Shown: positions 1 to 64,000 of the stretch, piece after piece
Position numbering within the stretch: position 1 is the stretch's first letter
Layout: every line of letters begins with the position of its first letter
Sequence record: MW250786
Direction: 5' to 3' (one strand)
DNA from: Escherichia phage UPEC06
Length of the DNA stretch: 64,000 nt
Program-made: the position numbers and the translations under genes
Notes under the pieces: model-generated
Seen by the model: only the letters and a program-made list of their open reading frames with translations
Databases searched by the model: none
Told to the model about the DNA's origin: nothing

Positions 1-150
1 ATACTGATCGTGGTAAGTATCGTCATAACCAAACGAATCATCAACCAGATCATTAAACTGCAACCAACCTAAGTATTCATGCTTACTTGCAAAACCACGC
101 TGGAACCATTTAGTTTGCTCAACCGGAACTGTCAATTTAGCTTTACCCAT
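1..150 (-). CDS. hypothetical protein, partial (N-terminal part only; gene continues beyond window start)
   Basis: Reverse-strand ATG at 150 opens a frame (MGKAKLTVPVEQ...) that runs off the window edge; not in the ORF track because under 60 aa. Confidence 0.3.
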   Translation of the reverse strand, partial: MGKAKLTVPVEQTKWFQRGFASKHEYLGWLQFNDLVDDSFGYDDTYHDQY

Positions 151-164
151 AATATTTCTCCTTA

Positions 165-638
165 TTATTTAATCAGTGCCTCAGAAAACTCAGGAAGATC
201 CATAACGATTGTTTCGGAACGATCTTCTTTTCGTGTGTATTTACGGGTATTCACTTTTTCAACAACCGGAATATCAAAATCCAAAGAATTAACAAAAGCC
301 GTCGCTTTAGAACTACTAACATCTAGGATATCCATCTTTTCGTAGATATCTACAAGTGGGAATTCTGATTTGTCACGTAGACGTCCAGAAAACACTGTTG
401 TTTCACGACAAAGGTACGGCTTATCGATACAACGTACATTCACTCGGTTAATTCGGTCAATCTGGCAAGGTTTGTACTCACCTGTCTCTTCATTCAGGAT
501 GGAGACTTGGAAACCGATCAGGTGAAGAACTTTACGAAGAGTCTTGTCATCCTTCGGGTCGAAGTTCATGATTTTTGCACATTCCAAAATGAAATCCAGA
601 GTTACTGCACCGTATTTAACTTCTTTCTTAAAACCCAT
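165..638 (-). CDS. hypothetical protein
   Basis: ORF track 165..659; the second in-frame ATG (MGFKK) is preceded by GAGGAG at SD spacing, so start placed at 638. Confidence 0.45.
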   Translation of the reverse strand: MGFKKEVKYGAVTLDFILECAKIMNFDPKDDKTLRKVLHLIGFQVSILNEETGEYKPCQIDRINRVNVRCIDKPYLCRETTVFSGRLRDKSEFPLVDIYEKMDILDVSSSKATAFVNSLDFDIPVVEKVNTRKYTRKEDRSETIVMDLPEFSEALIK

Positions 639-660
639 TTTAATCTCCTCGTACAACATT

Positions 661-684
661 TTAAAAAGAGGGGCAATATGCCCC
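661..684 (-). terminator. putative rho-independent terminator (minus strand)
   Basis: GGGGCA-ATA-TGCCCC hairpin followed on the minus strand by a T-run, directly downstream of the 727..1758 gene. Confidence 0.4.
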
Positions 685-726
685 AGCGCCGATAATAATA
701 TAAAATTAACTAACCAATGTCAACAC

Positions 727-1758
727 TTATTTTGCAACATGACCAGGAATTAACTGGCGATGTTGAACAAACCCTTTCAGGTTTCCACTCCAGAAGTTAC
801 CGTCACGATCTACGTGAGTAATACCTTCCTGCCAGGTACTGAATTGAGTTGGGTGGTTAATTGACCACAAGACTTCACCATACTCATTGGTGTGGTGGTA
901 CTCTTGTTCAATCTCCTTCGCCTGATGCTCGAATGGAGAAGCGTGGACCTTTTTACCGGATACAAGTTTGGCATAAATATCCAAAGCTTTATCTTTTGTA
1001 TTGTTAAGACGACGATAACTTACCTGCCCACAACAAGAGGAAGAGATAGACAAAGCCTCTTCTTCAGATAGCATAATGTGATTTCCATCTTCATCCTGTA
1101 CACAATACCCTGCGAAAATATGTCCATCACCCAAAGGTCCAGAATCGAAGCAATGATCTACGTAAGGCGTATGCCACACCCCAGGCTGCAACAATTCTGG
1201 AGTAGAAGCTTTATAAGCTTCGTGCATTTTCTTAGCCAATACTTCGATCGTTGGGTCTGCATCTGCATCAACACGTAACCAGAAGAAGTTTTCAAATTCT
1301 GTTGCTGTAACGATAGTCTTCATCATCTGGAACGGCTCGATCAATCGGTTAGCAATCTGCTTATGGAACCCCGCTGCCTCGAAACGTTCTGCCCACTCGC
1401 AGGCATTTTCCGCAGCCTTGGCCCAAGCTTCTCGTCCGGTACAGTACAGTTCATGACACACGCCACTTGTATCTTCCACCCAATCATACCATACTTTACC
1501 ATCATGTTCTGTTCCTTTATCCTGCATACCAGGTTGGTTAGCACCAAATCGAACAGGCATTGCCATATTTTCACGGATCAGTTTAACCATTGTCTTGATC
1601 GGCACTGCACGAGAAGACATTGCATTTCGGCTAAACAGTCGGTGCGTCATAAGTTCTGAATGAATGAATCGAGGATAGGTCAATTCAAACGTGGTGATAC
1701 GAGCTTTACTACGGTAGCCAACAGAATCTGCAATAATACGGGCTTCAATCATGGACAT
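727..1758 (-). CDS. putative flavin-dependent thymidylate synthase (ThyX-like), divergent
   Basis: THRLFSRNAMSSRA resembles the ThyX RHRx7-8S signature; protein is longer than typical ThyX; next to nucleotide-metabolism genes. Confidence 0.4.
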   Translation of the reverse strand: MSMIEARIIADSVGYRSKARITTFELTYPRFIHSELMTHRLFSRNAMSSRAVPIKTMVKLIRENMAMPVRFGANQPGMQDKGTEHDGKVWYDWVEDTSGVCHELYCTGREAWAKAAENACEWAERFEAAGFHKQIANRLIEPFQMMKTIVTATEFENFFWLRVDADADPTIEVLAKKMHEAYKASTPELLQPGVWHTPYVDHCFDSGPLGDGHIFAGYCVQDEDGNHIMLSEEEALSISSSCCGQVSYRRLNNTKDKALDIYAKLVSGKKVHASPFEHQAKEIEQEYHHTNEYGEVLWSINHPTQFSTWQEGITHVDRDGNFWSGNLKGFVQHRQLIPGHVAK

Positions 1759-1774
1759 TCAAATCTCCTCTCTA

Positions 1775-1981
1775 TTAATTTAAATCTTCAACAAATTGTG
1801 GCAAGTAATCTTCAATTGGGCTAATCAAATCATTTTCTCTTACAATTTCCAAGTTAGCAAGTCTTTTCTTTGCCAAGTAAGAAATAAATTCCTTAGTATC
1901 TACCCTGTGTCCTTCTAGTGCCAACTTACCGTCAATATAAACACCTTCCCAATCTTCACCTTCGAAAAATACTATTTTCAT
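1775..1981 (-). CDS. hypothetical protein
   Basis: ORF in the leftward gene array; start/stop overlap with neighbour. Confidence 0.35.
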   Translation of the reverse strand: MKIVFFEGEDWEGVYIDGKLALEGHRVDTKEFISYLAKKRLANLEIVRENDLISPIEDYLPQFVEDLN

Positions 1982-2163
1982 TTTATTTTCCTGATTTTGT
2001 AATCAACACGAACATCATACATAACGTGAAGATACATGTCAAACATTTCTTTGCACATATCGCTTTTTACTTTGAAGGAAGCCAAAAGGCTTCCATTTTC
2101 TTTAGAAAGGATCTCTACATAATCCCCTTCCCTAACTACCCACCTTCCTTTACCACATCTCAA
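1978..2163 (-). CDS. hypothetical protein
   Basis: Small ORF tightly packed between neighbours. Confidence 0.3.
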   Translation of the reverse strand: MRCGKGRWVVREGDYVEILSKENGSLLASFKVKSDMCKEMFDMYLHVMYDVRVDYKIRKIK

Positions 2164-2765
2164 GATTCTCTCTCCAAAATAAATTCAGCAATCGATGCCC
2201 AATCGCTAGTTACCAAGTCGTAACATCCGATCTCTTCTTCATCTTGACTGAAGGGCGTATCATACTTGATTTTTACTACCTTGTCACTAAATTGATTCAA
2301 AAATTTATTACGATCATCAATGATGTAATCACCCGAAACTCCAGCCTTGTACTTTGTAGCATAAAAACCACACCCGTCTGTTCCATTTTCAAGGTCCAGG
2401 TTAGGGAAGTGTCGCTTCAAGAAACGAACCTTACTGCTAAAATGACCTTTCTTGCAATAAGAAACAAACCGAATAGGGAATCCTGCGGCATGTAACTTGT
2501 TGATTGCATCTACCGCTCCCGCAATAGGGAACATCTTATCATACAAGAAAGGATCTTCCCAATAATCATAAGGAGGGATAGCCTTCTTACAGCGATCAGG
2601 GAAGTACCGAGAAAGATTGTAATCAAAATACCCATTCTCGCTAATGTCCTTGTCCATAAGGTCAGAATCAGCCTCCATATTATAGATGCTTTCCATCCAG
2701 TGCAACCAAGGCCATCCAGAATCAACGATAGTTAAGTCAACATCCACAATGATCGCTTTTTTCAT
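2160..2765 (-). CDS. HAD-superfamily 5'(3')-deoxyribonucleotidase-like phosphatase
   Basis: N-terminal IIVDVDLTIVDS (DxDxT/V HAD motif I) and C-terminal YIIDDR motif. Confidence 0.55.
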   Translation of the reverse strand: MKKAIIVDVDLTIVDSGWPWLHWMESIYNMEADSDLMDKDISENGYFDYNLSRYFPDRCKKAIPPYDYWEDPFLYDKMFPIAGAVDAINKLHAAGFPIRFVSYCKKGHFSSKVRFLKRHFPNLDLENGTDGCGFYATKYKAGVSGDYIIDDRNKFLNQFSDKVVKIKYDTPFSQDEEEIGCYDLVTSDWASIAEFILERES

Positions 2766-3404
2766 TTACTCTTTCCCCTCTGAGAGTTTGATAATTAATT
2801 TTGCAGTTTCAGTTAGCTTACCATTAACGTTTTCAACGTCGAAATCTCTAGGTCGTGCACTTTCAGGAAAATTCTCAGAGTAAATATAATTACGAGAATC
2901 GCCTTCAAAAGTTAATTTATTACCAGTTCGTGGATCGGTACGGTGAAGACGGATCAATGTGTAATCTCCATTTACCGCCTTCACTACCGGAACGCTTTCA
3001 TGAACAAATCCACCATCAGAGCTAATAAACGTACAGGTATAACCATTCATTTCCATACTTTTCGCAATATCTTTGACACGCTTGGCAAGAGCAACACCAA
3101 AGTATTCTTCTCCGAAGAGAGGCTTCGCAACATTCTCAGAGATATGGATCAGCCAGTTACGTGGAGACACTTGTTTACCTGCAACATTGAAATATGGTTG
3201 AGGCACTTCTTTATAATCACGGTGGTAAAGTGCATCCCACAGTTCACGATTAATACCTGCAATACGAATAGCTAGATCGATAAGGGAACCTTTAAACTCA
3301 ACATGAATACCTACGTTATTATCTACCGTAACTAACTCTGCAATCTCTTTAGCAAGAGCATCTTTACCAGAAAAAGCAGGACCATTCAAATTGATAAATT
3401 TCAT
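2766..3404 (-). CDS. deoxynucleoside monophosphate kinase (P-loop)
   Basis: N-terminal MKFINLNGPAFSGKD P-loop resembling the T4 gp1 dNMP kinase N-terminus. Confidence 0.55.
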   Translation of the reverse strand: MKFINLNGPAFSGKDALAKEIAELVTVDNNVGIHVEFKGSLIDLAIRIAGINRELWDALYHRDYKEVPQPYFNVAGKQVSPRNWLIHISENVAKPLFGEEYFGVALAKRVKDIAKSMEMNGYTCTFISSDGGFVHESVPVVKAVNGDYTLIRLHRTDPRTGNKLTFEGDSRNYIYSENFPESARPRDFDVENVNGKLTETAKLIIKLSEGKE

Positions 3405-3425
3405 ATTAATCTCCTCTCAGTTTCA

Positions 3426-3451
3426 CAATAAAAAACCGCCCCGAAGGGCGG
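3426..3451 (-). terminator. rho-independent terminator (minus strand)
   Basis: CCGCCC-CGAA-GGGCGG hairpin followed on the minus strand by TTTTTATT, downstream of 3463..4557. Confidence 0.55.
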
Positions 3452-3462
3452 TTAAATCAAAA

Positions 3463-4557
3463 TTACAGAATGTTTGCCAGCGTTTTCTTCATCGCTGCCT
3501 TCTCGCGAACATTCTGACGATCTCGTGCACAAGAACCACATTCCTGGCAACGATAAACCTTGAACTTAGACAAGAACGTTACTGCTTTTTTACCTTCTTC
3601 AACAACCAGGTCGTCACTACCACAACGAACACAACGCATAGTTGATTGATCTTTGTGGAACAATGCAACGTTTGGATGTTTACGCATGAAAGGTCGTACA
3701 GTCAGGTACAGTTCTTCCAGCGTTGGGATATCACCAATGTTATATTCTTCCATCTCATCAAATGCTGTCGGATCACCTTCAACACAACGTCGCCACAGAC
3801 TGAAACCTTCATGCGACAGCTTACGACTATCAAGTTCAAAATAGTTACATGCTGCTTCAAGTGCATTTGAAGGAAGAGAGAAAGCTTCTTTCAGCGCAGC
3901 CAATGTATCGATCGTAATGTAAGGACTTGGTGGTTGCATACCGTAGTATGCGAAACGCTGGTTTGCCCAACCACGGTCAAAGCGAGCATTATGTGCGATG
4001 AAGATATCACATTCATCCAGAACTTTCCACAGGTCTTCGATCAACTTACGATCTGACTGGTGATCTCGTGCAAACTCTTCTGGATAATCCGTCAGCTTAC
4101 GGCTGAAGATCGACGGGTTGTGCAACCACTTACCAGCAAATGTCAGCATGTACGGTTCCATAATTACCTGCTTCGGTGCAATGAACTGTTTAAATCGTCC
4201 AAACGAATATGCAACAGAAGGAGATGTTTCAACGTCACCAAGGAAAACTTTAGCACCTGGGTTCTGCTCTTTGATCTTTTCAATAAAATCTTTTTCAATC
4301 TTAGCAACAGGTTCACCACTCGACTCTTTCTGCTGCATATATTCTGCATAGTTTTCGTAATCTTCATACGCCGGAGTCATTTCAAGGAGTTCTTTAACAC
4401 TTGAAACATCATTCTTTTCAATTTCACGACGGATCATATTACGAACCGTGGATTCCTGAGACTCTTTACCCAATTGGCGAGCTACTTCGCGCTGAGACAT
4501 ACCGTGTTTCATCAGTTGCAGAACTTGTTCAACAGTAAAAGTTACTTTATTAGTCAC
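3463..4557 (-). CDS. DEDDh (DnaQ-like) 3'-5' exonuclease domain protein with N-terminal HTH and C-terminal zinc ribbon
   Basis: HTH-like segment (SQREVARQLG), DVETS (exo I-like), FIAHNARFD (exo III HxxxxD), C-terminal CVRCG...CQECGSC. Confidence 0.5.
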   Translation of the reverse strand: MTNKVTFTVEQVLQLMKHGMSQREVARQLGKESQESTVRNMIRREIEKNDVSSVKELLEMTPAYEDYENYAEYMQQKESSGEPVAKIEKDFIEKIKEQNPGAKVFLGDVETSPSVAYSFGRFKQFIAPKQVIMEPYMLTFAGKWLHNPSIFSRKLTDYPEEFARDHQSDRKLIEDLWKVLDECDIFIAHNARFDRGWANQRFAYYGMQPPSPYITIDTLAALKEAFSLPSNALEAACNYFELDSRKLSHEGFSLWRRCVEGDPTAFDEMEEYNIGDIPTLEELYLTVRPFMRKHPNVALFHKDQSTMRCVRCGSDDLVVEEGKKAVTFLSKFKVYRCQECGSCARDRQNVREKAAMKKTLANIL

Positions 4558-4567
4558 TAAAAACTCC

Positions 4568-4813
4568 TTATTTAAAAAATTCGATTACATCGGCAACAGC
4601 AAAGTCACGGATATCTTGTTTATCTACATCATACGCTTTCATAAACCACTGTTCGCCACGATGATACGGCGATTCACCATACCACATTACTGGCGTACCA
4701 GTTACAGTACGATAACCACACTCACCTTTCCAATTGCGGTAATAAAACCGCAAGGTTGGTAAACCGTATGTGTTATGGTCAACTTCTTGACTCATACAAA
4801 TAACCCTCCTCAA
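4568..4813 (-). CDS. hypothetical protein
   Basis: ORF track; overlaps the upstream gene end by about 35 nt. Confidence 0.3.
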   Translation of the reverse strand: MRRVICMSQEVDHNTYGLPTLRFYYRNWKGECGYRTVTGTPVMWYGESPYHRGEQWFMKAYDVDKQDIRDFAVADVIEFFK

Positions 4814-5357
4814 GTTTATCGATAAACGCTTTCACATAAAGAGTTATCATCTCTCCTTTATCCAAACCCTCATCGATAACTACATTGTACCTCAATAAAG
4901 CGTTCATTGCAATTGTTTCTTTCTTTAATCTCTTCAAATATTTTTTCAGGTCAGCAACAATCTCACCATGAAACTTTCTTGAAGAGTAATCCCTTTCGAG
5001 ATAGTCAGCCATTCTACGTAGAACTTCACTCATTGTCAAGTCTGTTTTATCTTCCATGTGTTTAGACCAAAGTTTTTGTACACCGCCTTCGAAAAGGTTC
5101 AGGGTGCTTCCAATAACACCCCTAACCTTTCCATCAAAGTGATCATGGTCTAAACAAGGCTTCTCCATAACTTCACCCAGTATAGCACAAACTCCCTGTT
5201 GGTCAAGCAATATTTCATCACGATATTTTGCTATTTCCTTCGACCCACTCACCCAAAGATCCTTATTCAATTTAACACGGATAGGTGTAGTTGCCTTATC
5301 CTTCGCTGTGAATAGTGGCCTCTTTGACCGCCGCTTCCTCACTCTCGGTACTCGCAT
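4779..5357 (-). CDS. endonuclease VII-like (T4 gp49-like) junction-resolving nuclease
   Basis: CAILG...PCLDHDHFDGKVRGVIG matches the endo VII Cys / DHDH / GKVRG core; true start may be internal. Confidence 0.5.
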   Translation of the reverse strand: MRVPRVRKRRSKRPLFTAKDKATTPIRVKLNKDLWVSGSKEIAKYRDEILLDQQGVCAILGEVMEKPCLDHDHFDGKVRGVIGSTLNLFEGGVQKLWSKHMEDKTDLTMSEVLRRMADYLERDYSSRKFHGEIVADLKKYLKRLKKETIAMNALLRYNVVIDEGLDKGEMITLYVKAFIDKLEEGYLYESRS

Positions 5358-5964
5358 GTACTCCCTCCAAGGCCAAAGCCATTAAGAACTCACCGTGTGT
5401 AGGTGCAACAGGGTTTTCAAAATACTCTTCCATTCCGAAGCGATAAAGTGACATTGGAAAGTTTATATTACTAAACAGACTGTTGTCAACATTATTTTTA
5501 AACTCTAATGGAACGTTCGAATCAAAATCCTTAAAGAATTCAGATCGACTTGAGTTTATAAAAACCCTTAAAGCATTATCAAAAATCGGATTACCTTTTT
5601 GCTTCGTCAAATAAAGTAATTCTTTCAGTGAAGCTTTATCAGAAACAGATTTGAAAGAATACCCACTGATGATGATCTCGTCAAAACACATACCTCTGAC
5701 TTTTTGCCAAAAAGACCACTGTGCAGAACTGATCGTCTGAATGTGCATGTTCAGCTTAGATCGTTCATTAAACAGGTTTATATCGTAACCACTACGATCT
5801 TTCTGATAAGAACCAAACCCCAAGCTATTTGCAGTGTGCTTCAGTTTAGCAATGAAATCCCCCCTTTCGAGGGTATTCCAACAGATCACTAATTTCTTAC
5901 TCTGGTAAAACTCTTCAGATTCATAGCGTTCAATAACCGTTTCGTTCAAGGTAGCATCTCCCAA
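5296..5964 (-). CDS. hypothetical protein
   Basis: ORF track; no recognisable motif. Confidence 0.3.
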   Translation of the reverse strand: MGDATLNETVIERYESEEFYQSKKLVICWNTLERGDFIAKLKHTANSLGFGSYQKDRSGYDINLFNERSKLNMHIQTISSAQWSFWQKVRGMCFDEIIISGYSFKSVSDKASLKELLYLTKQKGNPIFDNALRVFINSSRSEFFKDFDSNVPLEFKNNVDNSLFSNINFPMSLYRFGMEEYFENPVAPTHGEFLMALALEGVHASTESEEAAVKEATIHSEG

Positions 5965-6508
5965 TTAAGTAGGCATCTGCAAGATCTGTAGACCCGCCGT
6001 TCTTACCTGTCTTTGAATATCCAGCTAAAAACCCAGGTTCCATCAACTCGCAAACCTTCATCATTTGATCTTTATCCATTTTAATTTTTTCCATCTTCGT
6101 ACCTTTTGCATTCATCACTTCTTGTTCTTCACCAGGTAACTTACCTCGTGCCCAAGATTTAACGGATGTTGGTGCAATTGTGTGTATGTTGTCCATACTA
6201 TACCCATCTCGAAGCAGTGTCAACTGAATACAGAAAAATAATCCTGCAAGATCCCTTGTCGCATTACCAGCAGAGCCGAAACTCAAAGACTCTAATACGA
6301 TCTTCTCAACCTTAAAAGATTCACAAATATCTGCAATGTGTCTAGAGATGTATGCCATCTGCTCGACAGGGTTGTCAAATCGAATCTGCCAGTCCTTGGC
6401 ATTTGCAGATCCGGTGGTTTTTAATACCTCTTTAAAGATCGGTTCATTACCGTCAAAAACTACACATGCACAAGAAGCCATACTCTGATCGATGGATAAA
6501 ATTTTCAC
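5930..6508 (-). CDS. putative RuvC/YqgF-like nuclease (tentative)
   Basis: N-terminal ILSIDQSMASCACVVF resembles the RuvC ILGIDPGS..GYGV first strand with catalytic Asp. Confidence 0.3.
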   Translation of the reverse strand: MKILSIDQSMASCACVVFDGNEPIFKEVLKTTGSANAKDWQIRFDNPVEQMAYISRHIADICESFKVEKIVLESLSFGSAGNATRDLAGLFFCIQLTLLRDGYSMDNIHTIAPTSVKSWARGKLPGEEQEVMNAKGTKMEKIKMDKDQMMKVCELMEPGFLAGYSKTGKNGGSTDLADAYLIGRCYLERNGY

Positions 6509-6816
6509 GCTGATTCCCCTTCTTCGGTATTATCAAGATAATGATACTGGTCGATTAAGAACACATAGTTCTTTACTTCTCCGTCCATGTAAACCATAAA
6601 AGTTACATATTTCTCATCATAGAACGGATCACCAACAACATAGATCTGGCAGATAGAATCAACACGTTTGTCAAACCACTGGATTCGCCAAGGCTCCTCA
6701 AGCATAGTCCAAGGTTCTTCAATCTTGTAGACCTGGCGCTTTGCGCCAGGAACTAGTGCTGCACGAATTTCGTCAGCGATCATAACATCATCAAAACTCT
6801 CAGAAAAACCCGACAT
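6505..6816 (-). CDS. hypothetical protein
   Basis: ORF track; translationally coupled to neighbours. Confidence 0.35.
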   Translation of the reverse strand: MSGFSESFDDVMIADEIRAALVPGAKRQVYKIEEPWTMLEEPWRIQWFDKRVDSICQIYVVGDPFYDEKYVTFMVYMDGEVKNYVFLIDQYHYLDNTEEGESA

Positions 6817-7925
6817 TAAATACCTACCCGTTTTAAAGTTGAGGCTAATGTTGTCTTATCATTTTCTGTACGTTTCATATAAACGCATTGGAAAATAACA
6901 GATGCCCATTGACCAGCAGAAAACTTACGAAGATTACCCAAATGATCCGTATATTCAACACCTTCGGGGAACCAACTCTTATATTGTTCAATAATAGCCA
7001 ACCACATACTCTTCTCGTCTGCACAAGGGGAGATGACCTGGAAAGCCGATGTTTCACCAAAGCGAAGACCCTCGAAGGTTTGATATGGTTTAACGTTATC
7101 CGCTGCATCACCGAATAGCATTTGGTAACCGAAGAATTTCTTACCCCAACCTTTTACCTTACCAGACTCCATCCAGATCTCACCCATAGAATCATCGATC
7201 AACCAAAGTTCAGGATGTTTCCATGTACGCTCTGTTGAGTCACGCATTGTGTTAAACAACAAAGAAGGAACCTGAACCTGATCCTTATCGAATGATGCCA
7301 CAATATGACTAAACTTTCCAGTCTTCCGATAATTTAAATATCCTTTATATCCAAGGATCGATAAATAATCATCTGCCTCAATACCATCCACAATGATCGC
7401 ACCATACTTCTGCTGAACATATCGACGAGTCTCCCCAAGCAACAGAGGACGTAAAGTATCTTCACGGTTACCCTTATAGATCTCAGGGGTCGGGAGTGCA
7501 AGACGGAAGTTACCACCCCCACCTAAAACACCAAGCCCGTTTGCTGATCCTACGTGTTCAAGAATAGCATTGATCTTAATCTTCAATAAGTGAAGACAGT
7601 TCTCCACTGGTTCTGGAGTTTGCTTTTCAATGATCTCGAAATCATCACGTGTCCACGGAGTAAATTCTTTTCCGCGAGCAACCGCTTTTGCTTCCATATT
7701 AATGTTTTGGTCTTTTAACCATCCACCAACAACATTCTTTTGGCGACCCCAAAACTCTGTTTTATTCTTAAACTCTTTCTCTCGGCCTGTTTCTTTGTGT
7801 CGAGCGATGATCGTTCGTTTTTCTGCACCAGCCGCAGCAACATAGCAAGTTTGATCGAGATCAAGTGCAACAACCACGTTGTCTTCGACAATACCTGACC
7901 AATCTTCAATTACCGGATAACCCAT
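6816..7925 (-). CDS. putative 5'-3' exonuclease / flap endonuclease (RNase H-like, FEN family)
   Basis: VVALDLDQTCYVAAAG and GAIIVDGIEADDYLSILG resemble FEN/T4 RNase H motifs (IDxS...; ExADD). Confidence 0.45.
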   Translation of the reverse strand: MGYPVIEDWSGIVEDNVVVALDLDQTCYVAAAGAEKRTIIARHKETGREKEFKNKTEFWGRQKNVVGGWLKDQNINMEAKAVARGKEFTPWTRDDFEIIEKQTPEPVENCLHLLKIKINAILEHVGSANGLGVLGGGGNFRLALPTPEIYKGNREDTLRPLLLGETRRYVQQKYGAIIVDGIEADDYLSILGYKGYLNYRKTGKFSHIVASFDKDQVQVPSLLFNTMRDSTERTWKHPELWLIDDSMGEIWMESGKVKGWGKKFFGYQMLFGDAADNVKPYQTFEGLRFGETSAFQVISPCADEKSMWLAIIEQYKSWFPEGVEYTDHLGNLRKFSAGQWASVIFQCVYMKRTENDKTTLASTLKRVGI

Positions 7926-7938
7926 AGACCTCTCCTTA

Positions 7939-8442
7939 TTAAAATGCTTCGCCGTAATCTTCGTCTTCTTTAACTTCTTTTACTGGTCGCTTAAATTTGA
8001 AATCTTTACCCATGTATTCATACAGGTAATCGATATTCAAAGACCATTCTTGCTTACTTCTTTGTCGCCATAATGCCGCAGCTTGCATAATGTATTCTTC
8101 GGCAGCTTTCTTGTCAACACCGTTAACTTTCATAAAGTGTTTAACTGCACGAGTCATGTTACCAGTCGCTTGAGCACGACCGATATGTTTTACTTCGTGG
8201 CAAGGAGGGCATAAAGCAATCACGCCTCGTAACACAACTTCACCATTAACAAAGTCCCAGATTTCGTGAGCTTCTACAGGATGCTTACGCCCATTCCCAC
8301 CTTTGCCCCCACAAACCTCGCAAGTGTAGTTAGCTTCTTGATAGCACTTTCGACGAACTTTGTCCCAACCAGCTTGGGTAAGGTAAGATCGGAGGTTATT
8401 GTCCCAAGCTGTGCTTGGAATTAATTCGATAGTCAATTTCAT
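7939..8442 (-). CDS. HNH-family endonuclease-like protein
   Basis: CEVCGG...HPVEAHEIWDF...CPPCHEVKH: CxxC / H..H / CxxCH arrangement. Confidence 0.4.
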   Translation of the reverse strand: MKLTIELIPSTAWDNNLRSYLTQAGWDKVRRKCYQEANYTCEVCGGKGGNGRKHPVEAHEIWDFVNGEVVLRGVIALCPPCHEVKHIGRAQATGNMTRAVKHFMKVNGVDKKAAEEYIMQAAALWRQRSKQEWSLNIDYLYEYMGKDFKFKRPVKEVKEDEDYGEAF

Positions 8443-9087
8443 TTAATATGCCTCACATTTACCAATCATATTCATAGCTTCAGAAACATCGATAATCATA
8501 TCCGTTGCTTCGTCCCAAGCTTTCCCCAAAAGATTCTCTCCATACCAGAAACTTTCATCATCTACCATAGGGTGATTCTCATCCATACCGATCCCCCATA
8601 TACGATCTCTCGGGGAGGCTTCTACAAACTTCAAACCCTTTTTACGGTAACCCACCGCCAGTTCACGAAGATTACCATTGTCGCACATACGACTATACAC
8701 TAAACGAGTGACAATATTAAATTTATTTTCATCCCAAACCGCCTGATCAAAATTCTTTACCTTACGACCTAGCGTTTTAGCACCTTGCGGCGTTACGGCC
8801 TTGATGATCCTTTCCGCTGAATCTTTGTCACCGAAAAGCATAGCCTTTTCATACATCATGTAATGCTCACCAGTGTGGAAATAAATCCCCTTCATCTTCT
8901 GGTCGAAGTTTGAAAACGGAGAGATCTCCTGGTAATGATTACTAAAAACATCACGATAAGAATAAAAGAACACATGTTTATCAGTGACTCGCATAAAAAC
9001 TCCTATAGATCCAATGCAGATATTGAAATTAAGAATAGCACTACCGAAAGTAATCCATCCGGCGTACTGAAAAATCCAATCCAGCAC
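8443..9087 (-). CDS. NADAR (YbiA-like) domain protein
   Basis: FSNF...GEHYMMYEKAMLF...EASPRDRIWGIG aligns by eye with E. coli YbiA/NADAR signatures; first ~30 codons hydrophobic, start may be internal. Confidence 0.7.
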   Translation of the reverse strand: MLDWIFQYAGWITFGSAILNFNICIGSIGVFMRVTDKHVFFYSYRDVFSNHYQEISPFSNFDQKMKGIYFHTGEHYMMYEKAMLFGDKDSAERIIKAVTPQGAKTLGRKVKNFDQAVWDENKFNIVTRLVYSRMCDNGNLRELAVGYRKKGLKFVEASPRDRIWGIGMDENHPMVDDESFWYGENLLGKAWDEATDMIIDVSEAMNMIGKCEAY

Positions 9088-9130
9088 GCTCTTGTGAACA
9101 GGTAGAATGCCAGTATTAAAACGATAACCC

Positions 9131-9367
9131 CTAAGAATGTTTCGATTTTTCTAACTCCCGAGCCATGATCTTAGTAATGTCAGCAAACGCCACGTAAGCA
9201 TGTTTGTAACAACCAACGTCAACCTTAAGGGATTTGATCTCTTCTTCCAGTACATTTATTGTATGGAGTGTTTGACGAATAAGATCAACATCCTTAGTTG
9301 TTATATTGGGTGAAGCTGTCATTAACTTAAGCCTTTCTTTAATCGTTTCGATATCTTGATTATACAT
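9131..9367 (-). CDS. hypothetical protein
   Basis: ORF track; predicted coiled-coil character. Confidence 0.35.
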   Translation of the reverse strand: MYNQDIETIKERLKLMTASPNITTKDVDLIRQTLHTINVLEEEIKSLKVDVGCYKHAYVAFADITKIMARELEKSKHS

Positions 9368-9692
9368 TCACAATCTCCAGTAAAGATCCAGGAATTGAAA
9401 CAGAACAGTTTTCTGCCATTGGGAATTTAGCAATCCAATCTGAAAGGCTGCAATAGGCAGACCAATCAAAGTCTTCGTCGAAAACGACAATATTATTAAA
9501 TTCCACACCATCAAGATTAACAATCTTTTTAATAATCAGGTCTTCGATCTGACTTGCCTTAAAAAGACCACAGATTTTGGATGGCAAGTTAAGTCCCCAC
9601 CGTTCACGAAATTCAGAATCTTCAAACTTGAAGAAACCAACTGCCTTTGCCAAGTCTGCTGCACGGACCTCTAAAATAACCGATTTACTCAT
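9360..9692 (-). CDS. hypothetical protein
   Basis: ORF track. Confidence 0.35.
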   Translation of the reverse strand: MSKSVILEVRAADLAKAVGFFKFEDSEFRERWGLNLPSKICGLFKASQIEDLIIKKIVNLDGVEFNNIVVFDEDFDWSAYCSLSDWIAKFPMAENCSVSIPGSLLEIVNV

Positions 9693-9941
9693 TTAATTTC
9701 CTCCTCGATCTGTGTAGTGCTGTATAATCTCATTTAAACATTTGCCTGTCAACGAAAATTTCTTAGCTACATAGCACTCAGCAATGTGTTCTTTCAAATC
9801 TTTAGAGTCTGTGTAGCCCATTTCAACAATGAAGTGACGGATCTTCGTCTTGTCCTTATCATTTAAAGAATTGAAATAATCACTTTTAGAATCAATTATT
9901 CTCATTTTCAAGTTTCCTGATCTGATAGTAAAGAGAGTCAA
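9693..9941 (-). CDS. hypothetical protein
   Basis: ORF track. Confidence 0.35.
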   Translation of the reverse strand: MTLFTIRSGNLKMRIIDSKSDYFNSLNDKDKTKIRHFIVEMGYTDSKDLKEHIAECYVAKKFSLTGKCLNEIIQHYTDRGGN

Positions 9942-10164
9942 TGATCTCTTCGTTGGCCTTAATGTACATATCCCGTAAGAAAGGTTTCAACCCATCACGC
10001 AAAATATTTCCATCACAAGCATCGTTCAGGTATGGATGGCCTAGAGCCTCCCAGGCAGGTTGATTGGTATAAGTGCCCCAGCCTTGATTCATCATCTGGT
10101 TAAGGTGCTCGATTTGTTTTATCTTAAGCTGCAAAGCTTCAATAGTAATCTGTTTAATATCCAT
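9892..10164 (-). CDS. hypothetical protein
   Basis: ORF track; overlaps neighbour, start uncertain. Confidence 0.3.
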   Translation of the reverse strand: MDIKQITIEALQLKIKQIEHLNQMMNQGWGTYTNQPAWEALGHPYLNDACDGNILRDGLKPFLRDMYIKANEEIIDSLYYQIRKLENENN

Positions 10165-10625
10165 CAGTAAAGGTCCTCAGAGTAAAGTTCTTTTTCATTA
10201 CCACCACGTTCAATACGTACTTGTCCAGCGTAAGTTGCAATAATCATTGCTTCTTCACGTGTCCAATAATTGCTATATTGGTCAATAAACCCTTGGTCAT
10301 CATCACAAACTTGTTGAGTAACTAATTGAGGTTTAACTACATCTAAAACTTCTGCCATATCTTTAGAATAATGACGAGCACCTGGAATAATAAGAGTTCG
10401 TCCATCTTTTAATTTAAAACGGTTGGCTGCGCAGACAATTCGTCGTTGATACTTTTGGTTTTCATCCCAATACAGAGTCTGCCAACAGATTTCAGGAACT
10501 TCATCTAAAACATTTTGTTCTGTATATTCACCACCGTAAGAAGCTAATTTAGCAGCCAGACTTTCCGGAGTCTCACGCGACAAAGCTTTATCTAACAGAG
10601 CTAAACGTTCTTTAAAAGTTTTCAA
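10164..10625 (-). CDS. hypothetical protein
   Basis: ORF track. Confidence 0.35.
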
Positions 10626-10629
10626 TTGA

Positions 10630-10818
10630 TCACCCCTTTGTAGTAGAATCTTGCTTGGTCATTTCACGAAGAATAAGTGCTCCAATATTTTCAAGAAGTG
10701 TTACAAGAGAGTCAACCTCAGGTAACTTAATACTCTTGGCTTCTTTACTCATCCCATCACGAACTCCCGAAATTTGCATAAACACGGCAATCATTTCTTT
10801 TGTAAGTTTAATATTCAT
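10630..10818 (-). CDS. hypothetical protein
   Basis: ORF track. Confidence 0.3.
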
Positions 10819-10885
10819 TTTATCTCCTGTTGTTGGTTGATATGGGTATTATACAGAACTGGAGGCAGGTGTCAAGAGATATATA

Positions 10886-10910
10886 AAGAAAACCGCCCCG
10901 AAGGGCGGTT
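10886..10910 (-). terminator. rho-independent terminator (minus strand)
   Basis: Same AAAACCGCCCCGAAGGGCGGTT hairpin as at 3431-3451, followed on the minus strand by TTTTCTTT. Confidence 0.5.
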
Positions 10911-10919
10911 TAAAAATTT

Positions 10920-11162
10920 TTACCAATTTGCGTAACCATCTTGTTCATCGGTATCACGATCTATGATTCGTGGCTTTGGAGTTAGATCCATATGAGCAAG
11001 AGGCGTACCTTCTGGAATATCATTCAGTGAATATTCAACATTTACCAGTTGACCTGTAAGCTCATCCATCTTTTGGGAGATATACGCTGCAACTGATCGA
11101 CCCTCCAGAGTAGCCAGGTATTTCAGTTTTTCGTAAGTTGCGTCGTTAAAATTAATATTCAT
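10920..11162 (-). CDS. putative ribbon-helix-helix (CopG/Arc-like) DNA-binding protein
   Basis: ATYEKLKYLATLEGRSVAAYISQ resembles an RHH strand-helix-helix motif. Confidence 0.35.
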   Translation of the reverse strand: MNINFNDATYEKLKYLATLEGRSVAAYISQKMDELTGQLVNVEYSLNDIPEGTPLAHMDLTPKPRIIDRDTDEQDGYANW

Positions 11163-11224
11163 ATTTGTATCTCCTTTTTGTATTTTTCATTACAAGGACC
11201 ACACTAACGTGGCCCGATCGTTAC

Positions 11225-11446
11225 TTAAGCTACCAGTTCTAAATCTTCAGCTTCTGCGTAGAAACCATCGACGATAACACCGTCCTGACGTGTGAATGCA
11301 ACAATAACATCTCCCCAATCTTCATCGACGAATTCAACAACGCCAATATCTCCAAATCGAACACCAGACAAACTGTAGCGGTCTTCATAATTACCTAACG
11401 GACTGAACTTAACTGTCTGACCTGGATTAACTTCTTTGATATTCAC
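11225..11446 (-). CDS. hypothetical protein
   Basis: ORF track. Confidence 0.35.
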   Translation of the reverse strand: MNIKEVNPGQTVKFSPLGNYEDRYSLSGVRFGDIGVVEFVDEDWGDVIVAFTRQDGVIVDGFYAEAEDLELVA

Positions 11447-11486
11447 AGAATTTCTCCTTATACAACTTTAAGATATTAACTTTATA

Positions 11487-11798
11487 TTATTCTTCATCAA
11501 CTTCACGACCCATCAAGATATCAAGTTCGTTCAGTTGTTCAATCTGGCTTTCAAGCGCTGCACGTTTCTTCTCTGCTGCATCTTGCTTATCGTATTCACC
11601 GTTGATCAGGGTACGTAGGAATTTAGGGTCGATGTTCAGGTCTTCTTTAGTGATCGCCAGGATGCTTTTCAGATCTTCAGCAGCATCTTTCTGACGACGA
11701 ACAGCTTCAACACCTTCCTGAACAATGTTAGCCAGACGCTTACGAACTTCCAGGTCAGAAGGCAGGGTATTGATCAGTTCGATTTTAGATTTAGCCAT
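11487..11798 (-). CDS. hypothetical protein
   Basis: ORF track; charged, helical character. Confidence 0.35.
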   Translation of the reverse strand: MAKSKIELINTLPSDLEVRKRLANIVQEGVEAVRRQKDAAEDLKSILAITKEDLNIDPKFLRTLINGEYDKQDAAEKKRAALESQIEQLNELDILMGREVDEE

Positions 11799-11883
11799 TT
11801 GTATTTCTCCTCTTTAGTGTTTAAATAGTAAGTTAACTTCTTTGCTTCGATGGGGTAAATAATACCCCATTCAATATCTTCTG

Positions 11884-12231
11884 TCAAGCAGGATTTTTAA
11901 GTTCTTTAAAAACAACCTGGAAGACTGGAATTTCATCACTGATCTCTGACACAAGTAGAGCTACAGTTTCACAAGGTAAAGTACATGTTGCAAACGTCTC
12001 ATAGCCTGTATGGATCTTCAAGGTTAAATTACCTTTCAGTCCAATTTGGAACTGACGTACAAAAGAACTTAATGCACTAACATAAATCTCATGATATCCA
12101 TTTGGACGACGAACATATTTTTTACCACTTGCAAGACCCTGGATAACAAGACCATCAAAAGAGATTTTAGTCTGAGCACCATCATACAGTGGCAACGCAG
12201 TTTTTTCAACATCTTTTTCTTGATTCATCAT
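11884..12231 (-). CDS. hypothetical protein
   Basis: ORF track. Confidence 0.35.
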   Translation of the reverse strand: MMNQEKDVEKTALPLYDGAQTKISFDGLVIQGLASGKKYVRRPNGYHEIYVSALSSFVRQFQIGLKGNLTLKIHTGYETFATCTLPCETVALLVSEISDEIPVFQVVFKELKNPA

Positions 12232-12237
12232 TTCTCC

Positions 12238-12414
12238 TTATCGTACAAACATTTTACCCTGGTCACAATAACCGTTTTTAATTCCTCGTGGAGCAGACAA
12301 ACATTTTACTGCAATCTCTCCACACTTGCAAGGAGCATTTTCACGTTCTGCAATCTTTCGGTTCTGATCGAAAACTTCACCACATTTTTCACATTTGTAA
12401 GAATACAACGGCAT
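12238..12414 (-). CDS. small zinc-ribbon protein (FmdB-like)
   Basis: Hand-translated 58-aa ORF missing from the track: MPLYSYKCEKCGEVF...APCKCGE, like the FmdB MPIYEYxCxxCG motif; abuts neighbours. Confidence 0.4.
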   Translation of the reverse strand: MPLYSYKCEKCGEVFDQNRKIAERENAPCKCGEIAVKCLSAPRGIKNGYCDQGKMFVR

Positions 12415-12417
12415 TAA

Positions 12418-13194
12418 TTACATACCCTCCAGGTTTGCTTCAAAATAAGTGATTGGCTTCATGATCTTGCCATTCTTATCTTTAAATACTACACGATCCA
12501 TACCATCACCACCTTTTACGATGCTTCCCTTTACACCTTGATAACGGTTACGGTTACGCAGTTCAATCTGTTCAGCTTCCAAACGCAACATGGCATCAAG
12601 ATCAAAATCAGCTTCTGCAAAAAAGTAATACGTCTTGTAGAAACATTCCGTAAATTCTTTCACGGTTGGGATCTTGGAATCATTTGAATCCAAAACCTCA
12701 TTTAAAGCACGACGAGCATTAAAGTTGGAGTTCTGCATGATTGCAACAACCGCCATAACGATCCCGTTTGTATTGTCACTCTCGATAAATTGATCAAGAG
12801 TTCGATAAAGCGAAGTCAGATTATACGTACCCATATTGTCAGCAGGACAGATGTTTTCAGAACCACCTTTTAGGAAGTTGTAATATGATCCAACTACAAA
12901 CAAGTCGCAAAGTGCATCTATGATTTCCTTACGATTCTTTTTAGTTAAACCAAGATCATAAAGTTCATTGTACTCTTCCATAACAAGAGTTTTTTGGAAT
13001 TTTGAAATATCTTCAGAGAAGTCATGAAAACCACGAGCAACAAAATTCCAATTTTTTACTCGCTCTGCTGCTTCCCGAAAGAAGCTATTGCCCTTAACAT
13101 CAATCATCTCGGAAATAAAGGTTTTCTGATCAGCACTCAATTCATTGTATTTCAATTTAATCTCCTTTCGTTTAACTTGGGGGCCATTATACAT
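12418..13194 (-). CDS. hypothetical protein (weak MazG-like NTP pyrophosphatase resemblance)
   Basis: EEYNELYD...CDLFVVG loosely resembles MazG EExxEL / GDxLF motifs; speculative. Confidence 0.25.
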   Translation of the reverse strand: MYNGPQVKRKEIKLKYNELSADQKTFISEMIDVKGNSFFREAAERVKNWNFVARGFHDFSEDISKFQKTLVMEEYNELYDLGLTKKNRKEIIDALCDLFVVGSYYNFLKGGSENICPADNMGTYNLTSLYRTLDQFIESDNTNGIVMAVVAIMQNSNFNARRALNEVLDSNDSKIPTVKEFTECFYKTYYFFAEADFDLDAMLRLEAEQIELRNRNRYQGVKGSIVKGGDGMDRVVFKDKNGKIMKPITYFEANLEGM

Positions 13195-13209
13195 GACCCC
13201 TTATCATTG

Positions 13210-13671
13210 TCAACAGTCTTTATAAGTTTCTAGTGCAACTTTACGGGCTTCATCCTTTTCAATCTCAAACTTAGATCGTTTGTCCTTTCTTGAAGCCTTG
13301 TTACGTCGCTTAACGATTCGACGACAGGTGTGGTAAAGTCGTGTACCTTCATAATCATTCATCCAGAACAGATCGCCATTCACGAAGAGAGTATCGGAGA
13401 TAATACCACAAGCCTTTTCAATGTAAGTAACCTTACCTGTGACCGTATCGACAATTGTATAGTCAACATACCAAAGACTATCGTTATCCTCGCACGGGTC
13501 TTGTTGGCCTTCAGGAACAAAAACTCCAGAATGTATCTCAAATCGAGGAGATCCTTTACGGATCAGCTTCAAGATTTTACCTGCTGGCTTACGAGTTAGC
13601 AGTACCGGAACACCTAAGACTACTGAAAGGTAAAGTGTAATCCCTACAAACCCAATAATTAAAGCTTCCAC
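13210..13671 (-). CDS. hypothetical membrane-anchored protein
   Basis: N-terminal hydrophobic helix (LIIGFVGITLYLSVVLGVPVLL) then basic region. Confidence 0.35.
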   Translation of the reverse strand: MEALIIGFVGITLYLSVVLGVPVLLTRKPAGKILKLIRKGSPRFEIHSGVFVPEGQQDPCEDNDSLWYVDYTIVDTVTGKVTYIEKACGIISDTLFVNGDLFWMNDYEGTRLYHTCRRIVKRRNKASRKDKRSKFEIEKDEARKVALETYKDC

Positions 13672-13673
13672 TA

Positions 13674-15041
13674 TTAAACCTCCTCTGCAATTTTACGAAG
13701 AAGATCCAGAAGAGAATTCGATGCCTCGATCACTTCTTCTAGACTGTTGGCTACACTCTTATCAAAACGAAGCTCAACAAACTTATAATTTAAACGTGGC
13801 AGAAATAGGGATTTCAGATCTTTATTTTCTGCGTCAGTAATGTCATTAGCTTTGATCGTAATAATCTGACCAATAAAATACTCACTTGGTTTTTTACGAA
13901 GTGCATCAGTAAGTCCAGAGCCAGCACCAACCTCAAGAAGTCCATCACGAGTACGGCAGATCAGAGATCCAATAAGCCCAGGTTTCTTTTTGTGAGGCGT
14001 TGTCGCCACAACTTCAAGATCAACATCGAACTCATTTTTAAGTTTGATCCCTTTCTTAGTTTTGTTATCTCCCCAAGGCATATTCGCTTCTTTAAGAACC
14101 GTACCCTCTTTCTTCTGCAAACGCATTTCGATAAAGTGGTCAATAGCCTCTTTAAGACTGCCAATCTGACGACCACGGATCATCTGGAAATGAGAAGACT
14201 CATCAACATAGTTGACAATATTTTCAACCTGCTTACGACGATCTTTATATTTTTTCTTGGATTTACGTGCGATATACTCGTCCATAGAAACAACATCCCA
14301 AACAACCAAACGTACCAGATTAGGATCAATGTTTTCAGGATCTTGGTTAAGATATCCGTTACCGATCTCTCGTGGTTGAACCCCGTGCGGGTATGACAGG
14401 TCAATAACTAAACCTTCCCCGTGCATAACAAAAGGACCATCAGAATTGGCTTTTTCTTTCAGGTTTTGCTCAAGTGAAGGAATACACCGGAAATTAAGCT
14501 CTTTCCCTGATCGTGAACGATAAATGATCTGCTCAGGCCAAACCATAATGTCTGCATAAAGTCCGTCCATCTTCTCGTCGGAGAAAGCACCCTCGTAGTT
14601 GAAATTACGAAGGAGATCCTCTTTGAAAAGGGTGTAGCTTTGGTAAGGAGGCTCTGTAATCAGATCCTTCCAAACCTTGTTGGTCAGGGTTGTCTGGATA
14701 CCACACTCAAGATCGCGGTTAATGATCTTCAGCAGTGTTTCTGGTTCTTCGCACAGTTGAACAGCATTCGTGAGAACATCACGGGCTTCATGCCCAGTAT
14801 ACATACGACTTGCAACATCGTTGACGATAAGATCAATACTCTCTTGCAGATTACGGCTTCCTTGGTGGAAAGTTGCAGGATCAACCTTAAAACTGCGAAC
14901 AAAAAAGTTTAACTCTTTGCTATATGCTACCCGAAATACTTCACGCAGGCCATCATTGTCCGCATGGCTACGTAAGATCGCTTCTTTTTCTTTTGTTGAT
15001 CCGGTTGCTGCAAGTTGTTCGATAATCTTAGTTACGCTCAT
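13674..15041 (-). CDS. ATP-dependent DNA ligase (T4 gp30-like)
   Basis: N-terminus closely parallels T4 DNA ligase (ILNEIASIGSTKQKQAIL); RDLECG...NKVW block; KMDG adenylation motif; C-terminal AGSGL block. Confidence 0.8.
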   Translation of the reverse strand: MSVTKIIEQLAATGSTKEKEAILRSHADNDGLREVFRVAYSKELNFFVRSFKVDPATFHQGSRNLQESIDLIVNDVASRMYTGHEARDVLTNAVQLCEEPETLLKIINRDLECGIQTTLTNKVWKDLITEPPYQSYTLFKEDLLRNFNYEGAFSDEKMDGLYADIMVWPEQIIYRSRSGKELNFRCIPSLEQNLKEKANSDGPFVMHGEGLVIDLSYPHGVQPREIGNGYLNQDPENIDPNLVRLVVWDVVSMDEYIARKSKKKYKDRRKQVENIVNYVDESSHFQMIRGRQIGSLKEAIDHFIEMRLQKKEGTVLKEANMPWGDNKTKKGIKLKNEFDVDLEVVATTPHKKKPGLIGSLICRTRDGLLEVGAGSGLTDALRKKPSEYFIGQIITIKANDITDAENKDLKSLFLPRLNYKFVELRFDKSVANSLEEVIEASNSLLDLLRKIAEEV

Positions 15042-15050
15042 AGTTTCTCC

Positions 15051-15386
15051 TTAGTTTGCTTTGATTTCTAATGTGTATTTTGCCAGACCAAAACCAATCT
15101 TGTCAAGATCTTCTAGGGATTTTTTAACCTCTTCAAAGACCTCTTTAGTTACATTATTTCCACTAACAATATACCGTATCTCAGGACTCCCATCCCCCAC
15201 AACTTCGAAATCATAGTCCTTAAAAAATACGATCACTCCGGCTGCACCATTCTCGTCACTACCGGATAGCATGATTCCCTCTTCATTAGCAACTTGAAAA
15301 ATTCGATCTTTGAAATCATATACCTTACCAACAACAAACTTAAGAGAGTTAAATTTAGTCTTGTAGCCTTTGAATCGGTATTTCAT
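15051..15386 (-). CDS. hypothetical protein
   Basis: ORF track. Confidence 0.35.
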   Translation of the reverse strand: MKYRFKGYKTKFNSLKFVVGKVYDFKDRIFQVANEEGIMLSGSDENGAAGVIVFFKDYDFEVVGDGSPEIRYIVSGNNVTKEVFEEVKKSLEDLDKIGFGLAKYTLEIKAN

Positions 15387-15604
15387 TTAGTCTCCTTTAG
15401 TTTTCCACAAAGAGCACCTTCAACATAGTCAGGGTTCTCTTTAAAGAACTGATCATTCTTTTTTATGATGACACCAATATTTCGACGGAGAAATGCGAAA
15501 GCTTTGATCCCACGATACCAAGCGTCAAAGCTGGACTTCTTCAGTTCTCCACCTGTATAGACATTGGTGAAATAAAACGGATGAGTCTTCTTACTTATCC
15601 TCAT
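15383..15604 (-). CDS. hypothetical protein
   Basis: ORF track. Confidence 0.3.
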   Translation of the reverse strand: MRISKKTHPFYFTNVYTGGELKKSSFDAWYRGIKAFAFLRRNIGVIIKKNDQFFKENPDYVEGALCGKLKETK

Positions 15605-15613
15605 TGTTCCCCC

Positions 15614-15967
15614 CTAAACAGAGAAAAGAACCTCTTCTTTCTCCACATGAAATTCAAAATCGTCCACAAGATTAGATTCCCAGTCCTTACTTTCATGGTA
15701 ACTACACGTCCAACGGTAAACACCAGGACCAGAATCTGAATCTGGGGGAAGACCAATATACTCCGCTTCAGGACCCTCGTCAAGCAATGCAGGGTGAATA
15801 TTTGGTGCTTTAAGGACGGTTACCCGTCCACTGTAATCGACAGCCACGATCCAAACACTACCGTTAGGAGATTCGAAAACTTCCTCTTCTGGATCTTCTT
15901 TGATAAGAGTTTTGTTTGGCTTTTTCAAGCAGGTTGCTAATCCAGAATCAATCCACTGGTTTGACAT
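15614..15967 (-). CDS. hypothetical protein
   Basis: ORF track 15614..16105 trimmed to the internal Met (MSNQWIDSGL) because the upstream part overlaps the 15987..16358 gene. Confidence 0.3.
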   Translation of the reverse strand: MSNQWIDSGLATCLKKPNKTLIKEDPEEEVFESPNGSVWIVAVDYSGRVTVLKAPNIHPALLDEGPEAEYIGLPPDSDSGPGVYRWTCSYHESKDWESNLVDDFEFHVEKEEVLFSV

Positions 15968-15986
15968 TCCGTTACTAAGCCATTTT

Positions 15987-16358
15987 TCAGACAGACTTTT
16001 TCTTTTTTGTGACACGTTTCTTCTCCTTTTCCACTTTTGGTGGTGCTTTCTTTTTAGGTTTGGTCCAAGCCTTTTTAGGCTCATCTGGCTTCTCATACAG
16101 CCCAAGCACGACTCTTTCTATCGCACTCATAGGAACGATTGTCATCTTCCGTCTCTTAGCGTCAGGAAGCTGTAACTCCCAAATACCCAACCAATAAGAG
16201 AGATCATCAATGCGATCCTGTACCCAAGGGTCCGGCTTCGGAATAGTTAGTAGTCTACTCAACTCTTCATTGCATGTCAACAAACATTCTTCAAGTTTTT
16301 CAACTGGCGTATTAAAAACAAAGGCCGTCTTGTCAAAAGGCTTCTTCTCTGTCGTCAT
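15987..16358 (-). CDS. hypothetical protein with lysine-rich C-terminal tail
   Basis: C-terminus KKAWTKPKKKAPPKVEKEKKRVTKKKKSV. Confidence 0.35.
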   Translation of the reverse strand: MTTEKKPFDKTAFVFNTPVEKLEECLLTCNEELSRLLTIPKPDPWVQDRIDDLSYWLGIWELQLPDAKRRKMTIVPMSAIERVVLGLYEKPDEPKKAWTKPKKKAPPKVEKEKKRVTKKKKSV

Positions 16359-16362
16359 AGCG

Positions 16363-16557
16363 TCACTCTTCAGTATCGTAGGTGTTATTCTTGATTGCTT
16401 CCAGTAATACGTCCAAAGGTACAGTGAAAGACTCTACAGTGTCCATACCACCAACCTTATAGCCGTGAACAATCTCACCACCTTCGCGATTACACACCAG
16501 AAGAGAATATCCACCAGCAATGTTTTCACTGATCTCGATATCAACAACTTTCATCAT
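16363..16557 (-). CDS. hypothetical protein
   Basis: ORF track. Confidence 0.3.
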   Translation of the reverse strand: MMKVVDIEISENIAGGYSLLVCNREGGEIVHGYKVGGMDTVESFTVPLDVLLEAIKNNTYDTEE

Positions 16558-16981
16558 CAGTCTCCTTTTTGTCCTCTACCCAACCATAAGCCTTCATACA
16601 CCCCTGGTAATTAGGCCACCTTTTATTTACAACGTTCTCAAGCCACTCAAGATCTGTGCTTACATGGATGTATTCGCTGTACAGTTCATCAAGAGTGTCA
16701 ATAAGATCAGGACGCTCTTTCAAATACTCTCGAACGTCCCCGATCCTTTTTCCAAGTTCACAATTTTCACATTTACACACTGCTAGATACCTCCTCCAGA
16801 ACGCGTAATCTTTCTGCCAATACCCAAGTCCCACCTTGAGACTCAGGTCTTTGAAAATTAACAATGCCTTGAACTTCAACCTTGAACCACTTACGGATCT
16901 CTCCCGATTTAAGGTTTGTCTTGAGATGAGGTGCTTCAGGTTTAAGTGTACAATGCCAACCTGGTCGTACCGAAAATCCAC
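16541..16981 (-). CDS. hypothetical protein (start uncertain)
   Basis: ORF track; 5' part overlaps 16773..17111 in another frame. Confidence 0.25.
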   Translation of the reverse strand: MDFRYDQVGIVHLNLKHLISRQTLNRERSVSGSRLKFKALLIFKDLSLKVGLGYWQKDYAFWRRYLAVCKCENCELGKRIGDVREYLKERPDLIDTLDELYSEYIHVSTDLEWLENVVNKRWPNYQGCMKAYGWVEDKKETDDESC

Positions 16982-17111
16982 GAGTGGGGTGATTTTCAGC
17001 TTCCATCCACTTATTCTTTTCTACGACTAAAGATCTATTGATAAATAGGGGACCTATTGTACCGTCTTTCCTGACTCTAAACAACTTGTACGCCACAATA
17101 GACTTTTTCAT
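16773..17111 (-). CDS. hypothetical protein
   Basis: ORF track; begins MKKS. Confidence 0.3.
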   Translation of the reverse strand: MKKSIVAYKLFRVRKDGTIGPLFINRSLVVEKNKWMEAENHPTRGFSVRPGWHCTLKPEAPHLKTNLKSGEIRKWFKVEVQGIVNFQRPESQGGTWVLAERLRVLEEVSSSV

Positions 17112-17407
17112 CCCATATGCTCCAAAACAAGAAGGTGCTTATAACGATGATTATGTGAATAGACCAATAGAGCCATATCCATCCAAGCAACCTCGTCAGC
17201 GTCACCAATCACAGAGAGGCATAAGTTGTCACAGTTCTGTCTTACTTTCGCCACAGTGAGTTCTACACCCCTTCCTTCGAGGATTTCTTCGAGGTATTTA
17301 AACTGGTCATTCAGTTCTGTACACCACAAGTAGAACCGAGGCTTTTCCTGTGCACGAAAGATATTTTCCAACTGTTCACTTAATTCATCACTAAAGATCA
17401 ATTTCAT
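17108..17407 (-). CDS. hypothetical protein
   Basis: ORF track. Confidence 0.35.
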   Translation of the reverse strand: MKLIFSDELSEQLENIFRAQEKPRFYLWCTELNDQFKYLEEILEGRGVELTVAKVRQNCDNLCLSVIGDADEVAWMDMALLVYSHNHRYKHLLVLEHMG

Positions 17408-17546
17408 GATTTATTTTTCCTCTCTCCGATACCTTTGTTGAGATACTTAACCAAACTAATACCAAATGCTATCAGCATCATAAACCACACTGTTCCAAAC
17501 TCAACAATGTTCAACCCAAAAGCTACAACATCGTTACACTCTTTCA

Positions 17547-17828
17547 TCAGATCATCTCCAAAGTTATTAGTACATTATCCAAATCTTCAGCCACAAGCTG
17601 TAAGTCAGGCTTCATACTATCTTCCACACGATGATAAATCAAGCCTTTTTCCACATACTGATTCATTACTCCGTAATAGTTCCCCAAAATGGTGTACCAG
17701 TCACATTCGTAAACAGTCACAACACATACTTTCAGTCCAGCTTTTGCTGAATGCCAAGCTTCTCTCATAGCTTGAAGATGACTTAATTCATTTTCTGATA
17801 ACTTTTTACATTTATTATTCAAAATCAT
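17547..17828 (-). CDS. hypothetical protein (first gene of the leftward array)
   Basis: ORF track; lies at the edge of the divergent intergenic region. Confidence 0.35.
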   Translation of the reverse strand: MILNNKCKKLSENELSHLQAMREAWHSAKAGLKVCVVTVYECDWYTILGNYYGVMNQYVEKGLIYHRVEDSMKPDLQLVAEDLDNVLITLEMI

Positions 17829-17926
17829 TATAAAGATAACCTGTTGTTTGTTAAAGTAGAGTCACTATACCTATGTAAAAACTCCATGTCAAGACTTTAA
17901 ATTTAAAAAATTTAGTATAAAATCTA

Positions 17927-17993
17927 TAAAAGATCCTTTAAGATCTGTAGATCTATAGATCATATATATAAAAAGATCTTATAAAAGATCTTG
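17927..17993. repeat. cluster of GATC-containing short repeats (AAAGATCTT / AGATCT)
   Basis: Six GATC cores in about 65 bp, including two AAAGATCTT and two AGATCT palindromes. Confidence 0.6.
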
Positions 17994-18015
17994 TTTTTAT
18001 TGTTTTTAATAATAA

Positions 18016-18066
18016 TTATGAATGAAATGAATAATTATTATATAATTTATGAATGAAATGAATAAA
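18016..18066. repeat. 19-bp direct repeat TTATGAATGAAATGAATAA x2 in AT-rich DNA
   Basis: Copies at 18016-18034 and 18048-18066; ATAAAGGGTTTG is also repeated at about 18074 and 18141. Confidence 0.6.
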
Positions 18067-18149
18067 TTATAATGATAAAGGGTTTGGCGAGAGGCTTCGA
18101 GCCAGGGAAATCTAATATAGTATTGTATGCCTAAACGGGCATAAAGGGT

Positions 18150-18177
18150 TTGACATGTTGGGATAGTCATGTAAGAT
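18150..18177 (+). promoter_or_regulatory. sigma70-like promoter candidate for the rightward small-ORF operon
   Basis: TTGACA, 16-nt spacer, TAAGAT; followed by AAGAGGAGGG and the ATG at 18206. Confidence 0.4.
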
Positions 18178-18205
18178 AGCGAAGGTAAGATTAAGAGGAG
18201 GGTCT

Positions 18206-18592
18206 ATGTTTGAGATAAACACCTCTGTTGGGAAGAAGACTTTTGAAGACGATGCGTTCGCCATGCTTCCTCTTCGTTGGGTTACTGAAATGTCCGGCGA
18301 GGATTTAAAGAGGATGATACTTTTGAGGTGGAGATTTTCATTCTTTGCGGAGTTTGCTTCTCGACAGGGCGAATCAGTGGAAACGTGTTTCTATGAATCA
18401 CAGGTGGCATTGTGTGAGTTGTTTCAAATGTCACCGACCAGTCAAGCCAAGGTAAGTGCATTCCTTAAGAAGATGGAGACTGGCGGTTACATCAGGATTT
18501 ACAGAGATAAGGTGATAATCAACGGAAAGTCGAAACCACGTCATTACATTGTGGTTAACGACCCAATACTTAAAGAGAAGTACGGATATTGA
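18206..18592 (+). CDS. hypothetical protein, possible winged-helix DNA-binding protein
   Basis: Strong SD; QVALCELFQMSPTSQAKVSAFLKKMETGGYI looks HTH-like. Confidence 0.35.
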   Translation: MFEINTSVGKKTFEDDAFAMLPLRWVTEMSGEDLKRMILLRWRFSFFAEFASRQGESVETCFYESQVALCELFQMSPTSQAKVSAFLKKMETGGYIRIYRDKVIINGKSKPRHYIVVNDPILKEKYGY

Positions 18593-26611: not shown

Positions 26612-27705
26612 TGATTAAGACCCTTATAGAGAAAGGTCGCCAGATTAAATCTCGCGGAATTGCTCTAACTCACCGAGATCAAGGCTACAGTGCGAACAAT
26701 CGACACGTAAGCCTCCTCACTAAATCTGACATTGACCCAAGCAAACTGACGGTTGATGTTATCAAAGCTCTTGAGCAAGTTCAAGTAACTATCAGTATGG
26801 AAGAGTTCTTACGTCGCTTCTTCCACATGTATTACGATGATGCAGAGTTACTTACTAAGCTGATGGGCTTCACAACTACCTTTGAAGACGAATACGCGGA
26901 TAAAGACCCTGAAGACTTGGATTCTTATACTGCTGATTACGTTAAACGTCATCAAGAATATCTCGATGAAAAACTCGAAACTATCTCCATTATCAAAAAA
27001 GCAAAAGAAGGTGAAGATCTTTCCCTGATCGAACGCTTTGAGTTAATTAAGACTCGTAAGCAATTCGAAGACGGTTGTAAAGAATTAGCTTTGGATTTTG
27101 GTGATGAATCTGAATTACGCAAACCAGAAACTGGTGAAGTAGTTAAATCAGCTACTAAGCCTGAACCTGTAAGCTCCGCTGGAGCGACCACAACCATCAA
27201 GGAGACTCCTGTGGAAAAAGAAGTAGATGTAACCAAGTCCCAACAATTCATTGATCTGATGAAAGCTAATGAAGCGTTGATGGCTCAGGTTGAAGGTATG
27301 AAAGAAACCTTCACCGCTGCTCAAGAAATCGTTAAAGCTCAGGCTGTTGCAAAACGTGAAGTTGCCTTGAACAAAGCTGCAAGTTTTGGTTTTGTTGCTG
27401 ATGACCAACGTGAAGCTGTTGCTGACCTGATCGAAGACCCAGCTAAAGCATCTGTTGTTGCTGTGCTGGAAAAAGCTGCTGCTGCTCTTAAAGAGAAAGA
27501 CGAAGCTCTCGTCGCTAAAGATGCAGAAATCGAAGAGATCAAAAAATCCTTCGCTGACGGCAAAGAAGTAGGTGCTGATGGTCAACTGACTGAAGTTGCT
27601 AAAGGCTCTGAAGACGCTCAGGCTCGTTTGAACCGAGTAATCGCAGAACGTGCAGCAGAGATCGCTAAGGCTGCTAACGGCAATGCTGAATTTATTAACG
27701 CCTAA
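26611..27705 (+). CDS. putative scaffolding protein
   Basis: Ala/Glu/Lys-rich helical C-terminal half; directly upstream of decoration and capsid genes. Confidence 0.45.
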   Translation: MIKTLIEKGRQIKSRGIALTHRDQGYSANNRHVSLLTKSDIDPSKLTVDVIKALEQVQVTISMEEFLRRFFHMYYDDAELLTKLMGFTTTFEDEYADKDPEDLDSYTADYVKRHQEYLDEKLETISIIKKAKEGEDLSLIERFELIKTRKQFEDGCKELALDFGDESELRKPETGEVVKSATKPEPVSSAGATTTIKETPVEKEVDVTKSQQFIDLMKANEALMAQVEGMKETFTAAQEIVKAQAVAKREVALNKAASFGFVADDQREAVADLIEDPAKASVVAVLEKAAAALKEKDEALVAKDAEIEEIKKSFADGKEVGADGQLTEVAKGSEDAQARLNRVIAERAAEIAKAANGNAEFINA

Positions 27706-27725
27706 TTATTGAGGAAACGAATAGA

Positions 27726-28157
27726 ATGGCTAAAGCACATGTTGTAACTCTCGAAGGTAACTACTCTGATATCGTACTGGGCCGTGTTGTTGCATTTGGT
27801 GACACTGGTTGGAACTTTGAAGAAGTAGAAATGGATTATACTGCTGATCTGGTCGCAGGTCTGCTGGTTAAAGCTGATGGTACTCCGGCTGCTGTTGCAG
27901 ACGCTGCTGACGTTTACGGTGTTCTGGTTGACCGTAAAGTTCTGCCTGGTGTTACCAAGCATGACGGCGCTACCCCGATGGCTGGTGAGAAGCTTCCTAT
28001 GACTATCGCTGTTCGTGGTCTGACCCTGAACGCAACCAAACTGGTCTACGCTGACGGTACTGCAATTGACGATGCTGGTCGCCTGGCTCTGTCTAAAGCT
28101 GGTAACCAAGTAACTGATCGTGTAGTAGCTACCGAATTCCTCGGCGCTGTCCTGTAA
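27726..28157 (+). CDS. putative head decoration protein
   Basis: 143-aa Ala/Gly/Val-rich protein immediately upstream of the major capsid gene, strong SD. Confidence 0.4.
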   Translation: MAKAHVVTLEGNYSDIVLGRVVAFGDTGWNFEEVEMDYTADLVAGLLVKADGTPAAVADAADVYGVLVDRKVLPGVTKHDGATPMAGEKLPMTIAVRGLTLNATKLVYADGTAIDDAGRLALSKAGNQVTDRVVATEFLGAVL

Positions 28158-28180
28158 CTTTTTCGAAGGAGAATATTTAA

Positions 28181-29176
28181 ATGCAAAATGGTGATTTTCA
28201 AATCCTGGATTACACTGGCCTGATCTCTACTCTGCCGCGTGTTGATACCCTGCTTCAAAGCATGAACCTGTTCACTGAGAACTTTGGTCGTACTACTATC
28301 GCTAAAATCGAACGTCGTGATGACGGTGCTGGTCAGATCAATGCTGTACAGCGTGGTAGCGTTCGTCAGCACCTGGGTAATGATCGTAAAAAGATCGTCA
28401 ACCTGAATATCCCGTTCTTCCCTCTGGACCGTTCTATCGACCGTGCAGACATTCAGAACTTCCGTGAATTCGGTACTGACAACGCTCCGGCAACTGTTGA
28501 AGCTGAAGTGGCTCGTCACCTTGCTAGAATTCGTCGCAGTCATGCAGTTCTGAAGTCTAAAGCAATGTACGCTGCTCTGAAAGGTACTTCCTGGTCGCCA
28601 AATGATCCGGTTTGTGATTACGACTACTACGATGTTTGGGGTGTAACCCAGCAGACTGCTGACGTTGACTTCACCGCTCTGGCTATTGACCCGATTGAAG
28701 TGCTGGAAGCTGAAGCTCGTGCACACATCATCGATTACGCTGGTGACCAAGGTGACAACTACGAGATCGTCGTTATGGCATCCCGTCAGTGGTTCTCTGC
28801 TCTGATCGCTCACCCGCAGGTAACTGGTGCATATTCTCAGTACCCTTCTACTCAGGAAGTCCTGCGTCGTCGTCTGGGCGGTAATGCCAACAACCGTATC
28901 TTCGAACACAAGAACATCCTGTTCATCGAAGACATTTCCGGTAACATCCCTGCTGGTGAAGCATACATCTTCCCTCGTGGTATCGATCGTATGTTCGAAA
29001 TCTATTACGCGCCGAGCGACACTCTGGAAGGTGCTAACCAAGTAGCTCAGGAACTGTATGTATTCTTCAAAGAATCTCAGTACCTGCGTGAAGCGAAGAT
29101 CGAATCTGAAACTTCCTTCCTGACTGTTAACAACCGTCCTGAACTGGTAGTTAAGTCTGTTGGTAAGTTTGAATAA
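28181..29176 (+). CDS. major capsid protein (lambda gpE-like family suggested)
   Basis: 331 aa, strong SD, follows scaffold/decoration genes, followed by a strong terminator. Confidence 0.55.
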   Translation: MQNGDFQILDYTGLISTLPRVDTLLQSMNLFTENFGRTTIAKIERRDDGAGQINAVQRGSVRQHLGNDRKKIVNLNIPFFPLDRSIDRADIQNFREFGTDNAPATVEAEVARHLARIRRSHAVLKSKAMYAALKGTSWSPNDPVCDYDYYDVWGVTQQTADVDFTALAIDPIEVLEAEARAHIIDYAGDQGDNYEIVVMASRQWFSALIAHPQVTGAYSQYPSTQEVLRRRLGGNANNRIFEHKNILFIEDISGNIPAGEAYIFPRGIDRMFEIYYAPSDTLEGANQVAQELYVFFKESQYLREAKIESETSFLTVNNRPELVVKSVGKFE

Positions 29177-29192
29177 TCTTAATAACTGATTA

Positions 29193-29220
29193 AAGGTCAC
29201 CTTCGGGTGGCCTTTTTTAT
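29193..29220 (+). terminator. rho-independent terminator after the major capsid gene
   Basis: AGGTCACC-TTCG-GGTGGCCT hairpin followed by TTTTTTAT. Confidence 0.6.
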
Positions 29221-29300
29221 TATGCCTGTACAATTTAGGCAAAATAGTGTACCATTATAAGATAGGCTATTAATCTAATCAATGACGAAGGAGTAATTTA

Positions 29301-29894
29301 ATGTCTAAGCAAACTCACTTGGAAATTTTTAAAAGTGAATATCACATGCTCAAGTTCTTCGGTGAATATCTAGAAAAGCTTGATGTAAACACCTCTGCAC
29401 GTTTAGGTGCATTCCTTTACAGCTACGACGGAAAACTAGTCCTTGCCCGTGGCCTTTATGATTTTCTAACTCAAATGGAAAAGATGACCGCTCTCGGTAT
29501 CGACACCCTTGCTTCTGTGCAAAAAGGTACAAGTTTCCTAGTATTCTTTAAAGAGAAGCCTAAAGATCCTTTAAAATTCCGTTTGGATGTTAAGAAAATT
29601 GAGGCTGTCAAAGAAGCCATTGTTACTGATACTCCAACTAAGGTAATGGAAGAGTCTGTACTTGTCAACACTAAAGTTGAAGAAGTTAAAGAAGTTGAAG
29701 TAAAGGAAGAATTAACTGCTCGTACTGAAGAAGAAAAATCTCAGATCTTAGCCAAGGCTGAAGAACTGCGTGACGACAGCAAAAAGTCTGCATCTAAGGC
29801 GGCATTGGAAGCTTTCGCTGTGGAATACGGCATTTCACTGAGCAAAGGTAAAACCTTTGATGGGATGCTTGAAGATTTAGCTGCTGCACTTTAA
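29301..29894 (+). CDS. hypothetical protein (first gene of the collagen-like fibre module)
   Basis: Strong SD; C-terminal half charged and helical (EEVKEVEVKEELTARTEEEKSQ). Confidence 0.4.
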   Translation: MSKQTHLEIFKSEYHMLKFFGEYLEKLDVNTSARLGAFLYSYDGKLVLARGLYDFLTQMEKMTALGIDTLASVQKGTSFLVFFKEKPKDPLKFRLDVKKIEAVKEAIVTDTPTKVMEESVLVNTKVEEVKEVEVKEELTARTEEEKSQILAKAEELRDDSKKSASKAALEAFAVEYGISLSKGKTFDGMLEDLAAAL

Positions 29895-29946
29895 TCTCAC
29901 CTCATGCCCCTGTTCAGGGGCTTAAATCCCTAGGAGAATTTTATAA

Positions 29947-32900
29947 ATGGCTGAATATAATGATAAGGTCGTGGAAGCATTCGTTACTGCTCCTGATCCT
30001 GTCGTAACTACCACTGGTGGTGGAGTTATTTTTAACGGTATTGAAACGGAAGATACTGTATCTACCCTGTTAGTTGGTAATGGTACTGCCTCTTCCCCTC
30101 TGCAAGCTCAAGTTAAGCTATCTCGCCGTGCAGGTAACGCCCTGACTCTGGTTCAGACTGATAACGAGGAAGGCTTGTTTGCTTCCGCTGGAGATGCTAA
30201 AGTATCTACCTCTCAGGCGAACGTTGCAAAATACGTCACTGCGGAAGAAGCTGCTGCTCAAGGTGATGCCAGTTTGGAAGGTGTTCTGGTTGAGCCAGTT
30301 CATGCTACCACTACCGCTGTTGGTGACGCACTGGAAATTACCGCAGATCCTCTGGTTGCTAAAAACTCCCGTATATCCCTGAAAGTTTCCACCTCTTCAA
30401 CTAACGCTTTGTCTGTAGACCCTGATGGTTTGGCAGTTAAAGTTTCCCCCGCTATCGACAACAGCTTGCAAGTTCGTGAAGGTGCACTGTATGTAGCTCC
30501 AGTTGGTGCTGACATTTCTCAAGATGCAGGTAACAAACTGGAACAACGTTCAGATGGTCTGTTTGTAGAAACCATCAAAGGTGACAAAGGCGATCAGGGT
30601 GAACAAGGACCAGCAGGTCCACAAGGCCCAGCCGGAGAAACTGGACCTGCTGGCCCGCAGGGTGAAAAAGGGGATAAAGGGGATACTGGAGAAGTCGGTC
30701 CTGCTGGCGCAACTGGACCTATCGGTCTGACTGGCGCAACTGGCCCTCGTGGTGTAGAAGGTCCTCGTGGCCCTGCTGGTATTGGTATCAACATCCTCGA
30801 CACCTTGGCATCTGAAGATCAATTGCCTTCTGTTGTTGATCTTGCGAATGGTGATACATACGTAATCGGACAGAGTTTCTTTACCGTTATCACTGAAGGT
30901 GGTATCAAACAATGGAGAAACGTAGGTAACTTCGCTGGACCTGAAGGTCTTTCTGCATTTGAAGTTGCTGAAACCGCAGGCTTTGTTGGAACAGTCGATG
31001 ACTGGTTGGCTACCCTTCGTGGTGCTGACGGTATAGGTCTGCAACTCCTTGGTTCTTTCCAGCGTATCGAAGATCTTCCTCAAGAAGAGAACAAACCTGG
31101 TGATGCCTACATCATTCAAGAAAAGATGTATGTTTGGACTGGTGATACAGATGGCTGGCAACCTGTAGGACAGATCGGTCCTGAAGGTCGTTCTGCTTAT
31201 CAGGTCTGGCTGGCTAACGGGAACGTAGGTTCTCAGCGTGAATTCCTTGAATCACTGAAAGGTGAGAAAGGTGATACTGGCGATCAGGGTCCTCAGGGTA
31301 TCCCAGGTGCAGATGGTAAAAATGCTAACGCCATTAATATCTTAGGTTCCGTTGCAGATCAGGCGAGTTTGCCAGAAGGTGCAGATGCAGGTGATGCTTA
31401 CCTGATCGGTACTAACGTATTCGTTTCTGATGGTGCTGGCAACTGGCAAGACTTGGGATCTTTCCAAGGTCCGCAAGGTCCTACTGGTGCTAAAGGCGAC
31501 AAGGGTGACAAAGGGGACAAAGGGGACAAAGGCGATAAAGGTGATGACAACTATGCCATCGCAGTTGCTAACGGTTTCCAAGGATCAGTAAATGAATACC
31601 TTGCATCTATCAAGGGTGAGAAAGGTGACGTTGGTGCAACTGGCCCTCGTGGATTGGCTGGTCCACAAGGTGAACAAGGTCCTGTTGGTGCGGGTCTGAA
31701 TATCCTTGGCTCAGTAGCTTCCGAAGATCAATTACCTCAGACTGGTATTAGTGAAGGTGACGCTTATCTGATTGAAGCTGATCTTTATATCTTCACTGGC
31801 GGTCAGTGGACTAACGTTGGTAACATCAAAGGTCCTCAGGGTGATATTGGTCCTGTAGGTCCACAAGGTCCTATCGGCTTGACTGGTGCACAGGGACCGC
31901 AGGGTGCAACAGGAGCACAAGGCCCTGCTGGCCCACAAGGTGAGACGGGTCCACAAGGTGGTATCGGTCCACAGGGAGAAACTGGAGAGAAAGGCGATAA
32001 GGGCGATAAAGGCGACAAGGGTGATATCGGAACGGGTATCGTAGCTCGTGGCGTTGTTGCAACCCAAAGTGCACTTCCTTCCGGCGCAGCACCTGGTGAT
32101 TTCTACGTTGTAGAAGATGAAGGTAACGGTTACGCTTGGGACGGTACAGCTTGGGTTTTAACTGGATTAGCTCGTGGACCTCAAGGTCTTAAAGGCGATA
32201 CCGGAGAAACCGGAGCCAAAGGTGATAAGGGCGATAAAGGTGATGCAGGCGATGCACTTAAGCTGAGAGGCTTGGTTGCAACTTCCGCTGAACTGCCTTC
32301 CACTGCTGAACTTGGTGACTTCTATGTCGCTGAAGACACCGGAATTGGTTACGCTTGGGATGGTGTTGCTTTCGTTTCTGCCGGAACCGTTAGAGGACCG
32401 CAAGGTGAAGTAGGGCCGCAGGGTGAAGTTGGTCCTCAAGGACCTCAAGGCGAGAAGGGAGATGCTGGCGAGCAAGGTCCTCAAGGATTGGTCGGTGAAA
32501 CAGGTGCAAAAGGTGATAAAGGAGATAAGGGTGACGTTGGCTCTGGTCTGATTCCGAGAGGAACTTTACCATCTCAAGCAGATCTTCCTCAAACTGGTGA
32601 AGTTGGTGACTTCTACGTAGCTAACGATACTGGTATTGGCTATGCTTTTGATGGAACTGCATTCGTAGAAGCTGGAGTTGCCCGTGGTCCACAGGGTGAA
32701 CAAGGACCCCAGGGTGAACAGGGACCACAAGGACTTAAAGGTGATACTGGTGAAACAGGTGCTCAGGGACCTCAAGGTGTTCAAGGTGAGAAAGGTGATA
32801 CCGGAGAACGTGGAGAGGTAGGTCCGCAAGGTGATCAGGGTCCGCAAGGTGAGCAAGGTCCTCAGGGTGATATCGGACCAGGTGTAGAGATCATTGGACG

Positions 32901-33747
32901 ATTTGATACCTCTGATGAATTACCTTCCACGGGTACTTTGGGTCAAGGTTACCTTATCCAAGGCGACTTCTGGGGTTGGACTGGTGCAGCATACGAGAAC
33001 TTGGGTCGTATTCAAGGTCCGGTTGGACCAGTAGGTCCTACGGGTGACCAAGGACCACAAGGCCCTGTCGGTAACAAAGGCGATAAAGGCGACCAAGGGA
33101 CCCTTTGGGTAGTTTTTGCTCGTGCACCAATGGTGAGCGATGGTCGTGTTAACGATCTGTACCTCAACTCTTCCACTCTGGAATATTACCGTAAAACTTC
33201 CGCAACGAACTGGGCACTGCTCGGATTCTTAGGTGGTGGTAACGTGTATGACGCACCAGGGGACGGAAAGCTGTATGTCCGTACTGATGGTGGTTGGGTT
33301 GAATTACCTACCGCAGAAGTTCTGGAAGCACCTCGTGATGGTAACCAATACGTCCGTAAAGACGGCGCTTGGACAACTGTTACAGTTCCTGTAACGGAAG
33401 CACCACTTGAAGGTGGATTCTACGTCCGTGAAAATGGTGCGTGGGTTAAACTGGATCAGTACGATTTACGTGTTGTTGCTTCAACTGGTGCAATTGATGC
33501 AAGCTCTGGTAATGCTTGGACTTTAGATGGTACAACCAACAAGTCCTTGACTATCACCGGATTGCCAGCAGGAAGGGCTAAAACCATAGTTTTACGATTC
33601 ACTGGTAACGGTGGTCAGATTAACTGGGATAGCCAGATCGCTTGGTCTAACGGAACAGCACCGACCCTCGGAGCTACCCGCACTATCCTGACCCTGTTCT
33701 GGGATGGTGAATTCCTGACTGGTACTCAGGCAATGACTGTAGGTTAA
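29947..33747 (+). CDS. collagen-like repeat fibre protein (side-tail-fibre-like)
   Basis: 1266 aa; long Gly-X-Y runs alternating with eight ~50-aa modules; C-terminal YVRxDGxW repeats x3 typical of phage tail-fibre repeats. Confidence 0.7.
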   Translation: MAEYNDKVVEAFVTAPDPVVTTTGGGVIFNGIETEDTVSTLLVGNGTASSPLQAQVKLSRRAGNALTLVQTDNEEGLFASAGDAKVSTSQANVAKYVTAEEAAAQGDASLEGVLVEPVHATTTAVGDALEITADPLVAKNSRISLKVSTSSTNALSVDPDGLAVKVSPAIDNSLQVREGALYVAPVGADISQDAGNKLEQRSDGLFVETIKGDKGDQGEQGPAGPQGPAGETGPAGPQGEKGDKGDTGEVGPAGATGPIGLTGATGPRGVEGPRGPAGIGINILDTLASEDQLPSVVDLANGDTYVIGQSFFTVITEGGIKQWRNVGNFAGPEGLSAFEVAETAGFVGTVDDWLATLRGADGIGLQLLGSFQRIEDLPQEENKPGDAYIIQEKMYVWTGDTDGWQPVGQIGPEGRSAYQVWLANGNVGSQREFLESLKGEKGDTGDQGPQGIPGADGKNANAINILGSVADQASLPEGADAGDAYLIGTNVFVSDGAGNWQDLGSFQGPQGPTGAKGDKGDKGDKGDKGDKGDDNYAIAVANGFQGSVNEYLASIKGEKGDVGATGPRGLAGPQGEQGPVGAGLNILGSVASEDQLPQTGISEGDAYLIEADLYIFTGGQWTNVGNIKGPQGDIGPVGPQGPIGLTGAQGPQGATGAQGPAGPQGETGPQGGIGPQGETGEKGDKGDKGDKGDIGTGIVARGVVATQSALPSGAAPGDFYVVEDEGNGYAWDGTAWVLTGLARGPQGLKGDTGETGAKGDKGDKGDAGDALKLRGLVATSAELPSTAELGDFYVAEDTGIGYAWDGVAFVSAGTVRGPQGEVGPQGEVGPQGPQGEKGDAGEQGPQGLVGETGAKGDKGDKGDVGSGLIPRGTLPSQADLPQTGEVGDFYVANDTGIGYAFDGTAFVEAGVARGPQGEQGPQGEQGPQGLKGDTGETGAQGPQGVQGEKGDTGERGEVGPQGDQGPQGEQGPQGDIGPGVEIIGRFDTSDELPSTGTLGQGYLIQGDFWGWTGAAYENLGRIQGPVGPVGPTGDQGPQGPVGNKGDKGDQGTLWVVFARAPMVSDGRVNDLYLNSSTLEYYRKTSATNWALLGFLGGGNVYDAPGDGKLYVRTDGGWVELPTAEVLEAPRDGNQYVRKDGAWTTVTVPVTEAPLEGGFYVRENGAWVKLDQYDLRVVASTGAIDASSGNAWTLDGTTNKSLTITGLPAGRAKTIVLRFTGNGGQINWDSQIAWSNGTAPTLGATRTILTLFWDGEFLTGTQAMTVG
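31495..31545 (+). repeat. tandem 9-bp coding repeat (GDK)n inside the collagen-like gene
   Basis: ggcgacaag/ggtgacaaa/ggggacaaa units encode [17 protein letters not shown]; similar runs near 31981-32020, 32215-32250 and 32515-32535. Confidence 0.6.
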
Positions 33748-33754
33748 TTTTTAA

Positions 33755-33779
33755 ATGGGGGCTTCGGCCCCCTCTTTTC
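33755..33779 (+). terminator. stem-loop / weak terminator after the collagen-like fibre gene
   Basis: GGGGGC-TTCG-GCCCCC hairpin followed by TCTTTTCAG. Confidence 0.4.
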
Positions 33780-33793
33780 AGAAAGGAGTTAAT

Positions 33794-34429
33794 ATGGTAA
33801 TCGATAAGATTTATGGCTGGACACCTATGATCCGTATGTCTGACATGCGATATCCGGTATACCTGGCCGACTATCGTGCTGAGTATCCCAACGTATCTAT
33901 CGGCAGTTTTGTTTATGCTGTTGGTATGGCTGAGGTTGGATATCATGCGGTTTATGACGTAACTATGCCGCAAGGTGATGTTGTTACTGAAGGATCGCCG
34001 GAATTACGTGAAGATGGATTCTGGTACAGAACTTGGAATGTTAGAGACTTCACCGAACAAGAGATCGCTGATAACCTTGCTCGTGAAAAAGAGCAGCGTA
34101 TCAATGAGGCTCGGATGACTCTTGATAATGAGAGATCCGAAGGGGTTGTTGTAGCCAGCAAACGATATCAGTCAGACGCTCAAGCTTTTGCTTATTATAG
34201 TTCCATCTCTGCTGTTGCTAAAGACTCACCTGAAGAAGTTTTTCACTTAGTTACTTCTGATAATCAGGTAGAAGAATTCCTCGGTGATGAAGTTATTGCC
34301 CATATAAAAGAAATTCAAAAAGTTAACGCAAAAGTTTATGACGAGTTTGCGAAAATTGTAAAATCTATCCGTGAAGCAAGTTCTTCTGAAGAAATCCCTC
34401 AAGTACCTCCCTCTTTTCAAAATCTTTAA
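33794..34429 (+). CDS. hypothetical protein, possible fibre assembly/chaperone protein
   Basis: Start at ATG after AAAGGAG (track start 33755 lies in the hairpin); sits between two fibre genes. Confidence 0.3.
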   Translation: MVIDKIYGWTPMIRMSDMRYPVYLADYRAEYPNVSIGSFVYAVGMAEVGYHAVYDVTMPQGDVVTEGSPELREDGFWYRTWNVRDFTEQEIADNLAREKEQRINEARMTLDNERSEGVVVASKRYQSDAQAFAYYSSISAVAKDSPEEVFHLVTSDNQVEEFLGDEVIAHIKEIQKVNAKVYDEFAKIVKSIREASSSEEIPQVPPSFQNL

Positions 34430-34459
34430 TAGTAAATAAACTTACTTAAGGAGCATTGC

Positions 34460-36058
34460 ATGAGTAAAAGTATTAGAGGAATGGCAGGTCATAATAACGG
34501 TGTTTTTTACGGAAATGCCCTTTATGACTTAGAAAGAAAGGTTAAAATGGATTTTAAAGATATCATGGAAAAAGGTGATTCCAGCCAAACACCTGGTCCA
34601 GAAGGTCCACAAGGACCAAAAGGGGATACTGGCCCTGCCGGACCTGTAGGTCCTGTAGGTCCGCAAGGACCACAGGGTGAGATCGGGCCTCAGGGTCCTA
34701 CTGGCCCTCAAGGACCTGTCGGAGCTACTGGTCCTACCGGACCTGAGGGTAGTGAAGGACCACAAGGCCCTCAAGGAGAGCAAGGTATAGCTGGTCCAGT
34801 AGGACCAAAAGGGGATACTGGTGAACAAGGTCCTCAGGGAGAGCAAGGACCCGCTGGTCTAAAAGGCGATACTGGGGATATTGGCCCTGCTGGACAAGAA
34901 GGGCCAATAGGTCCGACTGGCCCAACTGGCCCTGCCGGACCAAAGGGGGATGTTGGTCCTCAAGGACCTAAAGGCGAAACTGGTGAGCAGGGACCTATTG
35001 GACCACAAGGCCCACAAGGGGATGTTGGTCCTGTAGGTCCAGCAGGGCTTACTTTCCGAGGTTTTTATGATCCTTTAGTTGAATACTCTCAGAACGATAC
35101 TGTATCTTACAACGGATCTACTTATTTTTCCTTAAGAACAAGTATAGGCGCTAGTCCAGACACATCACTTGAAGATTGGTCTTTATTGGCAGCAGAGGGA
35201 GCAAGAGGCCCACAAGGCCCAACTGGCCCTCAGGGACCTAAAGGCGACCAGGGTGAGATTGGTCCTGCCGGAGCTACCGGTCCTGAAGGTCCGACTGGCC
35301 CAACTGGCCCGACTGGACCCGCTGGACCGAAAGGGGATAAAGGAGATAAAGGAGAGGTTGGACCTCAAGGACCTAAAGGCGACCAAGGGGTTATGGGAGA
35401 ACAAGGACCGCAGGGTATCGCTGGAACTACTGGACCTGCTGGTCCACAAGGACCTAAAGGCGACAAAGGAGATGTTGGCCCTCAAGGTCCCGCTGGTCCA
35501 CAAGGTTTGGATGGTATCCAAGGCCCAGCGGGTCCCCAGGGGATTAGAGGAATACAAGGACCTAAAGGCGACACTGGTGAGCAGGGAGAGAAAGGGGATA
35601 AGGGTGACAAGGGTGAGAAAGGTGATGCAGGAATATCAAGAACATTCCTTAAGGTTAAAACATCATCTGTTGGCACCAATCACGCGATCAAAATGCCAGC
35701 ACCTCTTGATAACCTATCTATAGGCATAAGGCTTGATTCAGCGGTACGTTTTAGTATTAGGGGTTGGATTGATACAGATACGACAGCCAGAAATGTTAGG
35801 GGGGATATTGAAGGCTTCAATAACTCTGAAAATTACTTCAATACAACGGTAAGACAATTGATATCTTCATCAACTGCAACTGGCACAACCCTTGTAGCCG
35901 ATATCAGCGAATTCCAAAGAATTAGGCCATATACATTTAGCTTCTTTGAAACAACAACAGAGACAATGTGGAGAGTAACTATAACTCTCTTCACGTCAGG
36001 GTATGTAGTAACTGACAATCAATGGCTATGTATAGAAGCTGTTAGACTTGATGCGTAA
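34460..36058 (+). CDS. collagen-like repeat fibre protein 2
   Basis: 532 aa; two long Gly-X-Y blocks separated by a short non-collagen segment; non-collagen C-terminal domain. Confidence 0.65.
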
Positions 36059-36111
36059 AATAACTGACGAAGGGACTCGCCTACTGATTTGTTCTTTCCT
36101 TTAATAATAGC

Positions 36112-36140
36112 AAAGCCACCTTCGGGTGGCTTTCTTTTTA
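36112..36140 (+). terminator. rho-independent terminator closing the collagen-like module
   Basis: AGCCACC-TTCG-GGTGGCT hairpin followed by TTCTTTTTAT. Confidence 0.6.
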
Positions 36141-36160
36141 TACAAATGACTTTCTCTTTT

Positions 36161-36184
36161 AATTGTGGTAAGATGATACAATAC
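36161..36184 (+). promoter_or_regulatory. candidate promoter motif (AATTGTGGTAAGAT...TACAAT)
   Basis: ATTGTGGTAA(A/G)AT also occurs at 36745-36766 upstream of the next gene. Confidence 0.3.
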
Positions 36185-36197
36185 TCTGGAGGAAACT

Positions 36198-36716
36198 ATG
36201 CATACTGATGAAGAAGTAATTCAACTGGTAAGAACATTTTTAGGTGGCCTTACTGAAGAAGAGATGCCTGACAGCATCATTTTATTTTTCTACAACAAAT
36301 GGAAGGTCTGCTATGATTTGGAAAACAGACCAGACCAATTCTCAATAATCCTTTACAATACTGTTTTAGATTGTGTTCGTTGGCTCTTGGTACAGAACGT
36401 ATCAAGTGGAGCTTCTGGAATACGTGAACGGTTTGAAAAGGTTGGTGATGAAACTATCTCTGTTAAATATGGAGATAATTCCGGCAACTGGCAGGACTTC
36501 CTCGATTACTTACTTGAGCACCCAGAATACATTGATCCTTGCTTAAAAGAGAACTCTGGCCTAGGGCTGGTAATAATAGGTGGTGTTCGTAAAAATGAAG
36601 TTAATCGCGTCCGTCGTAACCCAAATTCATACAATGGGTTTATGGAGAAGGGCATTTATCCGGCACCAGGGACCAGATCAGGAGTAAGGAAGCGAAATCC
36701 GTGGATGGTCAACTAA
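36198..36716 (+). CDS. putative head-tail connector/neck protein
   Basis: By position between head and tail genes; SD GGAGG. Confidence 0.3.
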   Translation: MHTDEEVIQLVRTFLGGLTEEEMPDSIILFFYNKWKVCYDLENRPDQFSIILYNTVLDCVRWLLVQNVSSGASGIRERFEKVGDETISVKYGDNSGNWQDFLDYLLEHPEYIDPCLKENSGLGLVIIGGVRKNEVNRVRRNPNSYNGFMEKGIYPAPGTRSGVRKRNPWMVN

Positions 36717-36779
36717 AGCTTTGAGTTTGTTGCTTTTGCTCATCTATTGTGGTAAAATAACTTTCATGGAGAAATAACC

Positions 36780-37241
36780 GTGAAGAAAACATCAACAGTT
36801 GATTTTTCTGTCATGGATCACTATTTCGACCAACTCTCTGAATTGGAAACAAAAGAGATTGAGGTGGGCTTCTTTGATGAGGCTCACTATTCTGGTCTAA
36901 ATATGGCGACTCTTGCAGCAATTCACGAATTAGGATGGAACAATCTTCCTGAACGTAACTTCATGCTTTCTACTTCGATTCATTATCGCGGTGGACTCAT
37001 CAAGAACCTCAAACGGCTTAATGATGATTTGCTGAAAGGTAAGTCATATAGCCCTGCACTCAAGAAAATCGGTAAGGACTACGCTGACAGCATTCGTTTT
37101 ACAATTGATCAAGGTACGTTCTCCAATAACCGAGTATCCACTGCATGGGCGAGCTATAAAGGATTCAGTGATGCAATGATCCATTACGGCGATCTTTCAG
37201 ATGCAGCGAAGTTTAAGATTGTTCCTCTTACGAAAGACTAA
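36780..37241 (+). CDS. putative head completion/neck protein
   Basis: GTG start with GGAGA SD; position. Confidence 0.3.
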   Translation: MKKTSTVDFSVMDHYFDQLSELETKEIEVGFFDEAHYSGLNMATLAAIHELGWNNLPERNFMLSTSIHYRGGLIKNLKRLNDDLLKGKSYSPALKKIGKDYADSIRFTIDQGTFSNNRVSTAWASYKGFSDAMIHYGDLSDAAKFKIVPLTKD

Positions 37242-37250
37242 GGAGGCATA

Positions 37251-37691
37251 ATGTCTCGTGGCTATTTATTGTTAAGTCGTCGCAACCAGCTTATCCCTCG
37301 TATCGAGGTTGAAGGTCGCAGACGTTCTTATAAAAAGGTTGATTTGGATGACCCATTCGACAACGGTGGTCTGGAAATTGAATACACACCATTCACGGCT
37401 GTTGAGTGTGTCATTCAACCAATCCGAGGCAAAGCGCTTCGTGATCAAAACAACCAACTGACTACAGCAGGTGAGGAAGATTACGACTCCTATACTGTGT
37501 ATTCAGAAACTGTATTGTATCGTGCACAAGAAGGAACGGATAAACTTTCTGATCAATTGTGGCTTCCCAATTCTGTTGGTGAGAACAGTTGGTTTACAGT
37601 AATGAAAGCTGACCGTTATCCAAGTGCAGGCAACATGAGATATCGTTACTATCTGATCGCTGTACCTGTTGGAACAGAGGGTGGATTATAA
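37251..37691 (+). CDS. putative neck/tail completion protein
   Basis: SD AGGAGG; position. Confidence 0.3.
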   Translation: MSRGYLLLSRRNQLIPRIEVEGRRRSYKKVDLDDPFDNGGLEIEYTPFTAVECVIQPIRGKALRDQNNQLTTAGEEDYDSYTVYSETVLYRAQEGTDKLSDQLWLPNSVGENSWFTVMKADRYPSAGNMRYRYYLIAVPVGTEGGL

Positions 37692-38350
37692 TGGATCAAT
37701 TGCCTAATGAGTTTACAAACTCCGACGAGATTATGGGCAATCTCACAAGGGTTATCGGTCGTCTCTTGAAAGACGTAACCACTTACAAGGTGGTTGAAGC
37801 TGGTGAAACAATCCCTAAAGTTGAGGGACCATTCATCCTCGTAGACCTATCAGATTTAAGCCCTCTCGATTGGGAAACAAATCAGATTGTTGAGAATGGT
37901 ATCACCCACACTGTTCACAACTACACTGCAACATACACACTCACCGCATATCGTGGAAAACCTCACTGGGCATTGACTCGTTTTCATCAGGCATTGAGCC
38001 TTGCATGGATAAGAGATAAATACTTCCCTGTCGGATCACCTTATGCTTACTCGTCCACTTCTTCTATTGCAAGATTAAGAATTCCCCTTAATGAGCAATA
38101 TTACGAAAACAGGGCAAGGGTACTGATTACCTTTAACGTTACATTCGTTGAAAGTGACTTCGGTCAGTTTGAAAATATCGAAAGCATCATTATCGACACT
38201 AGTGTTTCAGATCCCTCTGGAAACAAGATCGAAAATGAAGCCCTTATCGATATCAACGTCAAACCAGGTGGTGATGGTCCTAGTATCCCGCCAGAACCGG
38301 ATATTCCTTTCACTTACATCGATACTATCGTTACTGTAAACGAGAAGTAA
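37691..38350 (+). CDS. putative tail completion/tail terminator protein
   Basis: Overlapping stop/start with previous gene; immediately upstream of the sheath gene. Confidence 0.3.
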   Translation: MDQLPNEFTNSDEIMGNLTRVIGRLLKDVTTYKVVEAGETIPKVEGPFILVDLSDLSPLDWETNQIVENGITHTVHNYTATYTLTAYRGKPHWALTRFHQALSLAWIRDKYFPVGSPYAYSSTSSIARLRIPLNEQYYENRARVLITFNVTFVESDFGQFENIESIIIDTSVSDPSGNKIENEALIDINVKPGGDGPSIPPEPDIPFTYIDTIVTVNEK

Positions 38351-38461
38351 ATCCGGTTATTGATAGGCCCACGCTTATCAGTGACAAATGAGGGGCTTCG
38401 GCCCCTAATCAATTGGCACTTCCGGTGCTAGTCAATAATCGTCTAGAAGCAGAGGATAAAC

Positions 38462-39877
38462 ATGGCTTATGAAGATAAGGTAGTTGACGTCGAGGTAACT
38501 CTTGGCACTCAACCTATTGATACCGTAGGGTTTGAAACCCCAATGTTCTTAGCAGTACACAACAACTTCCCTGAACGTCTCCGTCTGTACGGGTCTTTGG
38601 AAAGTCTGGTTGGTGATGGATTTGCAGTTGGTTCCGCAGCGCATCAGTTTGCATCCAATGCATTTGGCGGTTCTTTTGCTCCGCAACTGGTGGCTATTGG
38701 TCGTATGTCTATGTCGGGTTCTCGAATCGACTTTACTGGCACTACCAATACCGAACGTGTTGTTGTAAATATTACCATCAATAAGGTTGTTAAAGCAATC
38801 ACCATTTTGGTTAACGTTGGAAACACCCCTGGTCAGATCGCAACCGCTCTGGCAGAAGGCATTAACAACGATGCGGATTTGGCTGGTCGCGTTACTGCAA
38901 CTGTTGAAGGTGGTGTCGTCGTTGTTGTACAATCCGCAGAAATTATCAGCGTAGGAAAAGGCGAAGGTAATTACAAGATTGTAAACACCTCTGTTGAAAC
39001 TGTTGCAACTGTTCTTCCGCAGGTACTTGCTGAAAACCACAACTGGTACTTCCTGTCTCACGAACAACGTTCTGATGCAGATATCGTTGCAGCGGCTGAA
39101 TTTGCACAAGCCAATTATAAACTGCACGTATATAATTCCAGTGACAGCGATGCTCTGGCAGCAGCTAACCAAAGCGCTTCCGTGTTTGATACACTGAAAG
39201 CTCTGGGTTACAACTCTCTGGGTACTTACGACAAAGAAGCGGATGTAGAATTCACCGAAGGTTCTGTTATCGGTGCAATGGCTGCCAACGATCCTTCTTA
39301 CGGTGACTCTATTCACCTGAAGACAATGCCTGGCATGAAGCCTTCTACCATCTCCGAAACTCAGCGTAGCAACGCTTGGGGACGTAACGCAAACATCTAT
39401 CGTGCAATGTACGGCACTAACAGCTACATCGAAGGTCGTACCTCCAGCGGTCAGTATGTTGACGTTATTCGTTTCTCCCATTGGCTGAAATTTCGCATGG
39501 AAGAATCTGTATTCGGATACATGAAGCGTCGTTCTGATCAAGGCCAGTCCATGAAGATGAGTGATGAAGATCTTCCGGTTCTGCGTTCTATCCTGTTCAA
39601 TAATCCAATCAACATCGGTATTCGTAACGGTGGTATTCTGACTGGTTATGATACAGTGAACCGTGTGAGCTACGATCCAATCATTACTATTCCTCGTCGT
39701 GCTGAAATTCCAAGCAACGACTTGGCTAACCGTATCCTGCGTGATGTTAAAGTTGAAGTAGTTTACAACAACTCCCTGCACTACGTTAAAATTCGCGCTG
39801 CTGTTGTTCTGGATCGTCCTCAAACTACGACCCAAAGCACTCAGACTTCTTTCACTACTTCTTCTGTAGGGGTGTAA
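38462..39877 (+). CDS. putative tail sheath protein
   Basis: 471 aa, followed by a 160-aa tube-sized gene, a chaperone-sized gene and the tape measure gene. Confidence 0.5.
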   Translation: MAYEDKVVDVEVTLGTQPIDTVGFETPMFLAVHNNFPERLRLYGSLESLVGDGFAVGSAAHQFASNAFGGSFAPQLVAIGRMSMSGSRIDFTGTTNTERVVVNITINKVVKAITILVNVGNTPGQIATALAEGINNDADLAGRVTATVEGGVVVVVQSAEIISVGKGEGNYKIVNTSVETVATVLPQVLAENHNWYFLSHEQRSDADIVAAAEFAQANYKLHVYNSSDSDALAAANQSASVFDTLKALGYNSLGTYDKEADVEFTEGSVIGAMAANDPSYGDSIHLKTMPGMKPSTISETQRSNAWGRNANIYRAMYGTNSYIEGRTSSGQYVDVIRFSHWLKFRMEESVFGYMKRRSDQGQSMKMSDEDLPVLRSILFNNPINIGIRNGGILTGYDTVNRVSYDPIITIPRRAEIPSNDLANRILRDVKVEVVYNNSLHYVKIRAAVVLDRPQTTTQSTQTSFTTSSVGV

Positions 39878-39880
39878 TAG

Positions 39881-40363
39881 ATGGCACTGAATCCTAAGTT
39901 AATTAGTCTCCAGGCGTATGACCCAGCCAAAGTCCTGATCTTTATCGGTGGTCAACGTGTTTCTGGATTCGCCGCTGATACGAAAGTCGTTGTTTCTCGT
40001 AACAATGATAACATTACTCCGCTGTCGGGTGTAGATGGTGAAGTGAGTTCTGCTATCGTCCGTGATAACTCCGGCGTAGTGACCATCTCTTTGCAGAATA
40101 CCTCTGTATGGAACGGTTATCTCTCTCAATGGCAGTTGCAAGCCCGTCTTACCGGACTTGTTTACTTCCCGATTCAGATTGAAGGTTCTCAGGGTCTATC
40201 TCTGAACACCTTCGGATGGATTCAACGTCAACCAGACCTGACCTACGGTTCTGAAGTAGGCCAGATGGACTGGGAAATTGGCGTAGTCGATGCACAGTTG
40301 AGCGCTGATCAGATTCAAGGCGTTGCTGCTGGTATCGGTGGAATCCTCGGACTGGATCAATAA
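39881..40363 (+). CDS. putative tail tube protein
   Basis: 160 aa immediately after the sheath gene. Confidence 0.5.
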   Translation: MALNPKLISLQAYDPAKVLIFIGGQRVSGFAADTKVVVSRNNDNITPLSGVDGEVSSAIVRDNSGVVTISLQNTSVWNGYLSQWQLQARLTGLVYFPIQIEGSQGLSLNTFGWIQRQPDLTYGSEVGQMDWEIGVVDAQLSADQIQGVAAGIGGILGLDQ

Positions 40364-40442
40364 TTACGTGAGCCTCAAGGATGAGGCCCTTCTTACGCTA
40401 CGGACATATTTATATTAACAAAGTGGACACAGGAGTGTAAAC

Positions 40443-40913
40443 GTGCAAGGTTTTAAATTTAAAAAGACTACAGAGATCACTCTCTGCGGCGGTAAGCGAT
40501 TCACGATTTATCATTGGTCGCCTACTCAAGTTATCCGTAATATGCCTAAAATTGGCAAGCTGGTAGCTGTTCCTTTGGGTACAATGGCAGGCTCTGCTAT
40601 TTCCGGTGGACAAGATTTTCAAGATGCTGTCCCAACCGCAATTCTTTATATTCTGGATCGTATCGATGAAGGTGGTCTGGAAATTATCAACCTTTTACTG
40701 GAAGGCGTTGAAGTAGACAACATGGGCGGCCCGATTGATATCGATGAAGTGTTTGATGGTCACGTAGAAGATTTGTTCAAGTTACTTGCTGAAATCATAC
40801 AGGTGAACTACGGCTGTTTTTTCGGCAAGAGCGGTTTCGGGACAATCGAAAATCTCCTTCAGAAGTTCGGTCTGGTTCGCAAGGTGGACCAACTGGATCA
40901 GACGGAAGCCTGA
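40443..40913 (+). CDS. putative tail assembly chaperone
   Basis: 156-aa acidic protein between tube and tape measure genes. Confidence 0.4.
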   Translation: MQGFKFKKTTEITLCGGKRFTIYHWSPTQVIRNMPKIGKLVAVPLGTMAGSAISGGQDFQDAVPTAILYILDRIDEGGLEIINLLLEGVEVDNMGGPIDIDEVFDGHVEDLFKLLAEIIQVNYGCFFGKSGFGTIENLLQKFGLVRKVDQLDQTEA

Positions 40914-40927
40914 GGCCGCTGAGTACG

Positions 40928-41179
40928 GTGGAAAGGGCCTTGGAGTATTGTAGGAAAAACTCCAGTCTGAAATGGTATGACTATCTTTATTTCCGTGTCA
41001 TGGAGAAATTCAAGGGAGTTAATGAACTTTCTATTGAAAGTGGGGACATGGAAGACCTTCTTAAGAAAAATGAATATATAGATATTCAAGAATATTTGGA
41101 AGGTGTTCAAGAGAAAGAGAAGGAATACGAACGCCAGCGAATGGAACAACAAGAGGCCCAGTTAAAACGGAGAAAGTAA
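40928..41179 (+). CDS. hypothetical protein (possible second tail chaperone ORF)
   Basis: 83-aa charged coiled-coil ORF between chaperone and tape measure genes. Confidence 0.3.
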   Translation: MERALEYCRKNSSLKWYDYLYFRVMEKFKGVNELSIESGDMEDLLKKNEYIDIQEYLEGVQEKEKEYERQRMEQQEAQLKRRK

Positions 41180-41236
41180 ATAAATAGGGCTGGAGTCGAA
41201 AGACTCTGGCCTTTATTTTTATTATGAGGAGTCGAA

Positions 41237-43660
41237 ATGGCTGTTGAAGTAATTGCAACAACAAAGAACCGAGTCATATTTGAAACTGACAAAGGTTCCT
41301 ATCGAAAAGCTCGTGAGGAGATCCGAAAACTCTCCAACGAATGGAAAAAGGCTTCAACAGAGGCTACCGCTGCCGGAAAGAATTCTCCTGCTGAGGCTTA
41401 TAAACAATCCGCTCGTGAAATGAGACTAGTCAGTAAACGTCTGGAAGAAACTCGGAAGCGTGAGGAGAAGAAGGCCACTGATTATCGTATTGCTCTGGCA
41501 AAGAAAGAAGCCAAGGCAAAAGAGGCAATTCAGAAGGTTTCTGCTGCAAGAATACGACAACAGGTTAAAAGCCTGACGGCTGCATCCCCTGGTTCTGCTG
41601 AGATGAGAAAGTTCTATCAGGAACAGGAGAAAGCTGCCCGTGCTGCTGCAAGATCTGCAAACCGTACAGCGACACCTTTACCGCCTTTCAACATCCAACG
41701 TGTGGAAGCTGCAAATCAATTATTATCTCGCGGTAACAGAGAGCCAGGGTCAGGTATTGTTGGAGATCCTAATAGCCGATTCAACCCTGATTTAATTGCT
41801 GCACAAAACAGAGCGATGCAACGTAGTTCTCGTATCAAAGAGAGAATGGAGAAGCAACAAACTCAAGAACAGGAACGTGAACGTGTCCGCGCTGCTCGTG
41901 CTGCTGCCCGTATTGATGATGTTACAGCACAACAGCGTATTCGTCTATCTTCTCGTTATGGTCGTGGTTATGCAGGTGCTTTGGGTCGTGACTCGGAAGG
42001 TCGTGGGATTGAAGATCTTAATAGACAATTCCGTGCAGGAACGTTATCATCTGGTCAGTATCGTCAAAGCATACAGGCGCTAGAAAGACAATTCCGTGCT
42101 GCACAGTCAAGTGCTGGATCTTTCTCTTCCACACTTAAAGATGTTCGTTCCAGCCTGGTAAGTGCTACTGCCGCATACGGAGTTTTCTCAGCAGGTGCAT
42201 CAATAACTCGTCAAGGTCAATTCTTTGAAGGAATCAACGCAACTTCTCTATTGATCTCTGATTCGGCAGAAGAAGCTGGTCAGCGTGTTAAGTTTGTTCG
42301 TGACGAAGCATACCGTTTAGGTTTGGATCTGAAAACTGCATCGCAGGGATTTACCCAGTTAGCGATCTCTGCTGATGGTGTTATTAGTAAATCTCAAACA
42401 GACGAATTATTTAGTGCATTTTCTGAATATTCCACCGCACTTCAGGTCGATCCCGTAAGATATCAGCGTGGCATTACAGCAATTCAACAGATCCTTGGTA
42501 AAGGTCAAGTAATGGCTGAAGAACTTAAAGGCCAGTTGGCTGAAGCAATTCCAGGTTCCTTGCAGGTATTCTTGAAAGCAACTCAGGAAGCTTTTGGTGA
42601 CACCTCTATCGACATTGCAAAATTGCTCAAGCTGATGGAAGACGGTGAATTGAAAGCCTCCAAGATCATACCTTTGGTTGGTAAATACTATGCAGAGGCT
42701 GCTAATAAAGGTGGTGCACTGGATAAAGCTTTGGAAAGTAACCGTGTTGCTTATCAGCGTTTAACCCAGACTTTTGCAGAGTTCCAAAACAAAATATTCC
42801 AAGGTGGCTTTGGAGAACAACTTACAAGAGTGTTCAATAACTTAGCTACGATCCTGTCAAGTAATGGTAATGTTGCCAGCACCATTGGTAGATTCTTCGG
42901 TAACGTAATTGAAGGGTTTACAGACATGGTTCTTGAAATTCACGATAACTTGGTCCTTCTCGACCGTGTTGTGACTTACTATTTCAAGAAGATTGGTGTT
43001 GAAGGTGAAACTCTTCGACAGGTGTTCGACTGGGGTTCTTATCTCCTCGGGATTGGATTATTCCTTGGTGGATTGACTAAAGTGTTCAACATCCTTGCTA
43101 AGATTGCAGGACTTAAAGGTGCACTTAAGGAAATTCGTGGTACACTCGGTGGTGATTTGGCTACAGGTGGAAAAACGAGCACAGGTGCAAGCACAACTGC
43201 TTCTGGCGGGGCAGGTACACCAGGTCAAACCAGCGTAGCGGGTAGATTCAGTCAGCTTGGTAAGCTTGGCAAACTCTTCGGCCTTGGTACTCTTTACTCA
43301 GCAGGGTCAGAGATCAATGACCGCTTTATTCAAAGTGGAGAGAGCCGATTGGCTGGAGCAGGGCTTGACGCAACAGCTTTCCAGCAGCAATATGGTGTAA
43401 CTCCACAACCTGTCGGGTTAACGGATGTGTTCATGGAGTTGTTTGGTGGCTCTCGTGACATAACTGTAGATCCTAACACTATCTCGACTCCATCTGGTAT
43501 TCGCCCTAGCGGATTTCCTCTGGAAACTCCAGCAGCACCACCTGAAGGTAAGATCACCGTTGAGATCAAGAGTGGAGAGATTCGTCAATATATCCGTGCA
43601 ATTGTGGATGAAGAGAACGGATTCAATATCAACCTGCTCACTCAGGGTGGTAACCAATAA
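41237..43660 (+). CDS. tail tape measure protein
   Basis: 807 aa, Ala/Arg/Gln-rich N-terminal region, Gly-rich segment near C-terminus, canonical position. Confidence 0.7.
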   Translation: MAVEVIATTKNRVIFETDKGSYRKAREEIRKLSNEWKKASTEATAAGKNSPAEAYKQSAREMRLVSKRLEETRKREEKKATDYRIALAKKEAKAKEAIQKVSAARIRQQVKSLTAASPGSAEMRKFYQEQEKAARAAARSANRTATPLPPFNIQRVEAANQLLSRGNREPGSGIVGDPNSRFNPDLIAAQNRAMQRSSRIKERMEKQQTQEQERERVRAARAAARIDDVTAQQRIRLSSRYGRGYAGALGRDSEGRGIEDLNRQFRAGTLSSGQYRQSIQALERQFRAAQSSAGSFSSTLKDVRSSLVSATAAYGVFSAGASITRQGQFFEGINATSLLISDSAEEAGQRVKFVRDEAYRLGLDLKTASQGFTQLAISADGVISKSQTDELFSAFSEYSTALQVDPVRYQRGITAIQQILGKGQVMAEELKGQLAEAIPGSLQVFLKATQEAFGDTSIDIAKLLKLMEDGELKASKIIPLVGKYYAEAANKGGALDKALESNRVAYQRLTQTFAEFQNKIFQGGFGEQLTRVFNNLATILSSNGNVASTIGRFFGNVIEGFTDMVLEIHDNLVLLDRVVTYYFKKIGVEGETLRQVFDWGSYLLGIGLFLGGLTKVFNILAKIAGLKGALKEIRGTLGGDLATGGKTSTGASTTASGGAGTPGQTSVAGRFSQLGKLGKLFGLGTLYSAGSEINDRFIQSGESRLAGAGLDATAFQQQYGVTPQPVGLTDVFMELFGGSRDITVDPNTISTPSGIRPSGFPLETPAAPPEGKITVEIKSGEIRQYIRAIVDEENGFNINLLTQGGNQ

Positions 43661-43663
43661 TTA

Positions 43664-43690
43664 CAGGGGGCTTCGGCCCCCTTTTTTATT
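43664..43690 (+). terminator. rho-independent terminator after the tape measure gene
   Basis: GGGGGC-TTCG-GCCCCC followed by TTTTTTATT. Confidence 0.6.
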
Positions 43691-43728
43691 GTCCTTATTC
43701 GTGTTAAAATACTGAAAGGAGGAAACTT

Positions 43729-44607
43729 ATGGCTACTGATTTAAAACCTAGCACTTACAAAATGGGTACGTACTCACCTGAGCAGATTGCAGCTATCGAC
43801 AAGGCGTATCAGCAAGGTCAAGCTGAAGAGGCTCGTCAAAAACAGACGGCACAGAATACCAAGTTGCGTGAAGATGTTCAATACACACTCTTTGCTTCTG
43901 GTATCAATACAGGTAGAGCGCCCCTTCTTTACGACAAGAACCAAACAGACGATATTGCTATCCTGTTTGACGTTGTTACTACCCACACTTACACAAAGGA
44001 TTATAACAAGACGAGCTATGCTGTAGAGTCAAAAGCTAAAGCATCCGATCATGTTGTAACTCAAGATGGTAAATTTAGTTTTTCGGCAGTCATTACTGAC
44101 TCTCCTTTAATTATAAATGAGAGAAACTATATTGACTTCGATACAGATAAAAATAACCCGTTACAATCCAAGCGTCCAGCAAAAGCTGTAGAGATCCTTA
44201 AGCAAATTGGTGATGGTCATCAACTTGTTACCTTAGTAACAGAAGATGATATCCTGACGAACTATGTAATCACAAACTTCTCTGTTACTCGTGACAATGG
44301 TCAGGGGGGTAGCATTGCTGTTAGTTTGACCCTTGAAGAGTTCCGTTTCCGTGACATTTCTAAAACAGTTCTGGCAAGAACTACTGCCGATCCTAAGAAA
44401 GCTAAGAATGTAAACTCAGGTACTAAACAGACCGCAGAGAATGGTTCTGTTAGCGATAATGCCCAAGGTAAACGTAAAACACCGTACCTTGGAAAAAATG
44501 CTGCTGCAAAAGAGAGAATTGAAAACGCCCTTACTGGCACGACAGATTTCTCAGGGGAGGCAGGCAAGAAATATGAATTCGACCCAGCATCTTTGAAGAG
44601 GCAATAA
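43729..44607 (+). CDS. putative tail/baseplate protein
   Basis: First gene after the tape measure; SD AAAGGAGG. Confidence 0.35.
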   Translation: MATDLKPSTYKMGTYSPEQIAAIDKAYQQGQAEEARQKQTAQNTKLREDVQYTLFASGINTGRAPLLYDKNQTDDIAILFDVVTTHTYTKDYNKTSYAVESKAKASDHVVTQDGKFSFSAVITDSPLIINERNYIDFDTDKNNPLQSKRPAKAVEILKQIGDGHQLVTLVTEDDILTNYVITNFSVTRDNGQGGSIAVSLTLEEFRFRDISKTVLARTTADPKKAKNVNSGTKQTAENGSVSDNAQGKRKTPYLGKNAAAKERIENALTGTTDFSGEAGKKYEFDPASLKRQ

Positions 44608-44975
44608 TGATTGATCTTAATAAGAAATATGTAAGGACATTCGACTTTGAATTGTCTGGATATCCTGACGAAACTTTCCGTGTTGTTTTGGATTCCGTTA
44701 CCTACGAACTGCGATTCGTTTGGAACGAGAGAGATGAATCTTGGTTTTTCTCCTTAGGGGATATCGGTGTTCCACCAACGATAACAACCAAGCTTACTTG
44801 CTACGCGGATATTATAGGGCCTTATCGCTACCTTGATAATGTGCCGGAAGGAAACTTGTACTTATTCCCACTAAGAGACATTGCTACTCGCGTGGGTCGT
44901 TATAACGTTGGCCCTCTCTCTGGTGTTCAAATGATTTATGCATCAAGAGAGGAAGATGTGGAGGCGATCAATTAA
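44607..44975 (+). CDS. putative baseplate protein
   Basis: Translationally coupled small gene in the baseplate block. Confidence 0.3.
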   Translation: MIDLNKKYVRTFDFELSGYPDETFRVVLDSVTYELRFVWNERDESWFFSLGDIGVPPTITTKLTCYADIIGPYRYLDNVPEGNLYLFPLRDIATRVGRYNVGPLSGVQMIYASREEDVEAIN

Positions 44976-45931
44976 TGAAAGCATTGGAAAGGACATATAC
45001 TTTAGTTATCGGAAGGCCTGTTTATATTGGTGAAAAGCCAGTCAACATTGAGCGCTACGCCACTAACAGTAACCAAGGTGAAGCATATGAGATCAAGGAT
45101 CTTCATATTACCTTTCAGTTAAAGAAAGACAACTCAAAGGAACCTAACAAGGGATACGTAAGTGTATTTAACCTTTCCGATGACGTTGTTAACTACCTCA
45201 GTATAAACCAAAGGGAATCTCTCGCTGTCCTTTTAAAAGCGGGATACAATGGTGACGAAAAACTTATCTTTTCTGGAACAATCGAGTTCGTGGAGGATAC
45301 TTTCTCAGAGGAAACACGAGAGACTAAGTTTATTTTTGGTGATGGAACCCTGAACTTGACTACCGCCACAACATCCCGATCTTACCGAAAGGGAACACCT
45401 GTGAATCAGGTTCTTAATGATCTTATCTCTGATCTTAAGCTACCCAAAGGTCGTGTTGTTCCTTTTGGTGCTGACACATTACAGAGTTCTATGGCATTTA
45501 CTGGGAATGCGGCACAGAACTTAGAAAACCTTGCAAAAAATACCGGATCTACCTTTTCGATACAGGATGGTGCTGTCTATTGGACAAAAGAAGGTTCTCG
45601 GTTTGCAAATGTTATGTTTGAGATCTCTGAAGAAGGCGGGATGGTTGGCACACCAACATTAAAGCAACCAAACATCTCGAAGAAGAAAAAGAAGAAAGAT
45701 ACAAAAGATACTTCAAATAAGAAGGAGAAGAATATAAAGGAGGACGTTGGTTTAACAGTAACCACACTCCTTAATGGTGCAATCCTTCCTGAGTCTACAG
45801 TATATCTGAACACCCGTTACATTAAGGGTTTTTACAAAGTCATTGAGTTGACGCACAGAGGTGGTTACGAAACAGGCGACTGGGTAACCGAATTAGGTCT
45901 TGCAGAAACACGAGGGGAGTTGATAAGATAA
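44975..45931 (+). CDS. putative baseplate hub/tail protein with poly-lysine insertion
   Basis: Position; internal KKKKKKDTKDTSNKKEKNIKED segment. Confidence 0.35.
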   Translation: MKALERTYTLVIGRPVYIGEKPVNIERYATNSNQGEAYEIKDLHITFQLKKDNSKEPNKGYVSVFNLSDDVVNYLSINQRESLAVLLKAGYNGDEKLIFSGTIEFVEDTFSEETRETKFIFGDGTLNLTTATTSRSYRKGTPVNQVLNDLISDLKLPKGRVVPFGADTLQSSMAFTGNAAQNLENLAKNTGSTFSIQDGAVYWTKEGSRFANVMFEISEEGGMVGTPTLKQPNISKKKKKKDTKDTSNKKEKNIKEDVGLTVTTLLNGAILPESTVYLNTRYIKGFYKVIELTHRGGYETGDWVTELGLAETRGELIR

Positions 45932-45934
45932 CTT

Positions 45935-46627
45935 ATGGCTTACGTAGATCGTTATGATGCAGCACTGTCTGTCTTTGTCGGAAGATATCTGCGAAACAAC
46001 GTGCATACTAACATCCGAGGAACAGTGGTTGGCGTTAATTACGCCATTCCATCTGTTGATGTTAAACCTATGGCACAAACTGAATTTGAGAACGGAACAG
46101 TAGAAGCTTATCCGGTTATTTACGATGTTCCGATTAACTTCCCTTCCGGTGCGGGTGGAAAGGCAAGATTATCTATGCCTATAAAAGTCGGAGATCTGGT
46201 AGGTGTTGCTTTCTCTGAAAGAAACGAAGGTGACTTCAAGGATGTGAATACCCATCAACTATTCCCTGGTTGGGCTGTGACACAGATATTTACCGAAGGT
46301 AATGGAAAGGTTGCTCATCCAGATAACGTTGTTCTTGAGAATGACAAAGGCGTTATGACATTGATGCCTGATGGGACGATGACGTTTCAGAATCCCGCTG
46401 CCAATCTAAAGATTGAGCAAAGTGGCAAGATGACATTTTCTAATGGCCCTGCAAACATAGAAGTAATGGAATCTGGAATGGTAAGGGTGAATGGTTGCAC
46501 CATAACAACCTCCGGTAACGTGATCACAGCTTCCGGTGTTGATCTGGAAGATTTTTATGCCGACTACCTCAACCATAGACATAGTGGCGTTGAAAGAGGT
46601 GGTGATATAAGCGGGGTTAAAGTATAA
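45935..46627 (+). CDS. putative baseplate spike protein (gpV / Mu gp45-like)
   Basis: 230 aa, upstream of W/J-like genes. Confidence 0.4.
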   Translation: MAYVDRYDAALSVFVGRYLRNNVHTNIRGTVVGVNYAIPSVDVKPMAQTEFENGTVEAYPVIYDVPINFPSGAGGKARLSMPIKVGDLVGVAFSERNEGDFKDVNTHQLFPGWAVTQIFTEGNGKVAHPDNVVLENDKGVMTLMPDGTMTFQNPAANLKIEQSGKMTFSNGPANIEVMESGMVRVNGCTITTSGNVITASGVDLEDFYADYLNHRHSGVERGGDISGVKV

Positions 46628-47151
46628 TGGCTACAGTATTTAAAGACTTCCTTTTAGATCCCTCAACAGGGGATCTTGATTTCTCGACTAGGACTTTGCA
46701 GGTTGTTACCTCTAACCAGATGAGTTTACGTCAAAGGCTTTATCTTCGCTTCGGGATCTGGCAGGGTACTTGGTATTTCGATGAAACAATAGGCTTCCCT
46801 TACGGAATGTTTATTGCTAAGAAACTATCAAAAACTGTACTGGATAATAGGATAAAGCAAGAAGTTCGTCAAGAACCGGATGTGATAGCGATAAAAGATT
46901 TCAATTCTTCTGTGGAGATTTACAGCCGTAGTTATAAATGCTTCTTTACGGTTGTAACGTCAGAGGGTGAAGAGATTAACTTCGCATTCTTAGGTGATGA
47001 TACTTATGAGTATCCAACACCGCCGGAAGGTAACGTTGAACTGTGTGGTGACGAAGGTTCTTTAATTGAGTTCAAGAACAAACTTTACTACCTGATTAAC
47101 TTTAGATTACCGAAATATGGTGACTCTACTTGGGTCAACACTTGGAAATAA
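46627..47151 (+). CDS. putative baseplate wedge protein (gpW / gp25-like)
   Basis: 174 aa, coupled between spike-like and J-like genes. Confidence 0.4.
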   Translation: MATVFKDFLLDPSTGDLDFSTRTLQVVTSNQMSLRQRLYLRFGIWQGTWYFDETIGFPYGMFIAKKLSKTVLDNRIKQEVRQEPDVIAIKDFNSSVEIYSRSYKCFFTVVTSEGEEINFAFLGDDTYEYPTPPEGNVELCGDEGSLIEFKNKLYYLINFRLPKYGDSTWVNTWK

Positions 47152-47154
47152 CCT

Positions 47155-47185
47155 CAAGGGAGCCTCGTGCTCCCTTTTCTTTTAA
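47155..47185 (+). terminator. stem-loop / terminator
   Basis: AAGGGAGC-ctcgt-GCTCCCTT followed by TTCTTTTAAT. Confidence 0.45.
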
Positions 47186-47242
47186 TTCTCTGGATATTAT
47201 GATAAAATACGCTTATCGTCTAATTTTGGAGCAGGAGGAACA

Positions 47243-48727
47243 ATGGCGTCCAATTACGGTCTAACGGGTAGTGGATTTAACCTCCCGCCGATGGAAGACT
47301 TGATTCAGGAAACGAAGAAAACTTTCAAGAATGAATTTGGTGAAGATTTCAATACCGAAAGTAACTCAGTTGCTGACAAACTCATTTCTATCTTTAACGA
47401 ACGTGAATATCAACTCTGGTTGTTGATGGGTTCTGTTTATTACGCACAGACAATGCAAGGTGCAGAAGGTATTTACCTTGACGACCTTTTATCTAAGCGT
47501 GGTATTTATCGTAACGGGAAGACTCGAAGCACAGGTCAGGTTCAGTTGACCATTGATTCCACTATCCCTTACAACATGATTTACTCTGCCTCTGCATACA
47601 CCATCGACAACGATTATCGTCTATCTAACGATGTTCAGGTTGCAGGAAACATTTTTGCTCAGGTCATCCGTGGTTCGGATCTTTCTGTCGGAAGTTACCG
47701 ATTACAGATCCAGAACATCAATGATCAATCGATCAAGACCATGACATATCAATTGACAGCCACCACTGGTGCGCCTGTTATCGCATTCTTCTCTGCAATT
47801 AAAGATTTCATTGTGGAGAACACTATCCTGTCCAACCGTGATAAAATCATTATTGATTCCGTAGCCAACTCTATCCACATTGGGTATGATAGTAACAAGA
47901 ACCTTATCGGCTTGTCAAGCAGAATCGATTTCCGTACTCAACCATTGGCAGGTACTAGAACTATCACAATGGATGTTAGAGCTACGGAGCCTGGTTTAAC
48001 ATCTCGTGATGCTTTCAGTGTTCGTGGAATAAGTCCGGTTCCGGCGGGTTTCCTTGACTTGACGAACCTGATTGCATTCACCCCAGGGTCAGACGTAGAA
48101 TCAGATAATGAATACCGTCTCCGTGCAATTGATGCAGTTAACACAGGAAAGGCCACTCGTGCAGCGATCCTTTCTGCACTGCTGAACAAAGTTGAGGGTA
48201 TAGAAAAGGTAAGGATCTTTGCAAACAATACCGACAAGACTAACTCTGTTGGTGTACCTCCTTACTCCTTCATGCCTGTTGTTTACGGTGGTAACACTGC
48301 TGAAATCAGTCAGGTACTTTACGACACTATCGCGGGTTCCAACAATACGTCAGGGAGTACTTTCTACAATATCACCACTGAAGATGACCAAGTAGAAACA
48401 ATCTGGCACACGAAGGCCCAAGCTCGTAACCTGAGTATGAGAATCAGCTATCGTGGAAGACCTCTTTCTGTTGTCGAAGAAACAACTATCTCAAATAGCT
48501 TGATTACTGCGATAAATGGGACTATTATAGCCGGAACTCTGTACAACGTTCAGTTGGTAGGTACAGTTATCAGTTCAACGGCATCATCTCGTTTCACTCA
48601 AGTTTTTGTTGAGATTAAGAACGTAGAAGAACCTGAGTCTTCCTATGTTGGAACAGATGTATCTGCCGATGTTACTGAAGTATTCGCCCTGTCCGCAGAG
48701 AATATTGAATTCCGTCAGATAGTTTAA
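47243..48727 (+). CDS. putative baseplate J-like protein (gp6/gpJ family)
   Basis: 494 aa; position after W-like and before I-like and fibre genes. Confidence 0.45.
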   Translation: MASNYGLTGSGFNLPPMEDLIQETKKTFKNEFGEDFNTESNSVADKLISIFNEREYQLWLLMGSVYYAQTMQGAEGIYLDDLLSKRGIYRNGKTRSTGQVQLTIDSTIPYNMIYSASAYTIDNDYRLSNDVQVAGNIFAQVIRGSDLSVGSYRLQIQNINDQSIKTMTYQLTATTGAPVIAFFSAIKDFIVENTILSNRDKIIIDSVANSIHIGYDSNKNLIGLSSRIDFRTQPLAGTRTITMDVRATEPGLTSRDAFSVRGISPVPAGFLDLTNLIAFTPGSDVESDNEYRLRAIDAVNTGKATRAAILSALLNKVEGIEKVRIFANNTDKTNSVGVPPYSFMPVVYGGNTAEISQVLYDTIAGSNNTSGSTFYNITTEDDQVETIWHTKAQARNLSMRISYRGRPLSVVEETTISNSLITAINGTIIAGTLYNVQLVGTVISSTASSRFTQVFVEIKNVEEPESSYVGTDVSADVTEVFALSAENIEFRQIV

Positions 48728-48736
48728 GGAGAAAGA

Positions 48737-49378
48737 ATGGCAGAGGTTACAGAAAAGAAGGATGTTAACCACATCCATCCTCTGCCTGATTTCGTCAAAG
48801 GGGGTATTGATTATTTACCCCCTGAGGTCTTTGAGAATAAAGATAACATCCAAAAGGTCCTTGAGATCTTCTTGAAACGTCTTGAACTCATCGATCAGAA
48901 AGCTGTTGAACTGGCAGAGATGAGAACAATCATCAATGCAGAGGGCGACACTCTCGACGAGATAGGCAGACAAAATGGTATCTTCCGTAACGGATTGAAT
49001 GACCCTGAGTACAGGGCTGTTATTATAATCCTTACAGGTATCGGATCTAAAAGCGGAACAAGGTCTGAAATAATATCCACACTGAAGCAATTATTCGGCG
49101 AAGAGGGTGTGACTACCTACAAGGGTAGAAACTATCGTATGGATATCAACATCTTCAACACCTGTGTGGAAGTTGAGCTTATTCTTGACCAAATACTTGA
49201 TATGCTCCCTCTGGTGACTCACTTGCGAGTTGTGGAGAATCAGGGATACCCGTTTGGATTTGAGGGTGACGAACAAGCATTTGGGTGGGCATCCGTCTAC
49301 GACACTGATCGTACTGGCGCGGGTGGACTTGCAACTTTAGTTTATGTATCTGACGACGAAGACCCTTGGGGCTTTTAA
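48737..49378 (+). CDS. putative baseplate/tail fibre attachment protein (gpI-like)
   Basis: 213 aa between J-like and tail fibre genes. Confidence 0.3.
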   Translation: MAEVTEKKDVNHIHPLPDFVKGGIDYLPPEVFENKDNIQKVLEIFLKRLELIDQKAVELAEMRTIINAEGDTLDEIGRQNGIFRNGLNDPEYRAVIIILTGIGSKSGTRSEIISTLKQLFGEEGVTTYKGRNYRMDINIFNTCVEVELILDQILDMLPLVTHLRVVENQGYPFGFEGDEQAFGWASVYDTDRTGAGGLATLVYVSDDEDPWGF

Positions 49379-49390
49379 TGGGAGAATTTA

Positions 49391-51025
49391 ATGGCTAGAC
49401 CAACAACACCGATTGTTGTCTTTGCGGCACAAGATGTTAACCTTCCTGGCACTGGAAGACCTAACAAATCAAAACCGATTGATGACCTTTTAGCGAAGGG
49501 CTATGACAAAGGACAAAAACCAGCGGCAGAGGAATTCAACTATATTCTTCACCAATCTGGTGCTTGGCTTAACTGGATCGTAGAAGAGAAGTTCCCTGAA
49601 GTTGAAGAAGAATATAAGCGACTGATTCAGGAACTCGAAACACGAGTAAACAATCAACTGGAAGTTATTCGTGAAGATGTTGCAAACGTAAGACAATCAG
49701 TTGCAACCTTGAGAACTTATGTAGAGCAAACTGTTGCAGACATTCGTCGTGAGATCACTGCGGTTGATCAGCGTGTTACTCGTTTGTCTCAAGACTTGGA
49801 TAATGCTGTTTCCAGATTAAACGCCCGTATTGATGAGCTTGAACCTCGTTTAGTTCCGATCGGTGCAATTCTTACTTGGGCAGGCCAAACACCTCCGGCG
49901 GGATTCTTGGAATGTAATGGACAGGTATACAGTACATCTCAAAACCCGAAACTTTATCAAGTCCTTGGTAGGAACGTAGTACCTGATTATCGTGGATTGT
50001 TCCTTCGTGGCTGGGCGCACGGATCTGGCGCTTACGATCCTGACTCTGGTCGTGCTTTGGGTTCTATTCAAGGTGATGCGATTCGAAACATTACTGGCGC
50101 GATGGGTTACGAAAGTATTCGTACTGACCACGGATATCGTGAGAGTGGTGCACTTTATACGCAATATAACTCAAACTCAGGTCCTGATCACGATCGTAAA
50201 AACCCAGCGGGTGATGTTCGATTTGATGCAAGCCGTGTTGTTCCGACTGCACCAGAAAACAGACCTAAGAACGTCGCAGTGATGTATATTATCAAGACTG
50301 ATCAGGCACAAGGTACGGGAAGTCTGTCACCAACTGCACTTGTTACTACGCCGGACACTATTACAAACCGCGTAGGGTTTACTCAAGGGATTTCTGCTCA
50401 GGTTCTCCCTGCAAACTTGGCAAGTCAATACCCTGTGACGTGGACTTCTCAGAACGGTAATGTTGCAACAGTGGATAGTGCAGGTAACGTAAGATTAACT
50501 GGTCCAGGTGAAACTAACATTATCGCCTCTATCTCTACTGGTATCTCTGCCCAAGTTAAAATAGTTTCATATACACCACTGACAGCAATCAGTATCGGTA
50601 GCATACCTAGTGTAGAGGTTAATGATTCCGAGGTTATTCCTGTTAATAGAACACCTGCTAACTCTAACGAGCCTCTCGTGTATTCTACCAGTAATGCTAA
50701 CGTCGCTGTTGTAACTCAAAGCGGTTACGTATCTGGTGTTTCTCCAGGTACAGCGGTAATAACAGTTCGTGGGTCTATCACAGGCATCCAAGCCACAAGA
50801 CAGGTCACTGTAATTCCTGCAACGATTGTTCAGACCATAGAGGATGTTCGTTTAGGTCTTGAGCAACAGACGACAATGAATGGCGATGATTATACAAATC
50901 CTGTGCGTGCTCCGGCGGGTTGTGTTATTACTGGCGTTGTATCAGCAGGTCTTGGGTTAAATCAAGGTTATTATAAACCGATCCAGAAGCGTATATCTGG
51001 CGTATGGGTAACGGTGGAGGGTTAA
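49391..51025 (+). CDS. tail fibre protein with tail-collar domain and Ig-like repeats
   Basis: PIGAILTWAGQTPPAGFLECNGQVYSTSQNPKLYQVLG...YRGLFLRGW matches the phage tail-collar motif; C-terminal half has repeated Ig-like segments. Confidence 0.6.
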   Translation: MARPTTPIVVFAAQDVNLPGTGRPNKSKPIDDLLAKGYDKGQKPAAEEFNYILHQSGAWLNWIVEEKFPEVEEEYKRLIQELETRVNNQLEVIREDVANVRQSVATLRTYVEQTVADIRREITAVDQRVTRLSQDLDNAVSRLNARIDELEPRLVPIGAILTWAGQTPPAGFLECNGQVYSTSQNPKLYQVLGRNVVPDYRGLFLRGWAHGSGAYDPDSGRALGSIQGDAIRNITGAMGYESIRTDHGYRESGALYTQYNSNSGPDHDRKNPAGDVRFDASRVVPTAPENRPKNVAVMYIIKTDQAQGTGSLSPTALVTTPDTITNRVGFTQGISAQVLPANLASQYPVTWTSQNGNVATVDSAGNVRLTGPGETNIIASISTGISAQVKIVSYTPLTAISIGSIPSVEVNDSEVIPVNRTPANSNEPLVYSTSNANVAVVTQSGYVSGVSPGTAVITVRGSITGIQATRQVTVIPATIVQTIEDVRLGLEQQTTMNGDDYTNPVRAPAGCVITGVVSAGLGLNQGYYKPIQKRISGVWVTVEG

Positions 51026-51027
51026 TT

Positions 51028-51540
51028 ATGAGAATGAATAACTTCAAGCTTTATACACCGGAAGTTAAATCTTTCGGAGAAGGAGTTCAGTATTTTCAGG
51101 ATGATAAGGGTCGTGATTTCTACGACTCTCGTGCACTATTCAAAAAGAAATATGTTGTTTTCTTTGATGAGCATAATATTGTCCGTGGCTGGGCAAAGAG
51201 TGAAGAAGTTACCCGTCTTCACCCAGGTGGTTTATCTGTTGTGGATCTTAATACCCTCCCTAAAGATTTTTCTTTGCAAGGTGGTGTTTGGTCATTCAAC
51301 GGAAAACAGGTAGTTAAGGCAGACTATGATCCTGCTTTTAGCACCGCTGCAAGAAAGGCTGGCATTCTGCAAGTGATCGGTTCTGTTATCGTTCCGCTTC
51401 AGGATGCTGTTGAATTGGGAGATGCTACAGATGATGAGCTTGAGAAGTATAACGATCTTCGTAAGATGAGAGTTAAAGTCATGCGTATCCCTGATAGCAC
51501 CTCCCCTGGTGATATCGACTGGTCAGAGTTCACCTTTTAA
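51028..51540 (+). CDS. putative tail fibre assembly protein
   Basis: Directly downstream of and overlapping the tail fibre gene end; SD GGAGGG. Confidence 0.35.
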   Translation: MRMNNFKLYTPEVKSFGEGVQYFQDDKGRDFYDSRALFKKKYVVFFDEHNIVRGWAKSEEVTRLHPGGLSVVDLNTLPKDFSLQGGVWSFNGKQVVKADYDPAFSTAARKAGILQVIGSVIVPLQDAVELGDATDDELEKYNDLRKMRVKVMRIPDSTSPGDIDWSEFTF

Positions 51541-51579
51541 CCTTAGATGAGTCGGGCTTCGGCCCGACTATGGAGACTT

Positions 51580-51912
51580 ATGATTGTTGATATAATGGCA
51601 GTTCTTAAAGCACTTTGGGGTCTTTTAACATTTATTTTGCTGGGTGCACTAAAGATCTTTTACACCGACTTTAAAAAATTAGAGTCACGTCAAAGCGAGC
51701 TTGAAAAAGATGTTCTTCGTTTGAAGGAATCTGCGGTTACTAAGGATAGTATCGATGCCATTCTTGACCGTAAGATAAAACATATCACTGATACGATCCA
51801 GGATATTAGGACCGATATCACAGATATGCGAAAGGAAGCAAAAGAAGAAAACCACGCTCTACAGAAGGATATTCGAGAATTACTAAACAAAATTATTGAG
51901 AACCGCAAATGA
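51580..51912 (+). CDS. membrane protein with coiled-coil (holin-like or other membrane function)
   Basis: N-terminal TM helix (MIVDIMAVLKALWGLLTFILLGAL) then charged coiled-coil; start at internal ATG after the 51550-51569 hairpin. Confidence 0.35.
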   Translation: MIVDIMAVLKALWGLLTFILLGALKIFYTDFKKLESRQSELEKDVLRLKESAVTKDSIDAILDRKIKHITDTIQDIRTDITDMRKEAKEENHALQKDIRELLNKIIENRK

Positions 51913-52367
51913 TTACAGCCATAATATATGGCATTTGTTTCGTAATCCTTGCTACTCGAAAAGAGAGTGGAACAAAGATAATGGCTGGGCTTTGCCTAGC
52001 CTATCTCGTATTGGAGAACCTGATCCTTTGGTTCTTCTCTACGCAACAATATTTCGACATCACTCTTTATTTTAATGTTCTCTGGACATTGGATTCGATA
52101 CTGCTTTTCACTATGGGTTGTACAGTGAAAGGATTACGACAAAAACTTATCGTATGCCTAAGTATTCCGTTCATGCTTATTCAAGTGTTTGCAATCCAAT
52201 ATCCAGAATTGTTCCCCTTATGGGTTTACGAATTCGCTCTTAGAGACGCTCACAAATATTTCATAGAAACCTTTGTGTTCGTTTATTCTTGGAAGGATAA
52301 TACCGTACCGGAATGGATAAGGACAGCAGTGGTGATATTTCTGGTGCTCATTGCCCATATGGTATGA
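51909..52367 (+). CDS. polytopic membrane protein (about 4 TM helices)
   Basis: Four hydrophobic segments; overlapping start/stop with neighbours. Confidence 0.4.
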   Translation: MITAIIYGICFVILATRKESGTKIMAGLCLAYLVLENLILWFFSTQQYFDITLYFNVLWTLDSILLFTMGCTVKGLRQKLIVCLSIPFMLIQVFAIQYPELFPLWVYEFALRDAHKYFIETFVFVYSWKDNTVPEWIRTAVVIFLVLIAHMV

Positions 52368-52389
52368 ACATTGATAATGAAGGTGATCT

Positions 52390-52650
52390 ATGTTAAAATT
52401 TCTCAAAGACCTCGTTACCTCTGCGGTGGAACCAGATAAAGCTTCCCATACAAAGTTTTGGTCTAACGTAGGTATGGCTGCTATGACTGCCGTCTTTCTA
52501 TGGTATGGATTCAACAATACATTGCCTGAATGGTATGTGTGGCTTTATGCTCCTACGGTAGTGGCTCCACACCTTTTGAGTGATCTCATTAACCTCCGCT
52601 GGGGATTATCTTTGAAAAAAGATAAAGGCCCTTCTGACGAAAACAAGTAA
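52390..52650 (+). CDS. small membrane protein (holin-like topology)
   Basis: Two hydrophobic segments and a charged C-terminus (KKDKGPSDENK). Confidence 0.35.
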   Translation: MLKFLKDLVTSAVEPDKASHTKFWSNVGMAAMTAVFLWYGFNNTLPEWYVWLYAPTVVAPHLLSDLINLRWGLSLKKDKGPSDENK

Positions 52651-52662
52651 GAGGAGAAAACT

Positions 52663-55600
52663 GTGTCGTCTAATACTGATATATTGGCACTGGTAAGTAC
52701 CGAAGCAGATCTTGCTGTTGACCAGATCATTGAAGACTCTCGAAGACTTCATTTGATCGTCAACGGAACTGCAACAGAACAAGCTGTTACAGAAGATGGT
52801 AGCTTAATCCCTAGTGTACGTAAAGCGATAATTGATAACTTTTATTTTAAAACTCCACCGTTACCGTGGAGAAATGGAAGTTCAGTTATTGAATTCAATC
52901 AGTTATATGCATTTACCGATGTAAATGGCAACGTAACTTGGTGGTATGCCCCAGGTGCAACTACCAGCACTCCTGTCGTTATGCGAGACAGTCCAATCAA
53001 CGACGGTAAGTTCAGACCTTTCTTCGATAAAGGTAACATTCAAGAAACTTACGCCCCTATCCTTTCCCCTGTTTTTCGTGGAAACCCTACTGTACCTCTT
53101 GCTGCTGAAGGTGATAACTCATTTACTATCGCGAACACAGCTTGGGTTAGTCGAGAAATAGAAAAAGTACGTGGTGAGGTTCTTGAAGAGTCCAGAGGTG
53201 AATTCCAAAACATTATCGTTGCAGATGATGCGAGTCTGAAAGATCTCTATGTAAGTGGAGAAACCATCTTCACTGGCGACAGGATCGCTGCTCTTGATGC
53301 CGAGTTATCTTTAAAAAGATTACGAATGACAGGGACAGACGCAGAAATCGCATTTGAACAAAATGGCGTTCCACCCCAGGCAGGGTTAACAAAAAGAACA
53401 AATATCAAGCCTTTCCAAGTCACCACTGGTGTTGTTGATACCGATAATATAACTGCGAGAGAGATCAAGGTTGGAAATACCTCTGTTTCCACGAATTCTC
53501 TTGATGTTGATGGATTCATGCAAGGTGACTATCTTCACTTAGAGGGTAATGCCAATAACGCAGAAGACCGCCCACAACTGATCGTTGACGGTATTGCGGA
53601 AATAAATACTCTTCGTGTGACGAACACCATTGAAGGATTGAAGGCTGACGTTGAAGGTCTGGATATTAATCCTAACAGCATTGTGGTTGAAAGAACTGCG
53701 GAGATTAAGGGAAATACAACCCTTGGTGCAGATCTTGCCGTTACTGGCAATACGGTATTGAAAAATGTAAGAATCGAAGGTACTCTCACGGGTGCTGGAA
53801 TCGGTGTTGACGGGAAAGACATTTCCCCTCGTAATGTGAGTGCAACATCCGTTACTGTGGCAGAGAGCTTAAACATTACTGGACCTACTACGGCTTCCGG
53901 CGACGTTACGGTAAACAACCTGACGGTTAATGGAACACTCAGGGCCGATATCGACTTTGGAACTGCTGCTGTTGAATTCCAAGATCTGACTGTGACTAAC
54001 AAGGCAACGATCAAGGATCTTGAAATCACCGGAAACCTGACGGGAGTTACAGTCTCTGTTGATGGTGAAGCAATCTCCCCTTCTTCGGTGACAACCACAG
54101 GAAACATCGATGTTGGTAACAACATGCGTGTTCGTGGTGATATTACTCTGGACGGTGAGTTAAGTATCCCAAGCTTAGATACTGGGGACATAACGGCTGC
54201 TGCAATTGATGGTGCGAGCCTCTCAGTTAGTGGCGACATTACCGCAGGAACAACTTCGACCACAACGGTTAACAATCTTGTAGTCACAGGAACCACTACA
54301 GGAATCACTGTAACGGGCAATGTTGACGGACAAGACATTCTCCCATCCTCTGTAGAAACAACGTCTGTAGTGGCCTCTGAGAGAGTTACAACGGCAAACC
54401 TGACATCTACAGGTGACACTCAGGTAAATAACCTGACAATTACTGGAACTGTAACAGGATTCGATGTAGATCTTACCGGAAAGGACATTCAGGTTAATAC
54501 CTTGACGGTTACTCGCGGGTCAACTTTTGACGAGGTTACTGCTAATAACATAACCAACAATCAAAAGATTACCACAGTAGACCTTCAGGTTACTGGAAAC
54601 CTGACGAATGCAGACGGTGAACAATTCTTTGCAAACGTCACTGGTCAAGATATACTTCCTAATAGTGTGCAGTCTGCAACGTCTGTGAGAACTAAAACGC
54701 TACGTGTCGAAGAGACTAGCCTATTGGAAGGTGCTGTTACCTTAAATGATGGTTTGACTATCACTGGTGGTAATATCACATCTGTTCAAGGTCAAGCAAG
54801 CTTCAATGACGTACAGGTATTTGGATCTCTTCTGGACGCGAATGGTAATGCCTTAGGGACAGCGGAAAGCATAAACGGTAAAGATATCTCTCCTCGTAGC
54901 GTTACTGCTCAAGTTGAGATTCAGACTACTGCAATTGTTGCTACAGGTCAAGCTGAAGTTGGTTCTTTGATTTCAACTGGACAAGTAATGGCAGGAAGCT
55001 TAGAGGTTTCAGGGATAGGTAATATTGGTCAGGTTATTACCGACGACGTTCGTGCTGGAAAGGTAACTTCTGGTAACACCGTTATTACTCGTACTGTTGG
55101 ATCTAGCGATCCTGCTCTTGAAGTTCGTGGACCAGGTGAGATTCAGGGTGACCTTAATGTAACCGGAACTGTAACTGGTAACATTGACCTTAGCTCTCAA
55201 GACGTTAACGTTGCTTCAATGACCTCAACGGGAACAGTAAATGCCCTTTCCATTGAGTCTCGTACATCGGTAACTGGATTGTCTGGTACATTCGGTGAAG
55301 ATTATGAAGGTGCACCTACCTATGGTATAACTTCTCTTTCCGGCGCAAACATCAACAAGAACCTTCGAGTTGGTGGAAACCTGACTGTTGTTGGTAACAT
55401 CTCTGGCAATATCGACTTATCTGGAAAGGCGATCGAGCCTGCATCTTTGTCTACCACGACAGCTACGTTAACGACGGCGAACATAACAGACCTGACTGTA
55501 ACTGGTCAGTTTAATATCCCGACTGTACCGTTAAATGTTCAATCCCTTAGTTCTGAAAACGCTATTTCCGCAAGCAAGTTCAGCACCACACCAAAAGAAG

Positions 55601-55896
55601 TAAGCACCACCTCTTCTTCTTACATCCCAGACGGCTCAACGAGCATATATAACGTAAACGTTATAAATGATGTTGAAGTGAAAGCGCCGATTGGCCTGTT
55701 GAGTTCAGGAAAAGGTGAGTCGGTATTCCTCTTCTTTGAACAGGATGGTACTGGTGGACATGCGGTAACATTCGGATCGGAGTTTGTTGTGCATGGTACT
55801 GAAACCATCAAAACAGATGCAAACACTGTATCGGTAGTTAACATGGTTTATCGTGGCAAAGGCCCATTGATTGACGTATTCATCACTCGTCGCTAA
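52663..55896 (+). CDS. large tail fibre / tail spike protein
   Basis: 1077 aa, Thr/Val/Gly/Asn-rich with quasi-repeats (VTGN.TG...DISP.SV); downstream of baseplate genes. Confidence 0.55.
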   Translation: MSSNTDILALVSTEADLAVDQIIEDSRRLHLIVNGTATEQAVTEDGSLIPSVRKAIIDNFYFKTPPLPWRNGSSVIEFNQLYAFTDVNGNVTWWYAPGATTSTPVVMRDSPINDGKFRPFFDKGNIQETYAPILSPVFRGNPTVPLAAEGDNSFTIANTAWVSREIEKVRGEVLEESRGEFQNIIVADDASLKDLYVSGETIFTGDRIAALDAELSLKRLRMTGTDAEIAFEQNGVPPQAGLTKRTNIKPFQVTTGVVDTDNITAREIKVGNTSVSTNSLDVDGFMQGDYLHLEGNANNAEDRPQLIVDGIAEINTLRVTNTIEGLKADVEGLDINPNSIVVERTAEIKGNTTLGADLAVTGNTVLKNVRIEGTLTGAGIGVDGKDISPRNVSATSVTVAESLNITGPTTASGDVTVNNLTVNGTLRADIDFGTAAVEFQDLTVTNKATIKDLEITGNLTGVTVSVDGEAISPSSVTTTGNIDVGNNMRVRGDITLDGELSIPSLDTGDITAAAIDGASLSVSGDITAGTTSTTTVNNLVVTGTTTGITVTGNVDGQDILPSSVETTSVVASERVTTANLTSTGDTQVNNLTITGTVTGFDVDLTGKDIQVNTLTVTRGSTFDEVTANNITNNQKITTVDLQVTGNLTNADGEQFFANVTGQDILPNSVQSATSVRTKTLRVEETSLLEGAVTLNDGLTITGGNITSVQGQASFNDVQVFGSLLDANGNALGTAESINGKDISPRSVTAQVEIQTTAIVATGQAEVGSLISTGQVMAGSLEVSGIGNIGQVITDDVRAGKVTSGNTVITRTVGSSDPALEVRGPGEIQGDLNVTGTVTGNIDLSSQDVNVASMTSTGTVNALSIESRTSVTGLSGTFGEDYEGAPTYGITSLSGANINKNLRVGGNLTVVGNISGNIDLSGKAIEPASLSTTTATLTTANITDLTVTGQFNIPTVPLNVQSLSSENAISASKFSTTPKEVSTTSSSYIPDGSTSIYNVNVINDVEVKAPIGLLSSGKGESVFLFFEQDGTGGHAVTFGSEFVVHGTETIKTDANTVSVVNMVYRGKGPLIDVFITRR

Positions 55897-55898
55897 TA

Positions 55899-55925
55899 GA
55901 GGCCCTTCGGGGCCTTTTCTTTTTA
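55899..55925 (+). terminator. rho-independent terminator
   Basis: GAGGCCC-TTCG-GGGCCTT followed by TTCTTTTT. Confidence 0.55.
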
Positions 55926-55935
55926 GGAGGACAAC

Positions 55936-57171
55936 ATGATCCCTTTTCCAATTATTAATTTCGGTGGCAGTGTTCCACTACCTGTAGGCGTTACAATCAA
56001 GTATGCAGTAAGTACCAGCACCGGAAATATTTTTATTCTGCTTACCAATGGGCATCTATATGTAACTGGATCTAATTATCTAAACGGACTTGGTAAAACA
56101 GGGACCACAAATAATGCAACTTCGGGATGGTCACTTACTAACACAGGTGTTGAAGAAGTTTATGAGGCAGGAACAGAAAGTACACTGTACGGCGGTGTGT
56201 GGGTTAAGAAAAATAATAACCACTATGAATATATCTCTGCTGTAATCTTCCCCACTGTTGACACAACTCTCCAAAACAGTTGGAACGTCTTGCCTGAATC
56301 TGCATACATTGTCGATGGCGTAAATATCTTATCTTCCGCAATACAAATAGCCAGATCATACGCGATCCAGCCCGACGGCACTGTTTACAGACTTCTTCCA
56401 GAGGGACCTCAAGTAGCTTGGCCTGAGAAAACAAAATACCTGTATTTTGCAAACTATAATGCTATTCGTGTCGAGGTTGACGGAACTTTAAAATACCGAG
56501 GCGACAATGGTATAGATCAAGTGGCAGGCACTTCTGCCGGAACAACATTATCAACTTGGACAACCATCGGGGATTCTTCTGTAAGGTATATTAGGGCAAA
56601 ATGTGCTCGTGGTCAAGTGGCTAACACGAGTGGCGGTTCAGGTGCTCAATCTATTGTACTTGTTGTTGCACAGAGGGAAGATGGGTCATGGGATGCAGTT
56701 GGATCGGCAGCAAGAGCAGGGATAAACTCAACCAACGTCCTCGGTCCTAATTTAGCACCTATGACAAGCATTCCTGCTGGAGTTGAAGTTTACCTAACTA
56801 ACCAGATCAGTTATACAAACGCAAGTGTGAGCACTAGGGCAGCACTGCAAGTATTCATCTCTGACAGGGTTAATGGAGTTTATCAATCGACAGGTGGACA
56901 AGGTGGATACACATACTCCTTATTTAGAGATCTTCCTATAACCACCAACGCAACATCTTTTGAAAGCATACATCAAGATATTATAGATGATGGCGGCATT
57001 CTCCATATGACTGGCTCATTGGCTGACACTTTCAAAGTGATTGTTAGTGGTAATGGTAATCTTTACTGGACAGGGAGAGGTTACACAGGGGCTATGTACC
57101 CTGCTGACTTTACGGCCTCTAATACGATAGCTCAGAAGTTTAACTTGGAAGGTATAGTTATTCCAGCATAA
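55936..57171 (+). CDS. putative tail fibre / receptor-binding protein
   Basis: 411-aa Gly/Thr/Ser/Asn-rich protein, last gene of the rightward late block. Confidence 0.35.
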   Translation: MIPFPIINFGGSVPLPVGVTIKYAVSTSTGNIFILLTNGHLYVTGSNYLNGLGKTGTTNNATSGWSLTNTGVEEVYEAGTESTLYGGVWVKKNNNHYEYISAVIFPTVDTTLQNSWNVLPESAYIVDGVNILSSAIQIARSYAIQPDGTVYRLLPEGPQVAWPEKTKYLYFANYNAIRVEVDGTLKYRGDNGIDQVAGTSAGTTLSTWTTIGDSSVRYIRAKCARGQVANTSGGSGAQSIVLVVAQREDGSWDAVGSAARAGINSTNVLGPNLAPMTSIPAGVEVYLTNQISYTNASVSTRAALQVFISDRVNGVYQSTGGQGGYTYSLFRDLPITTNATSFESIHQDIIDDGGILHMTGSLADTFKVIVSGNGNLYWTGRGYTGAMYPADFTASNTIAQKFNLEGIVIPA

Positions 57172-57206
57172 AGAAAAGGCGCTCAAATGAGCGCCTTTAT
57201 TTTTAT
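57172..57206. terminator. bidirectional rho-independent terminator between convergent genes
   Basis: AAAGGCGCTC-AAAT-GAGCGCCTTT hairpin flanked by an A-run upstream and ATTTTTAT downstream. Confidence 0.65.
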
Positions 57207-57219
57207 CTAAATTTTACGA

Positions 57220-58395
57220 TCAAAACGGAATATCGTCGTCAAAATCCATATCATCTACAGACATATTCACATGGCCTTCGATATCAGGTGTAGGTGAATC
57301 TTCTGCTGACGGAGTTAACTGCGGTTCCGGCTCAGATTTCTTTTCTTCTTGCTTAGGGGTTGAAGCCCCGTTACGGATCTTATCTTCCAACTGACAGATA
57401 AATCGGAAATTCTCTTCTGTTTTAGCAATAAACGTTTCAATGTTATTACTTCCCCAACGGGCAGAAAGAATACCACACTGGCCTAAACGAGCACCAAAAG
57501 AATAATCATCCATAGATTTAAACTCTTCGCGAAGTTTTGCTTTAATGGAGTCCATCGCTGCAAGAACTTGCTCTACAACAATACCCTGATTTACGATCGT
57601 TTCATTCGGGAACATCGCATCTGTGATAGACAGTGCATTACCTAAACGAATAGGCAGATCGTCTTTACCTTTACCTGAACGTGATCCTGTTCCAGTACTT
57701 GCACCTTTTGGACCGTAAGCTTTAAAGCCTGTAACCGTACCATCATCTGAACGAACACCTGCAATACGACCACCTTCTGTAATCTGACCCGTCTGTTCAT
57801 CAGTGAGGTTTACAGTAACTTCTGTGCCGTCTTCCAGCTTAACAACTACCTTATTGCCTTCGATAGATGTGATATCACCATAAATCTTCTTAGCTGCACC
57901 ACCAGACGGCTTTTGCTGCTGTTGGGAACCATTTGATTGCTGCTGTTGCTGACGAGGCTCACGAGCACCGGATGCGTCAGTAATCTTGATACGTGCTTTC
58001 TTACCTTCCGTAGAAGAACCCTGACTACCATCTTGTTTGGTGTAGGTCTTGATAACAACAGGTAAGCGAATTTTCATACCTTCTTTAAGATCAGTGTAAC
58101 CACCTTCAGGATTTTTAATCTGGAACTGATTCTCATACTTCAGGTTTTTAACTTCACCTTCACCAAAAGAAATCCAAGCCTGGTCTTCACCTTCTTTCAG
58201 AAGAACTGCATAGCGGTGGGTATTGTTAATGCTTTTTTGCTGACCTGTATTCTTATCTTTAAAGGTGGTAACGCGTGGACTACCATCTTCATTAATACGT
58301 TTAATGAGGATACGTTCAATCGTACCTGCTGCAATGTTTACTGTGGTATCGGAAACAGCATCGTATACAGCATTGATAACTTTAACTTCAGACAT
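57220..58395 (-). CDS. ssb: single-stranded DNA-binding protein (SSB-like)
   Basis: C-terminus DDMDFDDDIPF matches the canonical SSB acidic tail; Gly/Gln-rich linker; 391 aa is longer than bacterial SSB. Confidence 0.6.
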   Translation of the reverse strand: MSEVKVINAVYDAVSDTTVNIAAGTIERILIKRINEDGSPRVTTFKDKNTGQQKSINNTHRYAVLLKEGEDQAWISFGEGEVKNLKYENQFQIKNPEGGYTDLKEGMKIRLPVVIKTYTKQDGSQGSSTEGKKARIKITDASGAREPRQQQQQSNGSQQQQKPSGGAAKKIYGDITSIEGNKVVVKLEDGTEVTVNLTDEQTGQITEGGRIAGVRSDDGTVTGFKAYGPKGASTGTGSRSGKGKDDLPIRLGNALSITDAMFPNETIVNQGIVVEQVLAAMDSIKAKLREEFKSMDDYSFGARLGQCGILSARWGSNNIETFIAKTEENFRFICQLEDKIRNGASTPKQEEKKSEPEPQLTPSAEDSPTPDIEGHVNMSVDDMDFDDDIPF

Positions 58396-58478
58396 TTAAA
58401 TCTCCTTTAACTATTGAACACACCACTTAAGGCCGAGAAACTATATTACAACTAACTTATTTGAATTGCAAACAACTT

Positions 58479-58859
58479 TTAGAGATAAACTCGCTTAACT
58501 TTTTCATGAACATTATCAAACAAAGTGTTGATCATCTGCAAGTCTTTAATAAGTTCTTCCGTAAATTGTTCTTCTTTGTGAGCAAACACACGAGAACGGT
58601 CAATGTTTACGGGATCTGCACTTTGGTCACCAGACAGGTCGAAAATGTCGATACCAATACGAGCACGACCTTTTTCAATCTTATTCTCATCATCAATACC
58701 ATAAACACTCATGATTTGCATTTCACGATCTTCTTCTTTGTTTGTATAGATGATCGTGGTATTCAGATTCTTAATGCCATCATAAATGTGGATATTACGT
58801 GTAGCTGAGATAGGAATCCAATCACCAACCAGATAATCTTTACCGTCGAAAATACTCAT
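58479..58859 (-). CDS. hypothetical protein
   Basis: ORF track. Confidence 0.35.
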   Translation of the reverse strand: MSIFDGKDYLVGDWIPISATRNIHIYDGIKNLNTTIIYTNKEEDREMQIMSVYGIDDENKIEKGRARIGIDIFDLSGDQSADPVNIDRSRVFAHKEEQFTEELIKDLQMINTLFDNVHEKVKRVYL

Positions 58860-58913
58860 CTTCTTTCCTCTGTTGTTTAAGTGGGGCCATTATGCCCCAA
58901 GTAGTACTTTCTG

Positions 58914-59501
58914 TCAAGGACGTTTTGGTGGACTAACGACACCTTTTTTAGATAAAGGTAATTCGTCTGCATCTTTTCCACGAAGAGATTCTAGCCACTC
59001 ATCTAAAGACAGGGGTACTTTACCATCACCTTTGGACCACACAGACAAGCAATACAGATCGTATGCAGATGGACCTCGATCACCTTTGTCACCATTCGGC
59101 CCTTTTAAGCTCTCCAACCAATCCTTTTCGTTCAGTGGGATAGCACCTGGATCTTCTTGATGAAGAACTCTTAGGTATGTTTCATAAGCAGACTCTCCAC
59201 GAGGACCCATTTGACCCTTCTCACCTTGTGGCCCTTTTGCATAATCTGCGTACTTAGATTCCAGATATGCAGACTTCACACCTTCAGGGGCAACGGAAAC
59301 CTTATACAATGACCAAGCTAACAGAGCTATCCAACAAGCAAACAGTGCAAGCGGATAAGGGATCATTGAAGTAAAGAATGACAGAGCTAAAATTACAACC
59401 TTGTTCTTGTGATTACGACGGAAAGCGATGATCACAGGGGCTAACCAGATAGCAAAGATAACCCACGCAGATAAGATAAACAACCAACTAATGTATTCCA
59501 T
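58914..59501 (-). CDS. membrane protein with collagen-like GXY / SAY...WLESLKG motifs
   Basis: Three N-terminal hydrophobic segments, then two copies of GP.GE.G...SAY...WLESL(K/R)G, the motif family seen in the 29947 fibre protein. Confidence 0.45.
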   Translation of the reverse strand: MEYISWLFILSAWVIFAIWLAPVIIAFRRNHKNKVVILALSFFTSMIPYPLALFACWIALLAWSLYKVSVAPEGVKSAYLESKYADYAKGPQGEKGQMGPRGESAYETYLRVLHQEDPGAIPLNEKDWLESLKGPNGDKGDRGPSAYDLYCLSVWSKGDGKVPLSLDEWLESLRGKDADELPLSKKGVVSPPKRP

Positions 59502-59689
59502 TAAGCCTCCTCGGTATCGTCTTTAAAGTAATCTAACATCCAACTTTCTACAGGGGTTGCATAGTAACCCGTTCGACCTTTCTTTTGAAACTCCATGATA
59601 ATTTCATTTGCAATACCTTTTGTGATTGCGATCCCGATCAGTGCACCACCAGGTCCCATTACTGCATGTGAACTAAGATCATTACTCAT
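59501..59689 (-). CDS. hypothetical protein
   Basis: ORF track; overlapping start/stop. Confidence 0.3.
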   Translation of the reverse strand: MSNDLSSHAVMGPGGALIGIAITKGIANEIIMEFQKKGRTGYYATPVESWMLDYFKDDTEEA

Positions 59690-59981
59690 TTTTAACCCCC
59701 TTCATTTTATCTCTTAAACTTTGAGCATCCCACGTATAACCTGAGGAGATACCTTTTTCACGTTCACTATCTTTGAACTTGCAAATTACAGATTTTGCTT
59801 CACCATCAACAACAACCGCATAACTGTTGTAATAATTGTGTTGCTTCTTGCAAAATTCGTGTAACTCCTTAACCTCTATTGGCATCAGAGAAGGTAGATT
59901 TTTGTATCGCTTTGTCTGATCATCTTCACCATCTCCGCAACCAACAAGAAGAAGTATACATAAAATGATTAACCTTTTCAA
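59682..59981 (-). CDS. putative lipoprotein
   Basis: Signal peptide with lipobox LVGC; TTG start with GGGGGT SD-like sequence. Confidence 0.4.
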   Translation of the reverse strand: MKRLIILCILLLVGCGDGEDDQTKRYKNLPSLMPIEVKELHEFCKKQHNYYNSYAVVVDGEAKSVICKFKDSEREKGISSGYTWDAQSLRDKMKGVKNE

Positions 59982-60129
59982 TAGCTACCCCCAAAATATT
60001 TTGTAATCTCTACTGCAAATATTGTCCCAAGTATAAACCATGTGGCACTTAGTACGTTGAAGGGTAAAAACCTTGATCCTGTAAGAGAAACCATAATGAA
60101 AAACGTTACAAAAATCTCTGGAGAAATCA

Positions 60130-60531
60130 TCATTGTTTGATAGTCCCCTTGGCGATCATCTCGTCAAGTTCATCTTCCGCACGACACATAATCTGATAGA
60201 TAGTCTCTGGATTGTTTAAGAATTCTGTGTACTTTTTGATACGACAAACTAAACGTGCACGAACTTTACGCTCACGGGCCACATGATTAAAGTAATGTCC
60301 CTTTTGTCTGTAGATCCAAGCATAATATACAGTTTTTGCTCTATTGCGATCACAACCTAAACGTTCAGCCAACAGAGTGTAAGGGTCATTATTAGTGGGA
60401 CCAAACAAAAATATTTCTGCAAAACTTTCCTTCATGATACGAGATTCTTCATCCGTGATTCGCGGACATTCTTCAGAACCGTAGCGTGGGGTTTTAGTGG
60501 CATTTGGCTTCTTAGGGTATACTTTACGCAT
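60130..60531 (-). CDS. hypothetical protein (basic; possibly nucleic-acid binding)
   Basis: Basic composition with several Cys (CPRI, CDRN, CRIK, CRAE). Confidence 0.3.
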   Translation of the reverse strand: MRKVYPKKPNATKTPRYGSEECPRITDEESRIMKESFAEIFLFGPTNNDPYTLLAERLGCDRNRAKTVYYAWIYRQKGHYFNHVARERKVRARLVCRIKKYTEFLNNPETIYQIMCRAEDELDEMIAKGTIKQ

Positions 60532-60598
60532 TTCATCACTCCTCTAATTAAAACTCTTACTCCCGATGTGAGGAGCCTTTCGGCCCCTCTCTTAAATA

Positions 60599-61207
60599 TC
60601 AATCACAACTACTTGAAGAACTACTGCTGCTACTGTCAGAAGAATAACTATCATATGATGATGAGCTATCATACGAACTTGATCGACTTGAAGAACAGTA
60701 AGAACTTGAACTACTTGTACGATCTTCACTGGAGGACATTACAGCAGCATACGTTGCCACACCACCTAAAGCTGCCACCTGAGGATCAACCTGGCTAGTT
60801 CCATATCCATTTGGAGAGTCGCTCATCTTACGTGGTGCTGCCCGACGTGCCTGATCAATATACTGTCGCTTTGCCTTCGGCGGTAATTTCTTACCTTGAG
60901 CATAGGACGGTAATTCAACGCCCTTCAGTTGTTCATTCAAAGGTTTCGGCGGTGTAGCCTGTGATTTTGGTCGTTCAACAGAGATATCAACAACCTTCAT
61001 CGTCTTATCCTTGATGTTTACCCCAACCAGTACTTCATTTTCTTTTAATGGCTTTTCAAGATCGCGTGTTTCAACTGGACCAAATTTAACGCTTGCAGTT
61101 TCCTGACGTTGTTCGGCCTGCTTTGCAATATATTTGTCGATCGCCGCAGTTTCTACTTCCAGCGGAATAAACAGTGATTTTACCCAAGCAACAAACTTCT
61201 TGATCAT
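60599..61207 (-). CDS. hypothetical protein with serine-rich low-complexity C-terminus
   Basis: C-terminal SSSEDRTSSSSSYCSSSRSSSYDSSSSYDSYSSDSSSSSSSSSCD. Confidence 0.4.
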   Translation of the reverse strand: MIKKFVAWVKSLFIPLEVETAAIDKYIAKQAEQRQETASVKFGPVETRDLEKPLKENEVLVGVNIKDKTMKVVDISVERPKSQATPPKPLNEQLKGVELPSYAQGKKLPPKAKRQYIDQARRAAPRKMSDSPNGYGTSQVDPQVAALGGVATYAAVMSSSEDRTSSSSSYCSSSRSSSYDSSSSYDSYSSDSSSSSSSSSCD

Positions 61208-61428
61208 ACTCTTTCTCCTTTTTCATCAATAACAATCAGTGGCTCAATAACTAAAAGACGTTGCTTCATAAGACTTTTTATAGTCTCATCAATGTCAGAC
61301 AGAAGAATATCTTTTTGACCTTCTATCCAATTGAGTGCTGCCTTTTCTGAAACAAATGCAATACCTTCTTGACCAATATCCCATTCACAGAATACTTTAT
61401 ACACCATCATCCTCTCCCTTGTCAACAT
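61204..61428 (-). CDS. hypothetical protein
   Basis: ORF track. Confidence 0.3.
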   Translation of the reverse strand: MLTRERMMVYKVFCEWDIGQEGIAFVSEKAALNWIEGQKDILLSDIDETIKSLMKQRLLVIEPLIVIDEKGERV

Positions 61429-61714
61429 TATTCGGATTCAGTTTCTTTTCTGCGGTCTTCAAAATAATATCCAGCTTTTCAATTTCCTTATGTAAAGGCT
61501 CAGATAATAACTTCTCACCAAAAAGCCAGAATTTCTTCATGCCTTTCTTAACGCACTTCCCCATAAAGCCCGCGAGGTCTTCTAGTCGCCAAGCGATAAA
61601 ACTAAATATTGCAGCTAAAAGGTGAATCACGGCCAGCAGTAAACGATGTGGGTTTAGTACAGCAAGGCACAGGATCATAAAGATTATTTTAGTAAATCCC
61701 CAAATAATTTTCAT
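61397..61714 (-). CDS. hypothetical membrane protein
   Basis: Two N-terminal hydrophobic segments. Confidence 0.3.
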   Translation of the reverse strand: MKIIWGFTKIIFMILCLAVLNPHRLLLAVIHLLAAIFSFIAWRLEDLAGFMGKCVKKGMKKFWLFGEKLLSEPLHKEIEKLDIILKTAEKKLNPNNVDKGEDDGV

Positions 61715-62097
61715 TCGTAATTAATCTCCACTTTAACAATTTCACCAGTTTTATCATTGAATACTTCAATGTCATAGTATTCAACAATGCCTTCATCATC
61801 AAAAGAACTTTTTTGTTTGCAAGGTGATACCCAAAAACCGTGGATTACTGCCTCCTCAAGTCCGTCGGTATGTGATACAACACTCAATGTCGGGTAAGGA
61901 ACCATAATAGGTTTTACCTCACCACAACCACACGTACAGCAAAATACTTCATCTTCTTCCAGTTGGTACAATCGCTTTTCTGGAACAAAGGTCAGATGCG
62001 CCAAAGGATATTTAGAGACGATAGCATTAATATAAGGTTTTCCTGCCAAGCTGTCAATAAATTCATTAAACTCTTTTCTATTTTTTGATAAACTCAT
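61711..62097 (-). CDS. hypothetical Cys-rich protein
   Basis: CCTCGCGE cysteine cluster. Confidence 0.3.
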   Translation of the reverse strand: MSLSKNRKEFNEFIDSLAGKPYINAIVSKYPLAHLTFVPEKRLYQLEEDEVFCCTCGCGEVKPIMVPYPTLSVVSHTDGLEEAVIHGFWVSPCKQKSSFDDEGIVEYYDIEVFNDKTGEIVKVEINYE

Positions 62098-62330
62098 CGA
62101 GTACCTCCAAAAATATTTAAAGCTTTAGAATAATCAATGTGACCTGGAACAGTGTGAGCCTCTTGTACAAGACATTCCCGACAAATACGTGACACAACTG
62201 TTGTCTTGATCTCTTCTGTATCGCAGAAGCGAGACAATACTTTTGTAACTTGATTGCATTGAGTAATGACAAAATCATGTTTACAACTTGGTTTGTTTTC
62301 TTCAGTTTCTTTCTTTTTAAAAGGCCACAT
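62094..62330 (-). CDS. hypothetical Cys-rich protein (possible zinc finger)
   Basis: CKHD...C...C...CREC pattern. Confidence 0.3.
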   Translation of the reverse strand: MWPFKKKETEENKPSCKHDFVITQCNQVTKVLSRFCDTEEIKTTVVSRICRECLVQEAHTVPGHIDYSKALNIFGGTR

Positions 62331-62338
62331 GATGACTC

Positions 62339-62521
62339 CTATTCTTCAACTATTTCATATTCATCTTTCAAGAGCATAAATTGATAGTCCTTGCCCTTAT
62401 TCGCAATAATAGTACCAGACGCGCTTTCTTTTGTCACGAAAAGAATTGAATCTTTTTGGACACCGTAATACTTAAGTTGCTCAAGCAGTTTGGTCTTCGA
62501 TTCTAAGATTTTGACTTTCAT
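62339..62521 (-). CDS. hypothetical protein
   Basis: ORF track. Confidence 0.3.
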   Translation of the reverse strand: MKVKILESKTKLLEQLKYYGVQKDSILFVTKESASGTIIANKGKDYQFMLLKDEYEIVEE

Positions 62522-62778
62522 TAGATATCAATTACTACGATTTCAAGCATTGAATTTTCAACAGCTTCCTTAAGCTCATCGTATACAATAATAGACCAAT
62601 CATTATTAAGATTACCTTTGATCAGTTTAGCCACCTGTTCTAACGAAGTCACAAAAGGTGTGTCACATTCATTATTGGAAAGACTTAACTTTGTGTGCAT
62701 AAAGCCATCATCATCGGCAGTTTGCCAAAATGAAACAAATTCACCACTGACTTTATGTTTTGCTGAGTAAAATTTCAT
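62521..62778 (-). CDS. hypothetical protein
   Basis: ORF track. Confidence 0.3.
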   Translation of the reverse strand: MKFYSAKHKVSGEFVSFWQTADDDGFMHTKLSLSNNECDTPFVTSLEQVAKLIKGNLNNDWSIIVYDELKEAVENSMLEIVVIDI

Positions 62779-62949
62779 TTAATTGACCTCTTTCTTTCCG
62801 AGATACTCTTTAAGGATTTCGAAAAGTTCTTCAGCTTGGATTTTGTCCATAATAACAGAATCTTCGGCATGGTAGATTTCGATAGTGTCGTCAAAGATTG
62901 CAACTTGTTTTTTGTCAAACTCTTCAGTTTCTTTTAAGAATTTTTTCAT
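62779..62949 (-). CDS. hypothetical small acidic protein
   Basis: Hand-translated 56-aa ORF (MKKFLKETEEFDKK...) filling the gap between neighbours; under the track length cutoff. Confidence 0.3.
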   Translation of the reverse strand: MKKFLKETEEFDKKQVAIFDDTIEIYHAEDSVIMDKIQAEELFEILKEYLGKKEVN

Positions 62950-62970
62950 TTATTTATTCCCCTTAGTAGT

Positions 62971-63237
62971 TTATAACTTTTCTTTACCTAAAGTAAGATT
63001 GATCTCGAAAGCTTTTGTTGTAGCTTTGTCGTCTTCGTTGAAGAAATTAAATTGGACATAGCTCTCAGTCGAACTAACAGCCATACCTACAGAGACAGTT
63101 CCTTCTGGTACGAGATGCTTATATTCTTCTTTTAACACAACGTCGTAAAAATACATCGTCCCACAATCAATTTCATCCCACCCATCAAAAGATTCGATGA
63201 AAGCTTTTTCAATACCAACTAAAGTCTTTTCTGACAT
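62971..63237 (-). CDS. hypothetical protein
   Basis: ORF track. Confidence 0.3.
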   Translation of the reverse strand: MSEKTLVGIEKAFIESFDGWDEIDCGTMYFYDVVLKEEYKHLVPEGTVSVGMAVSSTESYVQFNFFNEDDKATTKAFEINLTLGKEKL

Positions 63238-63260
63238 TATATTTTCCTCTTCGTTTCAAG

Positions 63261-63533
63261 TTAGATATAGTCTACACCAGCTTGTTCCAACAAGTCAAGC
63301 CTTAATTTAAGTTCTTTTTCACGATAGTCGGAAACAAGTTTATCCTTTTTCTTTTCTTCTTCTTCGAACTGGTCGAGTGGAAGAATACGAATAATGTGTT
63401 CTGCCTTCATGTAGGATGTTGATCCGATAAGCTGAACATTACCATTTGGCAGCAGTCGGCCTTTGATCACCCGATAACGAGGAAACAGATCATATTTGAC
63501 GATTGCTGTAACTGCCATATTACTCATGTGCAT
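63261..63533 (-). CDS. hypothetical protein
   Basis: ORF track. Confidence 0.3.
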   Translation of the reverse strand: MHMSNMAVTAIVKYDLFPRYRVIKGRLLPNGNVQLIGSTSYMKAEHIIRILPLDQFEEEEKKKDKLVSDYREKELKLRLDLLEQAGVDYI

Positions 63534-63897
63534 TCTCCATGTCAGAAATTCGATCTTCTACCCAACCACGACGGTAAATGTTGAGGTAAGATTTACCTTT
63601 TGAACCATGATGGGCATATTCGTCAAAATCAAAATCGAAAGGTGTCTCGGTGTTAAGACCTGCGTCAAAGAATTGATTCTTCATTTCGAATTGCACTTTC
63701 ATGTCTGGATCATTTTTACCCAGGAATGAGGACAAATTAAAACAAAGGCCAGCGCCTCGGTAAAAAGCACCATCTTTTGGTGCACCAATGTCTAACCATT
63801 TCTTATATTCCTTGTAGAAATTCAGAAGTTGCGGACTGCTTTTCATTTTGTTCTCCTCATTTGTTTTGATAGGACTACTATAACATAGTCCTATCAA
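63520..63897 (-). CDS. hypothetical protein
   Basis: ORF track; first gene of the leftward block at the right end of the window. Confidence 0.3.
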   Translation of the reverse strand: MIGLCYSSPIKTNEENKMKSSPQLLNFYKEYKKWLDIGAPKDGAFYRGAGLCFNLSSFLGKNDPDMKVQFEMKNQFFDAGLNTETPFDFDFDEYAHHGSKGKSYLNIYRRGWVEDRISDMENAHE

Positions 63898-64000
63898 CTT
63901 GTATACTATTTAATTAAAGATTTTATGAATGCTTGGTAGGACCCTTCTTTACATACCCATCTGGATAATAAAAATCATCTTATACTCCAAATGTGGATTT

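What the first reader, a model, noticed from the sequence alone, without database searches (positions are those of the whole stretch)
727..3404. ThyX-like protein longer than usual, adjacent to a dNMP phosphatase and dNMP kinase
The ThyX-like ORF is 343 aa, longer than typical ThyX, and sits with a HAD 5'-nucleotidase-like gene and a dNMP kinase. This could be ordinary dTMP supply, or part of a thymidine-modification pathway as found in some phages. I could not identify further modification enzymes, so this is only a prompt for checking.
Basis: inference. Interest (0 to 1): 0.4.

Follow-up and report, generated by a model that had tools for sequence, protein, structure and literature searches.

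The report
Phage-type ThyX in dTMP supply cassette
The long ThyX-like gene, with its neighbouring nucleotidase and kinase, is the usual thymidylate-supply cassette of rV5-like E. coli phages and not a DNA-modification pathway, but it belongs to a large, untested phage branch of ThyX whose sequence blocks are rearranged.

Summary
All three genes exist at the stated coordinates, on the minus strand. The window is a Septuagintavirus-like (Vequintavirinae) E. coli myophage. The 343-aa protein is identical to [quoted passage not shown].

343 aa is normal for its family: about 4,900 cluster representatives, median 319 aa, and homologues in over 1,000 phage records including N4-like phages, rV5, ICP1 and Pakpunavirus.

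The extra length is not a C-terminal extension. The module that lies near the N-terminus in canonical ThyX (T. maritima residues 17-59, with S30 and H53) sits here after the core, at aa 234-282. A family-specific 60-aa tail follows. The dUMP, flavin and folate contact residues are invariant. Canonical R78 and Y91 are replaced by Thr and Ala.

Across distant phages the gene travels with ribonucleotide reductase. Within Vequintavirinae it also travels with the kinase and the HAD nucleotidase. I found no ThyA-type hydroxymethylase and no other thymidylate synthase. Vequintavirinae are reported to be exceptionally sensitive to restriction.

Verdict: ordinary dTMP supply is most likely and the modification idea is unsupported. 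The rearranged, biochemically untested ThyX branch is a modest enzymology lead.

The parts
727..1758 (-). ThyX-like flavin-dependent thymidylate synthase, phage 'long' form, 343 aa
1183..1758 (-). ThyX core (aa 1-192), equivalent to T. maritima ThyX residues ~57-204 plus an N-terminal strand; lacks the canonical 17-59 module
   Evidence: hhalign: query 17-192 aligns to Tm 57-204, E 3e-5. The family profile against PDB gives the same result.
1606..1647 (-). Active-site motif T38-H39-R40-L-F-S43-R-N45-A-M-S48-S-R50-A51 (canonical R78-H-R80..S83..N85..S88-G-R90-Y91)
   Evidence: Translation. Family counts: T38 114/118, H39 118/118, S48 117/118, R50 118/118, A51 118/118.
913..1182 (-). Relocated module (aa 193-282): WHxPY linker, strands, two helices and the H272-A-S-P-F-E-H278 loop; aa 234-282 match Tm ThyX residues 17-59 (S247 = S30, H272 = H53)
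   Evidence: hhalign: query 234-291 aligns to Tm 17-78, E 2.6e-5. hmmsearch: profile 217-267 aligns to chain 31-79. S247, H272 and H196 are invariant.
925..945 (-). HASPFEH motif (canonical H53-E-T-P-F-E-H59)
   Evidence: Translation. Found at residue ~230-280 in nearly all family representatives.
727..912 (-). Family-specific C-terminal tail (aa 283-343) with the conserved W..G.TH....G..WSGN..G..Q332-x-R334 motif; includes a hypervariable patch (window 828-911)
   Evidence: Q332 113/118 and R334 118/118. No significant match to ThyX, E 0.24. The patch has no nucleotide match to A73.
1775..1981 (-). Small ORF, 68 aa, unknown function
   Evidence: phrog_19048, E 3e-6; annotated in A73.
1978..2163 (-). 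Small ORF, 61 aa, unknown function
   Evidence: phrog_4903, E 6e-20; annotated in A73.
2160..2765 (-). HAD-superfamily NT5C-like 5'(3')-deoxyribonucleotidase, 201 aa
   Evidence: Pfam NT5C 34.2 bits against cutoff 24.8. DxDxT and DD motifs. Homologues in 650 phage records, some annotated deoxyribonucleotidase.
2766..3404 (-). P-loop dNMP kinase-like protein, 212 aa
   Evidence: PHROG 139, E 7e-34. P-loop GPAFSGKD. Homologues in 1,518 phage records, widely annotated dNMP kinase.
3434..3453 (-). G+C-rich hairpin plus T-run (terminator-like) between the exonuclease gene and the kinase gene
670..723 (-). TTGACA-17-TATTAT promoter-like site (695-723), then a hairpin plus T-run (670-684), directly after the ThyX stop codon
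   Evidence: rV5 has an annotated sigma-70 promoter at the equivalent place.

Best explanation
This is the thymidylate branch of the phage's own dNTP-supply module.

Inferred pathway:
1. The ThyX-like flavoenzyme methylates dUMP to dTMP with methylene-tetrahydrofolate, FAD and NAD(P)H.
2. The P-loop dNMP kinase phosphorylates dTMP, and probably other dNMPs, to the diphosphate.
3. Host NDP kinase completes dTTP.
4. The NT5C-like HAD phosphatase most likely trims or balances the pyrimidine dNMP pool. Its substrate is unknown.
5. In close relatives the aerobic and anaerobic ribonucleotide reductase genes lie immediately downstream, beyond the start of the window.

The DNA made is most likely canonical apart from methylation.

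The ThyX belongs to a large phage-borne branch. In it, the module carrying the flavin and folate contacts S30 and H53 has moved from its canonical N-terminal position to the C-terminal side of the core. The canonical R78 and Y91 are replaced by Thr and Ala.

Shown here: the genes, the fold, the block order, the residue conservation and the synteny. Inferred: the enzyme activities and the canonical DNA.
For: Fold and family:

Active site:
- By alignment to T. maritima ThyX, R90, R147 and R174 (dUMP binding and activation), S88, N85, N169, H79, S30 and H53 are invariant or nearly so (R50, R138, R162, S48, N45, N157, H39, S247, H272). Their roles are taken from PMC11940539 and PMC8316439.
- Inteins sit at six or more sites inside these motifs in family members, as expected for essential active-site segments.

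Genomic context:
- Order in rV5 is kinase, HAD, small ORF, ThyX, then RNR Ia, glutaredoxin and NrdD. The order is the same in A73.
- ThyX lies next to RNR in Pakpunavirus and in the T4-like phage pf16, near nrdA in ICP1, and near dCTP deaminase in N4-like phages.
- The kinase-HAD pair is also adjacent in ICP1.
- Hairpin terminators bracket the kinase-to-ThyX block.

No alternative enzyme:
- The A73 genome has no ThyA, FolA, Dut or Dcd homologue, so this is the only candidate thymidylate synthase.

Canonical DNA:
- Vequintavirinae are 'exceptionally susceptible' to RM systems (PMC8594841).
- rV5 shares the query's sequence sub-variant.
Against: - No member of this branch has a reported enzyme assay in the literature I could search.
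- Two residues treated as mechanistically important in canonical ThyX are systematically absent. R78 stabilises FADH-. Y91 is a proposed general acid, and its mutants are 100- to 1000-fold slower.
- The protein scores 43.7 bits against NCBI's ThyX equivalog cutoff of 87.9.
- The restriction-sensitivity data come from relatives at ~52-58% identity, not from this phage. 5-hmdU would not block every restriction enzyme.
- The substrate specificities of the HAD phosphatase and the kinase are unknown.
Confidence: 0.72

Rival explanations
1. The ThyX-like enzyme starts a thymidine-modification pathway. For example, it could release 5-hydroxymethyl-dUMP or another C5-substituted dUMP instead of reducing the exocyclic methylene. 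The HAD enzyme would remove dTMP and the kinase would phosphorylate the modified nucleotide.
For: - R78 and Y91, which act in flavin chemistry and in resolving the intermediate, are replaced.
- The ThyX reaction passes through an exocyclic methylene intermediate (PMC8989533).
- HAD homologues at 28-33% identity also occur in ViI-like Ackermannviridae (phiMAM1, SeF3a), a group with hypermodified thymidine.
Against: - No downstream modification enzymes were found in the window among the non-structural ORFs scanned.
- The genus paper reports only methylases.
- Known pathways use ThyA-type hydroxymethylases, which are absent here.
- The same family occurs in over 1,000 phage records, including restriction-sensitive Vequintavirinae.
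- The family associates with RNR, dCTP deaminase or dCMP deaminase, as expected for plain dTMP synthesis.
Confidence: 0.06
2. The protein keeps the ThyX fold but acts on another substrate, such as UMP as in the PolB UMP/dUMP methylase, or on a nucleic acid. It would then not contribute to dTTP supply.
For: - The protein scores below the thyX equivalog cutoff.
Against: - The uracil- and phosphate-binding arginines are invariant.
- Tight linkage to RNR and the dNMP kinase argues for a deoxynucleotide role.
- All five ThyX-fold hits score similarly, so PolB does not stand out.
Confidence: 0.06
3. The cassette is chiefly a nucleotide-salvage or pool-clearing device. The HAD nucleotidase and kinase would recycle dNMPs from host-DNA breakdown, and ThyX would be only loosely associated and dispensable.
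For: - The kinase-HAD pair occurs without an adjacent ThyX in ICP1, about 10 kb away, and in other Vibrio phages.
- Exonuclease and endonuclease genes lie immediately upstream.
Against: - This reading is compatible with the main explanation rather than exclusive of it.
- The kinase-HAD-ThyX order is conserved from Septuagintavirus to rV5 at ~40-52% protein identity.
Confidence: 0.12

Closest known systems
Canonical flavin-dependent thymidylate synthase ThyX (Pfam PF02511, TIGR02170; e.g. T. maritima TM0449, PDB 1O26/1KQ4; PBCV-1 A674R, 2CFA/4FZB)
   Same: - Same conserved dUMP, flavin and folate contact residues: equivalents of S30, H53, H79, N85, S88, R90, R147, N169 and R174.
- Same genomic role next to dNTP-synthesis genes.
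   Different: - About 100 residues longer.
- The Tm 17-59 module lies C-terminal to the core instead of near the N-terminus.
- R78 is Thr and Y91 is Ala throughout the family.
- It has an extra conserved 60-aa tail with an invariant Arg (R334).
- It scores below the TIGR02170 cutoff.
- phmmer of the single sequence finds no PDB ThyX at all.
Phage homologues annotated as thymidylate synthase: rV5 gp106, N4 gp30-like (PhAPEC7 gp29), ICP1 gp193, Pakpunavirus (JG005_166, Adele 137)
   Same: Same rearranged family at 38-58% identity, with the same motifs. rV5 also has the same kinase-HAD-ThyX-RNR order.
   Different: - The query has lineage-specific loop insertions.
- The query shares the 'D-A-D-P-T' sub-variant of the canonical H178-A-Q-W-E motif with rV5 and pf16. 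ICP1, N4-like phages and Pakpunavirus keep 'H.DAQPEI'.
Thymidine hypermodification pathways (ThyA-type dUMP hydroxymethylase + 5-HMUDK + aGPT-Pplase; phages SPO1, M6, ViI, PaMx11, phiW-14)
   Same: A pyrimidine C5 one-carbon enzyme, a P-loop kinase and a nucleotidase-like gene lie together in a lytic phage.
   Different: - The one-carbon enzyme here is ThyX-type, not ThyA-type.
- The kinase belongs to the dNMP-kinase PHROG found in T1-like and many other phages.
- No aGPT-Pplase, PLP, radical-SAM or glycosyltransferase partner was found.
- Relatives are restriction-sensitive.
PolB UMP/dUMP methylase of Streptomyces cacaoi (PDB 4P5A)
   Different: PolB is collinear with ThyX and sits in an antibiotic biosynthesis cluster. 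Nothing here suggests a ribonucleotide substrate.

Membership tests
ThyX / Thy1 superfamily (Pfam PF02511) | Score above the Pfam gathering threshold | tested here: met
   42.7 bits against 24.8, but only profile positions 60-191 match.
ThyX equivalog (NCBIfam TIGR02170) | Score above the curated equivalog cutoff | tested here: not met
   43.7 bits against a cutoff of 87.9.
Canonical ThyX | ThyX fold | tested here: met
   [not shown]
Canonical ThyX | Signature motif R-H-R-x-x-S-x-x-x-x-S-x-R-Y | tested here: not met
   The query reads T-H-R-L-F-S-R-N-A-M-S-S-R-A. The first Arg is Thr in 114/118 family members. The Tyr is Ala in 118/118.
Canonical ThyX | dUMP-binding and activating arginines (Tm R90, R147, R174) and S88 | tested here: met
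   R50, R138 and R162 are invariant and S48 is 117/118, by alignment.
Canonical ThyX | Flavin and folate contacts S30 and H53 (H-x-S/T-x-x-E-H loop) | tested here: met
   S247 and H272 are invariant and the HASPFEH loop is present, but relocated to the C-terminal third.
Canonical ThyX | Collinear order of the conserved blocks (H53 loop before the RHR motif) | tested here: not met
   hhalign and hmmsearch both place Tm 17-78 at query 234-291 and Tm 57-204 at query 17-192.
Canonical ThyX | The relocated module occupies the same place in the 3-D monomer as in ThyX | tested here: inconclusive
   [not shown]
Canonical ThyX | FAD-dependent dUMP-to-dTMP activity; homotetramer with shared active sites | not testable with these tools
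   Needs enzyme assays and a multimer structure.
Thymidine hypermodification system (5-hmdU route) | ThyA-family dUMP hydroxymethylase | tested here: not met
   tblastn with E. coli ThyA finds nothing at E<1 in the window or the whole A73 genome.
Thymidine hypermodification system (5-hmdU route) | 5-HMUDK DNA kinase plus aGPT-Pplase or other tailoring enzymes | tested here: inconclusive
   None was seen among the window proteins scanned or reported for the genus. The P-loop protein falls in the dNMP-kinase PHROG. I did not compare it directly with reference 5-HMUDK sequences.
Thymidine hypermodification system (5-hmdU route) | Non-canonical thymidine in virion DNA or restriction resistance | not testable with these tools
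   Indirect only: Vequintavirinae relatives are exceptionally RM-sensitive (PMC8594841).
NT5C 5'(3')-deoxyribonucleotidase (HAD) | Pfam threshold and HAD catalytic motifs | tested here: met
   34.2 bits against 24.8; DxDxT at aa 8-12; DD at aa 150-151. Substrate not testable.
Phage dNMP kinase (T4 gp1 / T5 type) | P-loop and family profile match | tested here: met
   PHROG 139 E 7e-34 and a GxxxxGKD P-loop. There is no BLAST-level similarity to T4 gp1, whose sequence I recalled from memory, and no PDB hit.

The most novel reading that the evidence does not exclude
The rearranged phage ThyX branch is present in N4-like phages, rV5, ICP1, Pakpunavirus and thousands of metagenomic phages. It may be a mechanistically distinct class of flavin-dependent pyrimidine C5 enzyme. 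With the S30/H53 module relocated and R78 and Y91 lost, it could assemble its active site differently. In the boldest version it would release a product other than dTMP, such as 5-hydroxymethyl-dUMP, so that partial thymidine replacement has been overlooked in these phages.
Probability: 0.06. Interest if true: 0.75.

Novelty: new variant of a known kind. Interest (0 to 1): 0.28.

Why it matters
For this window, the finding can be closed: the cassette is routine nucleotide supply and no hidden DNA modification is indicated.

At the family level, a very common phage enzyme is routinely labelled 'ThyX' by homology. It differs from every solved ThyX in block order and in two catalytic residues, and I found no record of it being assayed. 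ThyX is an antibacterial drug target and a mechanistic model for flavin-mediated methylation. A natural variant that works without R78 and Y91 would show which features of that mechanism are dispensable. It would also give a firmer basis for annotating auxiliary metabolic genes in phage genomes.

Tried and rejected
1. **Simple C-terminal extension.** Rejected. The C-terminal third holds the invariant equivalents of S30 and H53.

3. **The tail (aa 283-343) as a degenerate second copy of the beta3-RHR region.** 'GFVQHRQLI' resembles 'QWFRHRIAS', but hhalign gives E 0.24 against ThyX, and the tail does not align with the protein's own N-terminal region either. Not supported.

4. **A second thymidylate synthase, DHFR, dUTPase, dCTP deaminase or T4-type dCMP deaminase in the A73 genome.** None found by tblastn. 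Except for T. maritima ThyX, which I verified against the PDB, the query sequences were recalled from memory. Divergent homologues could be missed.

5. **BLAST-level link between the kinase and T4 gp1.** None. The assignment rests on PHROG 139.

6. **Single-sequence PDB searches for all three proteins.** Nothing relevant.

7. **Literature searches.** I searched for a described permuted or divergent phage ThyX and for any assay of N4, ICP1 or rV5 homologues. Only homology-based annotations turned up.

8. **pf16 paper.** I hoped it would show ThyX displacing td in a T4-like phage. It was uninformative.
Full report
**Observation.**
- ThyX-like ORF, 727-1758, 343 aa. It matches Pfam Thy1 at 42.7 bits (cutoff 24.8), but only over profile positions 60-191. 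It matches PHROG 85 'thymidylate synthase' at E 8e-102.
- 2160-2765 passes the Pfam threshold for NT5C, the HAD-type 5'(3')-deoxyribonucleotidase family. It has the DxDxT and DD motifs.
- 2766-3404 is a P-loop protein of PHROG 139, 'deoxynucleoside monophosphate kinase'.
- Two small ORFs of unknown function lie between ThyX and the HAD gene.

**Source of the window.** The window is about 96% identical in nucleotide sequence to the Escherichia phages A73, W70 and LTH01. A73 and W70 belong to the genus Septuagintavirus of the Vequintavirinae. The ThyX protein is 100% identical to a deposited protein named 'FAD-dependent thymidylate synthase [Escherichia phage UPEC06]'.

**Is it unusually long?** Only against canonical ThyX, where solved chains are 216-270 residues. 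An exhaustive HMMER scan found 4,912 cluster representatives at E ≤ 1e-3. Among 126 full-length representatives the median is 319 aa and the range 282-425. tblastn finds homologues in 1,034 phage records, including rV5-like phages, Phapecoctavirus, ICP1, Pakpunavirus, N4-like Schitoviridae, the T4-like phage pf16, and Cellulophaga and Flavobacterium phages. The query is at the upper end because of two lineage-specific loop insertions.

**What the extra length is.** It is not a plain extension.
- The single sequence finds no ThyX in the PDB by phmmer.
- A family profile finds only ThyX, and the matched stretches come in swapped order. The profile's C-terminal part matches T. maritima ThyX residues ~19-67. 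Its N-terminal part matches residues ~61-90 and ~159-199.
- hhalign agrees: query 17-192 aligns to Tm 57-204 (E 3e-5) and query 234-291 aligns to Tm 17-78 (E 2.6e-5). I verified the Tm sequence against PDB 1KQ4/1O26.
- So the module holding helices 1-2 and the H-x-S/T-x-x-E-H loop, which precedes the RHR motif in canonical ThyX, lies here after the core (HASPFEH at aa 272-278). A conserved 60-residue tail follows and has no significant ThyX counterpart.

**Active site.**
- By alignment, the equivalents of S30, H53, H79, N85, S88, R90, R147, N169 and R174 are invariant or nearly invariant across 118 diverse family members. They are S247, H272, H39, N45, S48, R50, R138, N157 and R162.
- Their published roles cover flavin C4=O and folate stacking, dUMP binding, and N3 activation. 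Retention of R174 argues for a uracil substrate.
- Two residues differ systematically. R78 stabilises the anionic reduced flavin and is Thr in 114/118. Y91 is a proposed general acid whose mutants are 100- to 1000-fold slower, and it is Ala in 118/118.
- Other family-invariant residues have no canonical counterpart: K133, H196 and R334. They are candidates for compensation, but I had no access to model coordinates to check this.
- The protein scores 43.7 bits against NCBI's ThyX equivalog cutoff of 87.9.
- Several ~520-680-aa family members carry inteins with HNH or LAGLIDADG endonuclease domains. The inteins sit at six or more different sites, all inside the conserved motifs: after H33, R40, F42, S48, R162/H164 and H272. 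This fits the view that these motifs are functionally essential.

**Genomic context.**
- In A73 the order is exonuclease, kinase, HAD, two small ORFs, ThyX, two small ORFs, RNR Ia alpha and beta, PhoH, then class III RNR.
- rV5 has the same order at ~40-52% protein identity.
- In Pakpunavirus and pf16 the ThyX gene abuts RNR genes. In ICP1 it lies ~3 kb from nrdA. In N4-like phages it lies near dCTP deaminase.
- Published annotations couple it with dCMP deaminase and RNR.
- The kinase-HAD pair is adjacent in ICP1 and in other Vibrio phages.
- In the window, strong hairpin terminators bracket the kinase-to-ThyX block. A near-consensus promoter follows the ThyX stop codon, as annotated in rV5.
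- The A73 genome has no ThyA, DHFR, trimeric dUTPase, Dcd or T4-type dCMP deaminase detectable by tblastn. This ThyX is therefore the phage's only candidate thymidylate synthase.

**Thymidine modification?** I found nothing that supports it.
- Known hypermodification routes start from a ThyA-type dUMP hydroxymethylase and need a 5-hmdU DNA kinase and tailoring enzymes (PMC8989533). The hydroxymethylase is absent.
- The other non-structural window proteins I scanned are a RuvC-like resolvase, exonucleases, an HNH endonuclease, a NADAR-domain protein, a MazG-like pyrophosphatase and a DNA ligase.
- The genus paper reports only adenine and cytosine methylases.
- The BASEL study found Vequintavirinae and relatives 'exceptionally susceptible' to RM systems and lacking effective protection (PMC8594841). 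rV5 carries the same sequence sub-variant as the query.
- Caveats: the restriction data are from relatives, 5-hmdU does not block all enzymes, and no family member appears to have been assayed.

**Verdict.** The cassette is most likely ordinary dTMP and dNTP supply (confidence ~0.7). Its 'ordinary supply' alternative is favoured, and its 'modification pathway' prompt is unsupported. The 'C-terminal extension' description is wrong in detail. The one point of interest is at the family level: a very common phage ThyX branch with a relocated active-site module and without R78 and Y91, known only from homology-based annotation. I score interest at 0.28 and rate it a variant of a known kind.

Noticed in passing
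window 8443-9087 (-): A 214-aa protein with a strong NADAR domain (Pfam PF08719, 128 bits). From my own knowledge, NADAR enzymes reverse ADP-ribosylation of DNA bases, so this may be a counter-defence gene against DarT-type systems.
   Followed up: no
window 12418-13194 (-): A 258-aa MazG-like nucleotide pyrophosphohydrolase (phrog_671, E 5e-20). It could convert (d)NTPs to (d)NMPs and feed the same nucleotide pool.
   Followed up: no
window 828-911 (-), inside the ThyX gene (aa ~283-310): A short patch has no nucleotide match to phage A73, while both flanks are 94-97% identical. The encoded loop differs completely (QEYHHTNEYGEVLWSINHPTQFSTW against QETCEDVEEGQSMVNVPWCPESW). This looks like local mosaic replacement of a surface loop.
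   Followed up: partly
family members P0012, P0013, P0018, P0028, P0069, P0101, P0102, P0107, P0145 and others (not in the window): Homologues of ~520-680 aa carry inteins with HNH or LAGLIDADG endonuclease domains. The inteins occupy at least six different sites, all within the conserved ThyX motifs.
   Followed up: yes
window 670-723 (-) and 3434-3453 (-): G+C-rich hairpins with T-runs bracket the kinase-HAD-ThyX block. A TTGACA-17-TATTAT promoter sits directly after the ThyX stop codon and upstream of the first hairpin. rV5 annotates a promoter in the same position.
   Followed up: partly
ThyX family alignment, query aa 164-170: There are two co-varying sub-variants of the canonical H178-A-Q-W-E helix motif. 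About two thirds read 'H.DAQPEI' (ICP1, N4-like phages, Pakpunavirus). About one third read 'D.DADPTI' (the query, rV5, pf16). The significance is unknown.
   Followed up: partly
L003 (ICP1): The dNMP-kinase-like and NT5C-like HAD genes are adjacent in ICP1 and in some other Vibrio phages. HAD homologues at ~30% identity also occur in ViI-like Ackermannviridae, which have hypermodified thymidine.
   Followed up: partly
window 9892-10625 (-), by correspondence with A73_184-186: A73 annotates three small adjacent genes as 'anti-restriction nuclease'. The equivalent ORFs are present in the window.
   Followed up: no

Follow-up and report, generated by a model that had tools for sequence, protein, structure and literature searches.

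Two identical copies of a C(UUCG)G hairpin, probably Rho-independent terminators, in the leftward gene array of a Vequintavirinae-type coliphage

Why does the leftward gene array of a coliphage carry the same 22 nt at two places? An exact-match search of the window, i.e. the 64,000-nt stretch of Escherichia phage UPEC06 (MW250786) that was analyzed, found exactly two copies of AAAACCGCCCCGAAGGGCGGTT on the plus strand, at 3432-3453 and 10889-10910. This confirms the repeat reported by the first-pass annotation, whose coordinates were correct for the second copy and 1-2 nt off for the first (given as 3431-3451). A third copy of the 22-mer is absent from the window even when up to three mismatches are allowed, and at the same tolerance the 16-nt core has only the same two matches in the window. 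In 100 dinucleotide-preserving shuffles, the 22-mer had zero matches. The window comes from a coliphage of Vequintavirinae type and shares about 94-96% identity with phage LTH01. The two sites and their neighbors are listed below.

3463-4557, minus strand: gene upstream of site 1, DNA polymerase exonuclease subunit, 364 aa (ORF list)
3434-3453, minus strand: site 1 hairpin (exact-match search, terminator scan, hairpin scan)
3425-3435, minus strand: site 1 U-tract UUUUUUAUU after the GC core (read from the sequence; terminator scan)
2766-3404, minus strand: gene downstream of site 1, dNMP-kinase-like, 212 aa (ORF list; phrog_139, E = 7e-34)
10920-11162, minus strand: gene upstream of site 2, 80 aa, phrog_12907 (ORF list)
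10890-10911, minus strand: site 2 hairpin (exact-match search, terminator scan, hairpin scan)
10880-10892, minus strand: site 2 U-rich tail UUUUCUUUAU after the GC core (read from the sequence; terminator scan)
10848-10875, minus strand: sigma-70-type promoter, TTGACA-16-TATAAT (promoter scan, 12 of 12 consensus positions)
10630-10818, minus strand: gene downstream of site 2, 62 aa, phrog_21981 (ORF list)

As RNA, site 1 reads AACCGCCC-UUCG-GGGCGGUU, a perfect 8-bp stem with six G-C pairs that carries a C-G-closed UUCG tetraloop and folds at -15.4 kcal/mol in its 56-nt context (z = -2.5). Site 2 reads AAACCGCCC-UUCG-GGGCGGUUU, a perfect 9-bp stem that also has six G-C pairs and a C-G-closed UUCG tetraloop (-16.9 kcal/mol, z = -3.5). 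Both copies had been placed downstream of minus-strand genes, and indeed the hairpins start 9 nt past the stop codon of the exonuclease gene (stop codon 3463-3465, hairpin 3453-3434) and 8 nt past that of the 80-aa gene (10920-10922 and 10911-10890). The product of the exonuclease gene matches phrog_403 (E = 3e-113) and Pfam RNase_T, and its LTH01 counterpart is annotated "exonuclease." The T-run that had been noticed on the minus strand after each copy is likewise there, in the form of the two U-rich tracts that follow the GC cores. The first two U of the site 1 tract pair with AA at the stem base. The site 2 tract is broken by a C and also serves as the AT-rich region preceding the next promoter, whose -35 box lies 14 nt downstream of the hairpin.

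A GC-rich stem with a short loop, a U-rich tract 3' of the stem, a noncoding position after a co-oriented gene, and C-UUCG-G on the minus (gene) strand are found at both sites. Both copies are very probably Rho-independent (intrinsic) terminators for the host RNA polymerase in the leftward gene array, termination itself being an inference from sequence, predicted structure, orientation, position, and conservation. A point against this is that pairing of the three A-U at the base of the site 2 stem would leave just a weak tract. Like the C(UUCG)G intrinsic terminators and intercistronic hairpins of T4 and E. coli, the two elements have a stem rich in G-C pairs, a C-G-closed UUCG loop, and a U-run behind it, and they lie on the sense strand just past a stop codon; they show no difference in kind, other than their Vequintavirinae-type carrier. 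The structure of the C(UUCG)G tetraloop has been described (PMC2811024), and Certrevirus phages, which are without an RNA polymerase of their own, rely on sigma-70-like promoters and on terminators of the Rho-independent type (PMC7344957, PMC9769974). Our promoter and terminator scans report consensus matches only, and terminator-like matches in 1-20000 numbered 21 versus 14.1 ± 3.7 in shuffles. Sites 1 and 2 are two of only three strong minus-strand candidates in that interval and site 1 lies between functionally different groups of genes, which makes the earlier proposal that the hairpins subdivide the leftward array plausible. Rfam families at or above the gathering score in the window were only tRNAs, and between 3000 and 11500, at E-values up to 1, there was a single chance match (PhotoRC-I, 18 bits versus a gathering score of 45). 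A literature search found no transcriptome paper for Vequintavirinae, and the TERMITe Term-seq paper is silent on tetraloops.

Comparison with related phages revealed the core CCGCCC-UUCG-GGGCGG at site 1 in 9/9 phages and at site 2 in 8/8 phages examined (window, LTH01, A73, P7_Pc, phiTE, CR3, CR9, and F1M1E for both sites, SSBI34 for site 1 only). The spacer between stop codon and hairpin has diverged among these phages, and the outermost stem pair is A-U, G.U, or G-C. In two of them, GenBank records carry "terminator" features at both orthologous sites, namely phiTE (JQ015307, 85205-85220 and 94073-94088) and P7_Pc (ON712643, 123420-123445 and 132565-132589). These Rho-independent terminators have the same 16-nt core and occupy the same positions as in the window, i.e. 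after the exonuclease gene and in the region of small ORFs before a TTGAC promoter. Unlike in the window, their site 1 has a G.U outermost pair and the U-tract UUUUCUUUUU, and at least two further core copies lie near nrd genes (in the 21-kb stretch examined in each phage). Core sites number from two to at least four per genome across several Vequintavirinae genera, and by BLAST each genome among related records has 5-6 places with a match. Neither LTH01 nor A73 has regulatory features annotated at either site, and the same holds for the other close relatives in the regions compared.

The two hairpins are part of a larger set in the window, in which all nine UUCG tetraloop hairpins have UUCG rather than CGAA on the sense strand and occupy spacers right behind an ORF of the same orientation (9/9 for both). 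This bias argues against a palindrome acting at the DNA level, which would show none. The other seven, all from the hairpin scan, are the following.

29192-29215, plus strand: putative UUCG-loop terminator in the rightward structural block, AAAGGTCACC-UUCG-GGUGGCCUUU then UUUAUU
33757-33772 and 38391-38406: hairpins near-identical to the one at 43665-43682
36112-36133, plus strand: putative UUCG-loop terminator, AAAGCCACC-UUCG-GGUGGCUUU
43665-43682, plus strand: putative UUCG-loop terminator, AGGGGGC-UUCG-GCCCCCU then UUUUUAUU
51550-51569: UUCG hairpin without a U-run
55898-55917, plus strand: putative UUCG-loop terminator, AGAGGCCC-UUCG-GGGCCUUU then UCUUUUU

A good U-run is missing from three of the nine (33757, 38391, and 51550), and the phage thus appears to employ also UUCG hairpins that are not canonical terminators. 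As a control for the invariance of the stem, other orthologous terminators were compared between the window and PBES 02. The 29192 terminator keeps its stem in PBES 02, with a CUCG loop, whereas the 36112 orthologue, AAAGCCGCC-UCCG-GGCGGCUUU, displays the one compensatory change, from A-U to G-C (CCACC/GGUGG versus CCGCC/GGCGG). Because these terminators are equally conserved, a special invariance of the site 1 and 2 hairpin as a sign of sequence-specific recognition was rejected. Together with the variable outermost pair, the compensatory change at 36112 is indicative of selection on structure in this hairpin class.

How surprising is it, then, that two hairpins are identical? Terminator hairpins occupy a small sequence space, and shuffling the whole sequence therefore exaggerates the surprise. 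When, as a terminator-aware null, stem columns were permuted among the window's own nine UUCG hairpins, the probability that a given pair is identical was 0.015, and that of at least one identical pair among the nine was 0.19. There is in fact a second identical pair in the window (GGGGGC-UUCG-GCCCCC at 33757 and 43665), and the probability of at least two identical pairs, as observed, was 0.011. Chance is thus rejected against whole-sequence shuffles, but under the terminator-aware null it is only a mild surprise that one pair is identical.

The core is not lineage-specific, being found in unrelated viruses and in E. coli. Among the matches listed in IMG/VR, it occurs in at least 120 unrelated viral contigs, and 70% of the listed instances are followed, on the strand that reads UUCG, by 8 nt containing at least four T. 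Of 5426 E. coli genomes, 5409 contain an exact 21-nt match, GCCGCCCUUCGGGGCGGUUUUU. The one genome inspected has it 5 nt past the stop codon of a class I fumarate hydratase gene, with fumC downstream; PGAP labels this gene fumB, but from its place beside fumC we take it to be the gene known in K-12 as fumA. The layout is that of site 1, with the identical 21 nt between two co-directional genes, whereas the E. coli terminator differs in its host chromosomal locus, its longer U-run (U8), and its outermost pair, G.U instead of A-U. Because no similarity suggesting transfer was found between the flanks of the phage sites and the fumA-fumC spacer, the sequence common to the phage and the fumA terminator is most simply explained by convergence. 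No open paper on fumA-fumC termination was found in the literature search. The first-pass view of the repeat as a terminator hairpin is borne out by its anatomy, by the annotation in phiTE and P7_Pc, and by the same hairpin following the E. coli fumarate hydratase gene.

That the two copies result from a recent duplication, or represent a small mobile repeat (REP- or MITE-like) within the genome, is very unlikely. The 22-nt identity is exact and keeps a P of 0.015 for the given pair under the terminator-aware null, but the similarity stops at 25 nt: the direct repeat is confined to 3432-3456 and 10889-10913 (96% identity), beyond which the flanks have nothing in common, with no sign of a segmental duplication or of target-site duplications. 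In Certrevirus phages whose DNA around the sites shares just about 75-85% identity, both sites already bear the hairpin, and any duplication would therefore be older than these genera. LTH01, the closest complete relative, has only two exact cores in 141 kb, and the presence of the core in unrelated viruses and E. coli makes independent origin easy. Unrelated flanks and conservation of both sites in distant relatives thus largely refute a recent duplication or mobile repeat; where "duplication or a selected RNA element" had been proposed, the selected element stands and duplication does not, at least as a recent event. Alternatively, the hairpins could be non-terminating elements of polycistronic transcripts, i.e. 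intercistronic RNA stabilizers, processing barriers, or sites recognized by RNase III or a protein. Transcripts must pass through site 1 if no promoter separates it from the next gene, the three UUCG hairpins without a good U-run fit such a role, and Tuerk et al. reportedly tied T4 CUUCGG hairpins to mRNA stability as well as termination in 1988. However, a pure stabilizer would not need the U-runs directly after both stems, and a consensus promoter of its own after site 2 is what is expected if upstream transcription stops there. As a substitute for termination this is unlikely, yet stabilizing and terminating are compatible roles, and the former is more a complement than a rival.

Composite promoter/stem-loop cassettes (PeSLs) have been described in T4-like phages (Arbiol 2010, PMC2839356; Comeau 2014, PMC4122927), and the hairpin might be the conserved part of such a mobile terminator-promoter cassette, a recombination linker that shuffles small genes. 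As in PeSLs, the site 2 spacer joins what looks like an effective terminator hairpin, a near-perfect sigma-70 promoter (perfect at its consensus positions), and a ribosome-binding site between small early genes, and the block of ∼96 nt holding hairpin and promoter aligns at about 80% in Certrevirus phages. Paralogous copies in relatives also precede TTGAC -35 boxes (LTH01 97549, A73 4604, and site 1 of SSBI34 and phiTE), and an insertion of ∼300 bp with an extra ORF lies just past the site 2 promoter in A73, W70, A5-4, and A7_1. Unlike in PeSLs, however, the within-genome repeat is 22-25 nt rather than roughly 100 bp, the phage is not T4-like, and the site 2 hairpin lies upstream of the -35 box rather than in the -35/-10 spacer or across the -10 box, as in RB49/phi1 (PMC2839356). 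Promoter and stem-loop share a spacer at site 2, but at site 1 they do so only in the SSBI34 and phiTE orthologues, not in the window; the extra ORF of A73 is not flanked by hairpin copies on both sides, and no evidence of recombination was found at the hairpins. On repeat length and hairpin position, PeSL membership of both sites was rejected, and a cassette of this type is extremely unlikely. It is also unlikely that the core persists on account of its sequence as well as its stability, either because a phage or host RNA-binding or antitermination factor would recognize it and tune readthrough at module boundaries, or because copies would be homogenized by short-homology recombination. If homogenization were true, the core would be a PeSL-like linker outside T4-like phages.

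Returning to Rho-independent termination, the polymerase would move past the stop codon, and the nascent RNA would fold into a stem with six G-C pairs ending in the C(UUCG)G tetraloop, which is exceptionally stable; the ensuing U-run would weaken the RNA-DNA hybrid and release the transcript. The retained 3' hairpin may shield the upstream mRNA from 3' exonucleases and so stabilize it. Site 2 would end one early transcription unit, and the sigma-70 promoter that follows, which is predicted to serve the 62-aa gene, would start the next (a terminator-promoter junction). Site 1 is placed differently, between a replication gene and genes of nucleotide-metabolism type (dNMP-kinase-like and NT5C-like). 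It leads straight into the ribosome-binding site of the dNMP-kinase-like gene (GAGAGGAG at 3418-3411, with the ATG at 3404, 29 nt past the hairpin), and termination is therefore probably only partial. The consensus scan found no sigma-70-like promoter on the minus strand between 3404 and 5011. Because the two genes downstream are thus without a predicted promoter, site 1 is most likely a partial terminator, with readthrough; unless an unrecognized phage-specific promoter is present, it could not be a fully efficient one. It may act as an attenuator fixing the ratio of expression between the exonuclease block and the dNMP-kinase-like/NT5C-like block.

The identity of the two copies would stem from a small design space and strong purifying selection, the constraints being an A-rich left flank that pairs with the U-run, a few G-C pairs, and a C-G pair closing the UUCG loop. 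Both appear to be old, orthologously conserved terminators and not the product of a recent copy-paste. The repeated 22-mer is most likely an ordinary, very stable RNA hairpin, real but not surprising, and the main value of the finding lies in annotating sites that are without regulatory features in close relatives. Together with the promoter at 10875-10848, the two hairpins help to mark out transcription units in the leftward array, and they also suggest that expression of the nucleotide-metabolism-type genes beyond site 1 depends on readthrough at a terminator acting as an attenuator. More generally, when a short GC-rich hairpin recurs exactly, duplication is not necessarily the cause, as the same 16-mer appears to have emerged or been retained both in unrelated viruses and in the core genome of the host.

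An exact-match search of the window, the check proposed in the first-pass annotation, found the 22-mer AAAACCGCCCCGAAGGGCGGTT exactly twice, on the + strand at 3432-3453 and 10889-10910. Both of the identical copies that had been claimed were therefore confirmed, with a correction of 1-2 nt to the coordinates of the first (originally 3431-3451). With ≤3 mismatches allowed, the window yielded no further copy; 100 dinucleotide-preserving shuffles gave no match either. The 16-nt core of the hairpin (CCGCCCCGAAGGGCGG) was likewise restricted to these two places when searched in the window at ≤3 mismatches. According to the ORF list, all the long ORFs around both copies are on the minus strand, on which the two hairpins read as follows.

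3432-3453, minus strand: site 1 hairpin, AACCGCCC-UUCG-GGGCGGUU, then UUUUAUUG; the gene upstream encodes a DNA-polymerase exonuclease subunit (phrog_403, E = 3e-113), those downstream a dNMP-kinase-like protein and an NT5C-like nucleotidase, with thymidylate synthase slightly beyond
10889-10910, minus strand: site 2 hairpin, AAACCGCCC-UUCG-GGGCGGUUU, then UCUUUAUAU; flanked by two small genes with no function assigned

As had been noted from the sequence, the hairpins directly follow minus-strand genes, 9 nt past the stop codon at 3463-3465 (site 1) and 8 nt past that at 10920-10922 (site 2), and each is followed on this strand by a T-run (UUUUAUUG and UCUUUAUAU, respectively). Both sites were among the top terminator-like matches in a consensus scan, and their folding energies in a 56-nt context are -15.4 kcal/mol (z = -2.5) for site 1 and -16.9 kcal/mol (z = -3.5) for site 2. 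Both display every feature of an intrinsic terminator, and of the C(UUCG)G hairpin class, that can be checked in sequence; no Rfam family matches the hairpins. Escherichia phage vB_EcoM-LTH01 (PP430345) matches the region at 94-96% identity, and phages A5-4, A7_1, A73, and W70 match it slightly less well; all five are unclassified Vequintavirinae. Matches at ∼75-85% belong to the genus Certrevirus (CR3, CR8, CR9, PBES 02, phiTE, CB7, P7_Pc, and others).

C(UUCG)G hairpins were reportedly first noticed in T4 intercistronic regions and terminators by Tuerk et al. 1988. The window contains nine hairpins with a UUCG tetraloop: the leftward array has two (minus strand), and the other seven (+ strand) belong to the rightward block of tRNA and structural genes. 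Every one of the nine occupies the spacer immediately past the 3' end of an ORF pointing the same way, and it is always UUCG, never CGAA, that reads on the sense strand. Such a one-sided orientation points to a role at the RNA level rather than as a DNA palindrome. Of 30 terminator-like hairpins in LTH01, 24 run in the direction of the genes, and there are several families of near-identical hairpins (e.g. AAAGGUCACC-UUCG/UUUG-GGUGGCCUUU at 66080 and 106586). A second family in the window, (A)GGGG(G)C-UUCG-GCCCC(C)(U), has three near-identical copies in the structural block (33757-33772, 38391-38406, and 43665-43682, + strand). A strong U-run follows only the copy at 43665; the other two, at 33757 and 38391, may serve as stabilisers or attenuators rather than as terminators. 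At the junction between the rightward structural block and leftward genes, AAAGGCGCUC-AAAU-GAGCGCCUUU (57175-57198, both strands), with T-runs on either side, looks like a bidirectional terminator serving convergent units. The rightward block starts with a cluster of five tRNA genes (20220-22057, + strand; Rfam tRNA matches), and the LTH01 annotation of the corresponding region lists Met, Tyr, Pro, Gly, and Gln.

The identity of the two copies is clearly above the expectation from whole-sequence shuffling. This null is too generous, because terminator hairpins are made of few G-C pairs between A/U flanks, always with C-G closing the loop. In a terminator-aware null, stem columns were permuted among the nine UUCG hairpins of the window itself. 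The probability of identity is then 0.015 for a given pair, 0.19 for at least one pair among the nine, and 0.011 for at least two pairs, as observed, the second being GGGGGC-UUCG-GCCCCC at 33757 and 43665. The identity of the copies is mildly non-random even among terminators, and far below the astronomical odds of a naive count.

Exact reuse had been attributed to either duplication or a selected RNA element. The direct repeat is limited to 25 nt and there is no similarity between the flanks, which rules out segmental duplication. BLAST alignments to ∼25-30 Certrevirus and related genomes start or stop exactly at the hairpin. When orthologous hairpins were read directly from the retrieved loci of relatives, the site 1 core CCGCCC-UUCG-GGGCGG was found in nine of nine phages (the window, LTH01, A73, P7_Pc, phiTE, CR3, CR9, F1M1E, and SSBI34) and the site 2 core in eight of eight, with the loop UCCG in CR9. 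Relatives differ in the stop-to-hairpin spacer and in the pair at the base of the stem (A-U, G.U, or G-C). At both orthologous positions in phiTE and P7_Pc, a "terminator" is annotated. Both sites are thus old, which, together with the 25-nt limit, speaks against a recent duplication; of the two alternatives, the selected element is the one supported.

The same core has at least two more copies near nrd genes in phiTE and P7_Pc (21-kb stretch examined in each), and in related records BLAST counts 5-6 matching positions in each genome. In the complete LTH01 genome, joined from four pieces, the exact core occurs at two places only. A third paralogue of the AACCGCCC/GGGCGGUU stem lies outside the window, downstream of nrdA (LTH01 97549-97568; ∼4604 in the A73 locus L127), and is directly followed by UUUUAUUGAC, a -35 box. 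Its loop is UUCU in LTH01 and UUUG in A73; this mutated loop on a retained stem shows that the loop is free to drift. The absence of stem changes across genera prompted a control with other terminators that the window and PBES 02 have in orthologous positions. Those on either side of the tape-measure gene, and those following the major capsid gene and each of the two tail-fibre genes, are conserved to the same degree. Strong conservation is therefore a general property of terminators in the subfamily, not particular to these two copies. In one of these hairpins, at 36112, a compensatory change (CCACC/GGUGG in the window, CCGCC/GGCGG in PBES 02) supports, as a single double change, selection on RNA structure.

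The 16-mer is also found in more than 120 unrelated IMG/VR contigs among the matches listed, in which stem extensions vary; in 70% of instances the 8 nt that follow on the UUCG strand include at least four T, i.e. a terminator context. In E. coli, a 21-nt exact match (GCCGCCCUUCGGGGCGGUUUUU) occurs once per genome in 5409 of 5426 complete genomes. In the one genome inspected (NZ_CP019005.1, 3049989-3050009; locus L128, 1501-1521), GCCGCCCUUCGGGGCGGUUUUUUUU, which matches the phage terminator at all 21 nt, stands between the class I fumarate hydratase gene, whose stop codon it follows by 5 nt, and fumC, of which it is upstream. From the single match per genome, we infer the same locus in the other genomes. 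C(UUCG)G hairpins are exceptionally stable (PMC2811024). Since the phage and E. coli copies share no flank similarity pointing to transfer, convergence on a very stable design is the simplest reading.

At site 2, a promoter with 12/12 consensus positions (TTGACA-16-TATAAT, 10875-10848, minus strand) starts 14 nt after the stem and is followed by a ribosome-binding site and a 62-aa ORF, so the terminator would close one early unit and the adjoining promoter open the next. This predicted layout fits published descriptions of Certrevirus, in which there is no phage RNA polymerase and sigma-70-like promoters are conserved alongside Rho-independent terminators (PMC7344957, PMC9769974). In A73, W70, A5-4, and A7_1, a ∼300-bp insertion with an extra 73-aa ORF (A73_182) separates the promoter from the 62-aa ORF orthologue (window 10819-10847 vs. 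A73 locus L127 18544-18910). Because both its edges carry the short ribosome-binding-site-like repeat AGAGGATA, gain or loss of this ORF by short-homology recombination is suggested. At site 1, the hairpin leads directly into a ribosome-binding site (GAGAGGAG), followed by the ATG at 3404, leaving no room for a promoter. On the minus strand, the consensus scan places the closest sigma-70-like site upstream at 5039-5011 and the closest downstream at 2287-2259. Transcription of the next two genes would thus have to come from readthrough, unless there is a phage-specific promoter that went unrecognised, and the hairpin at site 1 is probably a partial terminator/attenuator at the boundary between a replication gene and nucleotide-metabolism-type genes. 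A TTGAC -35 box follows the orthologous hairpin in SSBI34 and phiTE; TTGTGA at this position in the window looks like its remnant.

As a terminator plus promoter cassette, site 2 resembles the promoter-early stem-loop (PeSL) cassettes of T4-like phages (PMC2839356, PMC4122927). However, its repeat is merely 22-25 nt, and its hairpin is upstream of the -35 box rather than inside the promoter; with these two defining features lacking, site 2 was rejected as a PeSL. Elsewhere in the leftward array, several near-consensus sigma-70 promoters have a G4/C4 stem-loop over or just past the -10 box, and in LTH01 some hairpins have TATAAT itself as the loop.

Window 13165-13215, minus strand: promoter stem-loop GGGGUC-AUGUAUAAU-GGCCCC at 13213
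Window 11838-11888, minus strand: promoter stem-loop GGGGUA-UUAUU-UACCCC at 11887
Window 655-725, minus strand: stem-loop GGGGCA-UAU-UGCCCC with a U-run at 723, after the -10 box
LTH01 record 135966-135989 and 139152-139175: hairpins with TATAAT as the loop

A stem-loop placed in this way is the architecture described for the PeSL cassettes of RB49/phi1 (PMC2839356); here, the same architecture is carried by a Vequintavirinae-type phage.

Sequence, orientation, conservation, and the independent annotation in phiTE and P7_Pc lend good support to the interpretation first proposed, in which both copies are terminators. The repeated hairpin is neither a recent duplication nor a novel element, and its exact reuse reflects strong selection within a small design space on two old terminators.

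What the first reader, a model, noticed from the sequence alone, without database searches (positions are those of the whole stretch)
4779..8442. Dense cluster of structure-specific nucleases
Within about 3.7 kb there are four nuclease-like genes: endonuclease VII-like, RuvC-like (tentative), FEN/RNase H-like and HNH-like. Two distinct junction-resolvase candidates side by side is unusual; one may have a different role such as packaging-associated debranching or host DNA degradation.
Basis: partly seen in the sequence, partly recalled or inferred. Interest (0 to 1): 0.35.

Follow-up and report, generated by a model that had tools for sequence, protein, structure and literature searches.

The report
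Conserved phage nuclease operon, two resolvases
This stretch is the DNA-processing part of an early operon of a large E. coli phage; it encodes five nucleases, including two different enzymes for cutting branched DNA, and the same layout is found in about 250 sequenced relatives, so it is real and a little unusual but not new.

Summary
Window 4779-8442 (minus strand) carries four nuclease-type genes:
- a T4-type endonuclease VII (4779-5357);
- a RuvC-type resolvase (5930-6508);
- a T7 gene-6-type 5'-3' exonuclease/FEN (6816-7925);
- an HNH-like zinc-finger protein (7939-8442).

The EndoVII, RuvC and FEN calls are strongly supported. The HNH call is moderately supported.

The window comes from a Septuagintavirus (Vequintavirinae), about 96% identical to E. 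coli phages A5-4 and LTH01. All five genes sit in one predicted sigma-70 transcription unit, bracketed by two identical terminator hairpins.

The RuvC-then-EndoVII pair is adjacent and collinear in 255 phage records. That is 93% of the records holding this RuvC subfamily. Both genes keep their catalytic residues and are under purifying selection. It is, however, a hallmark of a clade, not of this window.

The EndoVII lacks three of the four zinc cysteines of T4 gp49 and carries a basic N-terminal tail. The HNH-like gene is a core gene, not a homing endonuclease.

Verdict: ordinary conserved module with a modestly interesting, unstudied dual-resolvase pair.

The parts
10848..10875 (-). Predicted sigma-70 promoter of the transcription unit (TTGACA, 16 nt spacer, TATAAT; 12 of 12 matches)
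   Evidence: (the only perfect match in 3000-11500) and sequence. Function is inferred from the consensus match only.
10890..10911 (-). Intrinsic-terminator-like hairpin ending the upstream unit; its 20-nt core is identical to the hairpin at 3434-3453
   Evidence: The core has exactly two copies in the window, against 0.01 expected by chance.
7939..8442 (-). HNH-like zinc-finger (beta-beta-alpha-Me) protein, 167 aa. Invariant residues are C41, C44, H59, E60, C78, C81, H82 and H86. The Asn of the HNH motif is replaced by Gly.
6816..7925 (-). 5'-3' exonuclease / flap endonuclease of the T7 gene 6 type, 369 aa. It has acidic clusters D22/D24, E183/D185/D186, D213/D215 and D273/D276, and an insert of about 100 aa after the first strand.
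   Evidence: PHROG 107 E 5.6e-65. Alignment. PDB profile hits: 9l56 at 1e-8, Taq, T5 FEN. hhalign against T7 gp6: probability 97.1%. tblastn reaches the K1E/SP6-type exonucleases.
6505..6816 (-). Conserved 103-aa protein of unknown function between the FEN and RuvC genes
   Evidence: PHROG 13101 E 4.5e-36. No PDB match. pN/pS 0.02-0.24. An ORF of similar size sits in the same position in FFH2 but belongs to a different PHROG.
5930..6508 (-). RuvC-type Holliday junction resolvase, 192 aa, with catalytic D7, E73, D175 and D178. It carries a subfamily-specific insert of about 25 aa (about residues 122-146).
   Evidence: pN/pS 0.02-0.04.
5296..5964 (-). Lineage-specific, fast-evolving 222-aa ORF inserted between the RuvC and EndoVII genes; function unknown
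   Evidence: PHROG 12410 E 1.2e-20. Found in only 31 records, always at this position, at 26-30% identity where the flanking genes are 66-75% identical. No PDB match. pN/pS about 0.1.
4779..5357 (-). T4-type endonuclease VII, 192 aa, with catalytic D70, H71, H73 and N87. Only one of the four zinc cysteines of T4 gp49 is retained. It has a basic N-terminal tail (MRVPRVRKRRSKRP...).
   Evidence: The start ATG at 5357 is preceded by GGAGG. pN/pS 0.03-0.11.
4568..4813 (-). Small WYL-like protein (81 aa) conserved downstream of EndoVII
   Evidence: Pfam WYL E 0.0011, below the cut-off. PHROG 3715 E 7.7e-25. Syntenic in FFH2 and in metagenomic loci L006/L007.
3463..4557 (-). DnaQ/DEDD-type 3'-5' exonuclease ('DNA polymerase exonuclease subunit') with an N-terminal helix-turn-helix; the fifth nuclease of the unit
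   Evidence: Pfam RNase_T E 4.6e-7. PHROG 403 E 3e-113. NCBIfam epsilon-subunit models hit weakly. 42% identity to the FFH2 orthologue.
3434..3453 (-). Intrinsic-terminator-like hairpin closing the unit; same 20-nt core as 10891-10910

Best explanation
This is the DNA replication/recombination nuclease block of one early or middle operon of a Vequintavirinae (Septuagintavirus) myovirus. It is inherited vertically as a unit.

Shown here:
- The gene identities and their intact catalytic motifs.
- Conserved synteny and purifying selection.
- A consensus promoter and two flanking terminator hairpins.

Inferred mechanism:
- The phage replicates through recombination-dependent, branched concatemers.
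- The T7-gp6-type 5'-3' exonuclease/FEN removes primers and flaps and resects ends. The DNA ligase encoded at 13674-15041 could seal the nicks.
- The DnaQ-like exonuclease proofreads for the phage polymerase.
- The RuvC-type and EndoVII-type enzymes cut four-way and three-way branches, so that the concatemer can be replicated onward and packaged.
- Both resolvases are active and not fully redundant, because the pair has been kept together, in the same order and often overlapping, across very divergent genomes.
- The HNH-like protein is a conserved accessory of this module, most likely a metal-dependent nicking or cutting enzyme of unknown target.
For: - Identity of the phage: 95.6-96.4% DNA identity to E. 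coli phages LTH01, A5-4, A7_1, A73 and W70. All are classed as Vequintavirinae.
- Gene calls.
- Synteny: HNH, FEN, small ORF, RuvC, EndoVII, WYL-like and DnaQ-exo occur in the same order in rV5-like FFH2 at 38-53% identity. FEN, RuvC and EndoVII are in the same order in Aeromonas phage 2L372D and in a 140-kb metagenomic contig.
- The pair: a fused RuvC+EndoVII query finds 255 records with the pair adjacent and collinear, out of 274 records with this RuvC subfamily.
- Catalytic residues: RuvC D7/E73/D175/D178 are invariant. EndoVII D, H, H and N are kept in 145-148 of 151 family sequences.
- Selection: pN/pS is 0.02-0.16 for all genes against close relatives.
- One transcription unit: a perfect promoter at 10875-10848, and identical terminator hairpins found only at 10891-10910 and 3434-3453. 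Gene junctions are tight or overlapping.
- A ligase, thymidylate synthase and dNMP kinase lie nearby.
- T7 offers a precedent: its DNA-metabolism genes include a resolvase (gene 3), an HNH gene (3.8) and the gene 6 exonuclease (annotation).
Against: - No biochemical or expression data exist for any of these proteins.
- The EndoVII lacks three of the four zinc ligands. According to PMC6083498, C23S and C61S mutants of T4 EndoVII are inactive and cannot bind DNA, so activity here is not guaranteed.
- The promoter and terminators are consensus matches only. The total count of promoter-like sites is no higher than in shuffled sequence.
- Two resolvases could simply be redundant.
Confidence: 0.72

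Rival explanations
1. One of the two 'resolvases' no longer resolves junctions and has been put to another use. For example, the zinc-less, basic-tailed EndoVII could act in mismatch or heteroduplex-loop nicking, in packaging-coupled debranching only, or in host DNA breakdown. Alternatively, the RuvC-like enzyme could cut stalled forks or D-loops, or branched DNA made by host defences.
For: - The EndoVII subfamily has lost the zinc site and gained a conserved Arg/Lys-rich N-terminal tail.
- The RuvC subfamily carries a specific insert of about 25 aa in place of the short GSG loop of canonical RuvC.
- Elsewhere the two resolvase types tend to exclude one another. Stable co-retention therefore suggests different jobs.
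- The Septuagintavirus paper (PMC11370258) credits T4 endonuclease VII with roles in mismatch repair and packaging debranching.
Against: - Both keep complete catalytic sets and typical lengths and folds.
- Phage resolvases are generally promiscuous on branched DNA (abstract of PMC3864405). A sharp functional split is therefore not required to explain retention.
- There are no data on substrates.
Confidence: 0.3
2. The HNH-like gene (7939-8442) is a free-standing homing endonuclease, that is, a selfish mobile gene. It would then not be a working part of the module, as the A5-4 annotators and several rV5 records imply.
For: - It is annotated 'homing endonuclease' in A5-4 and several rV5-like records.
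- Homologues at about 50% identity occur in unrelated large phages and megaphage-like contigs.
- Local DNA divergence from close relatives is highest here, at 8.3-8.7%.
- A genuine HNH homing-type gene (PHROG 99) is inserted right next to it in A5-4.
Against: - It is present in 245 records with the same taxon profile as the RuvC-EndoVII pair.
- It sits at the same position upstream of the FEN gene in different genera.
- Its divergence from the FFH2 (rV5-like) orthologue (46%) matches that of the neighbouring core genes (38-53%).
- pN/pS is 0.04-0.12.
- No NUMOD or other long-target DNA-binding module was detected.
Confidence: 0.1
3. The HNH-like protein is not a nuclease at all. It would be a zinc-binding adaptor or DNA-binding protein that keeps only the treble-clef scaffold.
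For: - The motif Asn is absent, and the residue before the candidate general base is Ala or Cys rather than His or Asp.
- Foldseek found nothing significant.
Against: - H59, E60, H82 and H86 are invariant across phages as distant as groundwater megaphage contigs. That is more than a purely structural zinc site needs.
- The spacing from H59 to the second CxxC equals that of the PF01844 consensus as I recall it (own knowledge; residue positions).
- There are weak but repeated hits to true HNH nucleases: GVE2, McrA, IscB, ZorE and ZRANB3.
Confidence: 0.15

Closest known systems
Bacteriophage T4 endonuclease VII (gp49; Pfam PF02945; PDB 1en7, 1e7d, 2qnc)
   Same: - Same family: Pfam hit above its cut-off, and phmmer E 3e-6 over T4 residues 32-150, which include the C-terminal helical domain.
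- Catalytic D40, H41, H43 and N62, plus E65 and R54, all have equivalents: D70, H71, H73, N87, E90 and R79.
   Different: - Three of the four zinc-binding cysteines are replaced (C26 to L, C58 to G, C61 to L).
- It carries a basic N-terminal tail that T4 gp49 does not have, judged from alignment coverage and from the T4 N-terminus as I recall it (residues 1-31 were not shown by any tool).
- It is encoded next to a RuvC gene, which I know of no counterpart for in T4 (own knowledge, not tested).
RuvC Holliday junction resolvases (E. coli 1hjr, T. thermophilus 4ld0, D. radiodurans 7xhj; phage bIL67 RuvC 4ktw; fowlpox resolvase 6p7a)
   Same: - RNase H-like fold with RuvC topology (target-normalised TM-score (TMt) 0.6-0.8).
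- A D-E-D-D catalytic tetrad.
- No RuvA/RuvB partner was seen in the genes examined, as for other viral RuvC enzymes.
   Different: - Only 12-17% identity to solved RuvC proteins.
- Not detected by the Pfam or NCBIfam RuvC models.
- About 25 aa inserted where canonical RuvC has a short Gly-rich loop.
- Always paired with an EndoVII gene.
T7 gene 6 5'-3' exonuclease and the FEN/5'-nuclease family (T5 D15, Taq polymerase N-terminal domain, PDB 9l56)
   Same: - The core 5'-nuclease acidic clusters and the K/R motif (FR...YKxNR, EADD, DKD, GDxxDN).
- hhalign probability 97.1% to T7 gp6.
   Different: - Longer (369 aa against 300 aa), with a conserved insert of about 100 aa after the first strand.
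- The Pfam model scores below its cut-off.
HNH (beta-beta-alpha-Me) nucleases such as phage GVE2 HNH (5h0m), McrA, and the IscB/Cas9 HNH domain
   Same: - Two CxxC pairs.
- A His in the first strand and CH...H in the helix.
- A beta-hairpin followed by a helix in the model.
   Different: - The motif Asn is Gly.
- An extra helical C-terminal domain.
- Similarity is weak by every structure measure.
- A core gene rather than a mobile or terminase-associated one.
T7 class II DNA-metabolism genes (gene 3 endonuclease I, gene 3.8 HNH, gene 6 exonuclease)
   Same: A junction resolvase, an HNH protein and a gp6-type exonuclease are encoded together among the DNA-metabolism genes. The T7 record credits the gene 6 exonuclease with recombination and with degradation of host DNA; its note on gene 3 is cut off after 'Holliday junction resolvase'.
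   Different: - T7 has one resolvase, of an unrelated fold.
- The T7 gp3.8 HNH shows no detectable relation to the HNH-like protein here.

Membership tests
Endonuclease VII (Pfam PF02945 / T4 gp49 type) | Profile match above the curated threshold | tested here: met
   PF02945 scores 29.5 bits against a cut-off of 23.6. PHROG 423 E 1.5e-31. T4 EndoVII PDB chains E 3e-6.
Endonuclease VII (Pfam PF02945 / T4 gp49 type) | Catalytic D40, H41, H43 and N62 (T4 numbering) | tested here: met
   D70, H71, H73 and N87 are present. These columns are kept in 145-148 of 151 family sequences. Their roles are as summarised in PMC6083498.
Endonuclease VII (Pfam PF02945 / T4 gp49 type) | Structural zinc site of four cysteines (T4 C23, C26, C58, C61). 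This is a feature of the T4 prototype. | tested here: not met
   Only the C23 equivalent (C57) is kept; the others are L60, G83 and L86. Only 21 of 151 family sequences have all four Cys, so the site does not define the family as a whole. The gene belongs to a zinc-less subgroup.
Endonuclease VII (Pfam PF02945 / T4 gp49 type) | Domain-swapped dimer that cleaves branched DNA | not testable with these tools
   Needs biochemistry or a solved structure.
RuvC resolvase (Pfam PF02075) | RNase H-like fold with RuvC topology | tested here: met
   AF2 model with pLDDT 95.7. The top 15 Foldseek PDB hits are RuvC, Ydc2 and bIL67 RuvC; fowlpox resolvase follows at rank 17. E ranges from 9e-9 to 6e-5.
RuvC resolvase (Pfam PF02075) | Four acidic catalytic residues (D, E, D/H, D) | tested here: met
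   D7, E73, D175 and D178 are invariant in an alignment that includes PF02075-positive proteins.
RuvC resolvase (Pfam PF02075) | Match to the curated Pfam or NCBIfam RuvC model | tested here: not met
   No hit at E < 0.1. The profile search against PDB sequences also failed. The link is through homologues at E 1e-10 to 1e-16 that carry PF02075 and through PHROG 159.
RuvC resolvase (Pfam PF02075) | Homodimer making paired, symmetric nicks in Holliday junctions | not testable with these tools
   Needs enzyme assays.
FEN / 5'-3' exonuclease (PF02739; T7 gene 6 type) | Profile similarity to characterised 5' nucleases | tested here: met
   The family profile hits PDB 9l56 at 1e-8, Taq at 1.8e-4 and T5 FEN at 1.3e-3. 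hhalign to T7 gp6 gives probability 97.1%, E 6e-11.
FEN / 5'-3' exonuclease (PF02739; T7 gene 6 type) | Clusters of conserved acidic metal-binding residues | tested here: met
   E183, D185, D186, D213, D215, D273 and D276 are invariant. D22 and D24 are nearly invariant.
FEN / 5'-3' exonuclease (PF02739; T7 gene 6 type) | Pfam gathering threshold for the protein itself | tested here: not met
   PF02739 scores 13.1 bits against a cut-off of 34.3. Distant family members do carry PF02739 and PF01367.
HNH nuclease (PF01844; beta-beta-alpha-Me) | Two CxxC pairs, a His in strand 1 and a His in the helix | tested here: met
   C41, C44, H59, C78, C81, H82 and H86 are invariant in 23 diverse homologues. 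The model has strands 57-65 and 68-77 followed by helix 79-85.
HNH nuclease (PF01844; beta-beta-alpha-Me) | The central Asn of the H-N-H motif | tested here: not met
   The position five residues before C78 is Gly (Arg in a few homologues). The mapping onto the Pfam consensus spacing is my own.
HNH nuclease (PF01844; beta-beta-alpha-Me) | Significant match to curated HNH models or solved HNH structures | tested here: inconclusive
Free-standing homing endonuclease | Sporadic presence or absence among close relatives, at variable sites | tested here: not met
   The HNH-like gene is present in all five close relatives and in 245 records, at a conserved position. By contrast, the PHROG-99 HNH gene of A5-4 is absent from the window and from LTH01.

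The most novel reading that the evidence does not exclude
The conserved, often overlapping RuvC-then-EndoVII gene pair encodes two non-redundant branch-processing nucleases that work as a coupled system. One possible split is that RuvC acts on true four-way junctions during recombination-dependent replication. The zinc-less, basic-tailed EndoVII would then serve as a general debranching and mismatch enzyme at packaging. Alternatively, the two could form a physical complex. Either way, this would make the clade an exception to the usual rule of one resolvase type per phage.
Probability: 0.3. Interest if true: 0.5.

Novelty: new member of a known kind. Interest (0 to 1): 0.3.

Why it matters
If both resolvases are active and not redundant, this clade of therapeutic-candidate E. 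coli, Klebsiella and Salmonella phages would be a natural system for asking why a virus needs two different junction-cutting enzymes. It would also show how an EndoVII enzyme works without the zinc site that the T4 enzyme needs for DNA binding.

Practically, the work corrects annotations:
- The RuvC gene is usually labelled 'hypothetical' or 'RNaseH'.
- The EndoVII start is called too short in two of the five closest records (A5-4 and LTH01).
- The core HNH-like gene is often mislabelled 'homing endonuclease'.

Otherwise the locus is an ordinary, well-conserved DNA-metabolism module.

Tried and rejected
- Sequence searches of the RuvC-like protein against Pfam, NCBIfam and PDB found nothing, both as a single sequence and as a 20-sequence profile. 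The call rests instead on PHROG, the homologue chain and the fold search.
- A single-sequence PDB search of the FEN-like protein found nothing. The family profile was needed.
- hhalign of the HNH-like family against T7 gp3.8 HNH showed no relation.
- PDB searches of the two unknown ORFs (222 aa and 103 aa) found nothing.
- A PADLOC scan showed no defence-system membership for the four nucleases; the only hit was a weak ZorE HNH match.
- Literature searches found no paper that discusses the RuvC plus EndoVII pair in Vequintavirinae. The Septuagintavirus paper mentions only endonuclease VII.
- I considered that the cluster might be a chance juxtaposition or a mobile island. I rejected this because of the conserved synteny.
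- I considered that the RuvC-like gene might be an RNase H, as some records annotate it. I rejected this because no RNase H1/H2 structure appears among the top fold matches, while resolvases fill the top ranks.

Full report
**What is there**

The region 3.4-11 kb of the window is packed with minus-strand ORFs that abut or overlap. The finding's limits, 4779-8442, coincide exactly with the ends of two ORFs. DNA of 3400-9200 is 95.6-96.4% identical to E. coli phages LTH01, A5-4, A7_1, A73 and W70. These are classed as Vequintavirinae. One source names the A5-4 species Septuagintavirus sv54. The HNH-like protein is 100% identical to one from phage UPEC06.

**Endonuclease VII-like gene (4779-5357)**

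- It passes Pfam PF02945 (29.5 bits, cut-off 23.6) and PHROG 423 (E 1.5e-31).
- It aligns to T4 endonuclease VII structures over T4 residues 32-150 (E 3e-6).
- The catalytic residues of T4 (D40, H41, H43, N62; roles as summarised in PMC6083498) correspond to D70, H71, H73 and N87.
- Of the four zinc cysteines, only the first is kept; the others are Leu, Gly and Leu.
- This is typical of the subfamily. Among 151 sequences (the query plus 150 cluster representatives), 21 have four Cys and 116 have one or none. The D, H, H and N columns are kept in 145-148.
- The upstream ATG at 5357 follows a GGAGG motif. It adds an Arg/Lys-rich tail that is conserved in homologues. The 192-aa reading is therefore preferred over the shorter starts annotated in A5-4 and LTH01.

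**RuvC-like gene (5930-6508)**

- Pfam, NCBIfam and PDB sequence searches fail.
- PHROG 159 'RuvC-like Holliday junction resolvase' matches at 8e-33.
- Homologues at E 1e-10 to 1e-16 over the full length carry PF02075.
- D7, E73, D175 and D178 are invariant.
- A confident AF2 model (pLDDT 95.7) matches RuvC of D. radiodurans, T. thermophilus, E. coli and P. aeruginosa. It also matches yeast Ydc2, phage bIL67 RuvC and fowlpox resolvase ahead of almost everything else.
- The subfamily has an insert of about 25 aa where canonical RuvC has a short Gly-rich loop.

**FEN-like gene (6816-7925)**

- PHROG 107 'exonuclease' matches at 5.6e-65.
- A 25-sequence family profile hits a solved 5'-3' exonuclease at 1e-8, plus the Taq 5' nuclease and T5 FEN.
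- hhalign to T7 gene 6 exonuclease gives probability 97.1%.
- The acidic clusters are invariant or nearly so.
- tblastn links it to the exonucleases of K1E/SP6-type, PAK_P1-type and ICP1 phages.

**HNH-like gene (7939-8442)**

- PHROG 5200 (4e-71) and nine other HNH PHROGs match.
- Invariant residues are C41, C44, H59, E60, C78, C81, H82 and H86.
- The model (pLDDT 87.6) has a beta-hairpin followed by a helix.
- Support outside PHROG is weak but consistent:
  - GVE2 HNH, E 0.013;
  - 14 of 23 relatives hit PF01844;
  - IscB and ZorE, each 1.3e-3;

**Context**

- A DnaQ-like exonuclease (3463-4557) is a fifth nuclease in the same block.
- A perfect sigma-70 consensus promoter lies at 10875-10848, just after a terminator hairpin. 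The 20-nt core of that hairpin recurs only once in the window, at 3434-3453, directly after the DnaQ-like gene.
- This suggests a single unit of about 7.4 kb. That is an inference from consensus matches only.
- Ligase, thymidylate synthase and dNMP kinase genes lie nearby.

**Conservation**

- The gene order HNH, FEN, small ORF, RuvC, EndoVII, WYL-like, DnaQ-exo is kept in rV5-like FFH2 at 38-53% identity.
- FEN, RuvC and EndoVII are kept in Aeromonas phage 2L372D and in a 140-kb metagenomic contig.
- A fused RuvC+EndoVII query finds 255 records with the adjacent collinear pair, against 274 records with this RuvC subfamily.
- The HNH-like gene is in 245 records with the same taxon profile. It is therefore a core gene, unlike the PHROG-99 HNH gene that A5-4 carries between the FEN and HNH-like genes. 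That gene is missing from the window and from LTH01.
- pN/pS against close relatives is 0.02-0.16 for every gene.

**Is the dual resolvase unusual?**

- Iyer et al. 2021 state that EndoVII-like and RuvC-like resolvases are nearly complementary among jumbo phages (PMC7824862).
- Canonical-length RuvC relatives sit after SbcCD-like genes in T4-like metagenomic phages, with no EndoVII within 8 kb.
- The subfamilies of EndoVII that lack a RuvC neighbour are in T4-like and jumbo phages.
- The pairing is therefore a clade-specific exception. Recent PHROG-based annotations already label both genes.
- I found no paper that discusses the pair.

**Mechanism**

- Shown: gene identities, intact motifs, synteny and selective constraint.
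- Inferred:
  - The gp6-type exonuclease trims primers and flaps and resects ends.
  - The DnaQ-like enzyme proofreads.
  - RuvC and EndoVII remove branches from recombination-dependent replication intermediates before packaging.
  - The HNH-like protein is an accessory nuclease of unknown target.
- It is undecided whether the two resolvases divide labour, form a complex or are merely redundant.

**Verdict**

The locus is a new member of known kinds. The dual-resolvase pair and the zinc-less EndoVII are modest points of interest.

Noticed in passing
window 8443-9087 (-): A NADAR-domain protein is encoded directly abutting the HNH-like gene. Hits: PF08719 E 6e-37, TIGR02464 E 3e-37, PADLOC PDC-M42C E 7e-25 and a weak NCBIfam 'NADAR family anti-phage protein' match. 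From my own knowledge, NADAR enzymes are reported to reverse ADP-ribosylation of DNA, so this may be an anti-defence gene. It was not found in the FFH2 (rV5-like) locus.
   Followed up: partly
window 5296-5964 (-): A 222-aa ORF is wedged between the RuvC and EndoVII genes and overlaps both. It is found in only 31 records (Certrevirus, Septuagintavirus, SSBI34). It is only 26-30% identical where its neighbours are 66-75% identical, so it evolves fast. Its function is unknown.
   Followed up: partly
L001 7526-8020 (phage A5-4) versus window 7926-7938: A5-4 carries a 164-aa PHROG-99 HNH endonuclease gene between the FEN and HNH-like genes. In the window, and apparently in LTH01, the two genes are separated by only about 13 bp. 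This presence/absence pattern fits a homing endonuclease insertion. DNA divergence is highest in the adjacent HNH-like gene, at 8.3-8.7%.
   Followed up: partly
window 3434-3453 and 10891-10910 (-): An identical 20-nt GC-rich hairpin (AACCGCCCTTCGGGGCGGTT) followed by a T-run occurs exactly twice in the 64 kb, bracketing the nuclease operon. The upstream copy is followed at once by a perfect TTGACA-16-TATAAT promoter.
   Followed up: yes
L006/L007 10245-10727 (metagenomic phage contigs): In an abundant metagenomic relative, a homologue of the HNH-like protein (38% identity) sits just upstream of the WYL-like gene. That is the position EndoVII holds in the window. No EndoVII was found within 8 kb of the RuvC gene there, so one beta-beta-alpha-Me nuclease may have replaced another.
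   Followed up: partly
window 4568-4813 (-): A small WYL-like protein (81 aa) is conserved directly downstream of EndoVII in Vequintavirinae and in metagenomic relatives. It may be a regulator or a nucleic-acid-binding partner.
   Followed up: no
window 9693-9941 (-) and neighbours up to 10625: Small ORFs upstream in the same predicted operon include one matching PHROG 4452 'anti-restriction nuclease' (E 8e-37). Its neighbours are annotated the same way in A5-4.
   Followed up: no
GenBank records MG0656xx labelled 'Campylobacter phage': About 20 records labelled as Campylobacter jejuni phages carry this module at the same identity as rV5-like E. coli phages. Their organism or host label may therefore be wrong.
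   Followed up: no
window 4779-8442 versus L001 and L002: Divergence from the two closest relatives changes gene by gene. For example, EndoVII differs by 1.2% from LTH01 and 3.3% from A5-4, whereas RuvC differs by 5.5% and 2.4%. This indicates recombinational mosaicism among Septuagintaviruses.
   Followed up: partly
window about 18000 and about 57000: GC skew changes sign near 18 kb and again near 57 kb. Near 18 kb, coding switches from the minus to the plus strand. The 57-kb switch was inferred from skew alone.
   Followed up: no

What the first reader, a model, noticed from the sequence alone, without database searches (positions are those of the whole stretch)
8443..9087. NADAR domain protein in the early region: candidate reversal of nucleotide/DNA ADP-ribosylation
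Motifs FSNF, EHY, and E-SPRD-WGIG match the NADAR/YbiA family. NADAR enzymes have been reported to hydrolyse ADP-ribose from guanine modified by DarT-type toxins, so a phage copy could counter a DarTG-like host defence. The N-terminal ~30 residues are hydrophobic and may not be part of the protein.
Basis: partly seen in the sequence, partly recalled or inferred. Interest (0 to 1): 0.6.

Follow-up and report, generated by a model that had tools for sequence, protein, structure and literature searches.

The report
Phage NADAR enzyme, likely anti-DarTG1
This is an intact phage gene for a NADAR-family enzyme, a type already shown in other E. coli phages to strip ADP-ribose off guanine in DNA and so defeat the DarTG1 defence, which makes it a credible but unsurprising new member of a known counter-defence family.

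Summary

Translation starts at the ATG at 8994, giving 183 aa, 5 nt downstream of an AGGAG. A sibling phage carries a stop codon inside the supposed extension.

The window comes from an unclassified Vequintavirinae coliphage, about 95% identical to vB_EcoM-LTH01 and A5-4. The gene is under strong purifying selection (dN/dS 0.02-0.05). It keeps a conserved position (ligase ... NADAR, HNH, exonuclease) across Vequintavirinae genera.

The proposed function has already been shown for phage NADARs (AdfN; Johannesman et al., Nat Commun 2025). T4 gp30.3, AdfN-Bas32 and AdfN-Bas60 all reverse DarT1 guanine ADP-ribosylation. The window protein is 37% identical to AdfN-Bas60 and falls in the same broad stand-alone NADAR radiation.

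Activity and target in this phage are inferred, not tested. Verdict: a new member of a known kind, of low to moderate interest.

The parts
8443..8994 (-). NADAR coding sequence, 183 aa, ATG start at 8994 and TAA stop at 8445-8443
9000..9004 (-). Shine-Dalgarno AGGAG, 5 nt upstream of the ATG at 8994
   Evidence: Read directly from the sequence. Invariant in all six related phages.
8995..9087 (-). In-frame upstream stretch (GTG at 9087, 31 hydrophobic codons) that is NOT part of the protein; it is 5' untranslated or intergenic sequence
   Evidence: LTH01 has TGA at codon 10. The other variable sites give W->R, N->D and G->R. There is no Shine-Dalgarno before the GTG. LTH01 annotates the 183-aa form.
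8866..8868 (-). Codon for Glu43, the catalytic glutamate (PnNADAR E43, E. coli C7 NADAR E88, T4 AdfN E36)
   Evidence: Invariant column in alignments A2 and A3. Residue roles from PMC11543638 and PMC11257639.
8845..8847 (-). Codon for Lys50, the phosphate- and adenine-binding lysine (PnNADAR K50, C7 K95, T4 AdfN K43)
   Evidence: Invariant in A2 and >=90% conserved in A3. Essential in C7 NADAR and in AdfN.
8596..8622 (-). Codons for Glu125 to Trp133 (E-A-S-P-R-D-R-I-W): the distal-ribose glutamate, Asp130 and Trp133 of the ADP-ribose pocket
   Evidence: Aligns residue for residue with PnNADAR E125, D130 and W133. Nearly invariant in A3.
7939..8442 (-). Context only: a conserved HNH endonuclease gene whose ATG directly abuts the NADAR stop codon
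   Evidence: phrog_5200 E=4e-71. Orthologues follow NADAR in PVP-SE1 (59% identity) and phiTE (62%).
6816..7925 (-). Context only: a 5'-3' exonuclease gene that closes the conserved NADAR-HNH-exonuclease block
   Evidence: phrog_107 E=6e-65. 66-74% identical to the PVP-SE1 and phiTE exonucleases.

Best explanation
The gene encodes a stand-alone, catalytically competent NADAR ADP-ribosylglycohydrolase of a Vequintavirinae coliphage. During infection it most likely cleaves the N-glycosidic bond between ADP-ribose and guanine (N2) in phage DNA that a host DarT1-type ADP-ribosyltransferase has modified. That would restore a replicable template and act as an 'orphan antitoxin' against DarTG1, an AdfN-type counter-defence.

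Shown here: family membership, fold, an intact ADP-ribose pocket, purifying selection, the correct gene boundaries, and conserved synteny in the replication/repair gene block.

Inferred: hydrolase activity, guanine specificity, and DarTG1 as the natural target.
For: - Profile matches: Pfam NADAR E=5.9e-37; a profile of the clade hits 8BAU at E=1.5e-38 and YbiA at E=6.6e-34.
- Active site: of the 13 PnNADAR residues that contact ADP-ribose (PMC11543638), 10 are identical (E43, K50, K73, G76, R77, V79, W87, E125, D130, W133). Two are conservative changes (Y84->F82, R93->K91) and one differs (D86->Q84).
- Selection: dN/dS 0.02-0.05 at dS 0.22-0.31.
- Experiments on relatives: all four E. coli-associated NADAR subtypes hydrolyse guanosine-ADPr in vitro (PMC11125620). 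AdfN-T4, AdfN-Bas32 and AdfN-Bas60 rescue phages from DarTG1 but not from DarTG2 (PMC11825919).
- Relatedness: the window protein is 37% identical to AdfN-Bas60 at E=2e-29, and both are 183 aa. It sits with AdfN-Bas60 in the stand-alone bacterial/phage NADAR radiation, with YbiA and PnNADAR outside.
- Dispensability: the copy in phage A7_1, isolated on DarTG-free K-12, carries a frameshift. This fits a conditionally needed anti-defence gene.
Against: - No experiment exists on this protein or on any close relative (>60% identity).
- In vitro activity does not guarantee protection in vivo. YbiA and T4 gp30.3 failed to neutralise DarT1 in uninfected cells.
- The protein is far from DarT1-linked NADARs. 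The clade profile does not hit the Geobacter NADAR at E<=0.01, and the third catalytic residue is the YbiA-type Glu rather than the DarG1-type Asp.
- The gene is a conserved syntenic resident of the replication/repair block across genera with different hosts. It is not in a variable anti-defence islet, so a broader or different substrate is possible.
Confidence: 0.65

Rival explanations
1. It is a nucleic-acid de-ADP-ribosylase whose main natural target is not DarTG1. The target could be another ADP-ribosylating or related defence or toxin: cytidine- or RNA-linked ADP-ribose, pierisin/ScARP/YarT-like toxins, or NADAR-containing systems such as DS-32 (NADAR+PRTase) or PADLOC candidate PDC-M42.
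For: - Some NADARs, including YbiA-type enzymes, also reverse cytidine ADP-ribosylation (PMC12945103).
- A myxobacterial ART-YbiA toxin-antitoxin pair exists.
- DS-32 pairs a NADAR with a PRTase.
- The window protein and AdfN-Bas60 both hit PADLOC PDC-M42C, at E=4.8e-25 and 1.7e-34.
- The third catalytic residue is the YbiA-type Glu.
- Homologues occur in phages of hosts as distant as Staphylococcus, Listeria and Bacillus.
Against: - The match to the DS-32 model is only 29.8 bits against a cut-off of 240.
- Every phage NADAR tested so far acted on guanine-ADPr and countered DarTG1.
- No specific alternative toxin is known for E. coli Vequintavirinae.
Confidence: 0.17
2. It degrades low-molecular-weight ADP-ribose-derived immune signals or toxins (cyclic ADPR variants, ADPr-1''P and the like) rather than deconjugating DNA.
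For: Iyer, Burroughs, Anantharaman and Aravind proposed this as the predominant role of phage Macro, NADAR, SLOG and Nudix proteins, and noted that NADAR is enriched in large myoviruses (PMC9503650).
Against: That proposal predates the biochemical work. No NADAR has been shown to cleave such signals. The pocket residues match those that bind ADP-ribose after guanine release. Homologues of Bas60's macrodomain, NAMPT, sirtuin, PRTase and PRPP synthetase genes are not found in this window.
Confidence: 0.07
3. It is a YbiA-like housekeeping N-glycosidase that disposes of riboflavin-pathway intermediates. Relatives are annotated as 'GTP cyclohydrolase II' or 'N-glycosidase YbiA'.
For: TIGR02464 'riboflavin biosynthesis intermediates N-glycosidase' scores 128 bits against a cut-off of 73.7. 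Several phage homologues carry such labels.
Against: TIGR02464 is a domain-level model of the NADAR fold. In the tree YbiA is an outgroup to this clade. The gene has no rib neighbours and is not fused to RibA or RibD. YbiA itself has guanosine de-ADP-ribosylase activity. A lytic phage has no evident need for riboflavin damage control.
Confidence: 0.04
4. It reverses or tunes ADP-ribosylation carried out by the phage's own ADP-ribosyltransferase.
For: T4 adfN lies near alt and the ligase gene. Phages often pair ADP-ribosyltransferases ('writers') with enzymes that remove the mark ('erasers').
Against: No homologue of T4 Alt is detectable in the 64-kb window. No ADP-ribosyltransferase is annotated nearby in relatives.
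Confidence: 0.03

Closest known systems
AdfN-Bas60 (bas60_0111, QXV83846, Escherichia phage PaulScherrer/Bas60), an experimentally validated anti-DarTG1 NADAR (Johannesman, Carlson and LeRoux, Nat Commun 2025, PMC11825919)
   Same: Both are stand-alone phage NADARs of exactly 183 aa that begin MR(V/I)TDK. Both have the E43/K50/E125 catalytic set. They share 37% identity at E=2e-29. Both hit PADLOC PDC-M42C and fall in the same broad stand-alone NADAR radiation.
   Different: Identity is only 37%. Bas60 is now classified in Stephanstirmvirinae/Justusliebigvirus, not Vequintavirinae proper. Its NADAR sits in a different genomic context, after an FtsH-like protease on the rightward strand. Bacterial homologues (Flavobacteria, 44-47% identity) are closer to the window protein than Bas60's is.
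Vequintavirinae NADAR orthologues (Certrevirus phiTE_175, CR3, CR8, PBES02; Seunavirus PVP-SE1 gp120, SSE121; Klebsiella phage KB57 'NADAR family protein')
   Same: 49-57% identity, same length, same synteny: ligase ... MazG ... NADAR, HNH, exonuclease.
   Different: None of them has been characterised. Most are annotated as hypothetical protein.
Phytophthora nicotianae NADAR (PDB 8BAU) and E. coli YbiA (PDB 2B3W)
   Different: These are cellular proteins and lie outside the clade in the tree. YbiA does not protect against DarT1 in vivo.
T4 gp30.3 (AdfN-T4)
   Same: A phage NADAR that counters DarTG1. It shares the E and K catalytic pair, and it also lies downstream of the DNA ligase gene.
   Different: About 20% identity. 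It belongs to the His-type 'phage NADAR' subfamily, is related to DarG1, and works only in the T-even context.
DarG1 (DarT1-associated NADAR antitoxin; E. coli C7, Geobacter lovleyi 8BAT)
   Same: Same superfamily and the same predicted reaction.

Membership tests
NADAR superfamily (Pfam PF08719) | Profile match above the curated threshold | tested here: met
   127.9 bits against a gathering score of 35.1, E=5.9e-37, covering profile positions 10-158 of 163.
NADAR superfamily (Pfam PF08719) | NADAR alpha+beta fold | tested here: met
NADAR superfamily (Pfam PF08719) | Conserved catalytic Glu and Lys (PnNADAR E43 and K50) plus an acidic residue at the E125 position | tested here: met
   E43, K50 and E125 are present, along with R77, W87, D130 and W133. 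Residue roles from PMC11543638.
NADAR superfamily (Pfam PF08719) | ADP-ribosyl N-glycohydrolase activity | not testable with these tools
   Requires an enzyme assay.
AdfN (phage anti-DarT factor NADAR) | Phage-encoded orphan NADAR with no cognate DarT toxin | tested here: met
   The window is a Vequintavirinae phage. The neighbours are an HNH endonuclease, an exonuclease and small hypothetical genes, with no ADP-ribosyltransferase.
AdfN (phage anti-DarT factor NADAR) | Close relationship to an experimentally validated AdfN | tested here: inconclusive
   37% identity to AdfN-Bas60 and the same broad clade in a neighbour-joining tree without bootstrap support. About 20% identity to AdfN-T4. AdfN-Bas32 was not compared.
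AdfN (phage anti-DarT factor NADAR) | Restores phage replication on DarTG1 hosts, or neutralises DarT1; specific for guanine-ADPr | not testable with these tools
   Requires plaque and toxicity assays like those in PMC11825919.
YbiA-type riboflavin-intermediate N-glycosidase (TIGR02464) | HMM score above the cut-off | tested here: met
   128.1 bits against 73.7. The model is an 'equivalog_domain' that captures the NADAR domain in general.
YbiA-type riboflavin-intermediate N-glycosidase (TIGR02464) | Placement in the YbiA clade, or linkage or fusion to riboflavin genes | tested here: not met
   YbiA is an outgroup in the tree and 26-27% identical. No rib genes or fusions are present.
DarG1 (DarT1-linked NADAR antitoxin) | Operon with DarT1, Asp at the C7 D171 position, and close sequence or structure similarity | tested here: not met
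DS-32B NADAR anti-phage protein (NF053876) | HMM score above the cut-off | tested here: not met
   29.8 bits against a cut-off of 240.

The most novel reading that the evidence does not exclude
The conserved Vequintavirinae NADAR may not be primarily an anti-DarTG1 factor. It could be the 'eraser' arm of a phage DNA-repair block (NADAR, conserved HNH, 5'-3' exonuclease) that handles base-linked ADP-ribose of several kinds: guanine, cytidine, or products of PRTase/NADAR systems such as DS-32 or PDC-M42. That would give broad protection against a class of nucleic-acid-modifying defences across many hosts.
Probability: 0.12. Interest if true: 0.55.

Novelty: new member of a known kind. Interest (0 to 1): 0.25.

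Why it matters
The finding adds a well-supported, correctly delimited AdfN-type candidate from a little-studied Vequintavirinae lineage. It shows that this NADAR is a conserved, syntenic and strongly constrained gene across Vequintavirinae genera, which suggests that base ADP-ribosylation is a common hazard for these phages. For phage therapy or host-range prediction, it predicts resistance to DarTG1. It opens no new question: the mechanism and the phage counter-defence role were published between 2023 and 2025.

Tried and rejected
- **214-aa GTG-start protein with a hydrophobic N-terminal segment (possible membrane anchor): rejected.** LTH01 has an in-frame stop in the extension, every variable site there is non-synonymous or nonsense, there is no Shine-Dalgarno before the GTG, and homologues are 174-185 aa.
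- **Structured RNA or regulatory element in the 136-nt gap upstream (8995-9130): not supported.** The fold z-score is -1.18, there is no Rfam hit, and no sigma-70-like promoter or terminator. Its 96-97% identity to siblings is not exceptional against the mosaic background of 66-100%.
- **Functional coupling of NADAR to NAD-salvage, macrodomain or sirtuin genes as in Bas60: no homologues in the window**.
- **Supplementary tables of PMC11825919**, to see whether this clade was in their tree: not held.
- **Membership of DarG1, DS-32B or the YbiA clade: each failed at least one defining test**.

Full report
**What is there.** The finding's coordinates, 8443..9087, are the maximal ORF on the minus strand: 214 aa with a GTG start. 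The translated product matches Pfam NADAR (PF08719) at E=5.9e-37, 127.9 bits against a gathering score of 35.1. It also matches TIGR02464 at E=3.3e-37 and PHROG 1017 at E=4e-47.

**Gene boundaries.** That is correct, on four lines of evidence.
- The internal ATG at 8994 is preceded by AGGAG (9004-9000) with a 5-nt spacer. The GTG at 9087 has no such site.
- In an alignment of the window with its five closest relatives, LTH01 carries an in-frame TGA at codon 10 of the extension. The three other variable sites give W->R, N->D and G->R, so no variable site is synonymous.
- The body of the gene, by contrast, has dN/dS of 0.02-0.05 at dS of 0.22-0.31.
- Homologues in databases and in other Vequintavirinae are 174-185 aa and start MRVTDK. 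AdfN-Bas60 is also exactly 183 aa.

The protein is therefore 183 aa, encoded at 8994..8443. Its TAA stop directly abuts the ATG of the next gene.

**Where the window comes from.** The window is about 95% identical over 25 kb to Escherichia phages vB_EcoM-LTH01, A5-4, A7_1, A73 and W70. These are unclassified members of Vequintavirinae, and the next relatives are Certrevirus phages. The gene lies in the long leftward block that also holds DNA ligase, a MazG-like pyrophosphohydrolase, exonucleases, thymidylate synthase and ribonucleotide reductases. The local order NADAR, HNH endonuclease, 5'-3' exonuclease is conserved in PVP-SE1 (Seunavirus) and phiTE (Certrevirus). The HNH and the exonuclease are diverged to a similar or lesser degree than NADAR: 59-62% and 66-74% identity, against 50-57% for NADAR. 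This looks like a vertically inherited resident of the replication/repair module rather than a recent cargo gene.

Schuller et al. list the residues of PnNADAR that hold ADP-ribose (PMC11543638). Aligning through HMMER and MAFFT gives the following.
- 10 of 13 are identical in the window protein: E43, K50, K73 (Pn K75), G76, R77, V79, W87, E125, D130 and W133.
- Two are conservative changes: Y84->F82 and R93->K91.
- One differs: D86->Q84.

E43 and K50 correspond to the residues whose mutation abolishes activity in E. coli C7 NADAR (E88, K95) and in T4 AdfN (E36, K43). The third catalytic position carries Glu (the YbiA/PnNADAR type), not the Asp of DarG1 or the His of T4-type phage NADARs. The invariant Ser is S18, in 'VFSNHY'.

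**What is known about such proteins.**
- NADARs hydrolyse guanine-linked ADP-ribose and serve as the antitoxin of DarTG1 (PMC11543638).
- All four NADAR subtypes associated with E. coli, including YbiA and T4 gp30.3, are active on guanosine-ADPr in vitro, but only some protect cells from DarT1 (PMC11125620).
- The same paper showed that two unrelated phage NADARs, AdfN-Bas32 (T5-like) and AdfN-Bas60, neutralise DarT1 and rescue three DarTG1-sensitive phages, but give no rescue from DarTG2.

I located AdfN-Bas60 as bas60_0111 in MZ501100. It is 37% identical to the window protein at E=2e-29. In a neighbour-joining tree of 70 sequences, the window protein groups with the other Vequintavirinae NADARs. 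That group lies inside a radiation of stand-alone bacterial NADARs that also contains AdfN-Bas60. PnNADAR and YbiA fall outside, and AdfN-T4 is very distant. [quoted passage not shown]

**Most likely mechanism.** The protein is made during infection. It removes ADP-ribose that a DarT1-type toxin has attached to guanine in single-stranded phage DNA, so replication can continue. It would be an orphan antitoxin of the AdfN type. I put this at about 0.65. Confidence that it is an active ADP-ribosyl N-glycohydrolase of some nucleic-acid or ADPr substrate is much higher. A small supporting point is that the A7_1 copy, from a phage isolated on K-12, is frameshifted, as expected for a gene needed only on particular hosts.

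**Rival explanations.**
- *A different or broader natural target.* Candidates are cytidine-ADPr, RNA-ADPr, ART-YbiA pairs, and DS-32 or PDC-M42 systems. This cannot be excluded, and the gene's conservation across phages of many hosts fits it. However, the match to the DS-32 model is far below its cut-off.
- *Degradation of small ADPr-derived signals.* This was proposed before the biochemistry was done and has no direct support.
- *A riboflavin-pathway N-glycosidase.* This rests only on a domain-level HMM and on inherited annotation. The tree and the genomic context contradict it.
- *Reversal of a phage-encoded ART.* No ADP-ribosyltransferase is found in the window.

**Novelty and verdict.** The family, the reaction and the phage counter-defence role are all published, and RefSeq already labels some orthologues 'NADAR family protein'. 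This is a new member of a known kind, in a phage lineage where it has not been tested. Interest is low to moderate at 0.25. This analysis adds corrected gene boundaries, residue-level and structural confirmation, evidence of strong constraint and conserved synteny, and the link to the validated AdfN-Bas60.

**Seen in passing.** Just upstream of the NADAR gene lie three ORFs (9693-10625) homologous to T-even arn.1, arn.2 and arn.3. The arn.3-like gene is 99.6% identical in DNA to that of a Mosigvirus but only 76-78% identical to the copy in the sibling phages. This indicates a very recent gene-sized exchange between a T-even phage and this Vequintavirinae lineage.

Noticed in passing
window 10164-10625 (minus strand): The 153-aa arn.3-like ORF (phrog_839, function unknown) is 99.6% identical over 459 nt to arn.3 of a T-even Mosigvirus (LR027391). 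It is only 76-78% identical to the same gene in the sibling Vequintavirinae phages. This points to a very recent gene-sized recombinational replacement between two unrelated phage families.
   Followed up: partly
window 9693-10164 (minus strand): Two small ORFs are homologous to T-even arn.1 and arn.2 (phrog_4452, phrog_1844). Relatives annotate them as 'anti-restriction nuclease', but they correspond to the neighbours of arn, not to Arn itself, so the label is probably annotation spill-over.
   Followed up: partly
L008 (Escherichia phage A7_1) 3001-3644: The NADAR gene of A7_1 has a 1-nt deletion that splits it into two annotated ORFs after about residue 96. This is either a natural pseudogene in a phage propagated on K-12 or a sequencing error.
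   Followed up: partly
window 7939-8442; L007 1976-3000; L002 5503-6500; L014 4536-6056: The slot between NADAR and the exonuclease holds one conserved HNH gene (59-62% identity across genera). It also holds a variable number of extra, unrelated HNH endonuclease genes in A73/W70, A5-4 and phiTE, so it is a hotspot for homing-endonuclease insertion.
   Followed up: partly
window 8995-9130: The 136-nt gap upstream of the NADAR start has no sigma-70-like promoter, no terminator, no Rfam match and no significant fold. It differs at only 3-4 sites from the sibling phages, and its role (for example a phage-specific promoter) is unknown.
   Followed up: partly
window 12430-13074 (minus strand): This stretch is a homologue (31% identity, E=2e-22) of the PVP-SE1 gp112 nucleotide pyrophosphohydrolase (MazG-like). 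It lies between the ligase and the NADAR gene, as it does in PVP-SE1 and phiTE.
   Followed up: no
MZ501100 (Bas60), loci L003-L006: Bas60, described in the AdfN paper as a member of Vequintavirinae, is now classified as Stephanstirmvirinae/Justusliebigvirus. Its genome also encodes a macrodomain protein, a PRTase, a sirtuin, NAMPT and PRPP synthetase, none of which has a homologue in this window.
   Followed up: yes

What the first reader, a model, noticed from the sequence alone, without database searches (positions are those of the whole stretch)
15987..16358. Small protein with a histone-like lysine-rich C-terminal tail
The C-terminus (KKAWTKPKKKAPPKVEKEKKRVTKKKKSV) resembles basic DNA-condensing tails; it could be a nucleoid-targeting or DNA-compacting early protein.
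Basis: inference. Interest (0 to 1): 0.3.

Follow-up and report, generated by a model that had tools for sequence, protein, structure and literature searches.

The report
Phage protein with linker-histone-like lysine arm
A small phage gene of unknown function encodes an acidic folded head joined to a floppy lysine-rich arm like the tail of linker histone H1; all its relatives keep such an arm but at either end of the protein, which suggests it grips DNA or RNA, though this is untested.

Summary
Window 15987..16358 (-) is a real 123-aa gene whose last 31 residues hold 14 lysines (P about 1.6e-9 at this phage's lysine usage), the most cationic stretch in the window.

The window is a Septuagintavirus-like E. 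coli myovirus (Vequintavirinae). The gene belongs to PHROG 6208, function unknown, found in 256 phage records and often mislabelled "transposase-like".

- **Family architecture:** all 93 members analysed have an acidic core of about 75-80 aa (net -2 to -10). 90 of 93 have arms with net charge of at least +7 (median +13).
- **Arm composition:** K 37%, P 12%, A 11%, K:R 5.5, with S/TPKK-type motifs in 41 of 92, which resembles the histone H1 tail.
- **Arm position:** mostly N-terminal, but C-terminal in this clade, and the two arm charges trade off (rho about -0.6 to -0.8).
- **Core fold:** a confident beta-alpha-alpha-beta-alpha model with no relative in the PDB.
- **Expression context:** absent from the W70 virion proteome; sits near the head of a sigma70-promoted DNA replication/repair operon.

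Best reading, at moderate confidence: an early, non-virion protein that binds nucleic acid non-specifically through the arm, with the core as an interaction module. It is histone-like by composition only, not by homology. Binding, localisation and compaction could not be tested. Interest is modest.

The parts
15987..16358 (-). Complete ORF (123 aa plus TGA stop), member of PHROG 6208. Orthologs: A5-4 A54_201, W70_154, A73_169, A71_86.
16095..16337 (-). Conserved acidic core, residues 8-88. Predicted fold is beta(14-18)-alpha(19-37)-alpha(44-69)-beta(74-78)-alpha(79-85) at pLDDT above 90. Near-invariant residues: D9 A12 F13 F15 T17 Y55 W56 W60 P65 V75 A79 E81 L85 G86, plus a conserved AKRRG loop.
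15990..16094 (-). Lysine-rich disordered C-terminal arm, residues 89-123 (EKPDEPKKAWTKPKKKAPPKVEKEKKRVTKKKKSV). Net charge +11, pLDDT 55-62, no predicted secondary structure.
17864..17892 (-). Sigma70-like promoter candidate (TTGACA-17-TATAGT, 11/12) in the divergent intergenic region that heads the minus-strand gene string containing the ORF.
   Evidence: consensus match only
17827..17854 (-). Second sigma70-like promoter candidate (TTAACA-16-TATAAT, 11/12), directly upstream of the first gene of the string.
   Evidence: consensus match only

Best explanation
This is an early or middle, non-virion accessory protein built as a two-block polyampholyte. One block is a compact acidic beta-alpha-alpha-beta-alpha head with no known relatives. 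The other is a flexible lysine/proline/alanine-rich arm with linker-histone H1 tail composition. The arm most likely binds nucleic acid electrostatically and without sequence specificity. DNA is the likelier target, given the co-transcribed replication, recombination and ligation genes. The acidic head would supply a protein-protein contact: self-association, a phage or host partner, or folding back onto its own arm. The protein would thereby coat, bridge or tether something to DNA during genome takeover or replication. Shown here: the gene, the architecture, family-wide selection on arm charge regardless of terminus, predicted disorder, operon context and absence from virions. Inferred only: nucleic-acid binding, the choice of DNA over RNA, and any compaction or bridging.
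For: (1) The tail is real and highly non-random. (2) In 93 homologs the core is always acidic. Arms total a median of +13 and at least +7 in 90 of 93. N-arm and C-arm charge are anticorrelated, with Spearman rho of -0.60 overall and -0.63 to -0.81 after reducing redundancy to 70-50% identity. Selection therefore acts on total cationic arm rather than on sequence or position. (3) Arm composition is K 37%, P 12%, A 11%, S+T 15%, with only 5.8% hydrophobic residues. K:R is 5.5 in the arms against 1.2 in the core, and [ST]P[KR][KR] motifs occur in 41 of 92 members. This matches H1 C-terminal domain and PAKKA-type tails, for which DNA interaction and stimulation of end-joining have been shown experimentally (PMC3553676). 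(4) Two tail alleles in near-identical phages are scrambled in sequence but both lysine-rich, with an in-frame indel. (5) AlphaFold2 gives a confident core and an unstructured arm. (6) Consensus sigma70 promoters head the gene string. The operon carries DNA ligase, exonuclease, endonuclease VII, a polymerase subunit, dNMP kinase and thymidylate synthase. Equivalent placement upstream of phosphoesterase, RNA ligase, PNK-like ATPase, Sir2 and DNA ligase is seen in PVP-SE1, Hena1, KpS8, GAP31 and ESCO5, and near the ligase and exonuclease in rV5. (7) The ortholog W70_154 is not among the 28 virion proteins found by MS.
Against: There is no direct evidence of nucleic-acid binding. The folded core is acidic and matches no DNA- or RNA-binding fold. 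Core charge and arm charge are correlated (rho -0.48), so part of the arm's charge may just balance the core. The tandem-copy AlphaFold2 test did not give confident self-association (pTM 0.47, no coordinates available), so bridging through oligomers is unsupported. The gene-neighbourhood argument is weak, because these operons hold dozens of unrelated small genes. The correlations are not phylogenetically corrected.
Confidence: 0.45

Rival explanations
1. It is an RNA-directed protein. The lysine arm binds rRNA, tRNA or mRNA in the manner of ribosomal-protein extensions or RNA chaperones, and serves translation takeover or the neighbouring RNA-repair enzymes.
Against: The uL29 hits are generic hairpin matches no better than de novo designed proteins. 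In this window and in rV5 the neighbours are DNA enzymes, and no RNA ligase was seen in the window operon. No RNA-binding domain was detected.
Confidence: 0.2
2. The acidic core is the functional part, for example a binder or decoy for a host protein such as RNA polymerase, a nucleoid protein or a defence factor. The basic arms would then serve mainly for charge balance, solubility or intramolecular autoinhibition, not for nucleic-acid binding.
For: The core is the only sequence-conserved part, with invariant aromatic and acidic residues. More acidic cores go with more basic arms (rho -0.48). Many small early phage proteins act by binding host proteins (general knowledge).
Against: Net protein charge stays clearly positive (mean +6.3, SD 2.4) rather than near zero. 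The strong preference for K over R and the S/TPKK-type motifs are not needed for charge balancing alone.
Confidence: 0.2
3. It is a virion-internal, DNA-associated 'packaged histone', co-packaged with the genome like adenovirus protein VII or the T4 internal proteins.
For: It is small and very basic. Other Vequintavirinae virion proteins have been proposed to help DNA encapsidation.
Against: W70_154 is absent from the 28 proteins detected in purified W70 virions. The gene lies in the replication/repair operon, far from the structural module at roughly 22.9-57 kb. It is not named among the rV5 virion proteins in the main text. Caveat: a small lysine-rich protein yields few usable tryptic peptides.
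Confidence: 0.04
4. It is a transposase-like or recombinase-related protein, as many database records label it.
For: The label 'putative transposase-like protein' occurs in rV5, PVP-SE1, GAP31, ESCO5 and many other records.
Against: No transposase, integrase or HTH domain appears in Pfam, NCBIfam, PHROGs or PDB searches, even at permissive E-values. At 80-133 aa with no catalytic motif it is too small. The label is copied between records by similarity notes, and the rV5 paper never discusses it.
Confidence: 0.02

Closest known systems
Linker histone H1 C-terminal domain, and bacterial H1-like lysine-rich proteins and tails (mycobacterial Hlp/HupB and Ku PAKKA repeats; Chlamydia Hc1 and Pseudomonas AlgP cited from general knowledge)
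   Same: A disordered, low-complexity K/P/A/S/T-rich polycationic segment with S/TPKK-like motifs, evolving by composition rather than sequence and prone to in-frame indels. In Ku and Hlp such tails contact DNA and promote end apposition and ligation (PMC3553676). Here the gene is co-transcribed with ligases.
   Different: No winged-helix globular H1 domain and no HU or Ku fold. The attached domain is an acidic helical hairpin with a small sheet and no known relatives. The arm is short at 10-46 aa and can sit at either terminus. Binding is untested.
PHROG 6208 (the 'transposase-like protein' of rV5, PVP-SE1 and GAP31)
   Same: Direct family membership: E 1.8e-20 over residues 4-96. Homologs occur in 256 phage records.
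   Different: The PHROG profile (95 positions) ends where this protein's long arm begins. The 35-aa C-terminal arm is specific to the Septuagintavirus and SSBI34 clade; most members carry the long arm at the N-terminus. The family has no assigned function.
Bacillus phage phi29 early protein p16.7 (membrane-anchored DNA-replication organiser)
   Same: A small early phage protein. It shares a short motif, RR.M.TVP.CA.E.A.LGLYEK against RSIDKTVNLSACEVAVLDLYEQS.
   Different: The match is not significant: PDB profile search E 0.44, hhalign probability 16% over 26 columns. p16.7 has a transmembrane anchor and a different C-terminal DNA-binding domain, and it did not appear in the structure searches.
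Lysine-rich N-terminal tail of Dps and the N-terminal arm of lambda cI repressor (general knowledge)
   Same: Short flexible lysine arms on a folded oligomeric body that contribute DNA contact or condensation.
   Different: Those bodies are known folds (ferritin-like; HTH). Here the body is novel and acidic, and its oligomeric state is unknown (one search was inconclusive).

Membership tests
PHROG 6208 (Vequintavirinae small conserved protein, function unknown) | Significant match to the family profile over the conserved core | tested here: met
   E 1.8e-20, residues 4-96 against profile positions 9-93 of 95. 91 homologs were found by profile search.
Linker histone H1/H5 | Winged-helix globular domain (Pfam Linker_histone) | tested here: not met
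Linker histone H1/H5 | Disordered K/A/P-rich terminal domain with S/TPKK motifs | tested here: met
   Arms: K 37%, P 12%, A 11%, S+T 15%. [ST]P[KR][KR] occurs in 41 of 92 members. Tail pLDDT is 55-62 with no secondary structure. This is analogy by composition, not homology.
Linker histone H1/H5 | Binds and condenses DNA or chromatin | not testable with these tools
   Needs EMSA, microscopy or single-molecule assays.
Bacterial nucleoid-associated proteins (HU/IHF, H-NS, Fis, Lsr2, Dps) | Presence of the corresponding DNA-binding fold or domain | tested here: not met
Transposase / transposase-like (database label) | DDE, HUH or serine/tyrosine catalytic domain, or a transposase HTH domain | tested here: not met
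   No hit in Pfam, NCBIfam, PHROG functional families or PDB sequences. Protein length is 80-133 aa across the family.
phi29 p16.7 replication organiser family | Significant profile similarity, with an N-terminal membrane anchor and the p16.7 C-terminal domain | tested here: not met
   hhalign probability 16.5% over 26 columns. PDB profile search E 0.44. No hydrophobic N-terminus in the query (compared).
Virion internal / DNA-packaged basic proteins | Detected in purified virions | tested here: not met
   The ortholog W70_154 is not among the 28 proteins in the W70 virion ESI-MS/MS table (PMC11370258). This is literature evidence, with limited sensitivity for small lysine-rich proteins.
Anti-phage defence system components (PADLOC) | Match to a defence-system protein model | tested here: not met
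   There is only one faint hit, in one of 17 members (Cas11b, E 0.017), and none for the query.

The most novel reading that the evidence does not exclude
This subfamily-wide family could be a phage 'linker-histone analogue'. A novel acidic head would be coupled to an H1-like arm that can sit at either terminus. Early in infection it would condense or bridge DNA: shutting down the host nucleoid, organising phage replication foci as protein-DNA condensates, or apposing DNA ends for the co-transcribed ligases in the way Ku and Hlp PAKKA tails do.
Probability: 0.12. Interest if true: 0.6.

Novelty: new variant of a known kind. Interest (0 to 1): 0.3.

Why it matters
If the arm does bind DNA, this would be a conserved, experimentally tractable, histone-H1-like accessory protein in a group of therapeutic-candidate coliphages whose early genes are almost all uncharacterised. 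The family also offers a natural experiment. The same core carries its cationic arm at the N-terminus, the C-terminus or both, with total charge held roughly constant. That makes it a clean case for asking what selection sees in a disordered polycationic region. In practical terms, the 'transposase-like' label copied through many phage records appears unfounded and should be dropped. If the arm turns out to be only charge balance for an acidic protein-binding head, the finding is ordinary.

Tried and rejected
- **Domain searches:** Pfam, NCBIfam and PADLOC scans of the query and 17 homologs found nothing beyond low-complexity noise such as TonB and LigD linkers.
- **phi29 p16.7 lead:** I fetched the sequence and ran hhalign. 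Probability was 16%, so homology is rejected.
- **Self-association:** a tandem two-copy AlphaFold2 model, using the natural arm as linker, gave pTM 0.47 with no coordinates or PAE available, so this is inconclusive.
- **Domain fusions:** none among 91 homologs.
- **Programmed frameshift:** a dnaX-like A AAA AAG heptamer sits in the tail, but it is not conserved in the second tail allele, so I dropped the idea.
- **Literature:** searches for the family, for Vequintavirinae transcriptomics and for the origin of the 'transposase-like' label found nothing relevant.
- **Virion-protein hypothesis:** rejected on the W70 proteome.
- **Spurious ORF extension:** rejected on the substitution pattern and on conservation in six genomes.

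Full report
**Observation.** The quoted C-terminus is residues 95-123. The last 31 residues contain 14 Lys and 1 Arg against 3 Glu (net +12, pI 10.6). Residues 1-92 are net -3 (pI 5.0). Lysine frequency in this phage's long ORFs is 6.35%. At that frequency the probability of 14 or more Lys in 31 residues is 1.6e-9, against about 15,600 possible windows. It is the most cationic 30-residue stretch in any ORF of 60 aa or more in the window.

The ORF is annotated with the same boundaries in five closely related phages. Substitutions between the window and its nearest relatives are almost all synonymous in this frame. In the core they run 13:0 and 8:1 (synonymous to non-synonymous), and in the tail 3:2 and 2:1, against 0-1 synonymous in the other two frames. 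So the tail is translated sequence, under weaker constraint than the core.

**What genome this is.** The region is 94-96% identical to Escherichia phages LTH01, A5-4, A73, W70 and A7_1. These are the recently described genus Septuagintavirus of the Vequintavirinae, myoviruses of about 140 kb (PMC11370258).

**The family.** Pfam gives nothing. PHROGs places the protein in phrog_6208, function unknown, at E 1.8e-20. The match covers only residues 4-96 of the protein and 9-93 of a 95-position profile, so the long tail lies outside the family model. tblastn finds homologs in 256 phage records across Escherichia, Klebsiella, Salmonella, Cronobacter and Erwinia phages. By comparison, the major capsid protein is found in 217 Escherichia, 40 Klebsiella and 17 Salmonella records. 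The gene is therefore present in most enterobacterial members of the group.

Many records call it 'transposase-like protein'. That label is passed on through 'similar to' notes. It has no support in any domain search or in the rV5 genome paper.

**The key result: a position-independent cationic arm.** An exhaustive HMMER search and a profile search gave 97 sequences of 54-133 aa with no domain fusions. I aligned the 93 that were 85 aa or longer.

- **Core:** the region equivalent to query residues 8-88 is acidic in every member (net -2 to -10).
- **Arms:** the flanking segments carry a summed net charge with median +13 (IQR 12-15), and at least +7 in 90 of 93 members.
- **Position:** in most members the long arm is N-terminal (for example MAKTPKKQSARKPATKRAAPAKSQTAPKPK) with only a short C-terminal EKPKGRKKK. 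In the window's clade, and in Salmonella phage SSBI34, the N-terminus is short and the long arm is C-terminal. Some members have medium arms at both ends.
- **Trade-off:** N-arm and C-arm charge are anticorrelated. Spearman rho is -0.60 (p 1.7e-10), and -0.63 to -0.81 after thinning to 70-50% core identity. This is not phylogenetically corrected.
- **Composition:** the pooled arms are K 37%, P 12%, A 11%, T 8%, S 7%, R 7%, with only 5.8% hydrophobic residues. K:R is 5.5 in the arms against 1.2 in the core. [ST]P[KR][KR] motifs occur in 41 of 92 members.

Among the six near-identical Septuagintavirus genomes there are two tail alleles. They differ at most positions and by a 3-nt indel, yet both are lysine-rich, while the core stays about 95% identical. 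All of this points to selection on the amount of flexible positive charge attached to the core, not on its sequence or its terminus. That behaviour is typical of functional polycationic disordered regions such as the H1 C-terminal domain.

A PDB sequence-profile search raised one lead: a 20-residue motif shared with phi29 early protein p16.7 (E 0.44). I fetched p16.7 and ran hhalign. The probability was 16.5% over 26 columns, so homology is not supported.

To test self-association I modelled a tandem two-copy construct with a matching 32-sequence alignment. Both cores refolded, but pTM was 0.47 and no coordinates or PAE were available, so the result is inconclusive.

**Expression and context.** The gene is the seventh in a minus-strand string that begins at a divergent intergenic region (about 17,829-18,205). 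That region holds two 11/12 matches to the sigma70 consensus on the minus strand. No terminator-like site lies on that strand before the ORF (these are consensus matches only).

Downstream in the same orientation lie DNA ligase, a nucleotide pyrophosphohydrolase, an HNH endonuclease, an exonuclease, endonuclease VII, a DNA-polymerase subunit, dNMP kinase and thymidylate synthase.

In PVP-SE1, Hena1, KpS8, GAP31 and ESCO5 the homolog is the second to fifth gene after an equivalent divergent promoter region. It is followed by a phosphoesterase, RNA ligase, PNK-like ATPase, Sir2 and ATP-dependent DNA ligase. In rV5 it sits between the DNA ligase and an exonuclease and endonuclease VII, inside the proposed non-structural transcription unit, genes 82-163.

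The W70 ortholog W70_154 is not among the 28 virion proteins detected by ESI-MS/MS. One caveat is that lysine-rich small proteins are hard to detect by tryptic MS.

**Interpretation.** The best-supported reading (confidence about 0.45) is an early or middle, non-virion protein that uses its H1-like arm for electrostatic, sequence-independent binding of nucleic acid. DNA is the likelier target given the operon. The acidic head would act as a protein-interaction or self-association module.

Experimental precedent exists for such tails on unrelated domains. The PAKKA repeats of mycobacterial Ku and Hlp contact DNA and promote end apposition and ligation, and the authors argue that such tails evolved repeatedly (PMC3553676).

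The rivals are:

- **RNA-directed role (0.2):** supported by the RNA-repair neighbours in several genera.
- **Core as protein binder (0.2):** the acidic core would be the functional part and the arm mainly a charge balancer or autoinhibitor. This is supported by the correlation between core and arm charge (rho -0.48). It is weakened by the persistently positive net charge (+6.3, SD 2.4) and by the lysine and S/TPKK bias.
- **Packaged virion protein (0.04).**
- **Transposase-like function (0.02).**

None of the binding claims can be tested with these tools.

**Comparison with known systems.** The protein works like, or at least looks like, proteins carrying H1-type tails. It is not a member of the H1, HU/IHF, H-NS, Dps, Ku, p16.7 or transposase families, because each defining fold or domain was tested and not found. 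It is a member of PHROG 6208.

**Verdict.** Novelty is a new variant of a known kind, namely a lysine-rich low-complexity arm on a previously undescribed acidic fold, with the arm's terminus interchangeable across the family. Interest is modest (0.3).

Noticed in passing
window 16013..16028 (-) and 15965..15967 (-): The start of the downstream gene (phrog_4953) is ambiguous. A GTG at 16015-16013 follows a perfect Shine-Dalgarno AAGGAG (16028-16023) with a 7-nt spacer, and it is open in the +1 frame through to the ATG at 15967 that A5-4 and W70 annotate. LTH01 annotates the GTG start. The ATG has only GGA immediately adjacent. A GTG start would overlap the last 9 codons of the lysine tail by 29 nt. 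That could explain why the distal 45 nt or so of the tail are identical in both tail alleles while the proximal tail is scrambled. The PHROG profile alignment begins near the ATG, which favours the shorter form.
   Followed up: partly
window 15987..16358; alignment A3 columns ~220-330: There is a mosaic recombination breakpoint inside the gene. W70 and A73 follow the A5-4 allele through the first ~220 nt and then switch to the A7_1 allele, including the alternative tail.
   Followed up: partly
window ~16004..16010 (-), tail codons 116-118: A dnaX-type -1 slippery heptamer, A AAA AAG, lies in frame five codons before the stop. It is not conserved in the second tail allele (GTC AAA AAG), so it is probably just a by-product of lysine codons.
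   Followed up: partly
window 44975..45931 (+): This is the second most lysine-dense stretch in the window (12 K in 31 aa: TPTLKQPNISKKKKKKDTKDTSNKKEKNIK). It lies inside a baseplate-hub homolog (phrog_196).
   Followed up: partly
window 13210..13671 (-): The gene right after DNA ligase encodes a 153-aa predicted membrane protein (phrog_12581, 'host takeover' category) with a strongly basic C-terminal segment, RRIVKRRNKASRKDKRSKFEIEK.
   Followed up: no
window 13186..13213 (-): There is a perfect 12/12 sigma70 consensus promoter (TTGACA-16-TATAAT) at the 3' end of the 13210..13671 gene, facing the nucleotide pyrophosphohydrolase gene. It may be an internal operon promoter.
   Followed up: no
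L002, L004, L011, L012 (PVP-SE1, Hena1, KpS8, GAP31): In these genera the operon containing the homolog diverges from an NAD-salvage pair (nicotinamide phosphoribosyltransferase and ribose-phosphate pyrophosphokinase) and includes Sir2, RNA ligase and a PNK-like ATPase. That looks like a counter-defence and repair island. The window's genus has a different arrangement.
   Followed up: no
L010 (Escherichia phage ESCO5) 4908..5832: In ESCO5 an HNH homing endonuclease gene overlaps the 3' end of the homolog. rV5 has a homing endonuclease immediately upstream. The locus seems to be a recurrent insertion site for homing endonucleases.
   Followed up: no
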